The position numbers were made by a program, and so were the translations under genes. 64,000 bases of DNA from Clostridia bacterium. Its GTDB lineage: Bacteria > Bacillota > Clostridia > TANB77 > CAG-465. The notes under the pieces were generated by a model that searched no databases, was not told the origin of the DNA, and saw nothing but the letters and a program-made list of their open reading frames with translations. Shown in pieces: positions 1-64,000 of the stretch. Location: the NCBI GenBank assembly GCA_045611765.1, contig JAZKXT010000012.1, forward strand, positions 119,440 to 183,439, in the 5' to 3' direction. Positions within the stretch are counted from its first letter, which is position 1. Every line of letters starts with the position of its first letter.

Positions 1-1
1 T

Positions 2-613
2 GACCTAATCCAACTTTTAGGTAAACTTAGATATAGAACAAGTTATGGACAAAATGTTCTTAACCATTCGATAGAAGTTGCACACATTGCAGGACTTCTT
101 GCATCAGAATTAGGACTTGATGTAACACTTGCTAAACGTGCAGGTCTTCTTCATGATATTGGTAAATCTGTTGATCACGAAGCAGAAGGAACACACGTAG
201 AACTTGGTGTTGAAATCTTAAAGAGATACAAAGAATCAGATAAGGTTATAAATGCTGTAGCAGCTCACCATGGTGATTGTGAACCTACAACAATGGAAGC
301 AGTACTTATACAAGCAGCTGATGCTGTATCGGCATCAAGACCAGGAGCAAGACGTGAAACAGTAGATGCATACATAAAGAGACTTCAAAAACTTGAAGAA
401 ATTTGTGATGGATATAAAGGTGTAGATAAATCTTATGCTATCCAAGCTGGTAGAGAAATAAGAATTATTGTAAAACCTGAACAAATAAATGATTCTGAAG
501 CTGTTATAATGGCTAGAAATATAGCTAAACAAATTGAAGATGAAATGAGTTATCCAGGACAAATTAAAGTAAATGTTATTCGTGAAACAAGAGCTGTAGA
601 GCTTGCAAAATAA
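2..613 (+). CDS. rny: Ribonuclease Y, C-terminal part (5' end lies outside the window)
   Basis: The frame is open from the window edge. Translation [61 protein letters not shown] matches the HD domain and C-terminus of RNase Y. A terminator follows. Confidence 0.9.
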
Positions 614-628
614 AAATATTAATAGTTG

Positions 629-660
629 AAAGCAGCAACCATATTTTGGTTGCTGCTTTT
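629..660 (+). terminator. Rho-independent terminator after rny
   Basis: AAAGCAGCAACC / GGTTGCTGCTTT stem followed by a T-run. Confidence 0.75.
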
Positions 661-708
661 ATGCTATATAATGTTAGTGAATTAAAATAAAGTTATAAGA
701 AGTAATTA

Positions 709-1038
709 TTAAAGCCATCTAACAATATCTTTGCTTAAAATCCCCTCTCTATGGACATTTCCGCAATAAGGACATTTGCTATAAATTGCCCTTACCTTAA
801 CTTCAATTGCTTCGGAATGATAAGAATCATTTTCCAAGGATGTATTTTCGTAATAAGCAAAATGTTCAGTTTGGATGTATTTGTTACATCCAGAACAATA
901 CTTTTTACCAAATGTCAGTGTTTCGCCATATTCACGAAGCCAATCAGGTAATACTTCTCTAACAAAACTTACTTTTTCTTCTAAGGTATCATTTTCAAGA
1001 TTTTTGTCAAGGAATTCAAATAACAGTTGTTTGTTCAT
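709..1038 (-). CDS. Hypothetical small protein with two CxxC pairs (zinc-ribbon-like)
   Basis: 109-aa ORF with CSGC at about residue 48 and CPYC at about residue 89. AGGAGG lies upstream on the minus strand. No family recognised. Confidence 0.55.
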   Translation of the reverse strand: MNKQLLFEFLDKNLENDTLEEKVSFVREVLPDWLREYGETLTFGKKYCSGCNKYIQTEHFAYYENTSLENDSYHSEAIEVKVRAIYSKCPYCGNVHREGILSKDIVRWL

Positions 1039-1340
1039 AATGTGCCTCCTTAAAAATGTTATTACTTACCAAATCTGATACGTACATATTCTTTCTCTAT
1101 TGATATGATTATATCACATGAACTTAAGGAGGGCAAACGTATTTTGTTAAATAAAAATAAAAATTATACAACACATAATACTTTTGTCACTTTTTGCGAT
1201 GAATTATTTGCTAGAGATGGTAATGCTTTAGGATTTTAAACAAAAAATTCTTTAAAACTATTTGTAAATATACCTTTTAGCAATATATAATAATTGAATA
1301 CTAAATAAAAACGCACACATAATATTTTAGGGTGTTTTAA

Positions 1341-1805
1341 ATGAGAATTAGATTATTAAAAAGAAATGAAATAAACACAGTGGCAAAGCTATTTGTGGAA
1401 AGCTATAAGAAAGATGAAAAGGTAAGACGCTGGGATGAAGCTTATGCGGAAAAATTCATATTAATGCAATATAGAATATGTAGAGATTTATGCTTTGTAG
1501 CAATAGATAATGATAAAATAGTTGGAGTTGCACTTGCGATAGTTTTACCGGAATTTAATAAAGAGATAATAGATTTTAAAGTGCTTTTGGTACATCCGGA
1601 TTACAGGAGAAAAAAGATAGGTTCTAAACTTATGAGAAAAGTATGTGTAAAAGCTGAAAACAAATACAACATTCGTGAAATTGAATCCAGCATTTATACA
1701 TTAACAAATTTTCCGATAACTTGGTATGAAAGTATTGGTTTTAGAACAAGAAAAAATTATGAAGTGACAAGAGGAAGTATAGAGAACATATTAAAAGTAG
1801 TATAA
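1341..1805 (+). CDS. GNAT-family N-acetyltransferase
   Basis: 154 aa. Contains an acetyl-CoA-binding motif A-like stretch, LLVHPDYRRKKIGSKLM, preceded by VGVALAIV. Confidence 0.7.
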   Translation: MRIRLLKRNEINTVAKLFVESYKKDEKVRRWDEAYAEKFILMQYRICRDLCFVAIDNDKIVGVALAIVLPEFNKEIIDFKVLLVHPDYRRKKIGSKLMRKVCVKAENKYNIREIESSIYTLTNFPITWYESIGFRTRKNYEVTRGSIENILKVV

Positions 1806-3002
1806 TTATTTCCCTTTTATAAGAGATCCTCTAGTAATTAATCCATTATCATTAAATTTATCTAATAGAGAGTCTACTGTTTTGTCTACTTTGCAAGACT
1901 TTTCATTTGCAGTATCAAATAAATTTAATTGAGCTGAACTATGTGATTCTAAACAAGACAGATTTACTCCGATTAGCCTAAGAGGTTCTTTTTTATACAT
2001 ATCATTAAATATTCTCTTACATATTTTAAATACTTCTGTTGTTGAGTCTGTTGAACTATCTAGTGTTACAGAACTAGAATAGACATCAAAATTATTAGTT
2101 TTTAGAGTTACAGAAACATTTTTAGTTTTCATTTTCTCATGTCTTAGTCTTATACAAGTATCATTTACAATATCTAAAATGAAATTATATATTTCATCTA
2201 TATCTGTTAAATCATAAGAAGATGTTTTACTATGGCTTACAGATTTAGGAACGTCTTTCTTTTCGTGTTTTTCATCAATATCCATTCCCCAAGCAAAATT
2301 ATATAATTCTTCGCCGTGGGATTTTAAGTGAGATTTTAAAATTTCTATATTCGTATGAGCAAGTTTTCCAACGGTATTAATTCCAATTTCTCTTAGTTTC
2401 TTAGCAGATTTAGGTCCAAGTAAAAACATATCTTCAATTTTAAGTGGCCAAAGTTTTTCTTTGATTTCACTCTTAAATAACGTATGTATTTTATTTGGCT
2501 TTTCGAAGTCACTAGCTATTTTTGCGAGATATTTTGTGTCTGAAATTCCAATATTTACAGTAAATCCTAATTCATTAAATATTTTGTTTTGTATCTCACA
2601 CGCTACCTCCATATAACTTCCTAGTATAGGCACGTATTCAATAAAATATTCATCTACAGAATAAGGTTCTACAACATCAGAATAGTTTTCTAAAAGTTTT
2701 TTCATCTTTTTACTTTGCAAGTTATAAAATTCATGATGAGGTGGATATAACACAAGATTAGGACATTTATTTTTAGCTTGGAATATTGCTTCTCCAGTTT
2801 TTACTCCCATTGCTTTAGCTTTTGGAGATTTTGCAAGAATAACTCCAGTACGGTTTTTAGGGTCTCCAGCTACAGCGGATTCAATATTTCTAATATCTAT
2901 TTTTTCTCCATTTTGCATTAGGTAAATTGCTTCCCAAGAAAGAAATGCGTTGTTTACATCTATATGAAAATATATTCTAGACAATTTAATCACCAATAAC
3001 AT
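1806..3002 (-). CDS. Y-family (DinB/UmuC-like) translesion DNA polymerase; exact start codon uncertain
   Basis: N-terminus IYFHIDVNNAFLSWE matches the catalytic Asp motif of the ImpB/UmuC/DinB family, followed by palm, finger and little-finger-length sequence. The annotated ATG overlaps the predicted -10 box (see findings). Confidence 0.85.
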   Translation of the reverse strand: MLLVIKLSRIYFHIDVNNAFLSWEAIYLMQNGEKIDIRNIESAVAGDPKNRTGVILAKSPKAKAMGVKTGEAIFQAKNKCPNLVLYPPHHEFYNLQSKKMKKLLENYSDVVEPYSVDEYFIEYVPILGSYMEVACEIQNKIFNELGFTVNIGISDTKYLAKIASDFEKPNKIHTLFKSEIKEKLWPLKIEDMFLLGPKSAKKLREIGINTVGKLAHTNIEILKSHLKSHGEELYNFAWGMDIDEKHEKKDVPKSVSHSKTSSYDLTDIDEIYNFILDIVNDTCIRLRHEKMKTKNVSVTLKTNNFDVYSSSVTLDSSTDSTTEVFKICKRIFNDMYKKEPLRLIGVNLSCLESHSSAQLNLFDTANEKSCKVDKTVDSLLDKFNDNGLITRGSLIKGK

Positions 3003-3029
3003 TATACAAACAAAAGTTCGTTAAGTCAA
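3001..3029 (-). promoter_or_regulatory. Sigma-A-type promoter of the Y-family polymerase gene (TTGACT-17-TATAAT)
   Basis: The minus strand reads TTGACTtaacgaacttttgtttgTATAAT. The hexamers are near-consensus and the spacer is exactly 17 nt. Confidence 0.6.
3008..3019 (-). promoter_or_regulatory. Putative LexA (SOS/Cheo) box GAAC-N4-GTTT inside the promoter spacer
   Basis: The minus strand reads CGAACTTTTGTTTG, which fits the Firmicute LexA core GAAC-N4-GTTY. It sits between the -35 and -10 of a translesion polymerase gene. Confidence 0.55.
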
Positions 3030-3050
3030 TGGAAATAAAAGGAGAATTAC

Positions 3051-3311
3051 ATGAAAATATATTTAGTAGAAAGTACAAAAAACATAGAACTATATAATTA
3101 CTTAAAACAAAAATACATTATAGTAAATAAACGAAGATTAAATGAGGCGAGTGTTGTTATAGTGAATAAAGTACATAATGTAAAACAAGCTTTAGATATA
3201 GTGGACTTTGCATTAAGTCAAGGGAAAGAAGTTATATGTATAAAGAATAGCTTTGCCAAGGAACATTATGTGTGTAATTATTTGATACAAAATGGTGCAA
3301 GTTATGTGTGA
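3051..3311 (+). CDS. Hypothetical protein (86 aa)
   Basis: ORF with AAGGAG 7 nt upstream of the ATG. It is divergent from the polymerase gene. No family recognised. Confidence 0.5.
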   Translation: MKIYLVESTKNIELYNYLKQKYIIVNKRRLNEASVVIVNKVHNVKQALDIVDFALSQGKEVICIKNSFAKEHYVCNYLIQNGASYV

Positions 3312-3460
3312 AGGGAAGATGTAAGTAGTTAAATTAAAATTAGTCAGACAGTGCCTGACTAATTAAGAAAAGAAAATAATAAATGTTAATATAAAGAAAA
3401 AATTGATCTAAATTAGAAAATTTTAAATTGTGTCACTAGTGGTGACATAATTTATCTTTG

Positions 3461-4942
3461 TTATAATATTATACAAATTAATCCTCCACTACCTTCGTTA
3501 ATTAATCTTTCTAATGTTTCTTGGATTTTCATTTGAGCTTCATCCGGCATTTTGTATAGTTTGTTGTGCAAGCCTTCATTTACAAGTTCATGCAATGACT
3601 TACCAAATATGTTAGAACTCCATATTGCTTTTGGGTCATTTTCAAATTCTGCTAACAGATATTTTACTAAATCTTCAGATTGTTTTTCACTACCCACTAT
3701 AGGAGACACTTCTGTTTCTATATCTGCTCTAATCATATGGATAGATGGAGCCGAAGCCTTAAGTTTAACGCCATATTTAGTTCCTTGTTTTACAATTTCA
3801 GGTTCTTCTAAACTTAGTTCATCTATTCCTGGAGTAACAATTCCATATCCTTTAATTCTTACTTGCTCTAATGCATCTTTAATTTTATCGTATTCTTTCT
3901 TTATACTAGAATAATCATCTATTGCTTTGAAAATATCGCATTCAGTTGTTATAGTTGTATTTGTTTTTTCACTTAACACTTTAAAGAATACATTATCTTT
4001 TATCTCCATATTAAGCTTAATAGTTCCATCAGACATTTGAGCGTCGTCTACAGTAATATTTTTAAATATATTTGAATTTGTAGTAATTTCTTGTATAATT
4101 TCATTTATTTGCCTAATAGAATAGTCACCACTGAACTTTTCTTTAATAATCGTTACAACTTCCTGCTTTAATGGATATTTAGTATCTATCATATTAAACC
4201 AAAGTGGTAGTTTAAAGCTTATTTCTGTTACTGGGAATTCTTCTAACACTCTTGAAAACACCTCTGTAATATCTTTTTCTCTTAGCTCTAAAATATTTGC
4301 ACTAATAACTGGAACGTCATATTTTTCTTCTAGAGAACATCTTAAATCTTGTGTACTCTCGCTATTTGGATTTTTAGAATTAAGCAAAATAGCAAAAGGC
4401 TTCTTGTACTCTTTAAGTTCAGAGACAACACGTTCTTCAGCTTTAACATAGCTTTCTCTTGGAATATCTGTTATGCTTCCATCGGTGGTAATTACTAACC
4501 CTATAGTAGAGTGGTCTGAAATTACTTTATGTGTTCCTGTTTCAGCAGCTTCAATAAATGGTAGTTCGTTATCTGACCAAGGAGTTCTTACCATACGAGG
4601 AGTATCTCCTTCCATATGGCCTATTGCATCGTCTACCAAATAACCAACACAGTCTACCAATCTTGTTTTCATTTTTACATTACCATCTAATGTAATTTCA
4701 ACAGATTCGTTTGGAACAAATTTTGGTTCTGTAGTCATAATTGTTTTACCTGCAGCGCTTTGTGGCAGCTCATCAACGGCTCTTTCTTTTCTATGCTTAT
4801 CTCCAATTGCTGGAATTACTAACCTTTCCATAAAATTTTGTATAAATGTAGATTTGCCTGTTCTTACAGGACCAACAACACCAATATATATATCACCGCC
4901 AGTCCTTACAGCTATATCCTTGTAAATGTCTACGCTTTTCAT
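3461..4942 (-). CDS. spoIVA: Stage IV sporulation protein A (spore coat morphogenetic ATPase)
   Basis: 493 aa. N-terminus IYKDIAVRTGGDIYIGVVGPVRTGKSTFI carries the SpoIVA Walker A motif. Length and overall similarity are typical of SpoIVA. Confidence 0.93.
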   Translation of the reverse strand: MKSVDIYKDIAVRTGGDIYIGVVGPVRTGKSTFIQNFMERLVIPAIGDKHRKERAVDELPQSAAGKTIMTTEPKFVPNESVEITLDGNVKMKTRLVDCVGYLVDDAIGHMEGDTPRMVRTPWSDNELPFIEAAETGTHKVISDHSTIGLVITTDGSITDIPRESYVKAEERVVSELKEYKKPFAILLNSKNPNSESTQDLRCSLEEKYDVPVISANILELREKDITEVFSRVLEEFPVTEISFKLPLWFNMIDTKYPLKQEVVTIIKEKFSGDYSIRQINEIIQEITTNSNIFKNITVDDAQMSDGTIKLNMEIKDNVFFKVLSEKTNTTITTECDIFKAIDDYSSIKKEYDKIKDALEQVRIKGYGIVTPGIDELSLEEPEIVKQGTKYGVKLKASAPSIHMIRADIETEVSPIVGSEKQSEDLVKYLLAEFENDPKAIWSSNIFGKSLHELVNEGLHNKLYKMPDEAQMKIQETLERLINEGSGGLICIIL

Positions 4943-5090
4943 ATCTTACCTCCAATAATTCTTAATACAAATATACGAGCATACCTCAAAATTATTACAA
5001 ATATTTATGTGAAAAAATTAAAAGTCTTGTTTTTACTTTCTTTTTTAAAAGAATTATAGTAAAATGTATGTGAAAAGGAATGAATTTAAT

Positions 5091-6779
5091 ATGAATAAGA
5101 TTTGGAAGATAAAAAAAATAGAGGAACACAGTGTAAAAGAGTACGTAGATAAATTTAATATAACAGAATTTACAGCAAAGATGTTACTTGCCAAAGAAAT
5201 AGATGAGGATAAAATTCTAAGTTATTTAAATCCAGATATTGGCAATCTATATGACCCATATTTACTTCAAGATATGGATAAATTGGTAGATAGAATAATT
5301 GAAGCAAAAGAAAAAAATGAAAAAGTTGCTATATATGGAGACTACGATGTAGATGGAATTACAAGCATAACATTAATGTATTCTTTTTTAAAAGATTTAG
5401 GACTTGATGTAGAATATTATTTGCCGGATAGGCAAGAAGAAGGATATGGTTTAAATAAAGGAGCGATATTAGCTTTAAAAGAAAAGGGAATTTCTTTAAT
5501 TATAACAGTAGATTGTGGAATATCTGCGGTGGAGGAAGTGGAATATGCAAATGGTCTGGGGTTAGATGTGTGCATAACTGACCACCACGAGTGCTCAGAA
5601 GTATTACCTAACGCATATAGCATAGTAAATCCTAAAAGACCAGATTCAAAATATCCATTTAATTCTTTAGCTGGAGTTGGAGTAAGCTTTAAAGTATTGG
5701 ATGCGATAACAAAGAAATTAAATATGCCACAAGAAGCATATTTAAAATATTTAGATATAGTAGCTGTAGGAACAATAGCGGATATTGTACCCCTAGTTGA
5801 TGAAAATAGAATAATTACTTCAAACGGACTTGAAATGTTACAAAATACTAAAAATGAAGGACTAAAAGCATTAATGAAAGTTGCCAAAATAACAACTGTT
5901 GATTCAGATAATGTTTCATTTGGTTTGGCACCTAGAATAAATGCTAGTGGAAGAATGGCGGATGCTACAGTTGCGGTGAAAATGTTACTTTCTACAAATC
6001 CTGTGGAAGCATATAACTATGCTAAAGTGTTGGATGAGCAAAATATATTAAGACAAGAAGTGGAAAAAAATATATATGAACAGGCGGTAGAAAGAATAGA
6101 AGCTGAAGGGTTAGACAAGAGAAAAAGTATTGTAATAGAAGGCAAGAATTGGCATCAAGGTGTAATTGGAATCGTTGCATCAAAACTTACAGAAAAATAC
6201 TTAAAACCAGTAATCCTTTTAACATATGAAGATGACAAAGCAAAGGGGAGTGGAAGAATACCGCAAGGTATATCTTTGTACGATGCTTTAACTGAATGTA
6301 AAGAGTATTTAACGGCTTTTGGTGGCCACGAACTTGCAGCTGGACTAACACTTGAAACAAAAAATATTTCGGAATTCAAAGAAAAATTTGAAGAAACTAT
6401 TACTAAAATGAAGCCTGACGATTTTGTGCGTAATATTGAAATAGATTTTGAAGTAACTAAAAGGGATATGACATTTGATAGCGTAGCTGAAATAGAACGT
6501 CTAGCACCATTTGGTCAAAAGAATAAAAGACCGGTATTTGTGTATAAAAATCTAAAGGTTGTAAGTGTATCTACTTTAAAAGAAAATAAACACTTAAAGC
6601 TTAGACTACAAGATGATAATTTCACTGTTGACGCAATATTCTTCAAGGCTGGGGATAGACGTGATGAGGTAAGGCTGTCAGATAAAATAGATGTGGTATT
6701 AACCATGAATGTTAATGAATTTATGGGATACAGAAACATACAATTTTTATTAGTAGACTTTAAGAAAAGTATAAATTAA
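5091..6779 (+). CDS. recJ: Single-stranded-DNA-specific exonuclease RecJ
   Basis: DHH motifs are present (IYGDYDVDGITS, ITVDCG, ITDHH), together with a DHHA1-like GGHELAAG. I prefer the ATG at 5091, which has AAAGGA upstream, over the ORF-track start at 5064. Confidence 0.9.
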   Translation: MNKIWKIKKIEEHSVKEYVDKFNITEFTAKMLLAKEIDEDKILSYLNPDIGNLYDPYLLQDMDKLVDRIIEAKEKNEKVAIYGDYDVDGITSITLMYSFLKDLGLDVEYYLPDRQEEGYGLNKGAILALKEKGISLIITVDCGISAVEEVEYANGLGLDVCITDHHECSEVLPNAYSIVNPKRPDSKYPFNSLAGVGVSFKVLDAITKKLNMPQEAYLKYLDIVAVGTIADIVPLVDENRIITSNGLEMLQNTKNEGLKALMKVAKITTVDSDNVSFGLAPRINASGRMADATVAVKMLLSTNPVEAYNYAKVLDEQNILRQEVEKNIYEQAVERIEAEGLDKRKSIVIEGKNWHQGVIGIVASKLTEKYLKPVILLTYEDDKAKGSGRIPQGISLYDALTECKEYLTAFGGHELAAGLTLETKNISEFKEKFEETITKMKPDDFVRNIEIDFEVTKRDMTFDSVAEIERLAPFGQKNKRPVFVYKNLKVVSVSTLKENKHLKLRLQDDNFTVDAIFFKAGDRRDEVRLSDKIDVVLTMNVNEFMGYRNIQFLLVDFKKSIN

Positions 6780-6790
6780 GGAGTGGTTTA

Positions 6791-8965
6791 ATGGAAACTA
6801 CAATTGAAAATGAAAAGATTTGTGAAGAACTAATAGACAAACTACGTGAAAACAAATTAAAGTATGATGCAAAAAAATTAAGATTTGCATTTGAGTATGC
6901 GTTAAAAATTTATGGAGATACCAAAAGGTATAAAGGGGAAACAACATTTGCTCACGCTGTACATGTAGCCGAAATTGTTGCAACTTTAAAAATTGGAGTA
7001 GAAGCTGTATATGCTGCAATACTTCACGAAGTAACTAAGTTTAAGGAATACAAATATGAAGATATAGAAAAAAATATGGGTGAGGAAGTTGCGACACTTG
7101 TTAAAGATGCAAGTAAGTTGTATCTATTAAACTATGATGGACAACAAGAAATAGAAGCGGAAAACTTAAGAAAAATGTTTATGGCTATTGCCAAAGACAT
7201 AAGAGTTGTAGTTATGAAACTTGCAGATAGACTATATAACATGAGAAATATATATGAAGAAAGTGAAGAATTTCAAATACTTAAAGCAAACGAAACAATG
7301 CAAGTGTACGCACCTATTGCTCATAGGCTTGGTATGAATCCAATAAAATCCGAACTAGAAGACATATCTTTTTCTATTTTAAATCCGACAGAACATGAAA
7401 GAATTAGAAAAATAGTAGATAAGACTAAAGATGAAAGACAAGAGTACATAAATCAAAGGATAGAAGAGATTAAAAAGCTTCTAGAAAAACAAAGAATAAA
7501 AGCCACAATATATGGTCGTTCGAAAGCGTTTTATAGCATATATAAAAAGACAAAGATGAATAATTGTGGAGTTGAAGATTTATTTGATCTTTACGCTATA
7601 AGAGTAATTGTAAACAGTATTAAAGACTGTTATTCTGTGCTTGGAATTATACATGAAAATTACAAACCTATGCCAGGAAGGGTAAAAGACTATATTGCTG
7701 TACCAAAAACAAACATGTATCAATCACTACATACTACATTGTTTGGCGGAGAAGGAGCGGCTCCTTTTGAAGTTCAAATTAGAACTTGGGATATGCACAA
7801 TGTCGCAGATTATGGTGTTGCGGCACACTTCTTGTATAAAGAAGGAAAAAGTAAAATGTCTGCAAGTGATGAGATACTTACTTGGCTTAGAAAGACAATG
7901 GAGTTTGAACAAGAATTGGGTGAGAATGGTAATTTTTCTGACCTCAAAGTAGAACTTTTTGGTGATGAAGTTTTTGTATTTACTCCAAAAGGTGAAATCA
8001 AGTCATTGCCTAAAGGTGCAACGCCCATAGACTTCGCATACCAAATACATCAACATATTGGAAATAGTATGGTTGGTGCAAAAATAAATGGTAAGATGGT
8101 ACCAATTACAACTAAACTTAAAAATACAGATATAGTTGAAATTATAACATCTAAAAATTCTCCTGGGCCAAAGAGAGATTGGCTAAATCATGTAAAAACA
8201 AATAGCGCAAAAAATAGAATCGTGAATTTCTTGAAGAAGCAGAGCAAAGAAGAGAATGTAGCTAAAGGAAAAGAAATACTTGAGAAAGAAATAATAAAAA
8301 AGGGATTGGAAGTAGACGAACTATTAAAAGATGAGTATATAGATATAGTAATTGAAAAAATGAAATATAACAACCAAGATGAATGTTATGAAAACATTGG
8401 ATTTGGTATCCTTTCTCCGAAAAAAGTATTAAATAAGCTAGTTGAAGAATATAACGAAAAAAATGGCACAAGTCAAGAAGAAAATGTGGAAATTGTTGAA
8501 ACTAAAAAGCCTAATAAAGGAAGTATAGACGGTGTCGAGGTGCAAGGAATAGATAACTGTCTTGTTAAATTTGCTAAATGTTGTAATCCGCTTCCGGGTG
8601 ATGAAATAGTAGGTTATATAACATTTGGTAAAGGTGTATCTGTGCATAGAGCGGACTGTCCTAACCTTGTAGGAATTAATGTAAGTGAGAGAAAAATTGG
8701 GGTTAAGTGGAAAGAAAAAGTAAATATTTCTTACCAAGCGTCTGTTATAATTAAGGCGAATGATAGAACGGGAATATCTATGGAAGTATTAAAACTTCTT
8801 CAAGACATGAAAGTTAAGCTTCATGGGTTTACAGCAAAAGACACTGAAGATAGAATGTGTATTATAGATGTAAAGCTAGAAATTAATTCTGTTGATGAGC
8901 TTCAAAAAATAATGAAGGCTTTAAGAAAAATAGATAGTGTATATGAAGTGAAGAGGGCAAAATAA
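6791..8965 (+). CDS. relA: Bifunctional (p)ppGpp synthetase/hydrolase RelA/SpoT (Rel)
   Basis: 724 aa. Contains the HD hydrolase region (HAVHVAEI..LHE), the synthetase region (YRSLHTT-like YQSLHTTLFG, FEVQIRTWDMH), a TGS domain (VFVFTPKGE) and a C-terminal ACT-like region. Confidence 0.93.
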   Translation: METTIENEKICEELIDKLRENKLKYDAKKLRFAFEYALKIYGDTKRYKGETTFAHAVHVAEIVATLKIGVEAVYAAILHEVTKFKEYKYEDIEKNMGEEVATLVKDASKLYLLNYDGQQEIEAENLRKMFMAIAKDIRVVVMKLADRLYNMRNIYEESEEFQILKANETMQVYAPIAHRLGMNPIKSELEDISFSILNPTEHERIRKIVDKTKDERQEYINQRIEEIKKLLEKQRIKATIYGRSKAFYSIYKKTKMNNCGVEDLFDLYAIRVIVNSIKDCYSVLGIIHENYKPMPGRVKDYIAVPKTNMYQSLHTTLFGGEGAAPFEVQIRTWDMHNVADYGVAAHFLYKEGKSKMSASDEILTWLRKTMEFEQELGENGNFSDLKVELFGDEVFVFTPKGEIKSLPKGATPIDFAYQIHQHIGNSMVGAKINGKMVPITTKLKNTDIVEIITSKNSPGPKRDWLNHVKTNSAKNRIVNFLKKQSKEENVAKGKEILEKEIIKKGLEVDELLKDEYIDIVIEKMKYNNQDECYENIGFGILSPKKVLNKLVEEYNEKNGTSQEENVEIVETKKPNKGSIDGVEVQGIDNCLVKFAKCCNPLPGDEIVGYITFGKGVSVHRADCPNLVGINVSERKIGVKWKEKVNISYQASVIIKANDRTGISMEVLKLLQDMKVKLHGFTAKDTEDRMCIIDVKLEINSVDELQKIMKALRKIDSVYEVKRAK

Positions 8966-9642
8966 TGAAAGTAATAGACAACGAACTTATTGAAGTACAT
9001 AAAATAGGATTAGAGATAGAAAATACAGGACATATAACAAATTGCTATATTATAAAAGAAAAGGAAACATCAAAAGTTTGTGTAATAGACCCGGCTTTTG
9101 ATAATAAAAAAATAGAACAAACAATAAAAGAAATAAATGGAACGCTAGACACAGTGATTGCAACTCACTGTCATGCTGACCATATAGCTGCACTTATTAA
9201 TCTTGTAGAAGATACAAATACTAAAGTATATATACATGAACAAGATTATGAAGGGCTATATAATAAAGAGCTTAATGCAGAAGAAATAGTTGGTACTAAA
9301 ATATTGCCTATAGAAAAAGAAAAAGTATTAAAATGTAATGAAAAAGACAAAATAACATTTGGAGGTACTGTACTAGAAGTTATACATACACCAGGGCATA
9401 CTAAAGGTTCTATAACGCTTTATGACGAAAAGAATAACATACTTTATTCTGGTGATACAATATTCGCAAATTCCTACGGTAGAACAGACCTTGTGAATGG
9501 GAGTCGTGAGGAAATGAAAGAAACTTTAGACAAATTGTTTGATAGATTTGAGGATATACAAGTGTTTTCTGGTCATGGTGAAGAATTTAATTTAAAAAAT
9601 GCTAAAAGAAGAATAAGATTATTATTTGCGTATAAGGGCTAA
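8965..9642 (+). CDS. MBL-fold metallo-hydrolase
   Basis: 225 aa with the metallo-beta-lactamase motif THCHADH and a downstream TPGHTKGS. The start overlaps the relA stop codon. Confidence 0.8.
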   Translation: MKVIDNELIEVHKIGLEIENTGHITNCYIIKEKETSKVCVIDPAFDNKKIEQTIKEINGTLDTVIATHCHADHIAALINLVEDTNTKVYIHEQDYEGLYNKELNAEEIVGTKILPIEKEKVLKCNEKDKITFGGTVLEVIHTPGHTKGSITLYDEKNNILYSGDTIFANSYGRTDLVNGSREEMKETLDKLFDRFEDIQVFSGHGEEFNLKNAKRRIRLLFAYKG

Positions 9643-9715
9643 AACTAAATCCATTATTGAAAAATGCAAATAAAATGATATAAAATATATAACACGAAAT
9701 CATATAAGAGGTAAA

Positions 9716-10212
9716 ATGATAAAAAGAATAATAATTATATGCATAATAATTGCGACAATTTTAACGAGTATTTACATATTTCAAACGTTAGGATATAAAC
9801 ACGCTAAAAACATAGTATTTAAAAAAGATGATGAATTATTGCGGTTATATATTTAGGTGGAATAGCGGGCGACTATGATTATACATTAGTTAACAAATAT
9901 TATTCGAAAGATGAACAAGAAAGTTTTAAAATGCTAGAATTAGGTGGCGAAGAGTGTTATCTAATAATACCAAGATATAATATTGATATTTTAGTAAACA
10001 GCCTTTCTATGTCGGAAGATGGAGGGACTAATAAAGAATACACAGGCATGTTCGATAGACCTTTCTTTGTAAAATGTAATATGTCGGATATATTTCCAAA
10101 TATGGAGATGAGTTTTAGTTATAAAAATAAGGAGTATGCATATACACCATATATTAGTCTTATGGACGGAAGTGTAGTAGTAGAAGAATTTGTTTGCTTA
10201 ATAGAAGAATAA
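9716..10212 (+). pseudogene. Membrane-anchored hypothetical protein interrupted by a 1-nt frameshift (9716-9856 in one frame, continuing 9835-10212 in the -1 frame)
   Basis: The ATG at 9716 encodes a signal-anchor, MIKRIIIICIIIATILTSIYIF...KKDDELL, and stops at 9854-9856. The adjacent frame is open from 9835 and reads VIYLGGIAGDYDYTLVNKYYSKDEQESFKMLELGG... through to the 9931-10212 ORF. Confidence 0.6.
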
Positions 10213-10243
10213 AAACTGCTTATACTATGTATAAGTGGTTTTG
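10211..10243 (+). terminator. Rho-independent terminator
   Basis: ACTGCTTATA / TATAAGTGGT stem (two G-U pairs) with a T-run immediately after. Confidence 0.6.
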
Positions 10244-10272
10244 TTGCATTTTATTAATATTTGTGATAAAAT
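10244..10272 (+). promoter_or_regulatory. Sigma-A-type promoter (TTGCAT-17-TAAAAT with TG extension)
   Basis: TTGCATtttattaatatttgTGaTAAAAT. The spacer is exactly 17 nt and there is an extended -10 TG. Confidence 0.5.
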
Positions 10273-10319
10273 ACAAATATAAGGAAAGAAACCCAAATAA
10301 TAATTTATGGAGGTATATT

Positions 10320-10769
10320 ATGATTACTGCAAAGCAAGCGTTCGAAAGCTACAACAAATGGAGAGATTATTCCCCTACTGAAAAATTCGTTTACAGTGTC
10401 ATGCAAGAGATTATAACGGATGATCTTATAAAAAGAAGATCGACGCAGACGACAGAGCTTCGCTTTTCGACTGATACAATCATCGACCGGATTTTTGTTA
10501 CTGAAGATGTGAAAGGGTTTCCGGTCATCGTACGTTGGAAAATAGGGTATTCTAAGGTACCCGAAGAAATAGCTGGTAAAAGAAAGCATGAGCTACTCGA
10601 TGAACTGGAACGAATGTATAAAAATGGAGAAGAAACCTCTTTTATTTGCCGGGCATTTAATGCACTTGTTCGAGAATTAGAAATAGTTCGTGGCTTTAAA
10701 GTCGCTATTGATTCAAATGGATATACTTTTACTATTTCGTGGGATTTGAAAGATACAAAAAATACATAA
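10320..10769 (+). CDS. Hypothetical protein (149 aa) with atypical, G+C-richer composition
   Basis: GGAGG lies 7 nt upstream of the ATG at 10320. The longer ORF-track start at 10194 runs through a terminator and a promoter. Codon usage differs from neighbouring genes (cga, cgg, tcg, gac). No family recognised. Confidence 0.6.
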   Translation: MITAKQAFESYNKWRDYSPTEKFVYSVMQEIITDDLIKRRSTQTTELRFSTDTIIDRIFVTEDVKGFPVIVRWKIGYSKVPEEIAGKRKHELLDELERMYKNGEETSFICRAFNALVRELEIVRGFKVAIDSNGYTFTISWDLKDTKNT

Positions 10770-10777
10770 TAATTATT

Positions 10778-10809
10778 AAAACCTGTCTACAATTTGTAGA
10801 CAGGTTTTA
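10778..10809 (+). terminator. Rho-independent terminator
   Basis: AAAACCTGTCTAC / GTAGACAGGTTTT perfect stem followed by T residues. Confidence 0.8.
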
Positions 10810-10848
10810 TGCTTTTGTGGTATAATATTGATGTGGAGGTATACATAA

Positions 10849-11514
10849 ATGGTAGAAAGTTTTAGAGAGTTATTAGATAGGGAAAAAGAAAAAGAGTATT
10901 TTATTAAACTTACTGAATTTATAGATAACGAATATGATACAAAACAAATTTTCCCGGCAAGAGAAAATGTAATGAATTCTATGAAATATACGCCATATAA
11001 AAATGTGAAGGTTGTAATAGTTGGACAAGACCCATATCATGGGGAGGGAGAAGCACACGGATTATGTTTTTCTGTAAATCCTGGAATAAAGGTTCCGCCA
11101 TCATTACAAAACATATATAAAGAATTAAAAAGAGATTTAGGATTATATATCCCAAATAATGGTTATCTTTTAAAATGGGCTAAAGAAGGAGTGCTTATGC
11201 TAAATGCAGTATTAACTGTTGTAAAAGACACACCTGGAAGTCATAGAGGTAAAGGTTGGGAAATATTTACTGACGAAGTTATAAAAGAAGTAAATGAAAA
11301 ACACACCCCTGTAGTATTTTTATTATGGGGAGCATACGCAAAAGAAAAGAAAAAATTAATAACTAATCCGAATCACTTAGTATTAGAAAGTTCGCATCCA
11401 AGTCCTTTTTCTGTAAGAAATGGATTTGATGGATGTTCTCACTTTTCTAAAACAAATGAGTTCTTAAAATCTCATAACTTAGAGCCTATAGATTGGCAAA
11501 TAGAAAATATATAA
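10849..11514 (+). CDS. ung: Uracil-DNA glycosylase, family 1
   Basis: Contains VVIVGQDPYHGEGEAHGLCFSV (water-activating loop) and a C-terminal HPSPFS (HPSPLS-type leucine loop). Confidence 0.93.
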   Translation: MVESFRELLDREKEKEYFIKLTEFIDNEYDTKQIFPARENVMNSMKYTPYKNVKVVIVGQDPYHGEGEAHGLCFSVNPGIKVPPSLQNIYKELKRDLGLYIPNNGYLLKWAKEGVLMLNAVLTVVKDTPGSHRGKGWEIFTDEVIKEVNEKHTPVVFLLWGAYAKEKKKLITNPNHLVLESSHPSPFSVRNGFDGCSHFSKTNEFLKSHNLEPIDWQIENI

Positions 11515-11523
11515 GGAGAATAA

Positions 11524-12510
11524 ATGAAGACAAGCGATTTTTATTATAACTTACCAGAAGAATTAATAGCACAAGTGCCATTAAAAGATAGAACAAGCTC
11601 AAGGCTTTTGGTGTTAGATAAACATACTGGTAATTTAGAGCACAAACATTTTAAAGATATAATAGAATATTTAAATCCTGGAGACACATTAGTACTTAAC
11701 AATACGAGGGTTATTCCAGCAAGAATATTTGGCCACAAAGAAAATTGTACGGGGAAGATAGAAGTATTAATGTTAAAAGACCTAGGTGACGATGCTTGGG
11801 AATGCTTAGTTAAACCTGGAAAGAACGCAAGAATAGGGCAAGTAATAGAGTTTTCAGATAAGCTTAAATGTGAAGTGTTAGATATTCTAGAAGAAGGAAT
11901 TAGAAAAATAAAATTTGTATATGATGGCATATTTAATGAAATATTAGATGAAATAGGGGCTATGCCACTTCCGCCATATATAACAGCTGCATTAGAAGAT
12001 AAAGAAAGATATCAAACGGTATATTCTAAAATAAAAGGTTCAGCAGCAGCACCTACAGCCGGATTACATTTTACAAAAGAGTTATTAAAACAAATTGAAG
12101 AAAAAGGTATAAATGTAGCATATGTGACACTTCATGTGGGCCTTGGAACGTTTAGACCAGTAAAAGTAGACGATGTTGAAACACATACAATGCATAGTGA
12201 ATATTATGAAATAGATGAGACTACTTGCAATATAATAAACGAAACTAAAAAAAGAGGAAACAAGGTAATATGCGTAGGAACAACTTCTTGCAGGGTTTTA
12301 GAGTCGGCATCTGAGACAGATGGAACATTAAAACCAAAAGCAGAAGAAACAAGTATATTCATTTATCCGGGATATAAATTTAAAGTTGTAGATAATTTAA
12401 TTACAAATTTCCACTTGCCAGAATCTACACTAATAATGTTAGTATCAGCGCTAGGGAGTAAAGAAAATATAATGAATGCATATGAACAAGCAGTAACTGA
12501 AAAATATTGA
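11524..12510 (+). CDS. queA: S-adenosylmethionine:tRNA ribosyltransferase-isomerase, ending at a premature TGA
   Basis: Typical QueA N-terminus [26 protein letters not shown] and GLHFT motif. The conserved C-terminal motif FFSFGDAM continues in frame after the TGA, at 12511-12546. Confidence 0.88.
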
Positions 12511-12574
12511 TTTTTTAGCTTTGGGGATGCAATGTATATAAAAGAATAGTTTAAAAATTAAGGAGGAATAAACT

Positions 12575-15633
<3,059 letters not shown>

Positions 15634-15642
15634 GAGTTTTTT

Positions 15643-17196
15643 ATGAAAAGTAAAAGAGGCGAAAAGAATATATGGGTTATGCTCATAAAACTTGCCATTT
15701 CATTAATAGTTCTAGCATTACAAATAGTTATTTTCTATGTTATATTTAAAGGAACGGCTGTACTAAGTACATATTTTACAACTGCTACTAGAGTTCTTCA
15801 GGTTATAGTAGTATTATACATATTATATGGACATGAGCGTTTGGCATACAAAATTCCTTGGCTTATTATGATAATGTTCTTACCTGTTGCTGGAATTATA
15901 ATATACTTCTTATGGGGTGCAACTAAAGTCGGTAAAAAGATGAGACAGGCAAGAGATAAGACAATTGCAAACTCTCATCATTTACTACAAGATGATACTA
16001 AACTAGTTGAAGAATTAAGTCGTTTAGACAAACAAACTTTAAAGCAAGTAAAATTATTAAGAGAATTATCTAAATATCCGGTATATGCAAATGAAGGAAT
16101 AGAGTATTTAGATATAGGTGAAAGTTGCTTTGAAAGAGTGCTAGAAGATATAAAGAACGCAAAGAGGTATATATTAATTGAGTTTTTCATAATAGCTAAA
16201 GGGAATCTATGGGATAGAATATGTGATGCTTTGGAACAAAAACTTAAAGAGGGTGTACAGGTAACAATAATGGCAGACGGTTGGGGCTCCTTTTTAAGAT
16301 ATCCAAAAACTAAAATGGACCGTCTAGAAAGTTTAGGCGCGAACATTAAGAAATACAATCCTTTGAGGTTTGGCATAAACACATACATAAATTATAGAGA
16401 CCACAGAAAGATAGTTGTTATAGATGGAATTATAGCTTATACTGGTGGAATTAATATAGCCGACGAATATACTAATGAACAAATTAGATTTGGACATTGG
16501 AAAGATAATGGAGTTAGAATTATAGGTAAACCGGTTGAAAGTTATTTAGTTGCTTTTTTAAAGAATTATGAAATTGCAACTAACACAACTCCAGATTATA
16601 ATTGGTATTTTGAAAATAAAGGAAATATTAAGAATACTCAACAATGCGATGGATATAATTTATTCTTTACTGACGGACCAGACAATAGAAAAAATCCTGC
16701 TGAAAGTGTGTACATACAAATACTAAATTCTGCAAAAGATTATGTATATATATATACTCCGTATTTTGTGGCCAGTCCTGAACTTCTAACAGCAATACTT
16801 AACGCAAGTTATAGTGACGTGGATGTAAGGATAATAACACCACATAAACCGGACAAATGGTATATGCATTTAACAACCAGGAGCTATTACGAAGTTTTAA
16901 TAGAAGCTGGTGTTAAAGTTTATGAGTATTTACCAGGCTTTTTACACGCAAAAACATTTATTTCGGATGATACAACTGCAATTGTAGGAAGTATAAACCT
17001 AGATTACAGAAGTTTAAATTTAAATTATGAATGTGGAGCTTGGATGTATAAAACTGGAACGGAAATGGACCTAAAACAAGATTATATGAATACATTAGAA
17101 AAATGTAAAGAAGTGTCATTAGAAGAAATTAAAAATAGAAATATATTGGTAAAAATGTTAGAGGCTATTGTTAATACATTCGCACCATTGCTATAA
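15643..17196 (+). CDS. cls: Cardiolipin synthase
   Basis: N-terminal TM helices and two HKD motifs (HRKIVVIDG..GGINI and HAKTFISDD..GSINLD). Confidence 0.9.
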   Translation: MKSKRGEKNIWVMLIKLAISLIVLALQIVIFYVIFKGTAVLSTYFTTATRVLQVIVVLYILYGHERLAYKIPWLIMIMFLPVAGIIIYFLWGATKVGKKMRQARDKTIANSHHLLQDDTKLVEELSRLDKQTLKQVKLLRELSKYPVYANEGIEYLDIGESCFERVLEDIKNAKRYILIEFFIIAKGNLWDRICDALEQKLKEGVQVTIMADGWGSFLRYPKTKMDRLESLGANIKKYNPLRFGINTYINYRDHRKIVVIDGIIAYTGGINIADEYTNEQIRFGHWKDNGVRIIGKPVESYLVAFLKNYEIATNTTPDYNWYFENKGNIKNTQQCDGYNLFFTDGPDNRKNPAESVYIQILNSAKDYVYIYTPYFVASPELLTAILNASYSDVDVRIITPHKPDKWYMHLTTRSYYEVLIEAGVKVYEYLPGFLHAKTFISDDTTAIVGSINLDYRSLNLNYECGAWMYKTGTEMDLKQDYMNTLEKCKEVSLEEIKNRNILVKMLEAIVNTFAPLL

Positions 17197-17210
17197 TGTA
17201 TTAAATAGAA

Positions 17211-17249
17211 AAGTATTAAGCGGCCATAACAGGCTACTTAATACTTTTT
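17211..17249 (+). terminator. Rho-independent terminator after cls
   Basis: AAGTATTAAG...CTTAATACTT stem followed by TTTT. Confidence 0.75.
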
Positions 17250-17250
17250 G

Positions 17251-17279
17251 TTGAATGTTAGAGGATTTTATGGTATAAT
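17251..17279 (+). promoter_or_regulatory. Sigma-A-type promoter (TTGAAT-17-TATAAT with TG extension)
   Basis: TTGAATgttagaggattttaTGgTATAAT. The spacer is exactly 17 nt. Confidence 0.6.
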
Positions 17280-17329
17280 ATCATTGTTAAATATATAAAC
17301 CTAAATAAATTTAAAAGGGAGATTGAAAG

Positions 17330-17677
17330 ATGGCGACGAAACTTAAGCAAATTGGAAAAAATTCTAAGTATGTTATTTTTGAAGTGGATAGTGAGACCTT
17401 GTTGTATATCCGGGGAATCACCGACGGAATAGTAGAAATTCAGCTTACACCAGGTATACGCATAGAAAAATTTGCTCAAATCATAGAAGGATGTTTTTCA
17501 CCTTTCTCAAACTTTAAAAAGCAGATTTTAATAGCATTTGAATTGCCCATAGAGACCAAAGTAAATGGTATTAAATGTATGATAAACTCTTTGCATATTT
17601 GTACTGCAACTAATAGATTGCATTCAAGAGGATGGATAGTTAATTGTTGGAAAAATATGTTTTTTGAAAGAGTGTAG
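17330..17677 (+). CDS. Hypothetical protein (115 aa)
   Basis: ORF with AAGGGAG upstream. It has its own promoter and terminator. No family recognised. Confidence 0.5.
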   Translation: MATKLKQIGKNSKYVIFEVDSETLLYIRGITDGIVEIQLTPGIRIEKFAQIIEGCFSPFSNFKKQILIAFELPIETKVNGIKCMINSLHICTATNRLHSRGWIVNCWKNMFFERV

Positions 17678-17686
17678 TTAATAAAA

Positions 17687-17717
17687 GACACAGGAAGAAA
17701 ATTCCTGTGCCTTTTTT
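17687..17717 (+). terminator. Rho-independent terminator
   Basis: CACAGGAA / TTCCTGTG stem followed by CCTTTTTT. Confidence 0.75.
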
Positions 17718-17775
17718 GACATATATTAACATAATAAAATACAAACTAAATCATATAATTTATAGAGGTGTATTT

Positions 17776-18558
17776 ATGGTTAAGATATATTTTTTAGGAA
17801 AAGATAAAAGAAGTGAATATTTAAAGAGTATGTATGAAAAAGAAGTAGTCATAGTTAGTAATATTGAACAAGCAGAATATGTAATACTTCCTATACCTTT
17901 TTCGAAGGACAGAGTTCATATAACAGGTGAGCATGTATTAATAGAAGATATAATCAAAAAGTGCGTAAATAAAACAATATTTAGTGGTGCAATACCTAAA
18001 GAATTTAAAAAGCAAATGGAAATAAATAACGTTACATATATAGATTTAATGGAGTTAGATGAAGTGGCTCTGCTTAACGCAATACCAACAGCGGAAGGCG
18101 CTATAGTAAAAGCTATGGAAATGACAGATATAACAATGCACGGAGCAAATGTCTTAGTTTTAGGATTTGGTAGAGTTGCTAAAATTTTAGCAGACAAATT
18201 AAAGGGACTAAATGCAAATGTATTTTGTGCTGCAAGAAAGAAAAAAGACCTTGCACATATAAACGCTTTAGGGTATAATGTAGTAGATATAAATAATGTG
18301 CTAGATGCTATAGATAAAATGGATATAATATTTAATACAGTTCCAACTGTGATATTAGGGTTAAATATGTTGGCTAAATTAAATAAAAACACCGTTATAG
18401 TTGACCTTGCATCGGCTCCTGGCGGGGTAGATTTTAAAGCCGCAGATGATTTGGGTATAAAAGTATGTTTAGAACTAGCTATACCTGCAAAAGTCGCACC
18501 GAAGTCTGCTGCAAGTTATCTAAAACAATCTATAGATAGTATAATATATAATAAATAG
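17776..18558 (+). CDS. dpaA: Dipicolinate synthase subunit A
   Basis: LLNAIPTAEGAIVKAMEMTDITMHGANVLVLGFGRV and DLASAPGGVDFKAADDLGIKV..AIPAKVAPKSAA closely parallel B. subtilis SpoVFA (NSIPTVEGTI..IHGS.VAVLGLGR; DLASRPGGTDF..GLPGIVAPKTA). I prefer the ATG at 17776, which has AGAGGTG upstream. Confidence 0.85.
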   Translation: MVKIYFLGKDKRSEYLKSMYEKEVVIVSNIEQAEYVILPIPFSKDRVHITGEHVLIEDIIKKCVNKTIFSGAIPKEFKKQMEINNVTYIDLMELDEVALLNAIPTAEGAIVKAMEMTDITMHGANVLVLGFGRVAKILADKLKGLNANVFCAARKKKDLAHINALGYNVVDINNVLDAIDKMDIIFNTVPTVILGLNMLAKLNKNTVIVDLASAPGGVDFKAADDLGIKVCLELAIPAKVAPKSAASYLKQSIDSIIYNK

Positions 18559-18572
18559 AAAGAGGGAAAATA

Positions 18573-19406
18573 ATGACAATATTACAAGCGATAATTTTAG
18601 GGATAGTACAAGGAATTACAGAATTCTTTCCAATATCTAGTTCAGCACATTTAATAGCAATTAGATACTTATTTAACTTTGGAACTAGTATGAGTAGTGA
18701 ACATTGGTTGGTTATAGACATAGCACTACACTTTGGAACATTGATGGCTATAGGAATATATTTCTTCAAGGATTTTATAAAAATGTTTGTAGAAGGATTT
18801 AAATTTAAAGGAAGCGATGGAAAGTTAAGCTTTAAAAATTTAAATCACGAAGGCAAAATACTTTGGTATATAATAGCTGCATCTGTACCGGGTGCACTTG
18901 CAGGCGTATTACTAGATGACTTTATAGAAGGTATAGTAAGAAATAACGTATTAATAATAGCAACAACATTAACAATAATGGGTATAGCGTTATATTTTAT
19001 AGATAAGAAGTGTAAGAAAGATACAACAATAGAGAGACTTACATTAAAACAAGCAATTCTTATTGGAGTAGGGCAAGCAATGGCAGTCATACCTGGTTTT
19101 TCAAGAAGTGGAACAACAATGACAGTGGCAAGAAGTATGGGAATGAAAAGAGAATCAGCAGCAAAATTTTCATTCTTACTTGGAGCACCAGCAATGCTTG
19201 GAGCAGCAGTATTTAGCCTTAAACATTTTGAAATGAGTATGTTAAACTTTGAATTCTTTTTGGGAATAGCAGTGTCATTTATAGTAGGATTAATTGCAAT
19301 AAAAACATTAATGGAAATAGTGAAAAAGTCTGGCTTCGGAGTATTCGCGATATATAGATTACTTCTTGCAGTAGTACTTGTAGTTACATATTTAGTAAGA
19401 ATGTAA
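18573..19406 (+). CDS. uppP: Undecaprenyl-diphosphate phosphatase
   Basis: GIVQGITEFFPISSSAHL motif, PGFSRSG motif, and a polytopic membrane profile. 277 aa. Confidence 0.92.
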   Translation: MTILQAIILGIVQGITEFFPISSSAHLIAIRYLFNFGTSMSSEHWLVIDIALHFGTLMAIGIYFFKDFIKMFVEGFKFKGSDGKLSFKNLNHEGKILWYIIAASVPGALAGVLLDDFIEGIVRNNVLIIATTLTIMGIALYFIDKKCKKDTTIERLTLKQAILIGVGQAMAVIPGFSRSGTTMTVARSMGMKRESAAKFSFLLGAPAMLGAAVFSLKHFEMSMLNFEFFLGIAVSFIVGLIAIKTLMEIVKKSGFGVFAIYRLLLAVVLVVTYLVRM

Positions 19407-19442
19407 TGTGAAATATAATAATTAAAATTGGAGGAACAGAAG

Positions 19443-20285
19443 ATGAGTATAGTTGATGTAAAAGAGATAGTAGAAAAGAAAAAAAATTCTTTAAAAAGAG
19501 AAATATTAGACTTAAGAGATAAAGGAATAATACCGAAACTTGCTGTAATACTTGCTAATGATATAGAAGCATCTAGAATATATGTGTCTAGAAAAAGAAA
19601 AATGTGTCAAGAACTTGGGATAGAGGAAGTAGAGTATCTATTTGATACTAAATGTACAACAGAGGACATCTTAGATACTATAGATAAACTAAATAAAAAT
19701 AGCGAAGTAGATGGAATACTTGTTCAACTTCCACTTTTCAAACATTTAGATGAGACCAAAATAATAGATAGCATAGTGCCTGAAAAGGACGTAGACGGAT
19801 TTTCGGCTGTAAATGTAGGTAGATTATATCAAGGGAAACCAACGGTTGTGCCTTGTACTCCTAAAGGCATACTTACTATACTTAAAGAATTAGATAAAGA
19901 TTTAAAAGGTAAGAATGCAGTTGTTGTTGGCCGTTCACAAATAGTTGGTAAACCCATGGCATCACTTCTTCTTAATGAGGATATGACGGTAACGATTTGT
20001 CATTCTAGAACAACTAATTTGCCAGAACATACAAGAAACGCTGATGTGCTTGTAGTAGCTACAGGAGTTGCACATTTAATTAAAGCAGATATGGTAAAAG
20101 AGGATGCTATAGTTATTGATGTAGGAATGAATAGGCTCAAAGATAAATTGGTAGGTGATGTAGACACTGAAAATGTAGCAAATAAAGCGAAATATGTTAC
20201 ACCTGTACCAGGTGGAGTAGGACTTACAACTGTACTTAGTTTAGCGCAGAATGTAGTTGAACTTAGTAAAAGAAGATTAAAATAA
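19443..20285 (+). CDS. folD: Bifunctional methylenetetrahydrofolate dehydrogenase/cyclohydrolase
   Basis: Contains DGILVQLPL, EKDVDGF, VVVGRSQIVGKP, TICHSRT and PVPGGVG. I prefer the ATG at 19443, with GGAGG upstream, over the TTG at 19428. Confidence 0.92.
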   Translation: MSIVDVKEIVEKKKNSLKREILDLRDKGIIPKLAVILANDIEASRIYVSRKRKMCQELGIEEVEYLFDTKCTTEDILDTIDKLNKNSEVDGILVQLPLFKHLDETKIIDSIVPEKDVDGFSAVNVGRLYQGKPTVVPCTPKGILTILKELDKDLKGKNAVVVGRSQIVGKPMASLLLNEDMTVTICHSRTTNLPEHTRNADVLVVATGVAHLIKADMVKEDAIVIDVGMNRLKDKLVGDVDTENVANKAKYVTPVPGGVGLTTVLSLAQNVVELSKRRLK

Positions 20286-20290
20286 TAAAT

Positions 20291-20318
20291 AAATACCTGC
20301 AATTATTTGCAGGTATTT
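20291..20318. terminator. Bidirectional hairpin terminator (copy 1 of the ACCTGCAATTATTTGCAGGT repeat, 20295-20314)
   Basis: AAATACCTGCAA / TTGCAGGTATTT stem flanked by an A-run and a T-run. It lies between the convergent folD and HD genes. Confidence 0.75.
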
Positions 20319-20865
20319 ATTTAATCTCTATATTAATCATATGAGAAATAGTGTCTAACTTATTAATTCTCTGTGCTACTTTAGCAGGATGATGTGCTTT
20401 TGCATCTGCATATTGTAGCTGTAATCGTTTTTTTATTAGTCCTAAATCGTTATCTAGTTGGTGGGGATTTATAGGAGTATCGTGTGTTTTAACAAGATAT
20501 GCTACTCTTTCTACAAAACTCAAGTCAAAACCTATTTTTAACAAAGCTTGACGAGTAATTTTTTCTGAGACTTCAGGGTGCCCGTGGAAATGTCGTATAT
20601 CTCCTTCTTGATAACAAAAAGGTTTGCCAATATCGTGTAATAGAGCTGCCATATTAAGCTCTAAATCTAATGTGTTTAAATTACGTATTACTTCTAATGT
20701 GTGTTCCCATACATCAAGATGATGATGAGGATGCTTGTGATCAAAGCCTATCATATTTTGTATTTGGGGAATTAATTTAAGAAAGAAATTTAAGTTTGAG
20801 GTTATATTTTGTGCAACTGGACCGCTAGATAAATAGTTTGCAATATTTTGCCGCAAAGTTTTCAT
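20317..20865 (-). CDS. HD-domain phosphohydrolase (similar to the HD module of CCA-adding enzymes)
   Basis: 182 aa with HHHLDVWEHTLEV and LLHDIGKP motifs. Confidence 0.7.
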   Translation of the reverse strand: MKTLRQNIANYLSSGPVAQNITSNLNFFLKLIPQIQNMIGFDHKHPHHHLDVWEHTLEVIRNLNTLDLELNMAALLHDIGKPFCYQEGDIRHFHGHPEVSEKITRQALLKIGFDLSFVERVAYLVKTHDTPINPHQLDNDLGLIKKRLQLQYADAKAHHPAKVAQRINKLDTISHMINIEIK

Positions 20866-20926
20866 AACTATTCTCCTTAATACTTATTATATTATAGTAT
20901 TATATTTACAATTCTAAACTTCTAGT

Positions 20927-20955
20927 ATTATACCACAGATGTAACTGAAAAACAA
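20927..20955 (-). promoter_or_regulatory. Sigma-A-type promoter of the HD gene (TTGTTT-17-TATAAT with TG extension)
   Basis: The minus strand reads TTGTTTttcagttacatcTGtggTATAAT-like, with an exact 17-nt spacer and TGgTATAAT. Confidence 0.5.
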
Positions 20956-20968
20956 ATAAATAGAAAAT

Positions 20969-20996
20969 AAAAACCTGCAATTATTTGCAGGTTTTT
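20969..20996 (-). terminator. Hairpin terminator of the T4CP-like gene (copy 2 of the ACCTGCAATTATTTGCAGGT repeat, 20973-20992)
   Basis: AAAAACCTGCAA / TTGCAGGTTTTT stem. On the minus strand a T-run follows. Confidence 0.75.
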
Positions 20997-21004
20997 AAAT
21001 GTTT

Positions 21005-23473
21005 CTAATCTTTCTTATCAGTTCCAGTATCTATTACGATATCGAAATCATCGTTATTTAAATCAAATGTTTTAATTGCTTCGTTTAATTCGTCGTTTTC
21101 CATAATAGCAGGTGGATTATCAGTATCGTTATGTGGAAGCTCTTGAGTTGCCACAGGATTTTCTACAAATCTTTCTTCAGATATTGAAGGAGTTCCAAAT
21201 GAATCAAATATATTATCATTATCTTCTTCCATAATATAAGCTGTTGGGCTTGTAGCAGTGCTACTAGAAAATCCACTAGATATAGGTTTGTTGATCATAA
21301 ACTTTTCAAAGTTATACATATATGCTGGATGCTTTTGTTTATACTTATCTTCTAAGAAACCAACTTTTCCTTCTCCGAACACTGTATTACCGTTAGGAGC
21401 TTTAGTTTTGTAATAGATATATCCGAACTTGTGCTCTGCAATTTTGTGTACTTTAAATCTTTCTTTATCTTTAACTTGTACAGATTTTTTAGCTTTAAAA
21501 TTACCGTCTAGAGGGTCGAAGCTAGAGGACATATCCACTTTCTTCGCCATACCAAATGCTTTATTCCAATATTCACTGTCTTCAGGAGTTGTATCGCCAA
21601 ATACAATTTGAGTTTTTGTATTTGCTAAAACCACTTCTCTATAATATTCCATACCTTTATGTTTCTCAAGTTGAGATAAGTTTTGGATTGCAATCATCGC
21701 TCCACATCTGTATTTTCTGAATAATGTAAACATTACTTCAGTATCCTTATTGATGTATTCTGGGAATTCATCAACAAACAAGAAGTGTGGTATACGAGAA
21801 TCTTCTGAACCAGGTCTTCTTAGTACTGCGTCTTGGAATTGAAGTATAAAGAACATACCAAATGCTTTAGATGCGATTATACCAAGTTCGCCTTTTCTAG
21901 AACATGCAGTTATAACTTGACCTTCACGTAAAGCTTTATCGAAATCGATTACGTTAGTTCTACCACAAAGCGCTTTCTTAATACCAGGATGTCTTAACAA
22001 GTTATTAAGTTGTGTAATAGCACCATATAGATATCTTTCAGTATCTTTTCTTCCGCTGCCACGAGTACCAGGTATTTCAAATCCGTTTATATTCAAACTT
22101 GGTTTATAGAAATTCTTTTCAAAGTACGCAATAAGCAGTTTGTATTTTTCAGCAAGTTCTGGTATTTTCTTCATATCTTCTGTCATTTCTTCAACTTTAT
22201 CAAAGTTATATAGTAAGTCTAATACGTCTTCTAATGATGGAAGTTCACCATTGTGAAGTCTAGGATACATTTCTTTAAGTAGTATAGATAAGTTTTGGAA
22301 TGCATCCGAAGTTAGGTTTGCAAAGAAAGCTTCTTCTTTTGCGCCTTCGCTTTGTTGCATAGATTTTAAAACATCGGCAATTATTGATGCTACTTTGGCT
22401 GGGTCATTAATTGCAAATGGATTCATACTTAAAGTGTGCTCTGGATCAGCAGGGTCTATTGTTAATACTTCGATATCAAAGTTTTTAGCAACGTTTGTGA
22501 AATCTGAAACATATTTACCATCGTTTTCAACAACTGTTATACCAACATTTCTAAAAACAACTTCTCCAGTAGAATCATTTTTATATAATATTAAATCTTC
22601 TAGTTCTTTGTAAAATTCTTTTTCTTTTCCCTTTTTAGGAAGCAAGTAATTTAAGTTGAAGTTTAAATTAATATATTCGTTAGAGTATGGCCCTACGATG
22701 TAAGCGACTCCTCTTTTTAATAATCCGAAAGCAAGTTTTTTAGAGTATTCTCTTAAGAAATATTTTTTCTCAAGGTCTCTTGAACTCATAGGAAGTAATA
22801 CGGCAGCTGTTTTACCTGTACCAGTAGCACCTTGTACAAGAGTAGCTTCCATTCTTTTCTTCTCTGAAACTACAACTGGTTTTAAAGTGTCTACATCTTT
22901 ACAGATTATATTTTCACAAGTAAATATTCCTTTATCTGCTTTAGGTTTTGAAACGGATAATCCACCAAAACCAATAATACCTTTCGTTATGTCTTCATCT
23001 CTTAATATTAGTAGGAAATAATCTATCATATAGAATATTCCAATGAATGGTACTACAAATGATACGGTTTTTATAGCTGGTGCAAATAACTCTGGATATT
23101 CTGATCTAATTAATGAATAATTAGGAACTTTTTCAAGAAGCATCCAAACCACTTTATTAATATTTGTAATTAATAATGATGCAGCAATAGAGCCAAATAT
23201 TCCAACAGTTATCATAAACCATTTTATACGAGCATCTTTACCAGAGATAAGCTTTGTATTTACTGCGTATGAATAACATAGCACAGGACAAATCAAAGCG
23301 GCGGCGTAGGTAATAGGTCCTGGTAAAAAGGCAAGTCTTCCATCGCTTATAATAAGCGTTACAAATTGTACCAAAACAAAAGCTGTTACGACTAATGTCA
23401 AAATGCCAAATAATACGGCAAGGAATTTGTTTTGGTCTTTAATTTTTAATTTACTAAGTATATTGTATAACAA
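21005..23473 (-). CDS. VirD4/TraG/TraD-type type IV coupling protein-like membrane ATPase (orphan)
   Basis: 822 aa with about 4 N-terminal TM helices. Walker A is LVQGATGTGKTAAV and Walker B is HFLFVDEFPEY. A T4CP-typical stretch reads AMIAIQNLSQLEKHKG..TKTQIVFGDTTPEDSEYWNKAFG. There is an acidic C-terminal tail. The start codon is TTG. Confidence 0.7.
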   Translation of the reverse strand: MLYNILSKLKIKDQNKFLAVLFGILTLVVTAFVLVQFVTLIISDGRLAFLPGPITYAAALICPVLCYSYAVNTKLISGKDARIKWFMITVGIFGSIAASLLITNINKVVWMLLEKVPNYSLIRSEYPELFAPAIKTVSFVVPFIGIFYMIDYFLLILRDEDITKGIIGFGGLSVSKPKADKGIFTCENIICKDVDTLKPVVVSEKKRMEATLVQGATGTGKTAAVLLPMSSRDLEKKYFLREYSKKLAFGLLKRGVAYIVGPYSNEYINLNFNLNYLLPKKGKEKEFYKELEDLILYKNDSTGEVVFRNVGITVVENDGKYVSDFTNVAKNFDIEVLTIDPADPEHTLSMNPFAINDPAKVASIIADVLKSMQQSEGAKEEAFFANLTSDAFQNLSILLKEMYPRLHNGELPSLEDVLDLLYNFDKVEEMTEDMKKIPELAEKYKLLIAYFEKNFYKPSLNINGFEIPGTRGSGRKDTERYLYGAITQLNNLLRHPGIKKALCGRTNVIDFDKALREGQVITACSRKGELGIIASKAFGMFFILQFQDAVLRRPGSEDSRIPHFLFVDEFPEYINKDTEVMFTLFRKYRCGAMIAIQNLSQLEKHKGMEYYREVVLANTKTQIVFGDTTPEDSEYWNKAFGMAKKVDMSSSFDPLDGNFKAKKSVQVKDKERFKVHKIAEHKFGYIYYKTKAPNGNTVFGEGKVGFLEDKYKQKHPAYMYNFEKFMINKPISSGFSSSTATSPTAYIMEEDNDNIFDSFGTPSISEERFVENPVATQELPHNDTDNPPAIMENDELNEAIKTFDLNNDDFDIVIDTGTDKKD

Positions 23474-23594
23474 AAAATCACCACTTTCATTTACGTTATT
23501 GTAATTAAACTAAATCTAATATATAATATACTACAGATTAACTAAAACTTCAAGTGAAACTTGACAAGTTTAGAGTAAAGTTGAGGTATTTTTT

Positions 23595-24128
23595 ATGAAA
23601 TGTATAATTGGATTAGGTAATATAGGAAATGAATACGAAAATACAAGGCATAATAGCGGCTTTATAGCTATAGATGAAATTGCAAAAAAATATAATATCG
23701 TTTTAGATAAAAAGAAGAAAAAGTGTATATATGGAGAAGGAATTATTAATGGTAATAAAGTGTCTTTAGTAAAACCTACAACATATATGAATTTGAGTGG
23801 TGAGGCTATTGTAGAAATGCTAAATTGGTATAAGATTACTACACAAGATATTATAGTAATATATGATGATGTAGATTTAAAATTTGGTACGATTAGATAT
23901 AGAGAAAAAGGAAGTAGCGGAACACATAACGGAATGAAGAATATAATAGCAAATTTAAAAACAGAAGAATTTGCTAGAGTTAGAGTTGGAATAGAAAATA
24001 GAGGCAACACACCTATACCACTTATGGATTACGTACTTCAAAAGTTTAATAAACAAGAGTTGGAAGAAATAAATGGGAAAATAGTTCCACAAGTAGAAGA
24101 AAATATATTAAACTTCTTGACAAAGTAA
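23595..24128 (+). CDS. pth: Peptidyl-tRNA hydrolase
   Basis: MKCIIGLGNIGNEYENTRHNSGF, then PTTYMNLSGEAI and GSSGTHNGMKNI motifs. Confidence 0.93.
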   Translation: MKCIIGLGNIGNEYENTRHNSGFIAIDEIAKKYNIVLDKKKKKCIYGEGIINGNKVSLVKPTTYMNLSGEAIVEMLNWYKITTQDIIVIYDDVDLKFGTIRYREKGSSGTHNGMKNIIANLKTEEFARVRVGIENRGNTPIPLMDYVLQKFNKQELEEINGKIVPQVEENILNFLTK

Positions 24129-24232
24129 AACATACGTGTTAAAATAAGAGGGTATTCCGTATGGATTGGGTATAAAAGTGTTTTAAAACCACCTACATTC
24201 AGCGAGAGCAAGCAAGAATTGGAGGAGAGAAT

Positions 24233-24589
24233 ATGTACGCTATAATTGAAGCATGTGGAAAACAATACAAAGTTTCTGAAGGAGATATTGTTTTCATGGA
24301 AAGACTTGATAATGAAGAAGGAACAACAGTTACTTTCGATCAAGTATTACTAGTTTCTGGCGACGACAAAACAGAGGTTGGAGCACCTACAGTTAAAAAT
24401 GCTAAGGTAACAGCAACAGTTGTTGGTCACGGAAAAGGTAAAAAAATAAGAGTGTTCAAGTACAAAGCTAAAAAGAATGAAAGAAAGACTAGAGGACACA
24501 GATGGTGCTACACTAAAGTTCAAATTGAAAAAATTTCTACTAAAGCACCTGCTAAAAAAGCTGAAACTACTGAAACAGCAGAAGCTTAA
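24233..24589 (+). CDS. rplU: 50S ribosomal protein L21
   Basis: [18 protein letters not shown]..., [17 protein letters not shown]. It carries a short Ala/Lys/Thr-rich C-terminal tail. Confidence 0.95.
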
Positions 24590-24625
24590 AGTTATTTAAA
24601 TGAATTTGAAAAGGAGTTGAGATAA

Positions 24626-24883
24626 ATGGCACATAAAAAAGGTGGTGGATCTACTAAGAACGGTAGAGACAGTATAGGTAAAAGACTTGGTGCTAAAAGA
24701 GCAGACGGACAATTTGTTCAAGCTGGAAATATATTAGTAAGACAAAGAGGAACAAAAATACATCCAGGAACAAATGTTGGAATCGGTAAAGATGATACAT
24801 TATTTGCTAAAGTAAGTGGAATACTTAAATTTGAAAGATTAGGTAGAGAAAAAACTAAAGCAAGTGTATATGAAGAAAAATAG
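24626..24883 (+). CDS. rpmA: 50S ribosomal protein L27 (no N-terminal propeptide)
   Basis: [31 protein letters not shown]. The protein starts directly at the mature-type AHKK sequence. Confidence 0.95.
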
Positions 24884-24893
24884 TTACAAAAAT

Positions 24894-24934
24894 AAAAAGA
24901 ATTCCTAGGGATTTAACCCTAGGAGTTCTTTTTT
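24894..24934. terminator. Bidirectional terminator shared by rpmA and the convergent membrane-protein gene
   Basis: A stem of about 14 bp, AGAATTCCTAGGG / CCCTAGGAGTTCT, flanked by an A-run and a T-run. The stop codon of the minus-strand gene lies inside the 3' arm. Confidence 0.8.
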
Positions 24935-25983
24935 ATCAGGCAAATTATGCCACAGATAATTATTACACCTATTCCTATAGGAAATGCGAATTGGAAGCAT
25001 CCAAGAATTGGTGCGAATACTGCTAGCGGCAAGTCGAATAAGATGAAACCAGTGAATTCATAATCACCAGCGACAATATCCTTAAATAGAATAAGGATGT
25101 TTATACCAATTCCTATTCCGCAAGTTATCAAGAAAGCAGACAGACAAGAGGTGAATTTACATTCTTTTACAAATAGACTCATTAAAACAGCTATGATACC
25201 ACCGATAAGCGATGAAAAGAAGCAAATTGTAATTCCGATATCACCTTCGGGAATATAGGTACTGAGGTCTTTCCAACTTTGAGGAATCATCTTGATTGCT
25301 ATGATTAAGACAAGTATGCCAATGGCTAACCAAGCAATAGGACCTAAGCATCCACTATTTTCTTCTGAACCACCGCTAGGTATTGGAGCAGGAGGCGGAG
25401 TAAAATCAGGTTTCTTATACTCATACTCTTGTTTAGGGGGCTCATAAATAGGTGGTTCCTCATGCCGCTTTTCTATTTTAGGCGGTTCTTGTTTAGGAGG
25501 AATATATTTTTGCTCCGGTTTATGTGGAAGCTCTTTTTGCACACTTTGCTGAGTAGAAGTTGTCTTTTTGGGTTGAGTTACCTTGGTTTTTTCTGGACTT
25601 TTCTTAGGTGTTTCGCTTGCCTTTTGTTTTGGCTCAGTACTACTGACGGGGCATGCAGTTTTCTTGATGAAAGGCGTAGTAAGAGAATGTTTGTAAGCAA
25701 TGTAACTTGCTAAGGCGCCCGAATGTGTGCCGGTGTAGGTTCCTAAAATCTTATTATATGACTGGTTACGCAAGATTTTATCTCTATTGTGAGCTTCGAG
25801 AATTCCTTCGTCATGCAAAATCCAACTGTGATCAGAGTAATGGTTAAACTTGGAAAGCAAAGAAGAAGTGCTAAGCCAGGTCACCCCGTTGTCATTATAG
25901 GTGGCACACATAATACCATCTATAAAAACATGGTTTTCATCATAGAAAATTTGCTTGTCTCCCAATTTCAAAACAAACTTCAT
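24919..25983 (-). CDS. Hypothetical membrane protein: N-terminal soluble domain, Pro/Lys/Glu-rich linker, C-terminal polytopic domain
   Basis: 354 aa. The linker reads PKQEPPKIEKRHEEPPIYEPPKQEYEYKKPDFTPPPAPIP. About 4 hydrophobic helices follow. No family recognised. Confidence 0.55.
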   Translation of the reverse strand: MKFVLKLGDKQIFYDENHVFIDGIMCATYNDNGVTWLSTSSLLSKFNHYSDHSWILHDEGILEAHNRDKILRNQSYNKILGTYTGTHSGALASYIAYKHSLTTPFIKKTACPVSSTEPKQKASETPKKSPEKTKVTQPKKTTSTQQSVQKELPHKPEQKYIPPKQEPPKIEKRHEEPPIYEPPKQEYEYKKPDFTPPPAPIPSGGSEENSGCLGPIAWLAIGILVLIIAIKMIPQSWKDLSTYIPEGDIGITICFFSSLIGGIIAVLMSLFVKECKFTSCLSAFLITCGIGIGINILILFKDIVAGDYEFTGFILFDLPLAVFAPILGCFQFAFPIGIGVIIICGIICLIKKNS

Positions 25984-26146
25984 ATGTCATACCTCCATAA
26001 AAATTTTTGTGGAATATACTATTTTAACTCTGTAAATTATATCATAGCGCTAGTGTTATGTCAACAAAACAAAATATCCTCATAATACTATTGTATATCT
26101 TTTTTAAATATTATATAATATATAATTATATATCGAGGTGAATTTT

Positions 26147-27172
26147 ATGGAAAATAGGAAAAGAATATTAACTGGAGATAGACCGACAGGAAAATTACAT
26201 ATTGGGCATTATTTTGGTTCTTTACAAAATAGAGCAAAACTACAGGATGATTATGATACATTTATCCTTGTGGCGGATGTTCAAGCGTTAACAGATAATT
26301 TTAATAATCCTGAAAAGGTTAGAGAAAATATATTAGAAACAACAATAGACAATTTGGCATCTGGTGTAGATCCTAAAAAATCTACATTTTTTATACAGTC
26401 TATGATACCAGAAATAGCTGAGCTTACTGTGTTTTACTCAAATCTTGTAACAGTTTCAAGATTGCAAAGAAATCCAACTATAAAAACAGAAATAGCTCAG
26501 AAAAAAGAATTGTTTGGAAACAGTGGCGAATCTGTAACTTATGGATTCTTAGGATATCCTGTAAGCCAAGCAGCAGATATTACAGCATTTAATGCAGATT
26601 TAGTTCCATGTGGTGAAGACCAAATGCCATTAATAGAACAGGCAAGGGAAATTGTAAGGAAGTTTAATTCACTATATGGTGAAGGAAAAGAAATACTTCG
26701 CGAACCTGAAGCATTAGTTAGCAAAAATGCTAGAATAAAAGGTCTAGATGGGAATGCCAAAATGGGTAAAAGTTTGGGTAATGCAATTTACCTTGCGGAT
26801 GACGATGAAACAATACGTGCAAAAATTAAGTCGGCTGTAACAGACCCTAACAAAATTAGAAAAGATGATCCAGCAAATCCAGATGTTTGTATGGTAGCAT
26901 ACTATCACAAATTATTTAGTGAAGACAATTTGGAAACAATATGTGATGAATGTAAAAAAGGTCACAGAGGTTGTGTAAACTGTAAAAAAGAACTTGCAGA
27001 TAATATTATAAAATATTTAGAACCAATAAGAGAAAGAAGAAGATATTATGAGAGCCACAAAGATGAGGTCAAAAAAATATTAGAAGATGGAACAAACAAA
27101 GTAAGAGAAATAACTCGTGAAACTTTAAGACAAGTAAAAGAGGCAATGAAAATAAATTACTTTAATGAATAG
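26147..27172 (+). CDS. trpS: Tryptophan--tRNA ligase
   Basis: Class I motifs GKLHIGHYFG (HIGH) and KMGKS (KMSKS). About 340 aa. I prefer the ATG at 26147, with GAGGTG upstream. Confidence 0.92.
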   Translation: MENRKRILTGDRPTGKLHIGHYFGSLQNRAKLQDDYDTFILVADVQALTDNFNNPEKVRENILETTIDNLASGVDPKKSTFFIQSMIPEIAELTVFYSNLVTVSRLQRNPTIKTEIAQKKELFGNSGESVTYGFLGYPVSQAADITAFNADLVPCGEDQMPLIEQAREIVRKFNSLYGEGKEILREPEALVSKNARIKGLDGNAKMGKSLGNAIYLADDDETIRAKIKSAVTDPNKIRKDDPANPDVCMVAYYHKLFSEDNLETICDECKKGHRGCVNCKKELADNIIKYLEPIRERRRYYESHKDEVKKILEDGTNKVREITRETLRQVKEAMKINYFNE

Positions 27173-27181
27173 GAGAATCAA

Positions 27182-28462
27182 ATGTTTGTAGATTACACAA
27201 AAATAAAAGTAAAAGCAGGAGACGGTGGAAATGGAGCAATGACCTTCCACAGAGAAAAATACGTAGATAACGGCGGCCCAGATGGTGGTGACGGTGGCCG
27301 TGGCGGTAGCATAATCTTTAAGGTGCATCCAGGAATGAATACACTACTAAACTTTAGTTATAATAAAAAGATAGAGGCTAAAAATGGTGAAAATGGTGCT
27401 AAAAAAAATGCTACTGGTAAGAGTGCGGAAGATGTTATAATTGATGTGCCTAAAGGAACGGTTGTAAGAGATTTGGCTACTGGTAAAATTATAGCAGATT
27501 TAGCTACTGATGGTGCCGAAGCGGTTATAGCACGTGGAGGAAAAGGTGGAAAAGGAAATCAACATTTCGCAAATTCTGTACGTCAAGCGCCTCGTTTTTC
27601 AGAACAAGGCGAACCAGGAGAACAAAAAGATCTAGAACTAGAATTAAAACTTATAGCTGATGTTGGACTTGTAGGATTTCCAAACGTAGGTAAATCTACA
27701 ATAATTTCTACGGTATCTTCAGCTAAACCTAAAGTTGCAAATTATCATTTTACAACACTTGAACCAAGTCTTGGGGTAGTTAAAGCCAAAGATGGAACTA
27801 CATTTGTAATGGCAGACATCCCGGGAATTATAGAAGGTGCAAGCGAAGGTGTAGGGCTTGGAATTAAATTCTTGAGACACGTAGAAAGGAATAGGATATT
27901 ACTACACGTAATAGATATTTCTGGAAGTGAAGATAGAGATCCGATAGACGATTATTATACAATTAATGTTGAACTTAGAAAGTTTAGTGAAAAGCTCGCA
28001 AACAAGCCGCAAATAATTGTAGCAAATAAATCTGATGTGTTAGTTGATGAAACAAAATTAGAAGAATTGAAAGAGGTTTGTGCGAGGGATGGTAGACAAG
28101 TAATTAGCATATCTGCTGCAACAAGAACTAATATAGACGAATTGGTAGAAGTAGTTGCAAAAACGTTAAAAGAACTTCCTGAAGAGCAAGAATCATTTGT
28201 GGACGAGGAAATATTTACAATAACTCTAGATAAAAATGATGAAGACGATTTTTATATTGAAATTATAGAGTGTGAATATTGTGTAAAAGGTCCTGCCATA
28301 GATAGACTTATGAGAAGAGTAAATGTGGAAGACTTTGAGTCAAGACAATATATGCAGCGTGCACTTAAAAACTTAGGAGTTATGTCAAAACTTAGAGAAA
28401 TGGATATTGAAGCGGGGGACACTGTGGATATTAAAGGGTTTAAATTCAATTGGGAAGAATAA
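27182..28462 (+). CDS. obg: GTPase Obg/CgtA
   Basis: Gly-rich Obg fold MFVDYTKIKVKAGDGGNG..GGPDGGDGGRGG, G-domain motifs GFPNVGKST, DIPG and NKSD, and a C-terminal TGS-like OCT domain. Confidence 0.95.
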   Translation: MFVDYTKIKVKAGDGGNGAMTFHREKYVDNGGPDGGDGGRGGSIIFKVHPGMNTLLNFSYNKKIEAKNGENGAKKNATGKSAEDVIIDVPKGTVVRDLATGKIIADLATDGAEAVIARGGKGGKGNQHFANSVRQAPRFSEQGEPGEQKDLELELKLIADVGLVGFPNVGKSTIISTVSSAKPKVANYHFTTLEPSLGVVKAKDGTTFVMADIPGIIEGASEGVGLGIKFLRHVERNRILLHVIDISGSEDRDPIDDYYTINVELRKFSEKLANKPQIIVANKSDVLVDETKLEELKEVCARDGRQVISISAATRTNIDELVEVVAKTLKELPEEQESFVDEEIFTITLDKNDEDDFYIEIIECEYCVKGPAIDRLMRRVNVEDFESRQYMQRALKNLGVMSKLREMDIEAGDTVDIKGFKFNWEE

Positions 28463-28506
28463 CCTGTGGACAACACGCATAATATGTATAAACAGGAGGC
28501 GTGTTA

Positions 28507-28761
28507 ATGGAATATTTAGGTTTTGTAGGAGCGATTATAGCTTTAATAATAATAGTAAGAATATTAGCTTGGCCAATAAAGAAAATTCTAAAGCTTTTTA
28601 TAAATGTAGCAATAGGCGTTGCGCTATTATTCTTATTTAATTCGTTTGGAGGAGCTTGGCTTGGAATAGTTATTCCAATAAATTGGATTACGGCATTAAT
28701 AGTAGGGCTTTTAGGAATTCCTGGATTTATTGGGGTACTAGTATTTTCTTTAATATTTTAA
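28507..28761 (+). CDS. bofA: Pro-sigma-K processing inhibitor BofA-like membrane protein
   Basis: About 84 aa with two TM segments. The pattern NVAIGVALLFLFN...IPINWITALIVGLLGIPG resembles the BofA family. I prefer the ATG at 28507, with AGGAGG upstream. Confidence 0.65.
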   Translation: MEYLGFVGAIIALIIIVRILAWPIKKILKLFINVAIGVALLFLFNSFGGAWLGIVIPINWITALIVGLLGIPGFIGVLVFSLIF

Positions 28762-28790
28762 TTGAAATTAAATTCCGCTTGTGGTACAAT
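28762..28790 (+). promoter_or_regulatory. Sigma-A-type promoter for tRNA-Gly (TTGAAA-17-TACAAT with TG extension)
   Basis: TTGAAAttaaattccgcttgTGgTACAAT with an exact 17-nt spacer. The predicted TSS is a few nt upstream of the mature tRNA 5' end. Confidence 0.6.
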
Positions 28791-28800
28791 AAGACCATAA

Positions 28801-28874
28801 GCGGAATTAGTTTAGTGGTAGAATGCAAGGCTTCCGATCTTTCGGCGTGGGTTCGATTCCCACATTCCGCTCCA
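28801..28874 (+). tRNA. tRNA-Gly (anticodon UCC), CCA encoded
   Basis: Manual cloverleaf. The acceptor stem is GCGGAAT/ATTCCGC and the discriminator is U, typical for bacterial tRNA-Gly. The T-arm is GTGGG-TTCGATT-CCCAC and the anticodon loop is CTTCCGA. The anticodon stem is weak (C-T mismatch plus one G-U pair). Confidence 0.8.
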
Positions 28875-28877
28875 TAG

Positions 28878-28918
28878 AAAAACAACTTACGGTAAAATGT
28901 GGCACCGTAAGTTGTTTT
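28878..28918. terminator. Bidirectional terminator between tRNA-Gly and the convergent HD gene
   Basis: AACAACTTACGGT / ACCGTAAGTTGTT stem with A and T flanks. Confidence 0.75.
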
Positions 28919-28923
28919 ATATA

Positions 28924-29583
28924 TTAATAATTTGCATTCCATTCATCTAAAAATTCATTTACAAAATCTTTCATATAATCTGTTCTTTTTTTAGCTAGTT
29001 CTTTAGCAGTTTTGGTATTCATATTATCTCCAAGTTTAAATAGTTTATGATAGAAATGGTGTATTGTAGAGGCGTCATCCTTTTCATCTTCTGAATAATC
29101 ATTTTGGGTATTTAATGGAACGCTAGAATTATACATAACTATATTATGAGCACCGCCATAAGAAAAAGTTCTACCAATTCCAATAGCACCAATAGCGTCT
29201 AAATTATCGGCATCTTGTAATATCAAAGCATTTATATCATCAACATTATTTCCATACCAATTATATAGTTCGTGATATTCAATACAGTAACAAATTTTAT
29301 CTATTTGTTCATTAGATAAATCTACTTTGGATAATATTTTTCTAATAGTACCTAAAGAGTCTTTAGGCGAAACAAAAGAGCCTGTTTCATTTTGCATTAT
29401 TCTATGTACATCGTGAAGAAAAGCAGCAATACCTATTACTATTCTGTCTCCACCTTCTTTTCCTTGAAGATACAATGCGGTATTCATTGTTCTTTCTAAA
29501 TGACTAATATCGTGACCGCTAGAATCCTTTTTAAACAATTCGATTACAATAGGTCGTAAATCTTCTATATATTTTTCTAACAT
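28924..29583 (-). CDS. HD-domain phosphohydrolase
   Basis: 219 aa with GHDISHLERT and FLHDVHR metal-binding motifs. Confidence 0.7.
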   Translation of the reverse strand: MLEKYIEDLRPIVIELFKKDSSGHDISHLERTMNTALYLQGKEGGDRIVIGIAAFLHDVHRIMQNETGSFVSPKDSLGTIRKILSKVDLSNEQIDKICYCIEYHELYNWYGNNVDDINALILQDADNLDAIGAIGIGRTFSYGGAHNIVMYNSSVPLNTQNDYSEDEKDDASTIHHFYHKLFKLGDNMNTKTAKELAKKRTDYMKDFVNEFLDEWNANY

Positions 29584-29584
29584 G

Positions 29585-30379
29585 TTAATCCTCCTTTAAC
29601 ATTTCATTTAATTTTTCCCCAACTTCAAATCCTTTTTTATAGAAAGATCCAATATCCATATCTAAATATTTATTTCTATAACAAAGCTCTAAAGTAACGG
29701 GACCTATATAATTGCATTTCTTTAGGTTACTTATTACTTGCACCCAATCTAATGTACCGTCAAAAGGTATTAAATGTAAATCATCACTTTGGTCGTTATC
29801 GTGCAAATGTACAGCAAATATTTTGTCTTTAAATTTTTCAAAATTAAATTTATCGTTAAAATGAACATGATAATGTCCAGAATCGAAACATATACCAACG
29901 TTGTCAATTACAATATTGTCTATAACATATTCTAGATAACCTTGAATTTTAGTGTTTTCAAACGCAACTTTTACTTCAAGCTTTTTAGCGTATGCTAAAA
30001 TTTCTTTTAATCGATTTAAACCTATTTCATTGTATTGGGGGGCCTCGTTTTTACTAGTTAAATGCATTATAACCATTGGTATATTATTTTCTTTGCATAT
30101 TTTGATATCATTTTTATAACTTTCAACCAAACTGCTACCAACATCATTATCTAGCCATAAATTGTTTATATACTTATATCCCAAGTGGGCAAAAATAACA
30201 TTTAAGCCACATTTTCTTATATATTCTAATTGTTTCTCTTGGCTAATTAACCAATCTTTATTATACCATTGTATAAATACATTCTTAAATCCAGCGCTTT
30301 TTATAGCATCTACTGTTTCGTAAATAGTAACGTTTTTGTTATCGTTACTAACTAATACTGCGATATTATTAACATTCAT
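29585..30379 (-). CDS. Sugar phosphate isomerase/epimerase (xylose isomerase-like TIM barrel / AP endonuclease 2 family)
   Basis: 264 aa. Contains the pattern VAFEN..., FDSGHYHV and VHLHDND typical of this TIM-barrel family. It is separated by 1 nt from the downstream HD gene. Confidence 0.6.
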   Translation of the reverse strand: MNVNNIAVLVSNDNKNVTIYETVDAIKSAGFKNVFIQWYNKDWLISQEKQLEYIRKCGLNVIFAHLGYKYINNLWLDNDVGSSLVESYKNDIKICKENNIPMVIMHLTSKNEAPQYNEIGLNRLKEILAYAKKLEVKVAFENTKIQGYLEYVIDNIVIDNVGICFDSGHYHVHFNDKFNFEKFKDKIFAVHLHDNDQSDDLHLIPFDGTLDWVQVISNLKKCNYIGPVTLELCYRNKYLDMDIGSFYKKGFEVGEKLNEMLKED

Positions 30380-30590
30380 AATTTTTCTCCTATTTTAATT
30401 GTCGAAATTGCTATAACCTATTTGCAAGCACCTTTATTATATATCAATTCATCAAAAAATCCTATAGCTTATAAAAATAATATTAGATTACATATATAAC
30501 TTTAAGAAGATGATTATTTTAGCGTAATTTGTAGTTTAATCTCGCTCTAAAATTAATGTTTCTCAAATTCGACATTTTAAACTAAAAAAC

Positions 30591-30619
30591 TTGAATACAG
30601 CCTCCTCTTTTGATATAAT
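30591..30619 (+). promoter_or_regulatory. Sigma-A-type promoter (TTGAAT-17-TATAAT)
   Basis: TTGAATacagcctcctcttttgaTATAAT with an exact 17-nt spacer, upstream of the autolysin gene. Confidence 0.6.
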
Positions 30620-30646
30620 CATGACTAAAAGAGAGGTTAGTTTTAA

Positions 30647-33379
30647 GTGATTAAATTACCAAAGAAATTTAAATGGGGTTCAAAAATATTTGGTATATCT
30701 ATAGCACTTTTATTTATGTTAAATAGTACAGAGGCAAGTATAAGAAAAGATTTGCCTGTGTCAAAAGTGTCGGACGAATTTCCGGAGACGTACCAACTAT
30801 ATATAGATAAATTAAAAGAGAGATATCCTACAGCGACATTTAAAGCTGTATACACTGGTTTGGATTGGAACTTAGTATTAAAACATGAAAGCTATGAGGT
30901 AAAAAAGGGAATTAGTTTGGTGCCAAGTAGTTATTCAACAGTATGGAAGAAAGATGGAAAAAACATATATATGGATGGCAACTTTGTAGTAGCATCAAAA
31001 AGTGCAGTAGCATACGTACTTGATCCAAGAAATTCCTTGTATGAAAAAACAGTATTTCAGTTCGAAGGTCTTTCATACAATCCAAATATAACGACGGATG
31101 TAATAGAAAAAGTAATGAGTTCATCACCAATGATAGGGTCATATTCTAATAAGTATAAAAATGCTGGACAATGGATAGAGATGGACATGTCTTACGCAGA
31201 TATTATACATAAAGTAGGGGAAGAACAAGGTGTTAGTAGTGTATATATTGCTTCAAGATTAATACAAGAAACATCAGGAGACATTGTAAACAATGGCAGT
31301 ATTAACGGCTCGAATGTGACATATCCAGGGGTATACAATTTCTTTAATATTGGTGCTACACCGAATGCAGATGGAACGGGCGCGGTTTTAAATGGTTTAA
31401 AATATGCCAAGTCGCAAGGATGGACAAATCCGTATTTTGCTATATCCGGTGGAGTAAGTGAGATAAAAAATTCATATATAAAATATGGTCAAGATACAGT
31501 ATATTTCCAAAAATTCGATGTTAATAATCCGTATGGTAATGCGAGCGCGCTTATGGCGTATCAATACCAAACTAACATAATGGCTCCTACAAGTGAGAGT
31601 TTAATATCTTATAGGGCATATAGTAAATTAGATATGCTAGATGCAGCTTTTACATTCTACATTCCAGTATACAACAACATGCCACAAGACCCTACGCCAT
31701 ATCCTGCTGGAGATACAGCAAAGTTTGAGGTAGACAACACTAAAGTATACTTAGATGATACAACAGATAGTGGTAAAGAAATATTTAATATTCGTTCTTC
31801 AGCAAATGCTGAGCTAGATAATATAATATATACAATAACAGAAACTTCAGAAGATGCAAATGAAAGAACAATATTAACTAGAACACAAAAAGGAAATGGC
31901 TATGACTGGGATTATGTAGAAGTTAAAATTGATGGTAAAACTGTTAAGGGATATGTATGGAAAGACTATGTACAAACATACCAATATACAAAAGTAGAGA
32001 GTGTTTCTTTAGATAAGACGGAAATTACAATAGAAGAGGATGAAACATTAAAATTGGTAGCGACGGTAATGCCAGAAGGTGCTAGGTTTAAAGAAATAAT
32101 ATGGGCATCTTCACATAACAATATAGTAACTGTGGAAAATGGAGAGATAAAAGGTGTTGGTGTGGGAACAGCAACTATAACAGCTGCAACTGAAGATCAA
32201 GGTAAAATAGCAGTGTGTCAAGTTACTGTAAATGAGAAACCATATGACATGACATTAGATAAGGATGCATATACAGTAGAAGCTGGATGTCAAATAACAC
32301 CAACAGTAACGCTAAAAAAAGTGGAACAATATACACTAACAGTTGCAGATGAAAATATTGCAAAAGTAATAGATAATAAAACTATAGAAGGCTTGGCTGA
32401 AGGAGAAACAACAATTGAGGTGCGTGCTGTAGGGGTTGAACTTGTAAAAACAGCAAAACTTACAGTAACTCCAAAAGAATATTTAATAATAACGGATAAA
32501 GAGGAATATACTGTAGAAGTAGAAAGTACAACAACTCCAACTGTTACTTTGAAAAATATACAAGGTTATACATTAGAGATAGTAGATACAACTATAGCAT
32601 TGCTAGAAGACAAGACTATAAAGGGAATAAAGGCAGGAGAAACGACTTTAAGAATATTAGGTATTGGTACAGAAATGGTCAAAGAAGTGAAGTTAATAGT
32701 ATCTCCTAAGGAACAAAAAATAACTTTAGATAAGCAAGAATATATTATAAGAATAGGTGAAACTGTAACGCCAGAAATTACGCTTAAAAACATAGAAGGA
32801 TATACTTTAGAGGTATTAGATACAACTATAGCGACTGTAGAAGATAAAACTGTAAAAGGTGTAGTGGCAGGCGAGACAATATTAAGAGTGCTAGGGATAG
32901 ATACAGAAATTGTTAAAGAGGTAAAATTAACAGTACTACCAAATGAAAGTTATACATTAGACGAAAGTATAAAATTAGATGTTGAAACTAAACAAATTTC
33001 AGGAATATCTGAGGCAACGAAAGTTTCGGATGTTAAGTCGAAAATAAAGATTGAAGGATTAAATGTTAAGTTCAAAGATATTAATAATAATGAACTAACA
33101 GATGAATCTTTAATAGGAACTGGAACAATAATAGCATTCTTAAGAGAAGATAATACGGAATATGATAAACTAACGGTTGTTGTATATGGAGATGTAAACG
33201 GTGACGGTTACATATTTGCAAACGACTATGTATTAATAAAAAATTATATAATGGGTGAAGGCGATTTGACTAGCATAGGTAAAACCGCAGCAGATGTTAG
33301 TAGAGATACGTATGTATATGCAAATGATTATGTACTAATAAAAAATTATATAATGGGTGAAGGAAGTATCACTCAGTAA
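30647..33379 (+). CDS. Secreted multidomain cell-wall hydrolase: GH73-type N-acetylglucosaminidase, SH3-like domain, Big_2 Ig-like domain, three tandem 78-80-aa repeats, C-terminal type I dockerin
   Basis: GTG start and a signal-anchor. The glucosaminidase motif reads ASRLIQETSGD...YNFFNIGA. The Big_2-like stretch reads GTATITAATEDQGKIAVCQVTV. The dockerin reads GDVNGDGYIFANDYVLIKNYIMGEG plus a second degenerate segment. Confidence 0.75.
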   Translation: MIKLPKKFKWGSKIFGISIALLFMLNSTEASIRKDLPVSKVSDEFPETYQLYIDKLKERYPTATFKAVYTGLDWNLVLKHESYEVKKGISLVPSSYSTVWKKDGKNIYMDGNFVVASKSAVAYVLDPRNSLYEKTVFQFEGLSYNPNITTDVIEKVMSSSPMIGSYSNKYKNAGQWIEMDMSYADIIHKVGEEQGVSSVYIASRLIQETSGDIVNNGSINGSNVTYPGVYNFFNIGATPNADGTGAVLNGLKYAKSQGWTNPYFAISGGVSEIKNSYIKYGQDTVYFQKFDVNNPYGNASALMAYQYQTNIMAPTSESLISYRAYSKLDMLDAAFTFYIPVYNNMPQDPTPYPAGDTAKFEVDNTKVYLDDTTDSGKEIFNIRSSANAELDNIIYTITETSEDANERTILTRTQKGNGYDWDYVEVKIDGKTVKGYVWKDYVQTYQYTKVESVSLDKTEITIEEDETLKLVATVMPEGARFKEIIWASSHNNIVTVENGEIKGVGVGTATITAATEDQGKIAVCQVTVNEKPYDMTLDKDAYTVEAGCQITPTVTLKKVEQYTLTVADENIAKVIDNKTIEGLAEGETTIEVRAVGVELVKTAKLTVTPKEYLIITDKEEYTVEVESTTTPTVTLKNIQGYTLEIVDTTIALLEDKTIKGIKAGETTLRILGIGTEMVKEVKLIVSPKEQKITLDKQEYIIRIGETVTPEITLKNIEGYTLEVLDTTIATVEDKTVKGVVAGETILRVLGIDTEIVKEVKLTVLPNESYTLDESIKLDVETKQISGISEATKVSDVKSKIKIEGLNVKFKDINNNELTDESLIGTGTIIAFLREDNTEYDKLTVVVYGDVNGDGYIFANDYVLIKNYIMGEGDLTSIGKTAADVSRDTYVYANDYVLIKNYIMGEGSITQ
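32237..32947 (+). repeat. Three tandem coding repeats (234-240 bp each) inside the autolysin gene
   Basis: The peptide units are LDK.EYTVE....TPTVTLKN..GYTLE..DTTIA..EDKT.KG..AGETT.R.LG...E.VKEVKL.V.PKE. Unit boundaries are at about 32237, 32479 and 32714. Confidence 0.85.
33188..33376 (+). other. Dockerin type I module (two Ca-binding loop/helix segments)
   Basis: GDVNGDGYIFANDYVLIKNYIMG is followed by ADVSRDTYVYANDYVLIKNYIMG. The DNA units at 33218-33262 and 33320-33364 are near-identical and offset by 102 nt. Confidence 0.7.
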
Positions 33380-33394
33380 GAAAGGAATATAGTA

Positions 33395-34549
33395 ATGAAG
33401 AAAATATTTATGATATTAGTGATGTGTGTGTGTTTCATATTTATAGGGAACGTATATGCTGCAAATGTAACGTTATCTGGTTCTTCAACTGGTACACCGG
33501 GCAAGAAAATAACTATTACAGTAAAAGGCGATTTTACAGGCAGAGTAAATTTAAATGCAAATAATGGTACTTTAAGTAAAAGCAGTGTTTGGATAGAAAA
33601 CAATTCTCAAACAGTTACAGTTACTTTGGGGAATAGTGGAAGCACAGTGGTAACGGCAACACCGGCAACAGGCGCATCAGATAAGGACGGAAATATAATA
33701 ACAGTATCAGCAAAGAGTAAAACGATAACAATATCTCAGCCAACTACTACGGGAGATAAAGAGACTACAACAACTACAAAGTCTTCAAATTGTAACTTGT
33801 CTAAAATATCTTTAAGCGTGGAAGGGTTAAGTTTTAAATCTAGTCAAACAACATACAATATAAAGGTTGGACCTGATGTAGATAATATAACTGTAAAAGC
33901 GACGCCAGCTCATTCTAGAGCAACATATACCGTAAGTGGCAATAAGAACTTAAAAGCAGGAAACAATGTTATAAAGATTGTTGTAAGAGCAGAAAATGGT
34001 GCTACAAAAACATATAAAATAAATGTAGAAAAAGCGGGAGATATAGAAGATACAAGTGCGGAGCTTTCTAACCTAATAATAGAGGATATGACATTAGATA
34101 AACCTTTTGCACCCACAGAAACAGAATATACTGGCAGCAAAATGAAGTATACACAAAGGTTAAATATTTTACCATATACGGTTTCAGAAAAGGCAACATA
34201 TGAAATACTAGGAAACGAAGATTTTAAAGAGGGTGAAAATACAATTATTATAAAAGTAACTTCATTTGATGGTACAAACGAATTAGAGTATAAGGTTACT
34301 TTTGAGATGATGTCTGAGCAAGAAACAAATGCGCTTCAAATAGTACAGCCGAATGATAATAATATTGGAAGTGCAATTATGAATGAAAAGACAGAAAAAA
34401 CATTTTGGGATTTGGTAGCTGAAAATTCAACAATTATTTTGTTATATTTATTAGCTTTAGTTGAATTTGGTCAAGTGATATATCTATATGTACAATTACA
34501 GAGCGTCAATCCAGATTCTCTAAAAGTAAAAAGACGTAGACAAAAATAA
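33395..34549 (+). CDS. Surface protein: signal peptide, about 95-aa beta-rich N-domain, two cadherin-like beta-sandwich domains, C-terminal TM anchor
   Basis: NLSKISLSVEGLSFKSSQTTYNIKV...GNNVIKIVVRAENGATKTYKINV and LSNLIIEDMTLDKPFAPTETEYT...GENTIIIKVTSFDGTNELEYKVT fit the cadherin-like beta-sandwich family pattern. There is a hydrophobic helix plus KVKRRRQK at the C-terminus. Confidence 0.65.
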   Translation: MKKIFMILVMCVCFIFIGNVYAANVTLSGSSTGTPGKKITITVKGDFTGRVNLNANNGTLSKSSVWIENNSQTVTVTLGNSGSTVVTATPATGASDKDGNIITVSAKSKTITISQPTTTGDKETTTTTKSSNCNLSKISLSVEGLSFKSSQTTYNIKVGPDVDNITVKATPAHSRATYTVSGNKNLKAGNNVIKIVVRAENGATKTYKINVEKAGDIEDTSAELSNLIIEDMTLDKPFAPTETEYTGSKMKYTQRLNILPYTVSEKATYEILGNEDFKEGENTIIIKVTSFDGTNELEYKVTFEMMSEQETNALQIVQPNDNNIGSAIMNEKTEKTFWDLVAENSTIILLYLLALVEFGQVIYLYVQLQSVNPDSLKVKRRRQK

Positions 34550-34598
34550 AAAATAACAAAAAATATAATTAATCATATTATACATTAAGGTGAATAAT

Positions 34599-35139
34599 AT
34601 GATTAATTTTTTTAAGGATCTATATAAAGAGGCAAAGAATATAAAAGATAAAGATCCAGCCGCTAAAAGCGTTTTGGAAGTAGCGTTACTTTATCCTCGG
34701 ATTTCATGCATTAGTTTGGCATAGAATTGCGCATTTTTTGTATAGAAAGAAATTAAAGTTTTTAGCAAGACTAATATCTCAGATAACACGTTTTTGGACT
34801 GGTATTGAACTTCATCCTGGGGCTATTATAGGGAAAAGGATATTTATAGACCATGGAATGGGAATTGTTATTGGTGAGACGGCGGTTGTGGGAGACCAGT
34901 GTACAATATATCATGGAGTGACGTTGGGAGGCACTGGTAAGGATAGCGGAAAAAGGCATCCAACTATAGGAAACAATGTAATGCTAGGAACTGGCGCAAA
35001 AGTTTTAGGTCCCATTACTATTGCGGATAATATTAAAATTGGTGCGGGAGCAGTAGTGATAAAATCGTGCGAAATAGAAGGTGCAACAATAGTAGGTACA
35101 AAGGGAAAAGTTTTAGTAGATGGTATTGTAAAAAAATAG
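34599..35139 (+). pseudogene. cysE: Serine O-acetyltransferase disrupted by a 1-nt insertion near 34698
   Basis: The frame from the ATG at 34599 gives [33 protein letters not shown] and then a stop at 34722. The +1 frame continues [59 protein letters not shown], which is colinear with B. subtilis CysE. The sequence CCT-C-GGA carries one extra base. Confidence 0.85.
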
Positions 35140-35173
35140 TTGATGTAATATAATGTGCACAGAGGAAAAAGTG

Positions 35174-36517
35174 ATGGGAAAAACAGAAGAAGTTTTGAAA
35201 CAATTAAATCAACCGGTAACAAAAGAACAACTAGAAAAAATAGTTTATAGCATTTTTTGTATTATTATTTTTATAACACCTTTTTTTAAAGATACACGTG
35301 GTATGGCTATTTATTCCCTTTGGAATACAATTTTTATTATAGTAACAGCAACTGTTGCTATTACATTGTTAATATTAAATTATAAGAAGATAAAAATAAA
35401 CATATACCATATATTATTTGCGGTATATCTACTTTTGGTGGCATTATCCACTATGTTTACTGAGCATGGAATAGTAGAATGTATACTTGGCACAAATGGC
35501 AGAGGAGAAGGTTTGATTACTATAATTTGCTATGTGCTCACATTCATTATATTTGCCAATGGCCATAAACAAATGAAAGGGGCATCAAAGATAATAATTC
35601 TAGCTATTATATTTGTTGCTGGTCACTCTTTTATACAAGCATATATAGGAGGTGAGAACCTGGCTACGGGTGCCGCAAGAGCAAACTTTGGCAATCAAAA
35701 CTTTTTATCTAGCTATGTGTGTTTGTTCTTGCCTATGAGTTGTTTTTATTATACAAATTATATAAACTCGCGAACTCGCACAATAATAAGCCTTTTGTTA
35801 TCGTCGTTATTATTTATGACATTAATTTTTGCGTCAACTTTAGGTGGGTATATCACATTTGCTATTATGCTAACAATTATAAGTATATTTTCAGTTATAT
35901 ATTCAAAAAACAAAAAAACTACTGTAAGTAGAATTTTAATTTTATTGCTTGTTTTCATGTTTATCTTTATTGGTGTAAATATAATGAAAGATGGAGTGTA
36001 TAATAAAGAGCTTGTTGGAGTTAAAACGGAAGTTGAAAATTTAACAAACGGAAGTGACAAGTTCGGCAGTGGTAGAATGGAAATATGGAAAAAGTCGTTA
36101 GATATTATTAATAGGAACAAACTATTTGGCGTAGGTCCGGATAGTATGAAGAAAGAGTTGAAGGATGAAAGTTATATTACAAATGGTGAAAATGACATAT
36201 TAAATCGCTATATAATAGACAAAGCACATTCTGAACCATTGCATATTGCAGTAACAACCGGTATTCCGTCAGCTGTAATATATGTTCTAATTGTTGCAAT
36301 AATAGGTATAAAATTATTTAGTATAGTTATAAAGGATACTAAAAATAAAGGTATAGAGGATAATGATACAAAATATAAAACGTTAGTTTTAATATGCTTT
36401 GCAAGCTATCTTATGCAGTCTGTGATAAATATTAGTGTAATACAAGTGGCGCCAATATTTTTTGCTGTTATGGGGACTGCATCAAGTCTTGGACAAGTAG
36501 GGAATGATAGAAAATAA
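35174..36517 (+). CDS. O-antigen ligase/polymerase (Wzy_C)-family polytopic membrane protein
   Basis: About 10-12 TM helices. An extracytoplasmic loop reads GSGRMEIWKKSL..GVGPDS...DKAHSEPLHIAVTTGIPS, typical of O-antigen ligase-like proteins. I prefer the ATG at 35174. Confidence 0.65.
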   Translation: MGKTEEVLKQLNQPVTKEQLEKIVYSIFCIIIFITPFFKDTRGMAIYSLWNTIFIIVTATVAITLLILNYKKIKINIYHILFAVYLLLVALSTMFTEHGIVECILGTNGRGEGLITIICYVLTFIIFANGHKQMKGASKIIILAIIFVAGHSFIQAYIGGENLATGAARANFGNQNFLSSYVCLFLPMSCFYYTNYINSRTRTIISLLLSSLLFMTLIFASTLGGYITFAIMLTIISIFSVIYSKNKKTTVSRILILLLVFMFIFIGVNIMKDGVYNKELVGVKTEVENLTNGSDKFGSGRMEIWKKSLDIINRNKLFGVGPDSMKKELKDESYITNGENDILNRYIIDKAHSEPLHIAVTTGIPSAVIYVLIVAIIGIKLFSIVIKDTKNKGIEDNDTKYKTLVLICFASYLMQSVINISVIQVAPIFFAVMGTASSLGQVGNDRK

Positions 36518-36535
36518 ATATGTATAAAAGTAAAA

Positions 36536-36562
36536 TTAGCACTCTGGATAAGAAAGTGCTAA
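36536..36562 (+). promoter_or_regulatory. CIRCE-like inverted repeat 1 (TTAGCACTC-N9-AAGTGCTAA), doubling as the upstream terminator hairpin
   Basis: One mismatch to the CIRCE consensus TTAGCACTC-N9-GAGTGCTAA. It is followed by TTTTTT and lies 28 nt upstream of the -35 box. Confidence 0.6.
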
Positions 36563-36589
36563 TTTTTTGAATTTTTTTATTGAAAACGG

Positions 36590-36618
36590 TTGACAATATA
36601 TAAATATAGTAGTATTAT
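36590..36618 (+). promoter_or_regulatory. Sigma-A promoter of the hrcA-grpE-dnaK-dnaJ operon (TTGACA-17-TATTAT)
   Basis: Consensus -35 box, exact 17-nt spacer, TATTAT -10 box. Confidence 0.7.
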
Positions 36619-36628
36619 ATAGGAGAAA

Positions 36629-36655
36629 TTAGCACTTGGGGTTTTAGAGTGCTAA
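36629..36655 (+). promoter_or_regulatory. CIRCE operator 2 (TTAGCACTT-N9-GAGTGCTAA), the HrcA binding site
   Basis: One mismatch to consensus. It sits between the predicted TSS and the hrcA start codon, the classical CIRCE position. Confidence 0.85.
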
Positions 36656-36667
36656 AAGGTGAATATA

Positions 36668-37675
36668 ATGGAATTAGATGAAAGAAAGAAAAGGATACTT
36701 GCAACGGTTGTTGAAAGTTATATTGAGTCGGCTGAACCGGTTGGTTCTAAGCAAATTGCAGAAGAATATGAGCACGAGTACAGTTCGGCAACAATACGTA
36801 ATGAAATGAAGTTGTTAGAAGACTATGGCTTTTTAGAGCAACCTCATGTGTCTAGCGGTAGAGTGCCTTCTACTAAAGGATACAGATATTACGTAGATAA
36901 CCTTATGACTAATGACACATTAAGTATGGTAGACATCGACTATATAAATAACAACATAGTAAGTTATGGTAGTGTTGAGAAAACGCTTGAGCACGCTGCA
37001 GAGGTTGTGTCAAAACTTTTAAAATTACCAGCAGTGCTTAATGTAAGTTCAACCGATGTAGTAGAAAATATAAAGATATTAAAGATTTCAGAAAAGGTAC
37101 TTTTAATAATTCTTATGTCTAAATCTGGGACGGTAAAAGATGTGGTTGTCCAAATTACAGATTCTTTGCCCGAGGAAAGAATAGATGAGTTATCTAAATT
37201 ACTTAACAAGAATTTAAAAGGGACACCGCTTGAAAGCTTACCATTAGTTTTAAATGAAATAGTACATAAAGAATTAAGTCACTATTCACAAGTGTTAAAT
37301 GAGATAAACAAAAACATGCTACAAAAGATGTCAGAAACTAAATCTTCTGTAAAAGGAGACATATCTAGTCTTTTGGCATTACCGGAATTTTCAGAAGTAA
37401 ACGAAGTTAAAAAATTCTTAAATGTAGTCGGAACTAAGGATATAATAAGTGATGTTTTGGACAAATTAGAACAAAACGATGTTTCTGTAATTATCGGTAG
37501 CGAGCATAAAGAAATGTTACTTAAAGATTATACATTAGTATCACTTGACATGACAGATGATATTACAAATGCGAGTTTAGGTGTAATAGCACCTAAAAGG
37601 GTGGATTATTCAAAAACAATAAATACATTAAAATTAGTAAATGAAAAGCTAAGAAAACTATTTAATAAAGATTAA
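36668..37675 (+). CDS. hrcA: Heat-inducible transcription repressor HrcA
   Basis: MELDERKKRILATVVESYIESAEPVGSKQIAE...SSATIRNEMKLLEDYGFLEQPHVSSGRVPS is the classical HrcA N-terminus. The gene is first in the dnaK operon. Confidence 0.93.
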   Translation: MELDERKKRILATVVESYIESAEPVGSKQIAEEYEHEYSSATIRNEMKLLEDYGFLEQPHVSSGRVPSTKGYRYYVDNLMTNDTLSMVDIDYINNNIVSYGSVEKTLEHAAEVVSKLLKLPAVLNVSSTDVVENIKILKISEKVLLIILMSKSGTVKDVVVQITDSLPEERIDELSKLLNKNLKGTPLESLPLVLNEIVHKELSHYSQVLNEINKNMLQKMSETKSSVKGDISSLLALPEFSEVNEVKKFLNVVGTKDIISDVLDKLEQNDVSVIIGSEHKEMLLKDYTLVSLDMTDDITNASLGVIAPKRVDYSKTINTLKLVNEKLRKLFNKD

Positions 37676-37687
37676 GGAGGTGTTTAT

Positions 37688-38212
37688 GTGGCTAAAGCAA
37701 AAAAAGACGAAGTAGTTGAACAAGAAGAAAACAAAGACGTTATAGATACAGAAGCGTATATAGCAAAACTTAATCAGGATTTAGAAGAGCAAAAGAAAAA
37801 AGCAGATGAATATGTAGACAGTCTTAAACGTAATATGGCAGAGTTCGATAACTTCAAAAAGAGGATGAACAAAGAGAAAGAATCGCTGTACACTTCAATA
37901 TTATCTGATGTAATTTCAAATTTACTTCCAGTGATAGACAATTTTGAAAAAGCAAAAGATGCAGAATGTACAGATGAAACATACAAAACTGGAGTTTCAA
38001 TGATATATAATCAGTTAATGGAACTTTTAAATAAACAAGGTGTAGAAAAGATACCGGATTTAGGAGTGACATTTGATCCAGATATTCATGAAGCAGTAAT
38101 GAGTGTTGAGGATGAAACAAAAGGTGATAAAGAAATAGTTGAAGTGTTTAGAACAGGATACAGACTTAAAGACAAAGTAGTGCGCCACTCACTTGTAAAA
38201 GTGGCAAATTAA
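37688..38212 (+). CDS. grpE: Nucleotide exchange factor GrpE
   Basis: GTG start 8 nt after AAGGAGG. Contains RNMAEFDNFKKR (GrpE signature region) and FDPDIHEAV...GYRLKDKVVRHSLVKV. Confidence 0.92.
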   Translation: MAKAKKDEVVEQEENKDVIDTEAYIAKLNQDLEEQKKKADEYVDSLKRNMAEFDNFKKRMNKEKESLYTSILSDVISNLLPVIDNFEKAKDAECTDETYKTGVSMIYNQLMELLNKQGVEKIPDLGVTFDPDIHEAVMSVEDETKGDKEIVEVFRTGYRLKDKVVRHSLVKVAN

Positions 38213-38301
38213 TAAAAGGTTAAAACTTGAATATATAATAAATAGTTATAATATATATTCAAGCTTATACATAATTTTGTAGTAATAGGAGGAATTAAAT
38301 T

Positions 38302-40122
38302 ATGTCAAAAGTAATAGGAATTGATTTAGGAACAACTAACTCATGTGTTGCCGTTATTGAAAACGGTGAACCAACAGTAATACCTAGTTCTGAAGGTGCA
38401 AGAACTACTCCATCTATAGTAGGATTTGCAAAGAACGGAGAAAGATTAGTAGGTCAAGTAGCTAAACGTCAAGCGGTTACTAATCACGATAGAACAGTAG
38501 TATCTATAAAAAGAGATATGGGTACAAATAAAAAAGTTAAAATAGACGATAAAGATTATTCAGCACCAGAAGTAAGTGCTATGATACTTCAAAAAATGAA
38601 AGCAGACGCTGAAGCTTTCACTGGTGAAACAATAACTCAAGCAGTTATAACTGTACCAGCATATTTCAGTGACTCTCAAAGACAAGCAACTAAAGACGCT
38701 GGTAAAATAGCTGGTCTTGAAGTTTTAAGAATTATAAACGAACCAACAGCTGCAGCTCTTGCTTACGGTCTAGATAAAGACAAAGATCAAAAGATAATGG
38801 TATATGACCTAGGTGGTGGAACATTCGATGTATCTATACTAGATATTGGTGATGGCGTATTTGAAGTTCTTGCTACAGCAGGAAACAATAAACTTGGTGG
38901 CGATGATTTTGACCAAAGAATTATAGATTTCTTAGTATCTGAATTTAAGAAAGATGCAGGAATAGATTTAAGTGCGGATTCTATGGCAATGCAAAGATTA
39001 AAAGAAGCCGCAGAAAAAGCTAAAATAGAGCTTTCTTCAACAGCTACAGCAAATATTAACCTGCCATTTATCACAGCTGATTCAACAGGGCCAAAACATT
39101 TAGATATTACTTTATCTAGAGCTAAATTCGAAGAATTGGTATCTGATCTAGTAGAATCTACAGTAGGACCAGTTAATCAAGCTATGAAAGATTCTGGTAT
39201 GACATTTGACAAATTAGACAAAATACTTCTAGTTGGTGGTTCTACAAGAATACCTTTAGTTCAAGAAACAGTTAAAAGACTTACTAACAAAGAACCATAT
39301 AAAGGAATTAACCCAGATGAATGTGTTGCAATAGGTGCAGCAATTCAAGCAGGTGTGTTAACAGGAGACGTTAAAGGTCTAGTTCTTCTAGATGTAACAC
39401 CATTATCTTTAGGTATTGAAACTTATGGTGGAGTATTTACAAAACTTATTGAAAGAAATACTACAATACCAACAAAGAAATCTCAAATATTCAGTACAGC
39501 TGCTGATGGTCAAACATCTGTTGAAGTACATGTTCTTCAAGGTGAAAGAGAAATAGCTGCATACAACAAAACTTTAGGAAGATTCAGCCTAACAGGAATA
39601 CCACCAGCACCAAGGGGAGTACCTCAAATAGAAGTATCTTTCGATATTGATGCAAACGGTATCGTTCACGTAACAGCGAAAGATATGGCTACAAATAATG
39701 AGCAAAAAATAGCTATAACAGCATCTTCAAACCTATCTGAAGAAGAAATTGAAAAAGCTGTTAAAGAAGCAGAAGCTCATGCTGCTGAAGATAAAAAGAG
39801 AAAAGAAGAAGTTGAAGTTAGAAATAACGCAGATTCTCTTGTGTATAACACTGAAAAGACATTAAAAGAACTTGAAGGTAAAATTTCTGACGATGAAAAG
39901 GCTAAAGTAGAAGCTGAACTAGACGCTGTTAAGAAATCATTAGAAGGAACAGATACTGAAGCTATTAAATCCGCTACAGAAAAATTAACCCAAGTATTCT
40001 ATGAAATATCTCAAAAGTTATATGCTGAAGCAAGTAAACAAGCTGAAGCAAATGGTGAAGCTACAGAAGATGTAGTACATGATGCAGATTACAAAGTAGA
40101 AGACGAATCTGACAACAAATAA
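38302..40122 (+). CDS. dnaK: Molecular chaperone DnaK (Hsp70)
   Basis: [37 protein letters not shown]. 606 aa. Confidence 0.97.
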
Positions 40123-40143
40123 TTATGACAAAATAATGTGGCA

Positions 40144-40190
40144 CGGAAACGGAAAATGAGTTCGAGTTGAATTTGCTTTTCCGTTTCTGT
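40144..40190 (+). other. Long-loop stem-loop in the dnaK-dnaJ spacer (not a canonical terminator)
   Basis: CGGAAACGGAAAA ... TTTTCCGTTTCTG with 12 of 13 positions paired and a 20-nt loop. No T-run follows. Confidence 0.4.
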
Positions 40191-40207
40191 ACTAGAAAGG
40201 AATTTAA

Positions 40208-41350
40208 ATGGCAGGGAAAGATTATTATGAGGTGCTTGGAGTTTCCAAGACAGCAACTGCTGATGAAATAAAGAAAGCATATAGGCAGAAATCTAAACAA
40301 TATCACCCGGATCTAAACAAAGGCAACGAAAAAGAAGCTGAAACTAAATTTAAAGAAGTTTCAGAAGCCTATAGTGTACTTTCAGATGAGACTAAAAGAG
40401 CTCAGTATGATAGATTTGGAGCAGATGCAGTAAATGGAAATGGCTATAGTGGCTTTGGCGGATATGGTGCTAGCGGTTTTGATTTTAGTGGATTTTCAGG
40501 CGGTTTTGACATAGACCTTGAAGATATTTTAGGAAGTATGTTTGGTGGCGGCTTTAGTGGCTTTAAGCAAAGCACAAAAAATGGCCCAATAAAAGGTACA
40601 GACTTAAGATATAATATGAAGCTTACCTTCGAAGAAGCAGTATTTGGTGTAAAAAAAGAAATATCTATTACTCGTAATGAGAAATGTACTTCGTGTCACG
40701 GAACAGGCTCGAAAAACGGGGCAGCCACAGTTGAATGCGATAAATGTCATGGTGTAGGTAAAATACAAGCAGTACAAAATACAATAATGGGAACATTTAG
40801 TACAGTACGTGTTTGTGACAAATGTAACGGTGAAGGTAAGATTATAAAAGAACCATGTGAAATTTGTGGTGGAACTGGTAGTACGCAAAAAGCTAAAAAG
40901 ATAGAAATAAATATACCAGCTGGAATTGATGATGGTCAGGCAATATCTTTATCTGGTCAAGGTGACTCTGGTAAACGTGGTGGACCAAATGGTGACTTGT
41001 TTATAGTAGTGTCAGTCATTCCGCATAAAGTATTTACGAGAAAAGGCAAAAATATATATTTTACAACTAAAATACCTTTTGTAAAAGCGGTGCTTGGCGG
41101 CCCTATAAAAATACCAACGCTTGAAGGGGAAGAAACTTTTGACATACCGGAAGGAACACAACCAGAAACAGTATTTACATTAAAAAATAAAGGGGTTCCA
41201 TCAAGAACAGGTAGAGGAAATCTTGAATTTAAAGTGCAAATAGAGATACCTAAAAAGCTTTCAGACAAACAAAGGGAATTACTTGAACAATATGCCATTT
41301 CATGTAGTGAAGAAGTAGGCCCTAAAAAGAAAGGGTTCTTTGGGAAATAA
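40208..41350 (+). CDS. dnaJ: Co-chaperone DnaJ
   Basis: J-domain (DYYEVLGV..YHPD), a G/F-rich linker and four CxxCxGxG zinc-finger repeats. Confidence 0.96.
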   Translation: MAGKDYYEVLGVSKTATADEIKKAYRQKSKQYHPDLNKGNEKEAETKFKEVSEAYSVLSDETKRAQYDRFGADAVNGNGYSGFGGYGASGFDFSGFSGGFDIDLEDILGSMFGGGFSGFKQSTKNGPIKGTDLRYNMKLTFEEAVFGVKKEISITRNEKCTSCHGTGSKNGAATVECDKCHGVGKIQAVQNTIMGTFSTVRVCDKCNGEGKIIKEPCEICGGTGSTQKAKKIEINIPAGIDDGQAISLSGQGDSGKRGGPNGDLFIVVSVIPHKVFTRKGKNIYFTTKIPFVKAVLGGPIKIPTLEGEETFDIPEGTQPETVFTLKNKGVPSRTGRGNLEFKVQIEIPKKLSDKQRELLEQYAISCSEEVGPKKKGFFGK

Positions 41351-41358
41351 TAAATAAT

Positions 41359-41390
41359 GGAGTAAGTAATGCTTACTTCCTTTATTTTTT
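41359..41390 (+). terminator. Rho-independent terminator of the dnaK operon
   Basis: GGAGTAAG / CTTACTTCC stem (one bulge) followed by TTTATTTTTT. Confidence 0.65.
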
Positions 41391-41433
41391 GTTTTGCGAT
41401 TCTTTTAAGAAAAATAAAACACATTAAACCGTA

Positions 41434-41462
41434 TTGAAAAATGCGTCAAAATTATATATAAT
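41434..41462 (+). promoter_or_regulatory. Sigma-A-type promoter of rsmE (TTGAAA-17-TATAAT)
   Basis: TTGAAAaatgcgtcaaaattataTATAAT with an exact 17-nt spacer. Confidence 0.6.
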
Positions 41463-41480
41463 GTGTGTGGAGTGATTGGT

Positions 41481-42197
41481 ATGTCGAAAAGATTTATTGT
41501 AGAAGATAGCAATGTTATGGTAGAAGATAAGTATATTACTGTTAGAGGTGAAGAAGTACATCATATAAATGTATTAAGATATAAAATAGGGGATACCGTG
41601 TATATAAATCAGTATGAAGTAAATATAACTAGCCTTGAAAAAGATATCCTTAAGGGAGATATAACAGGGAAATTGCCATCAAAGGGTGAGCCTAGAGTGA
41701 ATATAACATTAATTCAATCATATTTAAAATCAGATAAGATGGACTATGTTGTTCAAAAAGCAGTGGAACTTGGTGTTAAAGAAATAATTCCAGCAATAAC
41801 TAAAAATACAATAGTAAAAATGGATGAAAAGGATAAAGTAAAAAAGGTCGAAAGGCTTTGTAAAATAGCTAAAGAGGCACTTGAGCAATGTGGAAGAACA
41901 GATACTGTAAATATTCAACCTGTGCAAAATATAGCTAATTTAGACCTTTCTCATTATGATAAAATACTAGTATGCCATGAAACAAGTACAGTTAGCTTAA
42001 AGGAAAAAATAAATAGCATAAAAGGAAGTAAGAATATAGCTGTTTTAGTTGGTCCAGAAGGTGGATTAGATGATTCTGAAGTAAATAAAATATTAGAAAA
42101 TGCAAATGCAACAGATATATCTTTAGGTGAGAGAATATTAAGAGCGGAAACGGCAAGTTTAGCAATACTTAGTATACTAGGTTACGAGTTAGATTAA
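41481..42197 (+). CDS. rsmE: 16S rRNA (uracil1498-N3)-methyltransferase
   Basis: N-terminal PUA-like region (RFIV...GEEVHHINVLR...GD) and a C-terminal SPOUT region (VLVGPEGGL...E). I prefer the ATG at 41481. Confidence 0.85.
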   Translation: MSKRFIVEDSNVMVEDKYITVRGEEVHHINVLRYKIGDTVYINQYEVNITSLEKDILKGDITGKLPSKGEPRVNITLIQSYLKSDKMDYVVQKAVELGVKEIIPAITKNTIVKMDEKDKVKKVERLCKIAKEALEQCGRTDTVNIQPVQNIANLDLSHYDKILVCHETSTVSLKEKINSIKGSKNIAVLVGPEGGLDDSEVNKILENANATDISLGERILRAETASLAILSILGYELD

Positions 42198-42216
42198 ATA
42201 ATATATATAGTTTATG

Positions 42217-42243
42217 AAATACAGTTTAAACACTGTATTTTTC
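42217..42243 (+). terminator. Rho-independent terminator after rsmE
   Basis: AAATACAGT / ACTGTATTT stem followed by a T-run. Confidence 0.7.
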
Positions 42244-42291
42244 TTGCTTTTTGTGGTACAATATAGCCAGATTATATAAATGGAGAAATAA

Positions 42292-43920
42292 ATGGAGAAA
42301 AGATATATAAACGAAGCTAGATATAAAAAGGGGAGCGCTAGGAAGAGAAGAAGTGAATCAACTGTAAAAAGCAATTTGGCTTCCAAAACCAATTCAGTGG
42401 TTAAAGTAAAAGAGAACGTTAGGCCTAACGCTAAGAAAGTAAAAAAACATAAAAAAGTAGTCAAGCAAAATAGCACGCTTAACATTGTTATATGTGTTAC
42501 TTTGTTAATAATTATTGCTATAATTTCAAGAGCAATATTAAAAGATGAAAATGAACCGTTTATACCGTTTTTTTATACTTCTGAATCTAATGATGAGACT
42601 ATTAATATAGGCGTTATTACAGGGGATAGTTTGCTAAATAGTAACACTAAAAATTGCGTTATAAATGAACTTAACAAGTATTCGAAGGATATGTTGCTAG
42701 AGATAAATGAAGATTACAGTATAACATATAAATGTATTTCAAATGTGATTAAAATTTCCAATAAAGAATATCTTCTTATAAGAGATGAAAAGAGTAGTGT
42801 TACAGCAAGTGATATAAAAACGGAGCTAGATAATTATAGAAACAATAAAAATTCAGTATATTACGATAAACTAAAAAGTATAGACAACATACAAATAGTG
42901 GATGAAAATAAACTAAATATTACGTTGAAATCTGAGATGCCGTATTTTATATACAATTTAGATATATGTCTTACTACATCTAAAGATAAAACAAGCTATC
43001 TACAATCCAACTCATCAAGTGCTAGTTGTTTAGTATATATACGCCATGAAGATGCAAATATGGAATTGCCTGCAAAGATAATTGTAAATAGATATAAAGA
43101 TATGTATGAAGCTGTTGAGGCGTATAAGGCAAACAAGATAAATATTTTTGTAACTGATGCGGCGAATGTAGAAAACATTTTAGGTAAATATGATTATAAT
43201 ATAAAAGTATTTAGAAATGGAGAAACATTATTTTTGTTTGGTAATCCGGAATCTAAAATATATTCAAAACTAGAGGTGAGAAAAGCCATATCACATAGTT
43301 TAGATAGAGGAAGTATGATAAATGATGTATTAAATTCGAAGGGTGATACTATTGATTTACCGTATATATATAATGTTACAAAGTATAAATATGATGTTTA
43401 TGCGGCAGAAAACTTACTTTTAACAAATGGATATAAAAAATCTAATAAAGTATATTATAAGATGGAAGAGGGAAAAAAAATAACGTTAGAGTTGGATTTG
43501 CTTGTTAATAAACAAGATGAAACCAAAGTAAAAGTTGCGGAAAAAATAAAAAATAATTTGGGCGCTATAGGAATAAAAATAAATATAGAAAAATTAACAA
43601 CAGAAAAAATAGAGAGTCGTATTAAAAAAGGGGATTATGATTTAATATTAGCAAGTGTAAATTTAAATAATACACCAGATATATCATTTGTAGAGAAAAA
43701 TTTATTTATAACAGATGATGTGCGTAAGGCACTCGAAAATATAAATAACTCAAGTCTAGTGAGTATAAGCAATAGATTGGCAGAACTGCAAAATGTATTA
43801 TATAACGACGTATCGGCTATAGGTATATATAGTGATGTTTCGTATTTAGTGTATAGCAAGGATATTGTAGGGATAGACAAAATAACTTACATGAATTTGT
43901 TTAATGGAATATTGAAATAG
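42292..43920 (+). CDS. Membrane-anchored extracellular solute-binding protein family 5-like protein (orphan)
   Basis: Lys/Arg-rich 57-aa N-terminus, one TM helix, then about 460 aa with SBP_bac_5-like features (for example KKGDYDLILASVNLNNTPD). No permease or ATPase genes are adjacent. The family assignment is tentative. Confidence 0.45.
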   Translation: MEKRYINEARYKKGSARKRRSESTVKSNLASKTNSVVKVKENVRPNAKKVKKHKKVVKQNSTLNIVICVTLLIIIAIISRAILKDENEPFIPFFYTSESNDETINIGVITGDSLLNSNTKNCVINELNKYSKDMLLEINEDYSITYKCISNVIKISNKEYLLIRDEKSSVTASDIKTELDNYRNNKNSVYYDKLKSIDNIQIVDENKLNITLKSEMPYFIYNLDICLTTSKDKTSYLQSNSSSASCLVYIRHEDANMELPAKIIVNRYKDMYEAVEAYKANKINIFVTDAANVENILGKYDYNIKVFRNGETLFLFGNPESKIYSKLEVRKAISHSLDRGSMINDVLNSKGDTIDLPYIYNVTKYKYDVYAAENLLLTNGYKKSNKVYYKMEEGKKITLELDLLVNKQDETKVKVAEKIKNNLGAIGIKINIEKLTTEKIESRIKKGDYDLILASVNLNNTPDISFVEKNLFITDDVRKALENINNSSLVSISNRLAELQNVLYNDVSAIGIYSDVSYLVYSKDIVGIDKITYMNLFNGILK

Positions 43921-43989
43921 GCAGCTATTGATATAGTTGCCTATTCTAATATTATTTATTAATTTGAAATAAAATTTTGTCGTAAAATC

Positions 43990-44018
43990 TTGACACAACA
44001 TAATATATATGTTATCAT
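43990..44018 (+). promoter_or_regulatory. Sigma-A-type promoter for tRNA-Arg (TTGACA-17-TATCAT)
   Basis: TTGACAcaacataatatatatgtTATCAT with an exact 17-nt spacer. Confidence 0.6.
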
Positions 44019-44035
44019 ATAAAAGTATTGAGCGT

Positions 44036-44112
<77 letters not shown>

Positions 44113-44118
44113 TATTAA

Positions 44119-44148
44119 GACACATAGTTTTAACTATGTGCCTTTTTT
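44119..44148 (+). terminator. Rho-independent terminator after tRNA-Arg
   Basis: CACATAGTT / AACTATGTG stem followed by CCTTTTTT. Confidence 0.75.
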
Positions 44149-44162
44149 CTGTATACTGGAGT

Positions 44163-44193
44163 AAATAAAAGAAACGCCAAGCATGACGTTTCT
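44163..44193 (-). terminator. Rho-independent terminator of the nfeD-SPFH operon
   Basis: The minus strand reads AGAAACG-tcatgcttgg-CGTTTCT followed by TTTATTT. Confidence 0.6.
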
Positions 44194-44200
44194 AATGATA

Positions 44201-45130
44201 CTATTTATCTTTCATAACTTCTTTAGCAGCGCCTAGTGCACCAAATGCTGAACTTACATCGAATGGAACGAACACTTTGTTTGCAGGTCCTTCAGCTATT
44301 TTTTCCATTGATTCTAAAGCTTTAATCGTAACAAGTTCTTTTGTAGGTTTAGCTTTAGTAATAGCGCCATAAACCATTTCAATCTCTTGCGATTTAGCTT
44401 CAGCAATTTTCTTTATAGCTTCAGATGTACCTTCAGCTTCTAGTATTCTTGCTTCTCTTAAACCTTGCGCGCGTCTAATACTTGCTTCGCGTTCAGCTTC
44501 AGCTTCAAGTATTTGAGCTTGTTTTTTACCTTCAGCGTGAGTTATATCTGCTTGACGATTACCTTCAGCTTCAAGTATGATTGCTCTTTTATTTCTTTCA
44601 GCATTCATTTGTTTTTCCATTGCATCACGAATATCTTTTGGTGGATTAATATCTTTAATTTCCACTCTGTCTACTTTACAACCCCATTTGTCTGTTGCTT
44701 CATCAAGAACTTCACGAAGTTGTATGTTTATCATATCACGTGAACTAAATGTACTATCCAAATCCATTTTACCAACTATATCACGAATAGTTGTAATTGC
44801 AAGGTATGCGATACCTTTTTGTAAGTTTTCTATTTCATAAACAGATTTTACTGGATCCATTATTTGAAAGAAAACAACTGTGTCTATTGTTATAGTAACG
44901 TTATCTTTTGTTATAACTCCTTGTGGTGGCACATCCATTGTTTGTTGCTTCATGTTAACTATTGCTCTTACTCTATCTATAAAAGGTAGAATGATGTTAA
45001 GTCCGGCATCAGCAACTTTGTGGAATTTACCAAATCTTTCTATAACATAAACTTCTGCTTGTCTTACGACTTTAATTGAGAATGCGGCTATTACAAATAT
45101 AATAACCAAAGGTATAAAGAATAATTCCAT
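44201..45130 (-). CDS. SPFH/band-7 (stomatin-like) membrane-scaffold protein
   Basis: N-terminal TM helix, SPFH core (VVRQAEVYVIERFGKF...TKDNV...), and an Ala/Glu-rich coiled-coil tail. Confidence 0.88.
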   Translation of the reverse strand: MELFFIPLVIIFVIAAFSIKVVRQAEVYVIERFGKFHKVADAGLNIILPFIDRVRAIVNMKQQTMDVPPQGVITKDNVTITIDTVVFFQIMDPVKSVYEIENLQKGIAYLAITTIRDIVGKMDLDSTFSSRDMINIQLREVLDEATDKWGCKVDRVEIKDINPPKDIRDAMEKQMNAERNKRAIILEAEGNRQADITHAEGKKQAQILEAEAEREASIRRAQGLREARILEAEGTSEAIKKIAEAKSQEIEMVYGAITKAKPTKELVTIKALESMEKIAEGPANKVFVPFDVSSAFGALGAAKEVMKDK

Positions 45131-45141
45131 ATATTTCCCTC

Positions 45142-45576
45142 CTATTCTGAAATTTCTTTAACAACAAGTTTTACTCCGGATATTGCAACAACAGTTATTT
45201 TACTGTCTCTTGCAATAATTGTGTCATCTTCACATATAGCTGACCAAATTTCGCCAGCAACTTTTACTTGACCCAAATGACTATCTCCACAAATTTCTTT
45301 TAGCACAATACCACTTTTGCCTATTAAAGCGTTGGAGTTCATGGCGACATCACGAGTCTTGAAAAGTTTTGCTACAATAGGGCGGATAAACAGTATCATA
45401 AGAGCAGTAGTAACTGCGAATATAACACATTGTACTGTTGTGCTTGCTCCTAAAATGGCAGCTATAAATGCGAAAAATGCACCAACACCAGGGAAAAACA
45501 TTAAAAAACTTACGGTGAATATCTCGGTAATGAGGCATAATCCACACAAAATCAACCACATAGTAGATAATGACAT
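45142..45576 (-). CDS. NfeD-family membrane protein
   Basis: 144 aa with three TM helices plus a C-terminal OB-fold-like segment (GQVKVAGEIWSA). It is in the classical upstream position relative to the SPFH gene. Confidence 0.8.
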   Translation of the reverse strand: MSLSTMWLILCGLCLITEIFTVSFLMFFPGVGAFFAFIAAILGASTTVQCVIFAVTTALMILFIRPIVAKLFKTRDVAMNSNALIGKSGIVLKEICGDSHLGQVKVAGEIWSAICEDDTIIARDSKITVVAISGVKLVVKEISE

Positions 45577-45668
45577 ATTATGTTCCTCCTTATTATATAA
45601 AAATTATACAATAGAATAGTAAAAAAGCAAAGACTTTTAGCAAAAATATTGTATATTTTTAAATTTAA

Positions 45669-47252
45669 ATGTATAATTTGGATATGAAAAAGGTAATAAA
45701 AAGCAAAGTAATAGATGTATTAAGAAAATATAAATATTATATATTTCTTACGTTAATAATATTTATATTATTTTCTGTGTCTAAATATTCTAGTGTAGGC
45801 AAAGAATATGAGTTGTATATAAATGATATTAAAGTTACTGCAAATAATGATATATATACATATAACGAAGAAGTATATCTACATATAGATGATTTAACAC
45901 ATATTTTTAGTGATAATATATATTATGAAAAACTATCTGGCAAATTAATTATAACAACATATGATAAGGTGCATAAATATGCGGTATATGGTAGTGAATA
46001 TATAATAGAAAATAATAATGCTAAGTATTGCAATATTCAACATTTTATGACAGAATTAGAATATAACGTAATAGAGAATAAAAACAAGATATATATTGTT
46101 TCTGGCCAAAATGTAGAGGGAACTGTATTAAAGAATAGAACAGAAATTTACGATAAAACAAACAATAATGTTATTTGTCATTTGGAAAAAGACAGTATTG
46201 TTAATGTGTATAATTCAGAAAACAATTTAAATAAAGACAAAATGTTAACAGTTGAAGCAATAGTTGATGGCACAAAGTATTATGGATATGTTTTGAGTAA
46301 AAACATTGAGTATCAAAAGCCTCAACAAAAAGCTGAGAAGAACAATAATAAAGTTATAATAGTTAAAGCAGAAGAAAAATTGGCGACAAACGATTTATCT
46401 AATGTAGACATGGTTGCCATTAGTTTGTATAGACTTTCGGGTGAGAGAAATTTAGTTAAGCTAGATAACACGTATAATATACCTAAAAATAAAAAAGTGT
46501 TAGTTACAATAAATAATGGTCAAAAGTCTAGTAATTACGACAAAAATATTATTTCTAGAATGCTTGGCAGCGAAGCCAACAGAAATGAGATTGTTGTTCA
46601 AATAATGGAGTTGGTAAAGCTATATGAGGGAATAAACCTAGATTTTAGCAATTTCAAAGTTACAGATAAAGAAAATTACACTCAGTTCATAAAAGAACTT
46701 GCAGCGTCTTTACATGCAATAAATAAAATATTGGTAGTTAACGTGCCAAGTATTCAGTATATTGATTGCGAGCAGGTAGCTAAAGTAGTGGATTATCTTG
46801 TTATACAACCATATAATGAGAGGACTCAGGCTTCAAAAATAAGCGGACCAATATCTTCAATAAAATATGTTGAAGATTGGATACAAAATATTATAAATGA
46901 AAAAGTAGATTCTAACAAAATTATTTTAGAGGTGCCAGCTTATACAATATTATGGACTGAAAGAAACGGTACCGTAATTAATGCGGAGCAATATACAATG
47001 AAGACTATGCTGGAATATTTAAAAGCAAATAATATTCAAATGAGCAGGGATAACTCATCAAAGCAAAACCATATGATTTACACAAAGGGAATAACAACAT
47101 ATAAAATGTGGTTAGAGGACGAGTATAGTATTATAGAGAAAACCAAACTAGCAAGTAAATACAATTTAGTAGGCATTTCTTTATATAAAAGCGGTATGGA
47201 ACAAGATTTTATATATGGTAAAATAGAGTTGGAGTTAAATAAAACAAAGTAG
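45669..47252 (+). CDS. Membrane-anchored GH18-like (chitinase/YaaH-like fold) protein, predicted catalytically inactive
   Basis: TM anchor, then a copper-amine-oxidase-N-like/SH3-like region. The GH18-like core reads YEGINLDFSNF in place of the DGxDxDxE motif (Ser at 46647-46649 where the catalytic Glu is expected), followed by VDYLVIQPYNE and ILEVPAYTILW. An alternative start exists at 45684. Confidence 0.5.
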   Translation: MYNLDMKKVIKSKVIDVLRKYKYYIFLTLIIFILFSVSKYSSVGKEYELYINDIKVTANNDIYTYNEEVYLHIDDLTHIFSDNIYYEKLSGKLIITTYDKVHKYAVYGSEYIIENNNAKYCNIQHFMTELEYNVIENKNKIYIVSGQNVEGTVLKNRTEIYDKTNNNVICHLEKDSIVNVYNSENNLNKDKMLTVEAIVDGTKYYGYVLSKNIEYQKPQQKAEKNNNKVIIVKAEEKLATNDLSNVDMVAISLYRLSGERNLVKLDNTYNIPKNKKVLVTINNGQKSSNYDKNIISRMLGSEANRNEIVVQIMELVKLYEGINLDFSNFKVTDKENYTQFIKELAASLHAINKILVVNVPSIQYIDCEQVAKVVDYLVIQPYNERTQASKISGPISSIKYVEDWIQNIINEKVDSNKIILEVPAYTILWTERNGTVINAEQYTMKTMLEYLKANNIQMSRDNSSKQNHMIYTKGITTYKMWLEDEYSIIEKTKLASKYNLVGISLYKSGMEQDFIYGKIELELNKTK

Positions 47253-47261
47253 GAGGTAAAT

Positions 47262-47714
47262 GTGAAAAAAGGAATATCTTTAGTAGAAATAGTAATCACG
47301 GTAGTACTATTAACCATTTTAGCTGGAGTTATTATATTTAGTTCTACAGATACAATTGAGGGAGTAGATAAATCTAAACTTAAGATGGATATAGCTCAGA
47401 TAGAAGCTTTAATGAATACGTATAATATCCGAAAAAACGGCAACATTCAATTTGAGACTGTAAAATTTGTAACCTCAAACCTTTCTGCGGAAGAACTAAA
47501 TCAATTTGATGGTGAGACAATTACAGCAAACAGCATAACACTATATGTTGTAGATTTAGCTGAAATTGATGTTGATGAAGTTAGTTATGGCAATTTAAAA
47601 CTCGGACAAGATGACAGATATTTATATTCTCAGACAACTGGGAAGGTATATTATGAAAAAGGATTAGAGATAGATAATATTAGATATTACTATGTAACAA
47701 ATGGAGATAGATAG
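47262..47714 (+). CDS. Type IV pilin/pseudopilin-like protein (prepilin-type N-terminal cleavage/methylation signal)
   Basis: GTG start 5 nt after AGGAGG. The N-terminus MKKG|ISLVEIVITVVLLTILAGVIIF has Gly at -1, Glu at +5 and a hydrophobic helix. Confidence 0.75.
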   Translation: MKKGISLVEIVITVVLLTILAGVIIFSSTDTIEGVDKSKLKMDIAQIEALMNTYNIRKNGNIQFETVKFVTSNLSAEELNQFDGETITANSITLYVVDLAEIDVDEVSYGNLKLGQDDRYLYSQTTGKVYYEKGLEIDNIRYYYVTNGDR

Positions 47715-47716
47715 TT

Positions 47717-49813
47717 ATGATGAAAAAACAAGGTATAACGATTACTATGTTGGTTGTAACGATTATATTAATGATAATTATAGCAGGAACAATAAGTTTT
47801 TCTATGTATTCAACAATAGAGTATTCAAGAATGTCAGCATGGGCAAATGAAATAATGTATATACAAGATGTGGTAGATGAAAATCTAAATTCTACTTCGG
47901 CAACAGAGTTCACATCTGGAGTTATTAGCATGAGTGTAGATCGTATAAACGCTGCGCAAAATCAATTTGAAGGTGAAAATATAAATGAATCCAATACACT
48001 TGAACTTAGAATTTTGGAATTAGGAAAACTAAAAATAACAACTACTAATTATGGTAATTTAGAAACTGAAACAGACGTGTATGCATTGTCTGAAACAACA
48101 GGAAAAGTATATTATGTAAGAGGAATTGAAGCGGATGAGGAGATATATTATACATTAACTGAAAGTCTAAGAAATAGGTATGAATTAACTCCAACACAAA
48201 ACGAGTTGGCTTCAGTAGTATTTGTTCCAAATACAATAAGCTATACAAACAATCCTGTACAAGTAACAGTAAAATTACCAAATACGTATACAAACATTAC
48301 AATTATTACATCTAATAATGAGATAGTTATTGGCGCGCAACAAGTACAAGAAAGCACGTATGAGTATTTAGTAAATGGTAATGGGATAGCGGGAAATTAC
48401 ATTATTACAGTATCATATAACAATGGAACAGAGCAACTAACGTCTACATACCAAGTAAAATCCTATGATGTTGAGAAACCAGTAATAGATGAAATAAAAT
48501 ACGAAAATATAGTCTACAAAGAAACAGATACACAAAAGGTAGAATATTTGACAAATATTACTGCAACAGATAATTCTGGTATAAAAGTAATAAAATATGC
48601 ATTGGGTGAAATAGCAGAAGAAAATGCCAAAGAATATTTTAGTCAAAATGGAACAACTGTATCAAATGATAGAATAAACTTAAATAGAGAGGCAACTGTG
48701 TATACAGTATATGTCGAAGATAAAGCAGGCAACTTTGCAATAACCACTTTCGATAAAAAGTATTTAGTTCCAGAAAGTTGGAAAGCAAGTATATGGTATA
48801 TTCAAGATAGAGTGCCAATACCAAAAGGTTTTGTAGCATCCGAAGCTACAGGCGAAAACACAAAAAATGGTGGCCTTGTAATATACGAAGGAACAACACC
48901 AGTAACTGACGCAAATGTAGAAGAGGCCAAAAGAGAAAGAAATCAATATGTATGGGTGCCAGTTTCTAACTCGACATTTGAAACTCAATTTGTAAGAAGA
49001 TTCCACACAGATATTTCTAACGAATTAGGTACTAATCTTTGGGAGATAGTACTAGATAAAAATACAAATATGCCGCTTGATGAGCAAGATGAACAATATG
49101 TATCTGCAACAACGTTAAAGGAAGCAAAAGCTATGTATTCTAGTGTGAAAAAATATGGTGGGTTTTATGTAGCACGTTATGAAGCGGGAATAGATAAAGC
49201 AAGAACTAGAAGTGACGTTAATTTGGAAGAAAAAATATATTCTATGATGGGGAAAATTCCGTACACTTATGTTATATGGGGTGAATCCATGGACAATGAA
49301 AAAGGCGGATCAGTAGAAGCTTCAAGAAACATATATCCTGCAGATAGTACAAATTATAGAGTAGTATCTACTTTAATATACGGTGTACAATGGGATACAA
49401 CTTTGCAGTGGATGCTAGATACTAAAGCCTTACCAAGTATAGATGAAAGCATAAATTATGGTAATTATAAAGCAAGTGTAATAAAAAGCGGAGACTTAAA
49501 TGAAGGGGCAAGATATGCTCTGTATAGTGATGAAGGAATACAAGAATACAAAGATGCTACTGGACTAACTAAAGAATCATCTACAATGTGGAGTTTAAGC
49601 ACGGGAGCTTTAAAATATGCCAAGATAAATAATATCTATGATATGGCTGGAAATATATACGAAAGAACAATGGAAGGCGCTTATACAAATGCACATTGTT
49701 TTCGTGGTGCCTCTTGGTATGGTACATATCCAATATCAGCTAGAGCGCAGTGGGCTACTATAGATATTATCGGTCCGGATTATGGCTTCCGTGTGGCATT
49801 ATACATAAAATGA
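47717..49813 (+). CDS. Large pilin-like protein (no Glu5) with Ig-like middle region and a C-terminal FGE-sulfatase (SUMF1)-like domain
   Basis: The N-terminus MMKKQG|ITITMLVVTIILMIIIAGTISF is pilin-like but has Met at +5. The C-terminal motifs FYVARYEAG, IYGVQWDTTLQW, NIYDMAGNIYERT, FRGASWYG and GFRVALY (about 49150-49810) parallel the FGE-sulfatase domain pattern. Confidence 0.65.
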   Translation: MMKKQGITITMLVVTIILMIIIAGTISFSMYSTIEYSRMSAWANEIMYIQDVVDENLNSTSATEFTSGVISMSVDRINAAQNQFEGENINESNTLELRILELGKLKITTTNYGNLETETDVYALSETTGKVYYVRGIEADEEIYYTLTESLRNRYELTPTQNELASVVFVPNTISYTNNPVQVTVKLPNTYTNITIITSNNEIVIGAQQVQESTYEYLVNGNGIAGNYIITVSYNNGTEQLTSTYQVKSYDVEKPVIDEIKYENIVYKETDTQKVEYLTNITATDNSGIKVIKYALGEIAEENAKEYFSQNGTTVSNDRINLNREATVYTVYVEDKAGNFAITTFDKKYLVPESWKASIWYIQDRVPIPKGFVASEATGENTKNGGLVIYEGTTPVTDANVEEAKRERNQYVWVPVSNSTFETQFVRRFHTDISNELGTNLWEIVLDKNTNMPLDEQDEQYVSATTLKEAKAMYSSVKKYGGFYVARYEAGIDKARTRSDVNLEEKIYSMMGKIPYTYVIWGESMDNEKGGSVEASRNIYPADSTNYRVVSTLIYGVQWDTTLQWMLDTKALPSIDESINYGNYKASVIKSGDLNEGARYALYSDEGIQEYKDATGLTKESSTMWSLSTGALKYAKINNIYDMAGNIYERTMEGAYTNAHCFRGASWYGTYPISARAQWATIDIIGPDYGFRVALYIK

Positions 49814-49932
49814 AACAAAAGATATTAACCACTTGACATGCGTGGTATAATATAACTGTACCTTATTCTAGGATATAATTTCCTCAGATTATTTCTTGGA
49901 TTAAGGCGAATTTAAATAAGGAGGAAAAAGTC

Positions 49933-50193
49933 ATGACTAAGGAAAGAAAGCAAGAAATTCTTAAAACTTTTGCTAAAGCTGAAGGCGACACTGGTTCAAC
50001 AGAAGTACAAGTAGCATTACTTACTGAAAGAATCAATGAGTTAACAGAACATTTAAAAACTCATAAAAAAGATGAACATTCAAGACGTGGCCTTTTAATT
50101 ATGGTTGGTAAAAGAAAAAGATTATTATCTTACCTTGAAAAAGTAGATATCGAAAGATATAGAGATATCAAAGCTAAATTAGGAATAAGATAG
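49933..50193 (+). CDS. rpsO: 30S ribosomal protein S15
   Basis: [48 protein letters not shown]. 86 aa. Confidence 0.95.
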
Positions 50194-50198
50194 TCAAA

Positions 50199-50243
50199 TA
50201 CACCATTTAACTTTATTTAATAAAGTTAAGTGGTGTTATTTTT
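50199..50243 (+). terminator. Rho-independent terminator after rpsO
   Basis: CACCATTTAACTTTA / TAAAGTTAAGTGGTG 15-bp stem followed by TTATTTTTT. Confidence 0.8.
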
Positions 50244-50372
50244 TATAGTATTTTGTATTTTTTTATTTGTTTTTCAATTTTACTATTTAATTATTTTGTT
50301 AATTGTGATAGGATATACAAAAATATCATAGGAATATTAGTTGTAGTTATAATAGTATAGAGAGGGATTTAA

Positions 50373-53036
50373 ATGAAAGAACAAGAAATGTACAAATATA
50401 CTGTCGAAGAAGTTTTTGAAAAACTTGAAACGAACAGAAATGGTCTAGCTGAAACTGAAGCTGAAAATAGGCAAGTGGAGTATGGACCAAATAAACTAGT
50501 AGAAGGAAAGAAGAAAACAATACTCGCAAGATTTATAGAACAGCTAAAAAATGTTATGATAATCATTCTATTAATAGCGGCAATAGTTTCGTTTGTAGTT
50601 GCTAAAATAGAAAATGAAAGCTACACGGATTCCATAGTAATATTTGCAGTAGTTATAATGAATGCGGTGCTAGGTGTTGCACAGGAGGCTAAAGCAGATA
50701 AAGCTATAGATGCTCTAAAAAAAATGTCTCTTCCATATATTAAGGTAAGACGTAATGGAAGAATAGAGAGTATAAAGACAGAAGAATTAGTTGTTGGAGA
50801 TATAGTATTAATTGAAGCTGGAGATTTTGTACCAGCGGATATGAGAATTATAGAGTGCAATAGTATAAAAGTAGAAGAAGCATCGCTCACAGGTGAGTCT
50901 TTACCAGTTAGCAAATTTGTTGATGTTATAAATGAAGATACGGCGTTAGCAGATAGAAGAAACATGTTGTATTCTGGAAGCAGTGTAGTATATGGTAGAG
51001 GCGAAGGTGTAGTTACCGCTATTGGAATGGATACAGAACTAGGCAAAATAGCAACTATGCTTACAGATACAAAAGAATCGCTTACTCCACTTCAAAGAAA
51101 AATGAACGAGATAAGTAAGGTTTTGAGTATTGTTGTAGTTGTTATAGGATTTGCAATGGTTATACTAGGGATGATACAAGGAAACAAACTATTAGAAATA
51201 TTTATGCTTTCAGTATCGCTTGCGGTAGCAGCAATTCCAGAAGGACTTCCAGCATCTATTACAATAATACTTTCAATTGGTGTGCAGAAAATGGCAAAAG
51301 AACATAGTATTGTTAGAAAACTAGCATCAGTCGAAACATTAGGAGCAACTGAAATAATATGTTCAGATAAAACAGGAACGCTAACACAAAACAAAATGAC
51401 AGTAACAGAAATAAATTTAGGTGGAGAACGTATACAGGTACAAGATTTAAAGTATGATGAAAAAAATAGTCCATTAGATACATTTATAAAAAATATGATG
51501 CTATGTAATGATGTAAAGATTAATAAGGTGGAGGACGGCTTTTTAGGAGACCCAACAGAAATTGCATTAGTGGCTTTAGGAACTAAATTAGGACTAGATA
51601 AGGAATTAGTAGACACAAGATATAAAAGGGTAGCAGAACTTCCTTTTGATTCAGAAAGAAAGCTTATGACTACGGTAAATAACCAAGATGGCAAGCTTGT
51701 AGTAAATGTAAAAGGTGCAACTGAAGGACTAGTAGAAAGATGTACAAAAGCTTTAATATCTGGAAATCTTGTGGATATGACAGAGGATATTAAGTCTAGA
51801 ATATTAGAAGCGAATGCAGAAATGTCTTCTAGAGCATTAAGAGTATTAGGTTTTGCATATAAAGAAATAAATGCATTACCGGAAGAGGTATCTACAGAAA
51901 CATTAGAAAACGATTTGGTATATGTGGGACTTGTTGGTATGATAGACCCTCCACGTCCCGAGGTTAAGCAAGCAGTTAAGGATTGCTTCTCAGCTGGAAT
52001 GCTTCCTATTATGATAACAGGGGATAGTATTTCAACTGCGGTTGCAATTGCTAAAGATATTGGTATTTTAGAAGATGGTAAAGAAGCAATAACTGGCCAA
52101 CAGTTAGATGCCATGAGTGACGAAGAATTTGAAAAGAGAATAAATAACATCCGTGTATATGCAAGAGTTTCTCCGGAAAACAAGGTTCGTATAGTTAAAG
52201 TGTGGAAGAAACTTGGTAAGACTGTTGCAATGACAGGTGATGGAGTAAACGATGCGCCAGCTCTTAAAACAGCAGATATTGGAGTTGGAATGGGAATAAC
52301 AGGTACGGAAGTATCTAAAAGCGTAGCAAGTATGGTACTTACAGATGATAATTTCGCGTCAATAGTAGTTGCTGTTAAAGAGGGAAGAAGAGTATATAAA
52401 AATATACAAAACGTAATAGCTTATCTTTTGGCATCTAATATAGCAGAAGTATTAATTGTATTTATAGCAAAGATATTTAATAGTACTGTGTTTTCGCCAC
52501 TACATTTGTTGTGGATTAATTTAATAACAGATGCAATACCAGCTATGACATTAGGGTTTGAACCTGCAGACAAAAATTCAATGAAAGAAAAGCCAAGAAA
52601 AGCAGATGAGAAATTCTTTAATCCGTTTTTAATAACAAGAATTGTTGTACCAGCAGTTATTAAAAGCATTATGGTATTAGCTTTATACTTCTTTGTAGAA
52701 ACAAATCCGTTATATGACCACACGCATGCTATGACGGTGGCATTTATAGCGTTGTCATTTGCAGAATTGTTATTTGCATTTGTAATTCGTTCAGATAGGA
52801 AATCTATAATAAGTACAGGATTATTAACAAACCCACAATTATTACTAGGAGTATTGGCAATAATTGTAATACAACTATGCGTAATATTTATACCAGTAAT
52901 AAGCAGTATATTTGAGTTGGTTAGACTAGACAGTTCGCTATATATATTGTCTATAGGTTCGGCGTTTGCATATATGTTTATTGCAGAAATAGCAAAACAA
53001 ATTATTGCAAAAAGATTTAAATTAAAAAAAGCATAA
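50373..53036 (+). CDS. P-type (type IIA, Ca2+-transporting-like) cation ATPase
   Basis: Contains TGES, the phosphorylation site ICSDKTGTLTQN, MITGD, the hinge VAMTGDGVNDAPALK and 10 TM segments. 887 aa. Confidence 0.9.
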   Translation: MKEQEMYKYTVEEVFEKLETNRNGLAETEAENRQVEYGPNKLVEGKKKTILARFIEQLKNVMIIILLIAAIVSFVVAKIENESYTDSIVIFAVVIMNAVLGVAQEAKADKAIDALKKMSLPYIKVRRNGRIESIKTEELVVGDIVLIEAGDFVPADMRIIECNSIKVEEASLTGESLPVSKFVDVINEDTALADRRNMLYSGSSVVYGRGEGVVTAIGMDTELGKIATMLTDTKESLTPLQRKMNEISKVLSIVVVVIGFAMVILGMIQGNKLLEIFMLSVSLAVAAIPEGLPASITIILSIGVQKMAKEHSIVRKLASVETLGATEIICSDKTGTLTQNKMTVTEINLGGERIQVQDLKYDEKNSPLDTFIKNMMLCNDVKINKVEDGFLGDPTEIALVALGTKLGLDKELVDTRYKRVAELPFDSERKLMTTVNNQDGKLVVNVKGATEGLVERCTKALISGNLVDMTEDIKSRILEANAEMSSRALRVLGFAYKEINALPEEVSTETLENDLVYVGLVGMIDPPRPEVKQAVKDCFSAGMLPIMITGDSISTAVAIAKDIGILEDGKEAITGQQLDAMSDEEFEKRINNIRVYARVSPENKVRIVKVWKKLGKTVAMTGDGVNDAPALKTADIGVGMGITGTEVSKSVASMVLTDDNFASIVVAVKEGRRVYKNIQNVIAYLLASNIAEVLIVFIAKIFNSTVFSPLHLLWINLITDAIPAMTLGFEPADKNSMKEKPRKADEKFFNPFLITRIVVPAVIKSIMVLALYFFVETNPLYDHTHAMTVAFIALSFAELLFAFVIRSDRKSIISTGLLTNPQLLLGVLAIIVIQLCVIFIPVISSIFELVRLDSSLYILSIGSAFAYMFIAEIAKQIIAKRFKLKKA

Positions 53037-53044
53037 TGTTAATA

Positions 53045-53089
53045 AAAGGAAACGGTTTTTAGGTTAATTTATAAAACCGTTTCCTTTTT
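53045..53089 (+). terminator. Rho-independent terminator after the ATPase gene
   Basis: AAAGGAAACGGTTTT / AAAACCGTTTCCTTT 15-bp stem followed by TT. Confidence 0.8.
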
Positions 53090-53179
53090 CAGTTATTTTC
53101 TTTTAAAACAGCTCTTTATTAACAAATTAAAGAATATTTTTTAATAAAAAAAATATATATACGAGTAGAGGTGTTAAAA

Positions 53180-53773
53180 ATGGGAAACAATATAAATGGT
53201 GAAAGAAACAGTGTTAATAACTATAACGGTACTAATAATAATTTTAATAACAATTTTAATAACAATAGCTCAGGATTTAATATAAGTAATTTGTTTAACT
53301 TAAATCGTTTAGGAAATTTATTTAGGTTTGGTGGAAATGGTAGAGGAAACATGTCTAATAATCCTTTAGCTCAAATTGGAAAAATGTTTGGTATGAACAG
53401 TAGACAGAGGCAAACAAGCATGCCCGTTAAAGTGTTACCAATAGAAGAGGCGTATAGGCGAGTAAAAAGTGGTGAATGTTTTTTGTTGGATGTAAGAACG
53501 GAAATGGAATATAATACGGTAAGAATAAAGGGGAGTGTGAATATTCCTCTAGACAAATTACAAACAGACATTTCACAAATAGTAGTTAATAAGGATGAGT
53601 GTATCCTAGTATACTGTGCTACAGGTTCAAGAGTGCGTAGAGCAATACAGCTACTTTGGGCTTTAGGATACAACAATATTTGTATATGGGAAGGGGCGGG
53701 AATTAATACATTTGCATTTGCAGACTTAATAATATATAATGATAAAAGATTAGAAGGCGGAAGTTCTAATTAG
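53180..53773 (+). CDS. Rhodanese-domain sulfurtransferase with an Asn-rich low-complexity N-terminus
   Basis: Rhodanese core LLDVRTEMEYNTVRIKGSVNIP with active-site loop VYCATGSRVRRA. The N-terminal ~60 aa are Asn/Gly/Phe-rich. I prefer the ATG at 53180. Confidence 0.75.
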   Translation: MGNNINGERNSVNNYNGTNNNFNNNFNNNSSGFNISNLFNLNRLGNLFRFGGNGRGNMSNNPLAQIGKMFGMNSRQRQTSMPVKVLPIEEAYRRVKSGECFLLDVRTEMEYNTVRIKGSVNIPLDKLQTDISQIVVNKDECILVYCATGSRVRRAIQLLWALGYNNICIWEGAGINTFAFADLIIYNDKRLEGGSSN

Positions 53774-53787
53774 GAAGGAGAATACAA

Positions 53788-54099
53788 ATGACGGAATTAA
53801 ATGATAATAACTTTAAAAGTGAAATAAAAAATAGAAAACTAGTATTAGTAGATTTTTACGCCACATGGTGTGGACCTTGTGGAATGCAAGCAAAAGTGCT
53901 AGAAAAATTTGAGACTTCTAGAAGCGTAGATGTGGATATAGTGAAAGTTAATGTGGATGAAGCACCGATGACTGCTTTAGAATATGATATCGATTCAATA
54001 CCAACACTGATGATATTTAAAGATAATAAACTTATAAAAAGAATAGTAGGGTACACTGGGGAGGATGAATTATTAAAGATTATAGAGAACGTCAGATGA
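53788..54099 (+). CDS. trxA: Thioredoxin
   Basis: 103 aa with VLVDFYATWCGPCGMQAKVLE (WCGPC active site) and a downstream IPTLMIFKD. Confidence 0.92.
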   Translation: MTELNDNNFKSEIKNRKLVLVDFYATWCGPCGMQAKVLEKFETSRSVDVDIVKVNVDEAPMTALEYDIDSIPTLMIFKDNKLIKRIVGYTGEDELLKIIENVR

Positions 54100-54274
54100 C
54101 AAACCTCTAAAAATATAGCCTAGCAAGGATTTTTGTAATATTTACGTAACACAAAAGGAAATACTTTGTAACATAAATGTTATGTTTTTGTAGTTGATTT
54201 TATGTAATTTTATTACTATAATGTTAGTATAAAAATAAATATATTAATATTATTTCTACAAAAGAGGTGTTTAT

Positions 54275-55363
54275 ATGAAAGGATTTTTTGAAAGACAATG
54301 GGATTTATTCCTAAACGACATGCAAGAGGTAGGAGAATTTTTCTTGAACGCATTCGGCGCCAACGAACAATTAATGTTAGATGCTCCTAAATCAGCTGAA
54401 CCTAAAGAAGGTTTCTTTGCAAGAGAATGGAGATTATTTTTGCAAGACATGCAAGATTGTGGAGAAATGATAATGAGTGCCTTTGGATTCGAAGACGACA
54501 AATTATTATTAGATGCTCCAGATGAAGCAAAAGTAGAAGATAGACCAGGCTTCTTTAAAAGAGAATGGGAACTATTTAAAACAGATTTAGACAATGCCAA
54601 CACAGCGTTAGAAAACTTGTTTGGCATTGAAAAAAAAAATGATGTAATTTTTGAACAAGCTTCTGAACCAGTATATTTAAAAGATGAAGTGGACTTGAAA
54701 CTAGAGTCATTTCTTGGAGAACCAATAGATGAGTTGAAAGAAAGTGCTTGCGGAGATAGAACACAACATGAAGTGCTTCGTGAGTATGCAACATTCTTTA
54801 AACCATATTCTGAAAATCCAGAAATGTGTCAAGCAGCATTTAAAAAATACTATGACAGACACGCGTTAAAAATGGCAGTAAACGAATTTCCAGTAGACCA
54901 AGTTAGAATAATCCAAAACAATGTGGATATATTCATAAAAGACCAAGAAATGTTTGGCGAAGGTGGACAATTTATAGATTCAAGAGTTGACACTGTATTT
55001 GAAAAAGCTGGAATAGATGAAGTAAACAAAATGGTAGGAATACTAAGCAATACTTTAACTGACGGAAAAAATCTACAAGGTGAAAGATTATTTGCTGAAG
55101 CAGTAAGTCACATGGTAGATAACGGAATTAAAGTAGGCAAAGATAAGTCTTTAGTAGCACCAGTTAAAAAATCTCTTGAAGCAAAATTGGATGAAGTTCA
55201 TAACTCTTTAAGAGCGCATGAAGATTGGAATGAAGACTACCAAGCTTTACTTTCTCAAGAAAGAAAATATTTATATGCTTTAAATAGAATAGAGCAATAT
55301 GAAACAGAACAAAGAATATCTGAATTCGAATCAAAATTAAACGAATTAGATGTTATAGTTTAG
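54275..55363 (+). CDS. Hypothetical protein with three N-terminal ~45-aa tandem repeats
   Basis: 362 aa with a good RBS (AGAGGTG). The repeats are GFF.R.W.LF..D....[GA]......FG.....L.LDAP. No family recognised. Confidence 0.6.
   Translation: MKGFFERQWDLFLNDMQEVGEFFLNAFGANEQLMLDAPKSAEPKEGFFAREWRLFLQDMQDCGEMIMSAFGFEDDKLLLDAPDEAKVEDRPGFFKREWELFKTDLDNANTALENLFGIEKKNDVIFEQASEPVYLKDEVDLKLESFLGEPIDELKESACGDRTQHEVLREYATFFKPYSENPEMCQAAFKKYYDRHALKMAVNEFPVDQVRIIQNNVDIFIKDQEMFGEGGQFIDSRVDTVFEKAGIDEVNKMVGILSNTLTDGKNLQGERLFAEAVSHMVDNGIKVGKDKSLVAPVKKSLEAKLDEVHNSLRAHEDWNEDYQALLSQERKYLYALNRIEQYETEQRISEFESKLNELDVIV
54281..54670 (+). repeat. Three tandem coding repeats (129-138 bp units) at the 5' end of the 54275 gene
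   Basis: Units start at 54281, 54410 and 54548 and encode GFFERQWDLFLNDMQ.., GFFAREWRLFLQDMQ.. and GFFKREWELFKTDLD.. Confidence 0.8.
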
Positions 55364-55505
55364 AATATTAAGTAGCCTATATATGGGCTACTTTTTTATA
55401 GCTAAAAAACAGAAATATTACTGCAATAAATTCTAAAAACCCTTTACATTTAGCACATTTTGGTATAATATATCATTGTAGAATTATAACAAAAGGTGGA
55501 GAAAA

Positions 55506-56915
55506 ATGAGAGTTGAATTAAAAGTACAAAAAGATGGCGTAAATACGCTAAAAGATGAGATACTATCACATAGTAATAGCAAACTAAAGAAAATATATAT
55601 CTTAGCTAGCGATATTAAAGAAACCGGCTATGATATAGTAGAGGAGTGTTTAATAGATTTAAAGGCAAGAAAATTTATAGCTTTAGGAATAGATAGGAAA
55701 AATACAACAAGAAAAATGCTTGAAAATGTTCTTAAATATACAAAGAATGTATATGTTTGGGATAATAACGCAGACGTAGAAATAAATGTAAGTATTTTTG
55801 TTTTTGAATATGAAGATGAAGGTATAGTTTACCTAGTTCAAGGTGGACTTACAGATAGTATGTTAGAAACAGACGTATCTATTTATACAAAACTTACATA
55901 TGACTTAATAAAAGATAAAAAAGAGTATGAAGAATATATAGATGGCATGACAAAACTAGTTAAAGAGAACTTGGTAAAATTGGAGAAAGCATATATAGAC
56001 GAACTTGCAGAGAACAAATTAATATTTACAACTAAACAATATATGCATGTTGTTCCAAGTATCGCAGAACTTTTAGGTAAAAAAGATGACGAAAAATTAG
56101 CACAAGTTGAAGAGGCTCCAAAGAAACTTCCAAAAGTGGAACTAGATGTTAATGAGTTAGATGCCTTTGAAATAGACTTAGGTGATGTGGCAGAAGTGGA
56201 AATAGAAATGGAAGAACCAGCTATTATTGAACAAGTTGAAGAAGGAAATGAAGAGCAAGTAGCAAATGCGGCTTTTGAATTAGCTGAGGAAGGTTTTACA
56301 GACGAAGCTGAAGAAGAATATGTAATTTCTGATGAAGTTATAGATATGGAGTCTTTAGTTCTTGAAAGTAAAGTTGTTAGGCTAGATAAAGGAGATATAC
56401 AAAAAGCTAAAAAGAAAGACGATACAGTCAAAGAGTCAGAAAAACAAACTTCTAAAAAGATAAAATTAGACAAAGTTTCTAATATAATAATGGAGCTTGC
56501 ATCAAAACCAACCAAAGGAAAAGATGTAAATAAAATAAAAGTACCAAACTATATTAAAGATATGGTACCGCAATTCTTTGAAATAATGGATGATGCTAAA
56601 CTTTTAAAAACAGATGATGGGGAATACAAGGAAGCTGTAGTTAAGCTTGAAATAATAGACGTAAATAATGGAATTAAACTTGTAGATGGCGAAGCTAAAA
56701 TTAAACAAAAAGTAGGTCAGACATATATAGAGTTTGAAACGGATAAATTAATAGATGTAGCGTATGAAGAATTAGATATAGCAAGGGTTATAAAACTTGC
56801 TAAGGATTATTATCACATAGAAATAATTCCTCAAGGAATAGAAGAATATAACTTATGGGATAAAATGTGTACAAACAGTTTTAGGGGAAGTAGTAGACAA
56901 TACGGACTTATGTAA
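55506..56915 (+). CDS. Hypothetical acidic protein: N-terminal degenerate PLD-like domain, acidic linker, C-terminal domain
   Basis: 469 aa with a good RBS (AAGGTGGAG). The N-terminal pattern IALGIDRKNTT....VEINVSIFVFEYEDEGIVYLVQGGLTDSML resembles a PLD/NucT-type fold (FHxKxYxF...GSxNLT) but lacks the His and Lys. This assignment is by eye only. Confidence 0.5.
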   Translation: MRVELKVQKDGVNTLKDEILSHSNSKLKKIYILASDIKETGYDIVEECLIDLKARKFIALGIDRKNTTRKMLENVLKYTKNVYVWDNNADVEINVSIFVFEYEDEGIVYLVQGGLTDSMLETDVSIYTKLTYDLIKDKKEYEEYIDGMTKLVKENLVKLEKAYIDELAENKLIFTTKQYMHVVPSIAELLGKKDDEKLAQVEEAPKKLPKVELDVNELDAFEIDLGDVAEVEIEMEEPAIIEQVEEGNEEQVANAAFELAEEGFTDEAEEEYVISDEVIDMESLVLESKVVRLDKGDIQKAKKKDDTVKESEKQTSKKIKLDKVSNIIMELASKPTKGKDVNKIKVPNYIKDMVPQFFEIMDDAKLLKTDDGEYKEAVVKLEIIDVNNGIKLVDGEAKIKQKVGQTYIEFETDKLIDVAYEELDIARVIKLAKDYYHIEIIPQGIEEYNLWDKMCTNSFRGSSRQYGLM

Positions 56916-56925
56916 GGAGCAATAA

Positions 56926-59900
56926 ATGCAGTTAAAAAGGATTGAAATACAGGGGTTTAAATCGTTTGCTGACAAAACTATAATAGAATTTGATGGTGGA
57001 ATCACTACTATAGTTGGACCAAACGGAAGCGGAAAGAGTAATATCTCTGATGCAGTGCGTTGGGTTCTAGGTGAACAAAGTGCCAAGAGCTTAAGAGGCT
57101 CTAAAATGGAAGATGTAATATTTGCAGGGACTAAGCATAGAAAAATGCTTGGTCTTGCTGAGGTTTCACTAGTTTTAGATAATAGTGACCACAGTCTTAA
57201 TGTGGAATTCGATGAAGTTGTTGTAACAAGAAGAGTGTATAGAAGTGGAGATAGTGAGTATTTAATAAATAAATCCCAAGTAAGGCTTAAAGATGTCCAA
57301 GAATTATTCATGGATACGGGGGTAGGGCGTGATGGTTACAGCATAATTGGACAAGGTAAAATAGATAGTATAATATCTTCAAAGTCTGAAGATAGAAGAA
57401 ACATATTTGAAGAGGCATCTGGTATAGTAAAATACAGAACTAGAAAAGATGAAGCGTTAAGAAAATTAGAGCACACAAATGCTAATTTAGATAGAGTTAC
57501 GGACATTTTAACAGAGATAAACAATAACTTGGAACCATTAGCAAAAAAAGCAGAAACGGCAAAAAAATATCTTGAGTTGAAAGGCAAACTTAAAGATATA
57601 GATGTAAAAATATTCTTAAATGTTATAGATAGCTGTTCGGGTGAGTTAGAAGCTTTAAATGCAAAAATAGAAGGAATAAATAATAGCGTTATAGAAAAAG
57701 AGTCTGAACTTGCAGAAGCACAAAGAGCAAGTGATGATGCAAGAGTATGTTTGGAAGAACTTCTTCAGGCAATAGAGGTCGCTCAGGAAACATATTATTC
57801 TTCATTAAGTGAAGTAGACAGATTAACTTCTAAAGTAGAAGCCTATGATGATAGGGTGGCAATGAATAAAGAAAATATTGCTAAACTAAAAGAAGAAATA
57901 GCCGGTTCAGATGCATCAATTGCAATACTTGAGCAAGAGATCGTAACTCGTTCGGTTAAAAAAGACAACCTTGAAAAAAACAAATTAAGATTTGAAATTG
58001 AGCTTAATGAGAAGACAGCCGAGCTTAAAGAAATAACTGCGGGAATGTCTGAAAAAGAGCTTGAAATAGAAAGTCTAAAAAGAACAGTTGAATCTCTTAA
58101 AGAAAATATATCTGAACTTAAGCTTAAAATTGCGACAGCTGAAATGCATTTAGAAGCAAATAATAAAAGATTAGATACAATTGCAAGAGATGCTAATCAA
58201 GATATATCTAGTTCTGATGGTATCAAAATACATCTAGCTGAAGTGGAAGAGGAATTTGCTAAGGTAGAAAAAAATAGAAATAGTTTAAAAGAGCAAATGG
58301 AAACTTTAAGCAATGAAAAAACTAGACTTGAAGAATTCTTTGCAACGTTTGAGACTAAAGAAAATGAATTTAAACAAAAAATATTAGAGACAAGGTCCAA
58401 ACTAAACTATATGTTAAACCTCGAAAGTGAATCTGAAGGATACACAAGAAGTGTTAAGAGCATTATAGACTTGTCTAGAAGAAATGCTAAATATACAGAC
58501 CACGTATTTGGAACGCTTGCGTCACTAATTTCTACTGATGAAAAATATGAAAAAGCGATAGAAATTGCGATGGGGGGATATATCCAAAACATAGTAGTGG
58601 ATAAAGATTCTGTTGCAAAAGATTTGGTTAATTTCTTAAAAGACGGAATGCTAGGACGCGCTACGTTCTTACCAATAGAAAGCATTAAGTTATATAAAGA
58701 AGATATACCAGCGGCGCTTAAAAAAGAAGCGGGATATATAGGAACCGCAATGGAGCTTGTGTCATATGATAAAAAGTTTGAAGCAGTAGCAAGACTAGCA
58801 CTTGGTAGAACTATTGTAGTAGATACGATAGAAAATGGAATAAAGATATCTAAAGTGTCTAAAAATAGTGCAAAGATAGTAACTCTTGCGGGTGAAGTTA
58901 TTGCAACAACTGGAAGTATAACAGGTGGACAAGCAGCGTCAAAGCAAATGACACTGGTTGGACGTGGTAGAAGAATTAATGAATATAAAGAACGTTTGGC
59001 TACTCTTGAAAAAGACTATGCAGCGCATTTAGATAGTATTAAAAAAGAACAAGGAAGTTATACAGAAATTGTAGCTAAACTTGAAACAGTAACAGCCAAG
59101 TATACTGAAGCAAATACAACATATAGTGTAACACAGGAACGACTAAATCAAGCAATAAAAGACGCGGAAAAGATAAAAGACATGCGTAAGAATAAAGAGG
59201 CTGAAAAAGTAGAACTAGAGGCTAATAATAAAGATTTAGAGTGGGATATAACTGAAACTAATAAAAAAATAGACGAGATAAACGCTGAAATTACAAAGCA
59301 TACAGATGAGATAGCAGAATATGCAAGATTTAATAAAGAGAAAGAAGAAAGAGTTAACTTCTTAAACGAAGATATAATGAACCTTAAAGTTTCGCTTTCA
59401 TCTTTTGATGAATCAGCTTTAGCTATTGATGAGATGGTAGATAAGATTAAGTCAGATATATCTAGCTTTATGGTCAGTCAGGATAGAAAGAAAGAGTTAA
59501 TAGCAGAATATGAAAATGAACTTGCTACAAGTGAAGCTAAAAACGAAGAAGACAAAAATCAAATAACAGTTATTAAAGAAAAAACGGATGCTTTAAAAAA
59601 TGAAATAGAAAAATTAAAACAAGATAAAGCAAACAATATAGCAAAACAAAGCGAACTAGAAAAAGTAACTTTTGAAGCTATGAAAATGCTTGAGAAATTA
59701 AGAACAGAAAAAGCTAAACTAGATGGAAAGAAAGAAAAATACGATAGCGATACAGAACTTCTTAAAATAAAAATGTGGGAGGAATATGAAATCACTGTAA
59801 CGTCTGCTCGTGAGATAGATAAAGCTCTAGATGAGTTAAAGGATATATCTAAAACTAAATTAGAGCAAATGGCAAATAAACTAAAAAATGAAATTAAAGG

Positions 59901-60495
59901 TTTAGGTGAAGTAACAGTAAGTGCTATTGAAGAATACAAAGAATTAAGTGAACGTGGTCAGTTTATTTCTAAACAAAAAGAAGATTTAGAAGAAACTAAA
60001 GCTAAACTTGAAAATTTAATAGACAATACAACTGCTGTTATGAAAACACAATTTGCTAAACAATTTAAAGAAATAAACGAAAACTTTAAAGAGGTATTTA
60101 AGGAACTCTTTGGTGGAGGAAGAGCAGAGCTTAAGCTTTCAGATGAGAAAAATGTTTTAGAAAGTGGTATAGAAATTGAAGCTGAACCACCTGGAAAGAA
60201 ACTACAAAATATGTCACTTCTATCTGGTGGAGAAAAAGCTTTAACTGCTATTGCGATATTATTTGCAATACTTAAGATAAAAGCACCTCCATTCTGTGTT
60301 CTAGACGAAATAGAAGCAGCTCTAGACGATATTAACGTTGCAAGATTTGCATCGTATCTAGAAAAATATTCAGATGATACGCAATTTATAGTTATAACAC
60401 ATAGAAAAGGTACAATGGAAGTTGCAACATCAGTATATGGTGTTACAATGCAAGAATATGGTGTATCTAAGCTTGTGTCGATGAAGATGAAATAG
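56926..60495 (+). CDS. smc: Chromosome partition protein Smc
   Basis: 1189 aa. Walker A is GPNGSGKSN. Long coiled coils flank a hinge (GYIGTAMELV..). The signature motif is LSGGEKALTAIAILFAI and Walker B is FCVLDEIEAALD. Confidence 0.96.
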   Translation: MQLKRIEIQGFKSFADKTIIEFDGGITTIVGPNGSGKSNISDAVRWVLGEQSAKSLRGSKMEDVIFAGTKHRKMLGLAEVSLVLDNSDHSLNVEFDEVVVTRRVYRSGDSEYLINKSQVRLKDVQELFMDTGVGRDGYSIIGQGKIDSIISSKSEDRRNIFEEASGIVKYRTRKDEALRKLEHTNANLDRVTDILTEINNNLEPLAKKAETAKKYLELKGKLKDIDVKIFLNVIDSCSGELEALNAKIEGINNSVIEKESELAEAQRASDDARVCLEELLQAIEVAQETYYSSLSEVDRLTSKVEAYDDRVAMNKENIAKLKEEIAGSDASIAILEQEIVTRSVKKDNLEKNKLRFEIELNEKTAELKEITAGMSEKELEIESLKRTVESLKENISELKLKIATAEMHLEANNKRLDTIARDANQDISSSDGIKIHLAEVEEEFAKVEKNRNSLKEQMETLSNEKTRLEEFFATFETKENEFKQKILETRSKLNYMLNLESESEGYTRSVKSIIDLSRRNAKYTDHVFGTLASLISTDEKYEKAIEIAMGGYIQNIVVDKDSVAKDLVNFLKDGMLGRATFLPIESIKLYKEDIPAALKKEAGYIGTAMELVSYDKKFEAVARLALGRTIVVDTIENGIKISKVSKNSAKIVTLAGEVIATTGSITGGQAASKQMTLVGRGRRINEYKERLATLEKDYAAHLDSIKKEQGSYTEIVAKLETVTAKYTEANTTYSVTQERLNQAIKDAEKIKDMRKNKEAEKVELEANNKDLEWDITETNKKIDEINAEITKHTDEIAEYARFNKEKEERVNFLNEDIMNLKVSLSSFDESALAIDEMVDKIKSDISSFMVSQDRKKELIAEYENELATSEAKNEEDKNQITVIKEKTDALKNEIEKLKQDKANNIAKQSELEKVTFEAMKMLEKLRTEKAKLDGKKEKYDSDTELLKIKMWEEYEITVTSAREIDKALDELKDISKTKLEQMANKLKNEIKGLGEVTVSAIEEYKELSERGQFISKQKEDLEETKAKLENLIDNTTAVMKTQFAKQFKEINENFKEVFKELFGGGRAELKLSDEKNVLESGIEIEAEPPGKKLQNMSLLSGGEKALTAIAILFAILKIKAPPFCVLDEIEAALDDINVARFASYLEKYSDDTQFIVITHRKGTMEVATSVYGVTMQEYGVSKLVSMKMK

Positions 60496-60503
60496 TAAAA
60501 AAG

Positions 60504-60537
60504 AAAACGCAAAAAGCAAATCGCTTTTTGCGTTTTT
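60504..60537. terminator. Bidirectional terminator between smc and the convergent membrane-protein gene
   Basis: ACGCAAAAAGC / GCTTTTTGCGT stem with A and T flanks. Confidence 0.8.
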
Positions 60538-60557
60538 CAGTGTGCCATCTACAACTT

Positions 60558-61025
60558 TTAATCCATATTAATATAGTAAAAAACACACAACTTTTCGTTA
60601 ATAACTTCGTTGATATTATTTACTATAGAGTCCATAGAGGTTACTAAGTAATCATAGGTAATGTTGTTGCTAAATACTTCTATTGAGAAATAAAAAGCGT
60701 CTTTGGTACAGCTACGTAGCGTGACTATCGCCTGCTCATCATCTAAGAGGTCGATACTAACATTAGAATATAAAATATCGCTAATGGTATCAATTATTTC
60801 TTTATCCAGCTTGTTGTAATACCTACGATAGGCCACTTCGAATGCTACTGCTGTGGCAATTATTAGTAAGACGGAAAAAATCACGTGGAAGGTAAAGAAC
60901 AAAAAGCAAAACGTGAAGACGAAGAGGGTTAAAAGAGATAACACTACTATTTGTATTTTTTGAATAGAGGCGTATCGTTTTTTTCTTTTGTCCTGCTTCT
61001 GGACTAATGGTTGTAATGTGTTCAT
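60558..61025 (-). CDS. Hypothetical membrane protein (155 aa, two TM helices)
   Basis: ORF with GGAG upstream on the minus strand and a consensus promoter at 61101-61129. No family recognised. Confidence 0.55.
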   Translation of the reverse strand: MNTLQPLVQKQDKRKKRYASIQKIQIVVLSLLTLFVFTFCFLFFTFHVIFSVLLIIATAVAFEVAYRRYYNKLDKEIIDTISDILYSNVSIDLLDDEQAIVTLRSCTKDAFYFSIEVFSNNITYDYLVTSMDSIVNNINEVINEKLCVFYYINMD

Positions 61026-61100
61026 GATATATCTCCTTTTAATTAAATTAGATTTTAGTTCAATAAGTTTATTGTACTCATATAATTTTGCAATTTATAT

Positions 61101-61129
61101 ATTATACATCTTTTACTGAATAATGTCAA
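61101..61129 (-). promoter_or_regulatory. Consensus sigma-A promoter (TTGACA-17-TATAAT) for the 60558-61025 gene
   Basis: The minus strand reads TTGACAttattcagtaaaagatgTATAAT. Both hexamers are perfect and the spacer is exactly 17 nt. Confidence 0.65.
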
Positions 61130-61133
61130 CAAA

Positions 61134-61157
61134 ACAGTCCGGGGGTAACCGGACTGT
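61134..61157 (-). terminator. G+C-rich hairpin (ACAGTCCGG-loop-CCGGACTGT); terminator-like on the minus strand only
   Basis: 9-bp G+C-rich stem. On the minus strand it is followed by TTTTGTT. No minus-strand gene lies upstream of it. Confidence 0.45.
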
Positions 61158-61227
61158 AAAAAGGGTAAATAATATATAATAAATATATTAAAAAGGTTTA
61201 TGAAAAAGGTTTAAATGTATTAATGTA

Positions 61228-61256
61228 TTGTTAATACAACTAAATTATAGTATAAT
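61228..61256 (+). promoter_or_regulatory. Sigma-A-type promoter of trmFO (TTGTTA-17-TATAAT)
   Basis: TTGTTAatacaactaaattatagTATAAT with an exact 17-nt spacer. Confidence 0.55.
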
Positions 61257-61333
61257 GTGAGTAGATTTTATGTCGAAATATATTGTAGAACAATAAAAAG
61301 AAAATAAAGTTTTGTTAAAATAAAGGAGATTAA

Positions 61334-62686
61334 ATGAAGACGCCAAATGTAGTAAATATAATTGGTGCAGGACTTGCTGGATGTGAGTGTGCACATATAT
61401 TAAGTAAATATAATATAAAATGTAGACTTTATGAAATGAAGCCTAACAAAAAAAGCCCGGCTCATGTATCTAATGACTTTGCAGAGCTTGTATGTAGCAA
61501 TTCTTTAAAGTCTGAACAAATAACAAATGCATGTGGGCTTTTAAAACAAGAAATGAAAATGCTAGATAGCATTTTTGTAGAAGCAGCATATAATTCAAAA
61601 GTTCCAGCGGGAAATGCGTTGGCTGTAAATAGGGAAGAATTTTCAAAATATATAACAGAGAAAATAAAAAACGATGAAAATATTGAGATTACTTATGAAG
61701 AGGTAATGGATTTAGATAAACTACAAGGCATTACTGTAATTGCCACAGGTCCTCTTACAAGTGAGGCGTTATCTTTAAGCATAGCCAAATTAATAGGAGA
61801 AAATAAACTCTACTTTTATGATGCTGCAGCACCAATAGTGCTTGCTGAAAGTATAGATATGACAAAAGCGTATAGAAAAGATAGATACGGTGAAATTGGA
61901 GTAGGAGATTATTTAAATCTTGCTATGACTAAGGAAGAATATGACGTGTTCTATAACGAATTATTAAATGCAGAAAGTGCTGAACGCCACTCTTTTGATA
62001 AATTAGAACAAACTAATAACGACACGGAAGAATTACAACATTTCGAAGGTTGTATGCCAATAGAGACTATGGCGAGACGTGGAGATAAGACGTTAGTATT
62101 TGGCCCTTTAAAACCGGTAGGCTTGTATAAAGAAGATGGAACAAAACCTTACGCAGTACTTCAACTTAGAAAAGAAGATGAAAACGAAACAATGTATAAT
62201 TTAGTTGGCTTTCAAACAAGTCTTAAATTTGCTGAACAAAAAAGAGTATTTGGTTTAATAGCAGGTCTTGAGAATGCAGAATATGTAAGATATGGTGTAA
62301 TGCATAGAAACACATATATAAATGCACCCAAGATAATAAATAGCGACTTTAGTATGAAAGAACATCCAAATGTATATTTTGCGGGACAAATAAGTGGTGT
62401 GGAAGGTTATGTGGAATCAGCCGCAAGTGGTCTTATGGTAGCATATAACATTGTAGCGAAATTAAAAGGAATAGATTTAAAATTTTCGGATGAAACTATG
62501 CTTGGTGCACTTGCTAAATATGTAGCAACAGAAAATAAAGATTACCAACCAATGAATGCAAATTTTGGGATTATTAAGCCTGCTGAGAAGAAAATTAGAG
62601 ATAAGAAGGAAAGATATGCTTTTTATGCCACAAGGTCAATAGATAGGATGAAGGAGTTAAAAGATGAGCTTAAAAATATTGGATGA
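61334..62686 (+). CDS. trmFO: Methylenetetrahydrofolate--tRNA-(uracil54-C5)-methyltransferase TrmFO (Gid)
   Basis: VNIIGAGLAGCECA FAD-binding motif, AELVCSNSLKS, and FAGQISGVEGYVESAASG. 450 aa. Confidence 0.92.
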   Translation: MKTPNVVNIIGAGLAGCECAHILSKYNIKCRLYEMKPNKKSPAHVSNDFAELVCSNSLKSEQITNACGLLKQEMKMLDSIFVEAAYNSKVPAGNALAVNREEFSKYITEKIKNDENIEITYEEVMDLDKLQGITVIATGPLTSEALSLSIAKLIGENKLYFYDAAAPIVLAESIDMTKAYRKDRYGEIGVGDYLNLAMTKEEYDVFYNELLNAESAERHSFDKLEQTNNDTEELQHFEGCMPIETMARRGDKTLVFGPLKPVGLYKEDGTKPYAVLQLRKEDENETMYNLVGFQTSLKFAEQKRVFGLIAGLENAEYVRYGVMHRNTYINAPKIINSDFSMKEHPNVYFAGQISGVEGYVESAASGLMVAYNIVAKLKGIDLKFSDETMLGALAKYVATENKDYQPMNANFGIIKPAEKKIRDKKERYAFYATRSIDRMKELKDELKNIG

Positions 62687-63632
62687 AGATATCAAGAATA
62701 AAAAACCTCACGGTGTATATTTGCTTTATGGTACTGAAACATATGATGTAGAAAGCTATGTAGAAAAAATAAAAAAATGTTTTTCTAATTTAGAAGCTGG
62801 TGTAAATTTCTTTGTACTAGATAAAACAAATGTAGATAAATTAGAAGATTACTGTGAGAGTGTATCATTTTTTGGCCTTGAGAAGCTTATAGTTATAAAA
62901 AACACAGGATTAAAATTTAATAAGGAAGTTTTAGAAAACATTACAAATCCTGAACTTGTTATAGTAATAACTGAGGAAAGTGTGGATAAAAGAACATCAG
63001 AATATAAATATTTAACAAAAAATGCAGTTTGTGTAGAGTTTAATAAGCTAAACGAAAAAGATGCTGTGTTTTTTGTAAAGAGAATGCTTAATGCATATAA
63101 AGTGAATGTTCCTGACGATGTGGCAAAATATTTAGTAGCCGTTTGTACAGAAGACAAACAAATTCTAGTAAATGAGTTTAGAAAAATAGTGGCATATCTT
63201 GACCATGGTGAGACTTTGACAAAAGAGGTTATAGATACTATTTGTTCAAAAACAATTGATGCCAAGATATTTGATCTTATGGATGCTATAATGGTTAAGA
63301 AGAAAAAAGACGCTTTAGCACTTTTTGAAGATATGTTAGCGCAAGGAACATATATTGGCATAATTTCATCAATGATATTTAAACAAATAAAACAAATCTA
63401 TCAAATAAAACTTATGGAACAAAGAATAAAAGAGACAGGAATAAATGTAGATATAGCAAAAGAACTTGGAATACATCCTTTTGTATATTCTAAATTAAAA
63501 GTAGCTAGTTCAAATTATTCTTTGGAACATTTGGAAAACTTAATGTTAGAATTTAACTCTTATGATGAAAATTCAAAAACAGGAAAAATAGATATTATTC
63601 TTGGTTTAAAACAAATAATACTTGCGATGTAG
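62664..63632 (+). CDS. holA: DNA polymerase III subunit delta
   Basis: 322 aa. The N-terminal VYLLYGTETYDVESYVEKIKK pattern and the length and helical C-domain fit HolA. AAGGAG lies upstream. The start overlaps the trmFO 3' end by 23 nt. Confidence 0.75.
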   Translation: MSLKILDEDIKNKKPHGVYLLYGTETYDVESYVEKIKKCFSNLEAGVNFFVLDKTNVDKLEDYCESVSFFGLEKLIVIKNTGLKFNKEVLENITNPELVIVITEESVDKRTSEYKYLTKNAVCVEFNKLNEKDAVFFVKRMLNAYKVNVPDDVAKYLVAVCTEDKQILVNEFRKIVAYLDHGETLTKEVIDTICSKTIDAKIFDLMDAIMVKKKKDALALFEDMLAQGTYIGIISSMIFKQIKQIYQIKLMEQRIKETGINVDIAKELGIHPFVYSKLKVASSNYSLEHLENLMLEFNSYDENSKTGKIDIILGLKQIILAM

Positions 63633-63705
63633 AAATCATAATAGGTAATATAAAATTAAATAAAAGCACTTCTTTTGAAACATAATGTTAAAGAGGTGTT
63701 TTTTT

Positions 63706-64000
63706 ATGAAAAATTTTAACTTTAGAACAGATATGGCAGATGAAAGGGTAGATACATATAAACAGGTAAACAATTTAACAGAAATAAATGGAATTAAAGT
63801 AGAATGTGTGGCGGAAGATATAGTAAAAACAACTACTGTAGATGTTTTAAATGAAAATGGTAAAAATGCAGTAAAAAAAGATATAGGTAAGTATATAACA
63901 CTGGAAATAAAAGATGTAGAGTATTTAACAGAGGAACAAAAGCAGTCGGTTATAACAGCTGTTGCAAATCAAATAAAGATATTAATAGGTAAAGAGGTAA
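63706..64000 (+). CDS. gpr: Germination protease GPR, N-terminal part (continues beyond the window)
   Basis: MKNFNFRTDMADERVDTYKQ....INGIKVE is the typical GPR N-terminus (RTDLA.E motif). The ORF is open to the window end. Confidence 0.85.
   Translation, partial: MKNFNFRTDMADERVDTYKQVNNLTEINGIKVECVAEDIVKTTTVDVLNENGKNAVKKDIGKYITLEIKDVEYLTEEQKQSVITAVANQIKILIGKEV

Follow-up and report, generated by a model that had tools for sequence, protein, structure and literature searches.

A predicted type IV coupling protein of gut Clostridia, inherited beside pth through repeated loss of an adjacent relaxase–S1 gene pair

The gene at positions 21005..23473 (minus strand) of the window, the 64,000-nucleotide stretch of a Clostridia bacterium contig analysed here, belongs to a chromosomal lineage of type IV coupling proteins (T4CPs) of uncultured low-GC gut Clostridia. 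The lineage passes vertically, its gene nearly always lying divergent to pth, and purifying selection on it matches in strength that on the housekeeping genes nearby. Its origin is a three-gene module in which a T4CP was joined by a MOBC-type relaxase homologue and an S1-domain protein. The relaxase and S1 genes have disappeared from the locus on several independent occasions, the T4CP on none. We think it probable, on balance, that the product is a domesticated T4CP from an ancient chromosomal mobilization-type module, with a selected function exerted without an adjacent relaxase, likely as an ATP-driven receptor or translocase.

Family, fold and expression signals

The open reading frame is intact and encodes 822 aa from a TTG start, with about four N-terminal transmembrane helices, a base composition like that of the host (GC 0.32–0.33, matching the rest of the window) and a terminator of its own, all as described in the initial annotation. 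The assignment made there to the T4CPs was also borne out. Three Pfam models scored above GA: T4SS-DNA_transf (PF02534, 37.3 bits, GA 20.1), TraG-D_C (PF12696, 37.8 bits, GA 22, aa 564–664) and TrwB_AAD_bind (PF10412, 23.1 bits, GA 20.5, aa 549–658). No NCBIfam equivalog model reached its threshold (the CD1115 family scored 31.9, where 250 is required), and a PDB sequence search with the protein gave nothing useful. Structural comparison was carried out with an AF2 model derived from a 63-sequence alignment (pLDDT 79.5), which replaced an earlier model from 33 close homologues (pLDDT 66.9) in which the Walker A region and aa 596–648 fell below 50. In a Foldseek search of the PDB, ranks 1–39 were all Cagbeta, TrwB or DotL (E 7.7e-12 to 1.5e-7; target TM 0.51–0.69), with alignments to TrwB and Cagbeta spanning 520–585 columns; HerA, DndH and VirB4 ranked lower, HerA/FtsK-type ATPases appearing at rank 40 and below. 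Four family features were found, namely Pfam scores above threshold, Walker A and B, a TrwB-like fold with an all-alpha domain, and an N-terminal transmembrane domain; the nucleotide-binding domain with Walker A/B is the defining feature of T4CPs (PMC7431656). Judged from these profiles and the modelled fold, the product is a type IV coupling protein.

The N-terminal membrane domain (aa 14–158; 23000..23434, minus strand) comprises four predicted helices, placed by the model at aa 14–42, 53–72, 79–114 and 131–158 with pLDDT about 80–90, in agreement with hydropathy, and homologue alignments show it to be conserved within the family. Walker A, GATGTGKT, lies at aa 215–222 (22808–22831, minus strand), and G215, G218, G220, K221 and T222 are invariant among the 63 sequences, whose identity extends down to 34%. 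Walker B, FLFVDEFPEY, lies at aa 564–573 (21755–21784, minus strand; VDEF at aa 567–570), with D568 invariant and E569 present in at least 90% of the same sequences. Both motifs had been recognized in the initial annotation, but its positions were 1 nt off for Walker A and about 7 nt off for Walker B. Within the nucleotide-binding domain, an insertion (about aa 355–518; 21920..22411, minus strand), delimited with AF2 and Foldseek, contains only helices in the model from the strand at aa 336–339 to that at aa 520–524, and is the predicted counterpart of the T4CP all-alpha domain; the PF10412 match lies downstream of it. Inside the PF12696 match is a conserved stretch, AIQNLSQLEK...TQIVFGDTTPEDSEYWNKAFG (21551..21691, minus strand), parts of which are AIQNLSQLEKHKG (21653–21691, minus strand) and TQIVFGDTTPEDSEYWNKAFG (21551–21613, minus strand). 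Here Q597, N598 and Q601 are found in at least 90% of the 63 sequences, and N618, F625, G626 and W636 are invariant. The acidic C-terminal tail of about 110 aa that had been reported was located at aa 713–822 (21008..21337, minus strand), with 23 D/E versus 7 K/R; aa 730–822 have pLDDT < 50 and are predicted to be disordered. The tail is variable in sequence, and an acidic-plus-hydrophobic-strand motif, at its end here DDFDIVIDTG (21023–21052, minus strand), recurs family-wide (DNFEIIFDD, DDAIIFDLKK, DSIVIDYK), kept equally in lineages with and without the relaxase.

Lower in the Foldseek ranking were HerA–Sir2, TdpAB and the DndH C-domain, and PADLOC gave a weak match to mad8 (31.6 bits). These matches bear on the idea of an anti-phage or anti-plasmid defence ATPase like the HerA-, DndH- or MADS-type motors, partnered in relaxase-carrying relatives by a PD-(D/E)XK nuclease. 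The relaxase family concerned, PF13814, does belong to the PD-(D/E)XK superfamily with its restriction-endonuclease-type fold (PMC3424549). However, the best-ranking matches are to T4CP-specific Pfam models and to T4CP structures, the partner genes expected of HerA–NurA, DndH or MADS mad8 are absent, no other defence genes are linked, and defence islands do not show such strictly vertical inheritance at a single housekeeping locus, with low dN/dS and host co-divergence. We consider a defence function very improbable.

Upstream, in the divergent pth/T4CP intergenic region, a consensus scan located a candidate sigma-A-like promoter, TTGAAG-17-TATATT (23525..23553, minus strand); the −35/−10 block ('cttgaag...gtagtatattatat') is kept in orthologues with protein identities as low as about 58%. 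A ribosome-binding site, GGTGA (23478–23482, minus strand), precedes the TTG start by 4 nt, and the 'gaaagtggtga' block and the TTG start are both kept across orthologues. An intrinsic terminator hairpin lies 3' of the gene (20968–20997, minus strand). The sigma-A-like promoter and conserved TTG start suggest that expression is constitutive and low. In a search of sequencing runs, the sequence was matched only in DNA metagenomes.

A sporulation- or envelope-related role, raised in the initial annotation, found no support, the upstream signal having the look of an ordinary sigma-A-type promoter. The relatedness of T4CPs to FtsK/SpoIIIE as membrane-anchored hexameric motors, the presence of spoIVA and a dpaA-like gene in the window and the core-like behaviour of the T4CP gene would all suit a sporulation-specific or cell-division translocase of DNA or protein, FtsK/SpoIIIE-like or associated with the feeding tube. 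Yet the upstream element, read by consensus only, matches sigma-A −35/−10 and not a forespore or mother-cell sigma factor, sporulation genes show no consistent linkage to the T4CP gene, neighbours other than pth vary, and the fold fits T4CPs ahead of other ASCE translocases (HerA, VirB4). Such a role is, in our estimation, improbable.

Genomic setting, inheritance and selection

Pfam scans of the window (about 50 ORFs, nine of which were left unannotated) detected no relaxase, VirB4 or integrase in these 64 kb of a 200-kb contig. The domains recognized in the annotated ORFs were of housekeeping or sporulation type. No direct repeats flank the T4CP gene, bar a terminator duplication around an HD-domain gene, and no tRNA adjoins it. 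Its description as an orphan within the window stands. With no integrase, att repeats or tRNA, with host-like GC and with the same locus occupied in relatives, the gene does not have the make-up of an ICE or IME. It had been placed between folD (19428–20285) and pth, encoding peptidyl-tRNA hydrolase (23595..24128, plus strand); these are indeed its neighbours, but the HD-domain gene (20317–20865, minus strand) intervenes on the folD side. A 40-nt direct repeat brackets the HD gene: the T4CP terminator is one copy, and positions 20280–20319 are the second. The region just downstream of the T4CP gene varies among relatives, with the HD gene present or absent and with other insertions. Considered as a possible partner, the HD gene proved to have no relation to the HD gene of the C. 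botulinum plasmid transfer region; it is a lineage-specific insertion and not a partner.

The pth side of the locus is far more stable. Synteny of pth–L21–L27 with the T4CP gene was found at 12 genome loci and at further loci of 55–67% identity, and a comparison of orthologous loci, as had been proposed earlier, showed the pth side to be shared by the pth-clade relatives, all of which keep the divergent adjacency down to a T4CP identity of 43–44%. Neighbours other than pth vary. At a dS of about 0.8, dN/dS was 0.07–0.08 for the T4CP gene versus 0.09–0.10 for pth, and in deep comparisons the T4CP retained 64% identity versus 45% for Pth and 58% for Obg. Full-length orthologues of 800–850 aa number in the hundreds. 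Synteny, dN/dS and conservation together indicate a vertically inherited, selected core gene, in agreement with the 'domesticated T4CP' alternative of the initial annotation. Conservation of the gene implies that it is in use; it speaks to use and not to which use.

The same data bear on the other alternative, that the gene is all that survives, without function, of a decayed integrative conjugative or mobilizable element and is turning into a pseudogene. As history, part of this holds: the T4CP is an orphan within the window, its former partners (the relaxase and S1 genes) are gone from the locus, and the downstream region is variable. The gene itself is not decaying, however, since the reading frame is full length with all catalytic motifs intact and a dN/dS of 0.07–0.08, the protein has changed less than Pth and Obg over deep divergences, and hundreds of full-length orthologues exist with conserved promoter, ribosome-binding site and start codon. 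At the level of sequence, the selection and motif-conservation results effectively refute the remnant reading, to which we assign a negligible probability.

The relaxase–S1 module and its losses

A new observation is that related lineages carry a relaxase–S1 pair convergently downstream of the T4CP gene. A Replic_Relax (PF13814) relaxase homologue, scoring 28.0–28.4 bits against a GA of 25.3, and an S1-domain gene occupy this position at loci L014, L015, L020, L027 (where the contig ends within the S1 gene), L044, L046 and L047, and in most loci of the murJ clade. PF13814 corresponds to MOBC (PMC5357655). No PF13814 gene lies beside the T4CP gene in the window or in its closest relatives, L001–L013. 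Pairwise identities of T4CP and relaxase are correlated (r = 0.92, 153 pairs), indicating co-divergence, and the relaxase-plus clades are scattered over the T4CP tree. Context mapping on the neighbour-joining tree, which is unbootstrapped and makes the count approximate, placed about five relaxase-minus clades nested among relaxase-plus ones, 'relaxase-minus' meaning none within up to 10 kb downstream and not genome-wide absence.

The nearest T4CPs on mobile replicons are those of large Clostridium plasmids, at about 29% identity over 79–85% of the length; plasmids with a related T4CP include C. beijerinckii p1_circular (NZ_CP107023) and the C. botulinum pFWSKR40E1 family (NZ_KT897275-80). The same seven Clostridium plasmids are the closest plasmid relatives of both the T4CP and the relaxase-like protein. 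The Clostridium plasmids also carry the closest relatives of the S1 protein, and on them the S1 and relaxase-like genes are adjacent to each other. The correlated identities, the spread of relaxase-plus clades across the tree and the shared seven plasmids argue for descent of the chromosomal lineage from such a module. The plasmid T4CPs are accompanied by genes for a DUF87 (VirB4-like) ATPase, a C39 peptidase/hydrolase and a T2SS/T4SS-family ATPase, and in the phylogeny, another comparison put forward earlier, a long branch sets them apart from the chromosomal clade. On the neighbour-joining tree, the locus shed its relaxase–S1 pair about five times, once in the lineage of the window, with the T4CP kept every time, and this repeated loss points to a selected function of the T4CP that needs no neighbouring relaxase.

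At L014/L015 and L020 the locus also contains an operon encoding a 1250–1300-aa multi-domain peptidoglycan hydrolase and small unknown proteins. Between L014 and L020 this accessory cluster is 34–42% identical, as against 83% for the T4CP, 93% for the relaxase and 89% for the S1 protein, a pattern that fits a conserved DNA-processing module with exchangeable pore modules. In the L014 cluster, NCBIfam and PHROGs models recognized only peptidoglycan-hydrolase domains, so that a mating-pore role for it is one that we infer. The visible part of the L014/L020 cluster contains no VirB4, a metagenome scan for VirB4 or a second T4CP in an extension of the L014 cluster gave no match, and BLAST found no similarity between the remaining L014-cluster proteins and the plasmid proteins. 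Neither a VirB4 (DUF87-type) nor a hydrolase homologue was found within 10 kb at any of 80 metagenomic loci, and no VirB4 was present at any chromosomal T4CP locus examined.

These findings cut both ways for the view that the T4CP kept its ancestral role in DNA transfer, linking a relaxase–DNA complex to a type IV secretion channel, with the relaxase and channel genes located elsewhere in the genome or provided in trans by ICEs or plasmids. Intact T4CP architecture and a docking-type tail even in relaxase-minus lineages would be expected of such a role, as would the relaxase and S1 genes adjoining the orthologue in the sister sublineage L014/L020/L027, a hydrolase operon resembling those of Gram-positive mating-pore modules, and an accessory cluster that diverges far more than its T4CP, relaxase and S1 neighbours. 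On the other hand, about five relaxase losses with a constrained T4CP are hard to explain, relocation of the relaxase every time being unparsimonious, and VirB4 is missing from the loci and cluster described above. ICEs and plasmids normally carry their own T4CP, so that a benefit to the host is not evident. A precedent does exist in MobB of CloDF13, which works with the T4SS of co-resident plasmids (PMC7431656). We regard retention of a transfer role as possible but doubtful.

Known systems and the likely function

TrwB (R388), VirD4, Cagbeta (H. pylori) and DotL (Legionella) share with the window T4CP a membrane anchor, a RecA-like Walker A/B domain and an all-alpha insertion, at 12–15% identity in structural alignments with canonical T4CPs. 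The window protein is set apart from these by four transmembrane helices within about 160 aa, where TrwB has two, and by its 110-aa acidic tail. Unlike canonical T4CPs, it has no relaxase or T4SS genes within 64 kb and is chromosomal, vertically inherited and core-like, not on a mobile element. By gene make-up the ancestral module matches MobB/MobC of CloDF13, in which a T4CP with a long multi-helix membrane domain is likewise paired with a MOBC/Replic_Relax relaxase and lacks a T4SS of its own (PMC7431656, PMC5357655); this parallel is drawn from the published descriptions. The membrane domain of MobB measures about 150–184 aa and has three helices (PMC7431656). The module described here differs in being chromosomal, fixed and ancient and in including an S1-domain protein, and the lineage of the window has no relaxase at the locus.

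A further pairing in Firmicutes of a MOBC-like relaxase with a T4CP-like ATPase is the 'DNA translocation operon' of Bacillus phages 0305phi8-36 and SPO1, which has a MobC-like relaxase, a VirD4-like ATPase, no T4SS and an unknown function (PMC3357382); it differs in being phage-borne and dispensable. A phage link for the window T4CP was rejected: tblastn against 50,697 phage records gave no match, and no relatives were found among IMG/VR viral contigs. Literature searches on orphan or stand-alone T4CPs yielded no description of the present family. Surveys of conjugation genes take a T4CP that lacks VirB4 or a relaxase either for debris or for a piece of a mobilizable island (PMC3158045).

For the domesticated T4CP that we favour, the most likely function would be that of a membrane-bound hexameric, ATP-driven receptor or translocase with a nucleic-acid or nucleoprotein substrate. 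The predicted architecture is that of an intact T4CP, with its four-helix anchor, a TrwB/VirD4-type nucleotide-binding domain containing the all-alpha insertion, and an acidic disordered tail. The short conserved docking-type motif at the end of the tail suggests that substrate may be recruited through it.

To our knowledge, no canonical T4CP works without a T4SS channel, and we give only a small chance to the idea that this one does so, its six four-helix membrane domains forming or gating a route in or out for DNA or nucleoprotein. In relaxase-plus relatives, the T4CP would then team up with the nuclease-fold relaxase and the S1/OB-fold protein. TraB of Streptomyces is an analogue in principle for such a channel-free DNA motor, as is TdtA transjugation in Thermus. 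TdtA of Thermus thermophilus, an FtsK/HerA-superfamily hexameric ATPase, expels DNA from the donor and needs no classical T4SS to do so (PMC5365140). For T4SS-independent action it is the nearest precedent, but it belongs to another family and is encoded on ICETh1, not by a core gene. Were this idea correct, the T4CP would be a minimal host-owned motor for DNA donation or handling and a core trait of the whole gut Clostridia lineage.

The related plasmids are labelled 'non-mobilizable' by MOB-suite despite carrying a MOBC-type relaxase homologue and a T4CP, which calls for caution in annotation. With its fixed locus, conserved promoter and start codon, and pth-like dN/dS, the T4CP gene described here is housekeeping-like, and it has outlived repeated relaxase loss throughout a gut lineage that is broad, abundant and uncultured. 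The lineage offers a natural series, from T4CP with relaxase, S1 and a variable hydrolase cluster, through T4CP with relaxase and S1, to T4CP alone. This series could reveal what a lone coupling protein does, and whether bacteria keep a host-owned module for DNA transfer or handling.

The coupling protein gene and its family

The T4CP gene (21005-23473, minus strand, as for all features of the gene given here) consists of one uninterrupted ORF of 822 codons. Its TTG start is preceded by a ribosome binding site, GGTGA (23478-23482), and by a sigma-A-like promoter, TTGAAG-17-TATATT (23553-23525), that is kept among orthologues; a block reading gaaagtggtga is kept together with the TTG start across orthologous loci. 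A terminator hairpin (20968-20997) follows the gene, whose GC content of 0.32-0.33 equals that of the window. The product carries four N-terminal TM helices (residues 14-42, 53-72, 79-114 and 131-158), on which hydropathy and predicted structure agree, Walker A GATGTGKT (residues 215-222; 22808-22831), Walker B FLFVDEFPEY (residues 564-573; 21755-21784) and the stretches AIQNLSQLEKHKG (21653-21691) and TQIVFGDTTPEDSEYWNKAFG (21551-21613). The C-terminal 110 residues contain 23 D/E and 7 K/R, and residues 730-822 are predicted to be disordered. The motifs, helices, acidic tail, start codon, terminator and host-like composition described in the initial annotation were thus all recovered, with Walker B displaced by about 7 nucleotides from its estimated position. 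The TTG start is common to the family, even at two loci of relatives (L014 and L020) where gene callers picked a later ATG, and may keep translation of a membrane ATPase low.

Assignment to the T4CPs, as first proposed, is sound. Matches to three Pfam models exceeded their gathering scores (PF02534, 37.3 versus 20.1 bits; PF12696, 37.8 versus 22; PF10412, 23.1 versus 20.5). NCBIfam matches were all sub-threshold; therefore, the protein lies outside any named equivalog. Among 63 homologues, down to 34% identity, G215, G218, G220, K221 and T222 of Walker A and D568 were invariant; E569, Q597 and N598 were almost so. An AlphaFold model built from the 63-sequence alignment (mean pLDDT 79.5) was compared with the PDB using Foldseek, and ranks 1-39 were exclusively T4CPs, DotL included, with Cagbeta 8dol at E 7.7e-12 and TrwB at a target TM-score of up to 0.69. 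TrwB, VirD4 and Cagbeta share both fold and motifs with the protein. HerA, the DndH C-domain, TdpAB and VirB4 appeared only after rank 39. A role as a defence ATPase, for which the low-ranking HerA/DndH matches and a weak mad8 match are the sole support, is very unlikely.

Surroundings and inheritance of the locus

No relaxase, VirB4 or integrase was detected when about 50 ORFs of the 64-kb window were scanned with Pfam, and the T4CP gene has no bracketing direct repeats and no adjacent tRNA, in agreement with the initial description of an orphan. Nine ORFs had no annotation; the others had housekeeping or sporulation functions only (dinB, spoIVA, recJ, relA, queA, tgt, cls, dpaA-like, uppP, folD, pth, rplU, rpmA, obg, hrcA-grpE-dnaK-dnaJ, smc, holA, a class-I W/Y-type tRNA synthetase gene that is probably trpS, and others). 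The neighbours folD and pth were correctly named, but an HD-domain gene (20317-20865, minus strand) between folD and the T4CP gene had been missed. It is flanked by a 40-nucleotide direct repeat (20280-20319 and 20958-20997, 90% identical), each copy containing the terminator hairpin CCTGCAAATAATTGCAGG. The HD-domain gene is present in the relative L010 and absent from L001 (T4CP 90% identical), where folD and the T4CP gene are about 66 bp apart; it looks like a small insertion into a shared bidirectional terminator that was duplicated.

Other features of the window were also recorded. At 24233-24883, rpmA (L27) directly follows rplU (L21) without an intervening prp/ysxB, and L27 begins MAHKKGGGS without an N-terminal extension. 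An extension cleaved by Prp is typical of Firmicutes; for a Clostridia-like sporulator this arrangement is unusual, and it may serve to mark the lineage taxonomically. The slot between rpmA and the tRNA synthetase gene holds a 354-aa ORF (24919-25983, minus strand) with no family match, a middle rich in proline, lysine and glutamate, and about four C-terminal TM segments. Unrelated genes occupy the slot in relatives (PhoH/PIN in L013; other unknown genes in L014, L018 and L020), and it forms a second site of variability close to the T4CP gene. A 619-aa ORF between queA and tgt (12575-14434), with no Pfam match, is 26-29% identical in relatives whose Tgt is >90% identical, and is therefore a fast-evolving gene in a conserved operon-like block. 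In this small low-GC gut genome, 30647-34549 encodes cellulosome-style surface components: a protein of 910 aa that carries Big_2 and, at its C-terminus, a type I dockerin domain, and after it a protein with a cadherin-like domain.

More than 600 T4CP homologues were found, the best 120 of which are 55-100% identical, mostly 800-850 aa, and from gut MAGs labelled 'Clostridia bacterium'. The proposed check for orthologues at the same locus bore out a shared position. The gene is oriented divergently from pth-rplU-rpmA in 12 genome loci, at identities as low as 66%, and the folD-uppP-dpaA side persists as far as 78%; the pth side is also kept at further loci with 55-67% identity, and pth is still the divergent neighbour of homologues only 43-44% identical. 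Relative to its two closest relatives, the T4CP has a dN/dS of 0.07-0.08 (dS about 0.8), compared with 0.09-0.10 for pth, 0.06 for cls, 0.04-0.06 for folD and 0.03 for obg. In a deep comparison with L013, identity was 64% for the T4CP, 45% for Pth and 58% for Obg. The window T4CP is a selected, core-like gene and no decaying relic. The conserved synteny, constraint and promoter favour the domesticated T4CP of the initial annotation, while its other option, the last remnant of a decayed element, is extremely unlikely given an intact, strongly constrained ORF that is better conserved than Pth at depth. The suggested link to sporulation found no support: by consensus, the upstream signal is not of a sporulation type, no sporulation gene is linked, and a sporulation or division translocase is unlikely.

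An ancestral module and the loss of its partners

In four relatives with intact pth synteny (L014, L015 and L020, each with a T4CP at 66% identity, and L027, at 65%), the T4CP orthologue has a convergent downstream neighbour that encodes a protein of 340 aa, followed by a gene for a protein with two S1 domains. The 340-aa protein matches Replic_Relax, PF13814 (28.4 versus 25.3 bits), the MOBC relaxase family (PMC5357655, Table 1) with a PD-(D/E)XK fold (PMC3424549). A chromosomal sister family of T4CPs (36-41% identity), very abundant in human gut metagenomes, typically shows the order murJ-like, HU / T4CP / relaxase-like (313 aa) / S1 / rluD, lspA, tsf, rpsB. An intermediate clade (L046, L047) combines pth, T4CP and relaxase-like genes; L046 also has the S1 gene, and the L047 contig stops just beyond the relaxase gene. 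Pairwise identities of T4CP and relaxase-like proteins were correlated (r = 0.92, 153 pairs). The only plasmid relatives of the relaxase-like protein are on the same seven Clostridium plasmids that carry the closest plasmid T4CPs (about 29% identical to the window T4CP). On the two plasmids mapped, C. beijerinckii p1 and C. botulinum pFWSKR40E1, the S1 gene adjoins the relaxase-like gene, with DUF87/VirB4-like, C39 hydrolase and T2SS/T4SS ATPase genes nearby; overlap with the chromosomes is limited to the trio of T4CP, relaxase-like and S1 genes. No VirB4 or hydrolase homologue lay within 10 kb in any of 80 metagenomic loci.

MOB-suite types the large Clostridium plasmids NZ_CP107023.1 and NZ_KT897275-80 as 'non-mobilizable'. 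They bear a T4CP, a MOBC-type (Replic_Relax) relaxase homologue, a DUF87/VirB4-like ATPase, a T2SS/T4SS-family ATPase and cell-wall hydrolases, probably an unrecognised conjugation system.

Gene context was mapped onto a distance-based neighbour-joining tree, without support values, of 71 non-redundant T4CPs with the plasmid proteins as root, in which the chromosomal T4CPs formed one clade. Loci with the relaxase-like gene were L014/L020/L027 (in the pth clade and sister to the window's clade), L044, L046/L047 and most of the murJ clade. Those with none within the fetched flank fell into the window's clade with L009/L026, the 55-64% pth clade, L065/73/74, L078/79 and the L092-L105 group; relaxase-like and S1 homologues are absent from the window and its near relatives. 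The simplest reading is that the ancestor had a module of T4CP, relaxase and S1 genes, and that the relaxase and S1 genes disappeared from the locus about five times and the T4CP never.

In L014 (14605-22472) and L020 (16534-22481), an accessory cluster lies upstream of, and on the same strand as, the S1 and relaxase-like genes. It encodes several small unknown proteins, a 1250-1300-aa peptidoglycan hydrolase (lysozyme/glucosaminidase, M23 and CHAP/C39-like) and further unknown proteins, reaching the edge of the fetched DNA; its visible part contains no VirB4. Cluster proteins are only 34-42% identical between the two loci, whereas identity is 83% for the T4CP, 93% for the relaxase-like protein, 89% for the S1 protein and 82% for Obg; housekeeping proteins of the two genomes are 82-90% identical. 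The trio therefore behaves as core and the cluster as an exchangeable accessory. The cluster is either an exchangeable cassette or fast-evolving surface machinery, and it might serve as a mating-pore module.

Function of the retained ATPase

The T4CP is intact and strongly constrained, descends from a MobB/MobC-like module and was retained after loss of its partners. It would still act as a membrane hexamer powered by ATP, receiving or moving a substrate that consists of nucleic acid or nucleoprotein. Near its C-terminus lies a short motif, an acidic segment leading into a hydrophobic strand, that reappears throughout the family (DDFDIVIDTG in the window T4CP; DNFEIIFDD, DDAIIFDLKK and DSIVIDYK in other members). 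The motif is common to lineages with and without the relaxase, which suggests that it docks a partner the cells still have, by analogy with F-plasmid TraD, which binds TraM via its C-terminal tail.

Repeated loss of the neighbouring relaxase, with the T4CP remaining under constraint, leads us to favour, with modest confidence, a host-level function that does not require that relaxase. The main alternative, possible but less probable, is a continued role in DNA transfer, with the relaxase and T4SS either coming from another part of the genome or provided in trans; MobB of CloDF13 works in this way (PMC7431656). CloDF13 MobB/MobC is among the rare mobilisation systems with their own T4CP (PMC7431656), and its gene pairing is that of the ancestral module here. 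Bacillus phages 0305phi8-36 and SPO1 pair a MobC-like relaxase with a VirD4-like ATPase without a T4SS (PMC3357382), a similar pairing, but a search of a phage database yielded no relative of the window T4CP. A precedent for donating DNA independently of a T4SS is TdtA of Thermus (PMC5365140). We found no description in the literature of a vertically inherited, core-like T4CP family. The locus provides a clear and well-populated case, in an uncultured organism, in which a component of conjugation has become a core gene and the partner losses form a natural series.

Follow-up and report, generated by a model that had tools for sequence, protein, structure and literature searches.

A conserved operon in an uncultured gut Clostridium encodes an inactive GH18 protein and two predicted type IV pilus subunits, one with a putative lectin-fold binding head

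Results

Organization of the operon

The locus, from an uncultured, spore-forming gut Clostridium of low GC content, contains three genes (Table 1) that form a conserved operon. Within the window, which is the entire 64,000-nucleotide stretch of DNA analysed, the three ORFs are co-directional and are separated by spacers of 9 nt (ORF1/ORF2) and 2 nt (ORF2/ORF3), so that the ORF coordinates bear out the tight spacing noted in a preliminary description of this DNA; every motif quoted there was also found in the translations. The start codon of ORF2 is GTG, preceded by an AGGAGG site, and no terminator was found between ORF1 and the pilin genes. The true start of ORF1 is probably its second Met at position 45684 (MKKVIKS...), because its orthologues begin there and the public gene call is 522 aa long. 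Among the real genes of the window, a class-III-like N-terminus occurs in ORF2 and ORF3 only. A tblastn search of the 64 kb with the PilM, PilD-like, PilB, PilT and PilC proteins of a relative returned nothing but a chance match (E = 0.005). The window has no pilB, pilT, pilC, pilD or pilM, in agreement with the earlier statement that pilB, pilC, pilD and pilMNO do not occur in it.

Table 1. Positions of the three genes and their features within the window. The slash follows the Gly at position -1.
Feature	Position	Strand	Description
ORF1	45669-47252	+	527 aa; GH18 protein of the YaaH type, predicted membrane anchor, dead catalytic site
GINLDFS, GH18 catalytic motif of ORF1	46629-46649	+	Ser327 replaces the acid/base Glu
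ORF2	47262-47714	+	150 aa; stand-alone pilin module (MKKG/ISLVE...)
ORF3	47717-49813	+	698 aa; pilin module, two Ig-like domains and head
ORF3 pilin module	47717-48166	+	aa 1-150; short basic leader, Gly6 at -1, ~50-residue alpha1 helix, small beta-sheet
ORF3 spacer	48194-48760	+	aa ~160-348; two Ig-like beta-sandwich domains
ORF3 head	48764-49810	+	aa 350-698; C-type-lectin fold, FGE subtype
Most variable ORF3 stretch, AYTNAHCFRGASWYGTYPISARAQWATIDIIGPDYG	49679-49792	+	aa ~655-692

ORF2 and ORF3 share a type IV pilin module

ORF3 begins with MMKKQG/ITITM, and the AF2 model of its pilin module has a helix spanning residues 9-59 (51 residues) and strands up to residue 144. ORF2 aligns with residues 1-150 of ORF3 at 34% identity (E = 6e-23); at the sequence level it is a paralogue of this module, and it is likely the partner minor pilin of ORF3. 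All 42 ORF3 orthologues (as Gly6) and all 35 ORF2-type proteins have the Gly at -1. A profile of the ORF2 family, which has 424 representatives in the sequence library, matches geopilin, GspG and Streptococcus sanguinis PilE1 with E-values from 3.7e-6 to 2.2e-5, followed by about 20 more solved type IV pilins; its alignments to GspG and PilE1 continue beyond the hydrophobic stretch at the N-terminus, to positions 68 and 72. The profile of the ORF3 N-terminus matches MshA, PilE1 and GspG marginally. Overall, the homology, the AF2 model and the family-profile matches support the original assignment of a type IV pilin module to both proteins. Curated pilin-signal models, in contrast, place neither N-terminus above threshold: ORF2 reaches 16.4 bits against N_methyl (cut-off of 21.2) and matches the GspG model over its N-terminus only (E = 1.5e-4), and ORF3 itself has no match in Pfam or NCBIfam.

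Glu5 is normally near-invariant in bacterial pilins, and the preliminary description took ORF2 as canonical and ORF3 as a GspK-like exception. The wider family reverses these roles. None of 86 class-III-like N-termini from related loci and none of 135 family representatives has an acidic residue at +5; the ORF2 orthologues carry V, V, S or I there, and in these alignments the Glu5 of ORF2 is the exception, unique to this genome. Because the acidic residue is missing family-wide, the Met5 of ORF3 is no argument for a tip or capping role. These counts bear directly on whether the genes encode a short T2SS-like pseudopilus, with ORF2 as its canonical major pseudopilin and ORF3 as its GspK-type cap, a reading that draws on the Glu5 of ORF2, on the GspG model being its best match, on TIGR01710 matches (E ≤ 0.01) in 14 of the 35 ORF2-type proteins, and on the likeness of ORF3 to GspK as a large minor pilin-like protein without Glu5. 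We consider it very unlikely, as the Glu5 is a singular occurrence, a family-wide absence of Glu5 is not diagnostic of a cap, and the pilus clusters of relatives have their own small candidate major pilins (106-137 aa). Moreover, GspK has its extra alpha-domain as an insertion within the pilin fold, whereas ORF3 has no such insertion and its additional domains are appended C-terminally. The relatives' clusters also include a PilT-type ATPase, and for this reason a true pilus is likelier than the short pseudopilus first suggested.

The stalk and head of ORF3

The two Ig-like domains of the ORF3 spacer are assigned from the strand pattern of the AF2 model; tandem Ig/FnIII matches dominate the Foldseek results for full-length ORF3, and single orthologues match Big_13 and DUF7743 in this region. 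The head, modelled with a pLDDT of 95.5, carries the motifs FYVARYEAG, IYGVQWDTTLQW, NIYDMAGNIYERT, FRGASWYG and GFRVALY. Its top Foldseek matches in the PDB are TvpA, CarF, TaqVP, PorK, PvdO, FGE, Mtd and EgtB, with low TM-scores of 0.23-0.40 that support the fold class only; in a viral library it matches a SUMF-like phage protein and tail fibres. Further, a profile matches SUMF2 (1y4j) at 4e-5, and 13 of the 42 ORF3 orthologues match PF03781, which together with the Foldseek matches supports the FGE-type fold that had been proposed.

The earlier suggestion that this domain is an enzyme or a ligand-binding module survives in its second half. Membership in the FGE-sulfatase superfamily by both sequence and fold would suit a surface-displayed FGE/EgtB/PvdO enzyme whose substrate is supplied or bound by ORF1, but several observations make this extremely improbable. 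No Cys or His is invariant among 42 orthologues or 68 paralogues, and therefore the Cys pair of FGE is missing; the top structural matches are proteins that bind and are not enzymes (TvpA, TaqVP, PorK and phage fibres); and the region equivalent to the functional surface is hypervariable. The head is also exchangeable for LRR or dockerin modules: in the orthologous trio of other genomes, DUF285 or another domain takes its place, with the pilin module, ORF2 and the GH18 protein retained, and a related pilin has a dockerin module there. On this evidence, the head is predicted to lack catalytic activity and to bind a ligand.

The AYTNAHCFRGASWYGTYPISARAQWATIDIIGPDYG stretch has the highest column entropy in ORF3 (2.5-3.0 bits in the orthologue and paralogue alignments) and is equivalent in position to the part of DGR target proteins that varies. 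L083, a paralogue with a pilin anchor, is a real DGR target, accompanied by Avd-like and RT genes; its variable region is this same C-terminal stretch, and of its 13 VR/TR mismatches, 11 lie at adenines of the template. The DGR variable proteins TvpA (2y3c), TaqVP (5vf4) and Mtd, which have the FGE-subtype C-type-lectin fold, and the phage receptor-binding fibres are the best structural matches of the ORF3 head and share its variable C-terminal surface, although the ORF3 head is ~80 aa larger than TvpA. The ORF3 gene differs from these systems in that no template repeat for its variable stretch was found within the 64 kb and a Pfam scan of the 20 larger ORFs of the window showed no RT; its variability is therefore evolutionary and not ongoing mutagenesis.

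ORF1 is a GH18 protein that has lost its catalytic residue

ORF1 matches Glyco_hydro_18 in Pfam significantly (2e-19), in line with its initial annotation, and consists of an N-terminal TM anchor, an intermediate region and a GH18 barrel at aa ~260-510. Its nearest solved relatives are 5jh8, YdhD (3cz8) and the cortical-lytic enzyme 4s3j. In distant homologues, the intermediate region is Cu_amine_oxidN1 plus SH3_3, giving the layout Cu_amine_oxidN1 + SH3_3 + GH18 (PF07833+PF08239+PF00704), and some sources name these proteins YaaH. ORF1 thus resembles the YaaH/SleL/YdhD spore peptidoglycan hydrolases, and differs from them in its N-terminal TM anchor, its lack of LysM and its operonic association with pilin genes.

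The GINLDFS motif aligns column for column with GINVDFE, GVTIDFE and GINLDFE of 5jh8, 3cz8 and 4q6t. The catalytic position is occupied by S (13), G (13), K (11), A (5) or T (4) in the orthologue group, with Glu in none of 46 sequences, and the Glu is kept in 59 of 61 more distant homologues. The absence of an acid/base Glu, first noted for ORF1 itself, is, from these alignments, a defining trait of its orthologue group. ORF1 is a membrane-anchored GH18 protein of the YaaH type that is predicted to have lost hydrolysis. Chi-lectins are catalytically inactive GH18 proteins in which the acid/base Glu is likewise absent, and ORF1 is similarly predicted to bind a glycan, most likely one containing GlcNAc. 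This glycan could be the cell's own peptidoglycan, in which case ORF1 would help the pilus or the large subunit at the wall; alternatively, it could be an external target.

Any role of ORF1 in a pilus system would follow from gene adjacency. The alternative, less likely than not but of substantial probability, is that it is a wall- or spore-associated YaaH relic, unrelated to the pilins, in a shared conserved housekeeping neighbourhood. The SBP_bac_5, Band7, NfeD, rpsO and ATPase neighbourhood is syntenic as a whole in most relatives, the NfeD/Band7 pair beside the trio is equally conserved, and the large-pilin copies linked to pilus clusters have no GH18 gene upstream. A functional connection is favoured by the shared strand and the 9-nt spacer with no terminator, by a locus (L011) where the trio persists despite a changed downstream flank and an ORF1 of only 27% identity, and by the loss of the Glu, which coincides exactly with the trio-associated orthologue group.

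Pilus machinery in relatives

The co-conservation of the three genes, raised as a possibility at the outset, was found in relatives: the trio is present in L001, L003/L004, L005, L011, L091 and L092, and is syntenic in at least six relatives. Members of the same families also occur at pilus clusters. In L002, L085 and L086, large pilins of the ORF3 family sit immediately upstream of Asp23-pilM...pilB-pilT-pilC clusters; L088 has, at the same spot, an ORF3-like pilin module bearing a dockerin head and then an ORF2-like pilin of 150 aa; and in L045 a protein with the C-type-lectin head lies between a pilD-like gene and pilB. The trio and the machinery coexist in one assembly, GCA_054278095.1, where contig L091 has the trio and a second contig, L002, has a PilB/PilT/PilC cluster; as this assembly is a metagenome bin, an origin of the two contigs from different strains is conceivable. 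The 'pilD' genes of the relatives' clusters encode the A24 N-terminal Zn-finger domain only, with neither a Peptidase_A24 match nor a GxGD motif, and no prepilin peptidase was identified in the lineage among them.

These clusters help to weigh whether ORF2 and ORF3 are instead surface proteins on an uncleaved N-terminal helix, or parts of a bindosome-like non-filamentous layer, with the class-III-like N-terminus serving as a lineage-specific anchor. The sub-threshold pilin-signal matches of ORF2 and the lack of any for ORF3, the family-wide loss of Glu5 and the unrecognizable A24 peptidase domain all suit such an anchor. The same head also occurs on plain TM anchors without the Gly motif in sister proteins, and therefore does not need a pilus. 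In addition, the N-termini of the short paralogues score best against the archaellin 5o4u (E = 0.002), and archaeal class III signals likewise lack Glu5 and serve bindosome proteins (PMC3047682). Even so, we judge this explanation unlikely: a simple anchor has no need of the invariant Gly, the profile matches to bacterial type IV pilins run past the hydrophobic helix, and the genes are found repeatedly within or beside PilB/PilT/PilC clusters, where the PilT-type retraction ATPase implies a dynamic filament.

Discussion

ORF2 and ORF3 are probably pilus subunits, with a predicted adhesive head on ORF3, and the dead GH18 protein ORF1 may be a wall or glycan partner. After leader cleavage, ORF2 and ORF3 would be incorporated into a type IV pilus. 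The genes for its assembly would be located elsewhere in the genome and would encode a PilB-type extension ATPase, a PilT-type retraction ATPase, a PilC platform protein and PilM/N-like proteins. The lineage-specific pilin module of ORF3 would anchor it in the filament, its two Ig-like domains would form a stalk, and its 350-aa head would bind a ligand via the hypervariable C-terminal surface; most likely, the lectin-fold head would make the pilus sticky. ORF2 most likely pairs with the pilin module of ORF3 and so helps this bulky subunit to fit into the filament, probably at the tip or close to it.

The trio is a variation on the known "modular pilin" theme (including PilB; Raynaud et al. 2021, PMC8179133) and not a new kind of system. 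The closest known system is the PilA-PilC minor-pilin complex of S. sanguinis (Shahin et al. 2023, PMC9934059), in which PilA stabilises PilC, a modular lectin pilin, and modelling places the two at the tip of the pilus; an ORF2-ORF3 complex would parallel it. In both monoderm systems, a small minor pilin gene adjoins a large modular pilin gene, the large protein combines pilin, Ig-like and lectin modules in the same order (in ORF3, pilin, two Ig-like domains, lectin-fold head), and one partner has a degenerate, Glu5-less signal that standard tools overlook. The differences are also clear. The ORF3 head has a C-type-lectin/FGE fold instead of a concanavalin-like lectin or vWA domain; PilA resembles GspI, whereas ORF2 is paralogous to the pilin module of ORF3 itself; and Glu5 is missing from the whole ORF2/ORF3 family instead of from one subunit. 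Further, the trio lies outside a pilus cluster and begins with a dead GH18 gene.

The preliminary description did not recognise this domain combination from any pilus system, but the pairing of a prepilin motif with a SUMF domain (IPR012902-IPR005532) has already been catalogued for eight uncharacterised proteins (Dataset S1 of Raynaud et al. 2021, PMC8179133). Like ORF3, these proteins carry a prepilin motif at the N-terminus and, after it, a sulfatase-modifying-factor (FGE) domain. They were found through the IPR012902 signature, whereas ORF3 and most of its relatives escape this signature, since they have neither Glu5 nor a Pfam or NCBIfam match, and the Glu5-less ORF3 family was probably invisible to that survey. 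ORF3 differs from the catalogued proteins, too, in having an Ig-like stalk and a lineage-specific pilin module.

Organization and conservation of the operon

The three genes under study form a real, conserved operon that is a variation on modular pilins. In particular, ORF1 (GH18-like), ORF2 (a small pilin) and ORF3 (a large pilin with Ig-like domains and a C-terminal head), together called the trio, have the coordinates, the forward orientation and the spacers of the preliminary description, namely 9 nt between ORF1 and ORF2 and 2 nt between ORF2 and ORF3, and all motifs quoted there were recovered in the translations. A simple scan found no credible forward-strand terminator between the genes, and rpsO, located 119 nt farther downstream, has a separate extended -10 box (TGGTATAAT). 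For ORF1, the second Met (45684) is the probable start, as it is the one used in orthologues and in a 522-aa public gene call. The window represents an ordinary chromosomal region of a spore-former with low GC (~31%), containing housekeeping and spore genes (RecJ, RelA, Tgt, SpoIVA, Obg, HrcA, DnaK, DnaJ and SMC). The absence of pilus machinery from the 64 kb, already noticed from the sequence, was upheld by tblastn searches that used the PilM-like, PilD-like, PilB, PilT and PilC proteins from the genome of a relative, and ORF2 and ORF3 are the only genes in the window with a class-III-like N-terminus.

Co-conservation of the trio in relatives, on which the preliminary description had made its proposal depend, is found across several loci or contigs of related genomes (L-numbers). 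The trio lies between NfeD/Band7 and rpsO in L001, L003/L004, L005 and L091; the 5-kb contig L092 has NfeD upstream and ends just past the large pilin; and L011 retains the trio with an ORF1 that is 27% identical and with another downstream flank. The large pilins of L091 and L092 keep the pilin and Ig parts and carry other heads, one a DUF285 domain and one without a recorded Pfam match. At this one locus, the carrier module, the partner pilin and the dead GH18 protein are constant while the head is swapped; further, DUF285, dockerin and other heads occur on the ORF3-type pilin module in relatives.

A divergent NfeD/Band7 (SPFH) pair adjoins the trio in all complete trio loci, including the distant L011, which may reflect either coincidence or a membrane-microdomain link.

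Coordinates of the operon and of related features (empty cells: nothing recorded)
Feature	Sequence	Coordinates	Strand	Remarks
ORF1	window	45669-47252	+	527 aa
ORF2	window	47262-47714	+	150 aa; GTG start six bases past AGGAGG site
ORF3	window	47717-49813	+	698 aa
NfeD/Band7 (SPFH) pair	window	44201-45576	-	
TraG/VirD4-like coupling protein	window	21005-23473	-	821 aa; T4SS-DNA_transf, TraG-D_C
Secreted dockerin protein	window	30647-33379		910 aa; Big_2, C-terminal type I dockerin
Cadherin-like domain protein	window	33395-34549		384 aa
Conserved gene pair	window	54275-55363; 55506-56915		362 and 469 aa
ORF2 orthologue start	L003/L004	~9546-9600		out of frame with pilin helix
DGR locus	L083	751-3701		
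DGR target, pilin-like with CLec head	L083	751-2079		
Variable repeat (VR)	L083	1950-2069		
Avd-like gene	L083	2153-2524		
Template repeat (TR)	L083	3582-3701		
pilD-like gene	L002	6958-7761		266-280 aa across the five loci
pilD-like gene	L085	16014-16814		
pilD-like gene	L086	16152-16955		
pilD-like gene	L045	~5889-6725		
pilD-like gene	L088	8552-9394		
Candidate major pilin	L002	6387-6788		begins MKKG, then ISLIV
Candidate major pilin	L088	8061-8381		begins MKKG, then ISLIV
Candidate major pilin	L085	15442-15855		
Dockerin-headed pilin	L088	2816-4612		444 aa; with the ORF2-like pilin (150 aa) that follows

ORF1 as a pseudo-glycosidase

Residues 260-510 of ORF1 are a GH18 TIM-barrel (Pfam PF00704, 2e-19), with sequence matches in the PDB down to 3e-14; its closest solved sequences are 5jh8 (a probable chitinase), 3cz8 (B. 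subtilis YdhD) and 4s3j (a spore cortical-lytic enzyme). The motif GINLDFS aligns with GINVDFE, GVTIDFE and GINLDFE of solved GH18 proteins, which therefore places Ser327 at the position of the acid/base Glu. ORF1 thus has the barrel of active GH18 enzymes and lacks the acid/base Glu of their D-x-E motif, as the preliminary description had seen, and the loss spans the whole orthologue group (33-56% identity, ~520 aa), where the position is occupied by S (13), G (13), K (11), A (5) or T (4), without a single Glu. The Glu is kept in 59 of 61 more distant homologues, which have a Cu_amine_oxidN1, SH3_3 and GH18 layout and are named YaaH in some sources. The group-wide replacement, together with the Glu-bearing distant homologues, marks ORF1 as a conserved pseudo-glycosidase; judged from sequence, it derives from wall- or spore-type GH18 enzymes and is predicted to be held in the membrane by its N-terminal helix.

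The pilin module of ORF2 and ORF3

ORF2 begins with MKKG followed by ISLVEIVITVVLLTILAGVII, and ORF3 with MMKKQG followed by ITITMLVVTIILMIIIAGTIS; both have the short basic leader, the Gly at -1 and the ~20 hydrophobic residues of a class III signal, and this Gly is invariant among 42 ORF3 orthologues and 35 ORF2-type proteins. Over its full length, ORF2 matches residues 1-150 of ORF3 (34% identity, E 6e-23) and is a free copy of the ORF3 carrier module. The profile HMM searches proposed in the preliminary description recognized the GH18 domain of ORF1; taken singly, ORF2 and ORF3 did not reach curated pilin or FGE thresholds. In particular, ORF2 scored 16.4 bits against a cut-off of 21.2 (PF07963, N_methyl) and 11.7 against 16.3 (TIGR02532), and ORF3 matched neither of these pilin-signal models. 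The profile of the 35 ORF2-type proteins matches geopilin (3.7e-6), GspG (5.6e-6), S. sanguinis PilE1 (2.2e-5) and ~20 further solved type IV pilins, with the alignments to GspG and PilE1 extending to positions 68 and 72, past the hydrophobic N-terminal stretch. The AlphaFold (AF2) model of ORF3 (pLDDT 87) shows an N-terminal helix at residues 9-59 (51 residues) followed by a small sheet, so that profile and model give the ORF2/ORF3 module the pilin homology and the long alpha1 helix on a beta-sheet that characterize the pilin fold. The module is N-terminal in all of its carriers, which are 143-1300 aa long, and its family comprises 424 representatives at 50% clustering.

P0255, a related protein considered as a GH18-ORF2 fusion, was rejected: its sequence shares no similarity with ORF1, and the gene call seems to be a chimera. 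In L003/L004, the start of the ORF2 orthologue (ATGAAAATAAAAAAACGG...) is out of frame with the pilin helix owing to a single additional A within an A7 run, identical in contigs of two metagenomes; assembly error and slippage-based switching are both conceivable causes.

Absence of Glu5

The residue at +5 is Glu in ORF2 and Met in ORF3, and the preliminary description had accordingly taken ORF2 for a canonical pilin and ORF3 for a GspK-like exception. The family does not sustain this distinction: the +5 residues of ORF2 orthologues are V, V, S and I, and an acidic residue occurs there in none of 86 class-III-like N-termini from 84 related loci and in none of 135 representatives of the pilin-module family. 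The Glu at +5 of type IV pilins is thus not a feature of the ORF2/ORF3 family, and by these comparisons it is the Glu of ORF2 that is the oddity, with Met5 of ORF3 uninformative on a capping position. Pilins without Glu5 are known, including GspK, S. sanguinis PilA and archaeal pilins, and because of these exceptions the missing Glu weakens membership among the pilins without excluding it.

Val is the +5 residue of the candidate major pilins (106-137 aa) encoded in the pilus clusters of relatives; should these be the principal subunits, Glu5 would be missing throughout the filament.

The stalk and head of ORF3

Residues ~160-348 of ORF3 are two Ig-like sandwiches, according to the AF2 model and Foldseek. 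Searches with the full-length model returned tandem Ig/FnIII matches only, masking the head, which was modelled alone for the fold search (pLDDT 95.5). The leading PDB matches of the head, all of one fold class, are TvpA, CarF, TaqVP, PorK, PvdO, FGE, Mtd and EgtB (E 1.7e-4 to 5e-2), with TM-scores of 0.23-0.40 that are low and therefore make only the fold class secure; at that level, the FGE-type fold proposed for the C-terminus is confirmed. Matches in a viral library were a SUMF-like phage protein and tail fibres. Further, PF03781 matches 13 of 42 ORF3 orthologues (best 7e-7) while ORF3 itself has no Pfam match, and the ORF3-family profile matches SUMF2 (1y4j) at 4e-5, limited to the last ~60 residues. 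ORF3 has the composition of a modular pilin: a pilin module (1-150), two Ig-like domains and a C-type-lectin-fold head of the FGE subtype (CLec head).

No invariant or near-invariant Cys and no conserved His were found in the head among 42 orthologues and 68 paralogues. The lone Cys of ORF3 (HCFRG) falls in a hypervariable stretch, and the copper-binding catalytic Cys pair of FGE proper is missing. The most variable part of ORF3, its last ~40 residues before GFRVALY, equates to the variable region of a diversity-generating retroelement (DGR) in the paralogue L083. The missing Cys and His, the hypervariable stretch and its counterpart in L083 make an enzymatic role of the head unlikely.

ORF3 was itself considered as a DGR target and rejected at its own locus, where short-word blastn and a repeat search with its last 330 nt found only chance matches of ≤24 nt and no second copy of its 3' end in the window. 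Among 91 paralogues scanned, L083 is the one true case: template adenines account for 11 of its 13 VR/TR mismatches, and between VR and TR it has an Avd-like gene and a reverse transcriptase gene. The reverse transcriptase has the motifs IGNYTSQ and YMDD, with its N-terminal part in another frame, indicating a frameshift or an assembly error. L020 is a look-alike whose mismatches are without adenine specificity.

The CLec head is hugely expanded, with >521 matches in species-representative genomes and up to ~9 copies per genome, all from uncultured gut Clostridia (sheep, rabbit, chicken and human). Most of these heads are on short Glu5-less pilin-like N-termini, and some are on plain TM anchors. 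In the short paralogues (alignment A4; for example P0049 and P0052), the N-terminal ~110 residues match the archaeal flagellin 5o4u best (E 0.002), ahead of bacterial pilins, which fits their Glu5-less, archaeal-style signal.

Link to pilus machinery

Immediately upstream of a pilus cluster, L002, L085 and L086 carry a full-length relative of ORF3. This cluster has, in order, genes for Asp23, a PilM/N-like protein, two small membrane proteins and a 133-137-aa pilin, the pilD-like gene, genes for a pilin of 144 aa and a protein of 58 aa, and those for PilB, PilT and PilC. The same slot in L088 holds a dockerin-headed ORF3-like pilin and an ORF2-like pilin, and in L045 a CLec-head protein lies between the pilD-like gene and pilB. 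The assembly GCA_054278095.1 has its trio (L091) and its cluster (L002) on separate contigs, as is also predicted of the genome to which the window belongs.

The pilD-like gene has only an A24_N_bact Zn-finger domain (1e-29), and its copies in relatives show neither a Peptidase_A24 match nor a GxGD motif. The C-terminal half of its product is pilin-like, with K-A or K-G before AINVD, AISVE or VFNIE, then a hydrophobic helix and a ~100-aa beta domain, and it is the lineage's only class-III-like segment with an acidic +5. A GxGD[FIV]K scan for a canonical prepilin peptidase in 88 related loci and the window gave a sole, unrelated match; with no prepilin peptidase identified, cleavage of ORF2 and ORF3 is putative. 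The main rival to a pilus is that ORF2 and ORF3 form a non-filamentous display, either membrane-anchored or bindosome-like. The lack of a recognizable peptidase and the plain TM anchors of some CLec heads speak for it, the ORF3 relatives adjoining pilus clusters speak against it, and it is considered unlikely.

The dockerin-headed pilin of L088, directly upstream of the pilus cluster, combines an ORF3-like pilin module with an Ig-like region and with a dockerin of type I, and is followed by the ORF2-like pilin of 150 aa; its dockerin suggests that cohesin-bearing partners could dock onto the pilus.

Proposed function and precedents

The favoured reading of the trio, reasonably probable as a whole, is that ORF3 would be a type IV pilin of modular build that mediates adhesion through its lectin-fold head, with ORF2 as its partner minor pilin and ORF1 as a glycan-binding pseudo-enzyme aiding both, either at the wall or at the target; the part given to ORF1, drawn from adjacency alone, is the weak one. 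The closest characterized system is S. sanguinis PilA-PilC, in which a small pilin and a pilin/Ig/lectin modular pilin form a tip complex (PMC9934059). The preliminary description did not recognize the domain combination from any described pilus system; the pilin+SUMF architecture had already been catalogued, uncharacterized, by Raynaud et al. 2021 (PMC8179133), and the literature yielded no described pilin+FGE adhesin beyond that dataset.

The wider interest is lineage-wide and lies in the Glu5-less pilins, the exchangeable heads including dockerin, the DGR-targeted member and the truncated PilD. A joint wider reading, offered tentatively and doubtful as a whole, is that an atypical Glu5-less pilus of these uncultured gut Clostridia could be a display platform for exchangeable heads. 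The lineage would have no pilin with Glu5, and its 'PilD' would be a Zn-finger domain only, fused to the sole acidic-+5 pilin-like segment; one carrier module would bear CLec/FGE, dockerin and BspA-type LRR heads, some of them hypermutated by DGRs, which would amount to a repertoire of adhesins on the pilus comparable to antibodies. Of this repertoire, the dead-GH18 trio would form the conserved core member on the chromosome, with the pseudo-glycosidase dedicated to passage through the wall or to a co-receptor role.

It was recognized only recently that modular pilins can make a simple filament multifunctional, and few of them are characterized, S. sanguinis PilB and PilC being examples. The ORF3 pilin family shows this principle at large scale in abundant uncultured Clostridia of animal and human guts, and ties type IV pili to variable binding heads of the type found in DGRs and phage fibres. 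Because they are without Glu5, members of the family receive 'hypothetical' annotations and escape surveys based on signatures; a profile would give annotators access to an adhesin class that is currently missed. A further question posed by the family is how its pilins, with neither Glu5 nor an obvious prepilin peptidase, undergo processing and packing.

Other features of the window

The window also encodes a secreted dockerin protein, directly followed by a gene for a protein with a cadherin-like domain, and therefore the organism has surface assemblies of the cohesin-dockerin type. A TraG/VirD4-like gene in housekeeping surroundings may be the remnant of an integrated conjugative element. 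Finally, two conserved genes without Pfam matches lie between rhodanese/thioredoxin genes and SMC, and are syntenic in L001, L003 and L005.
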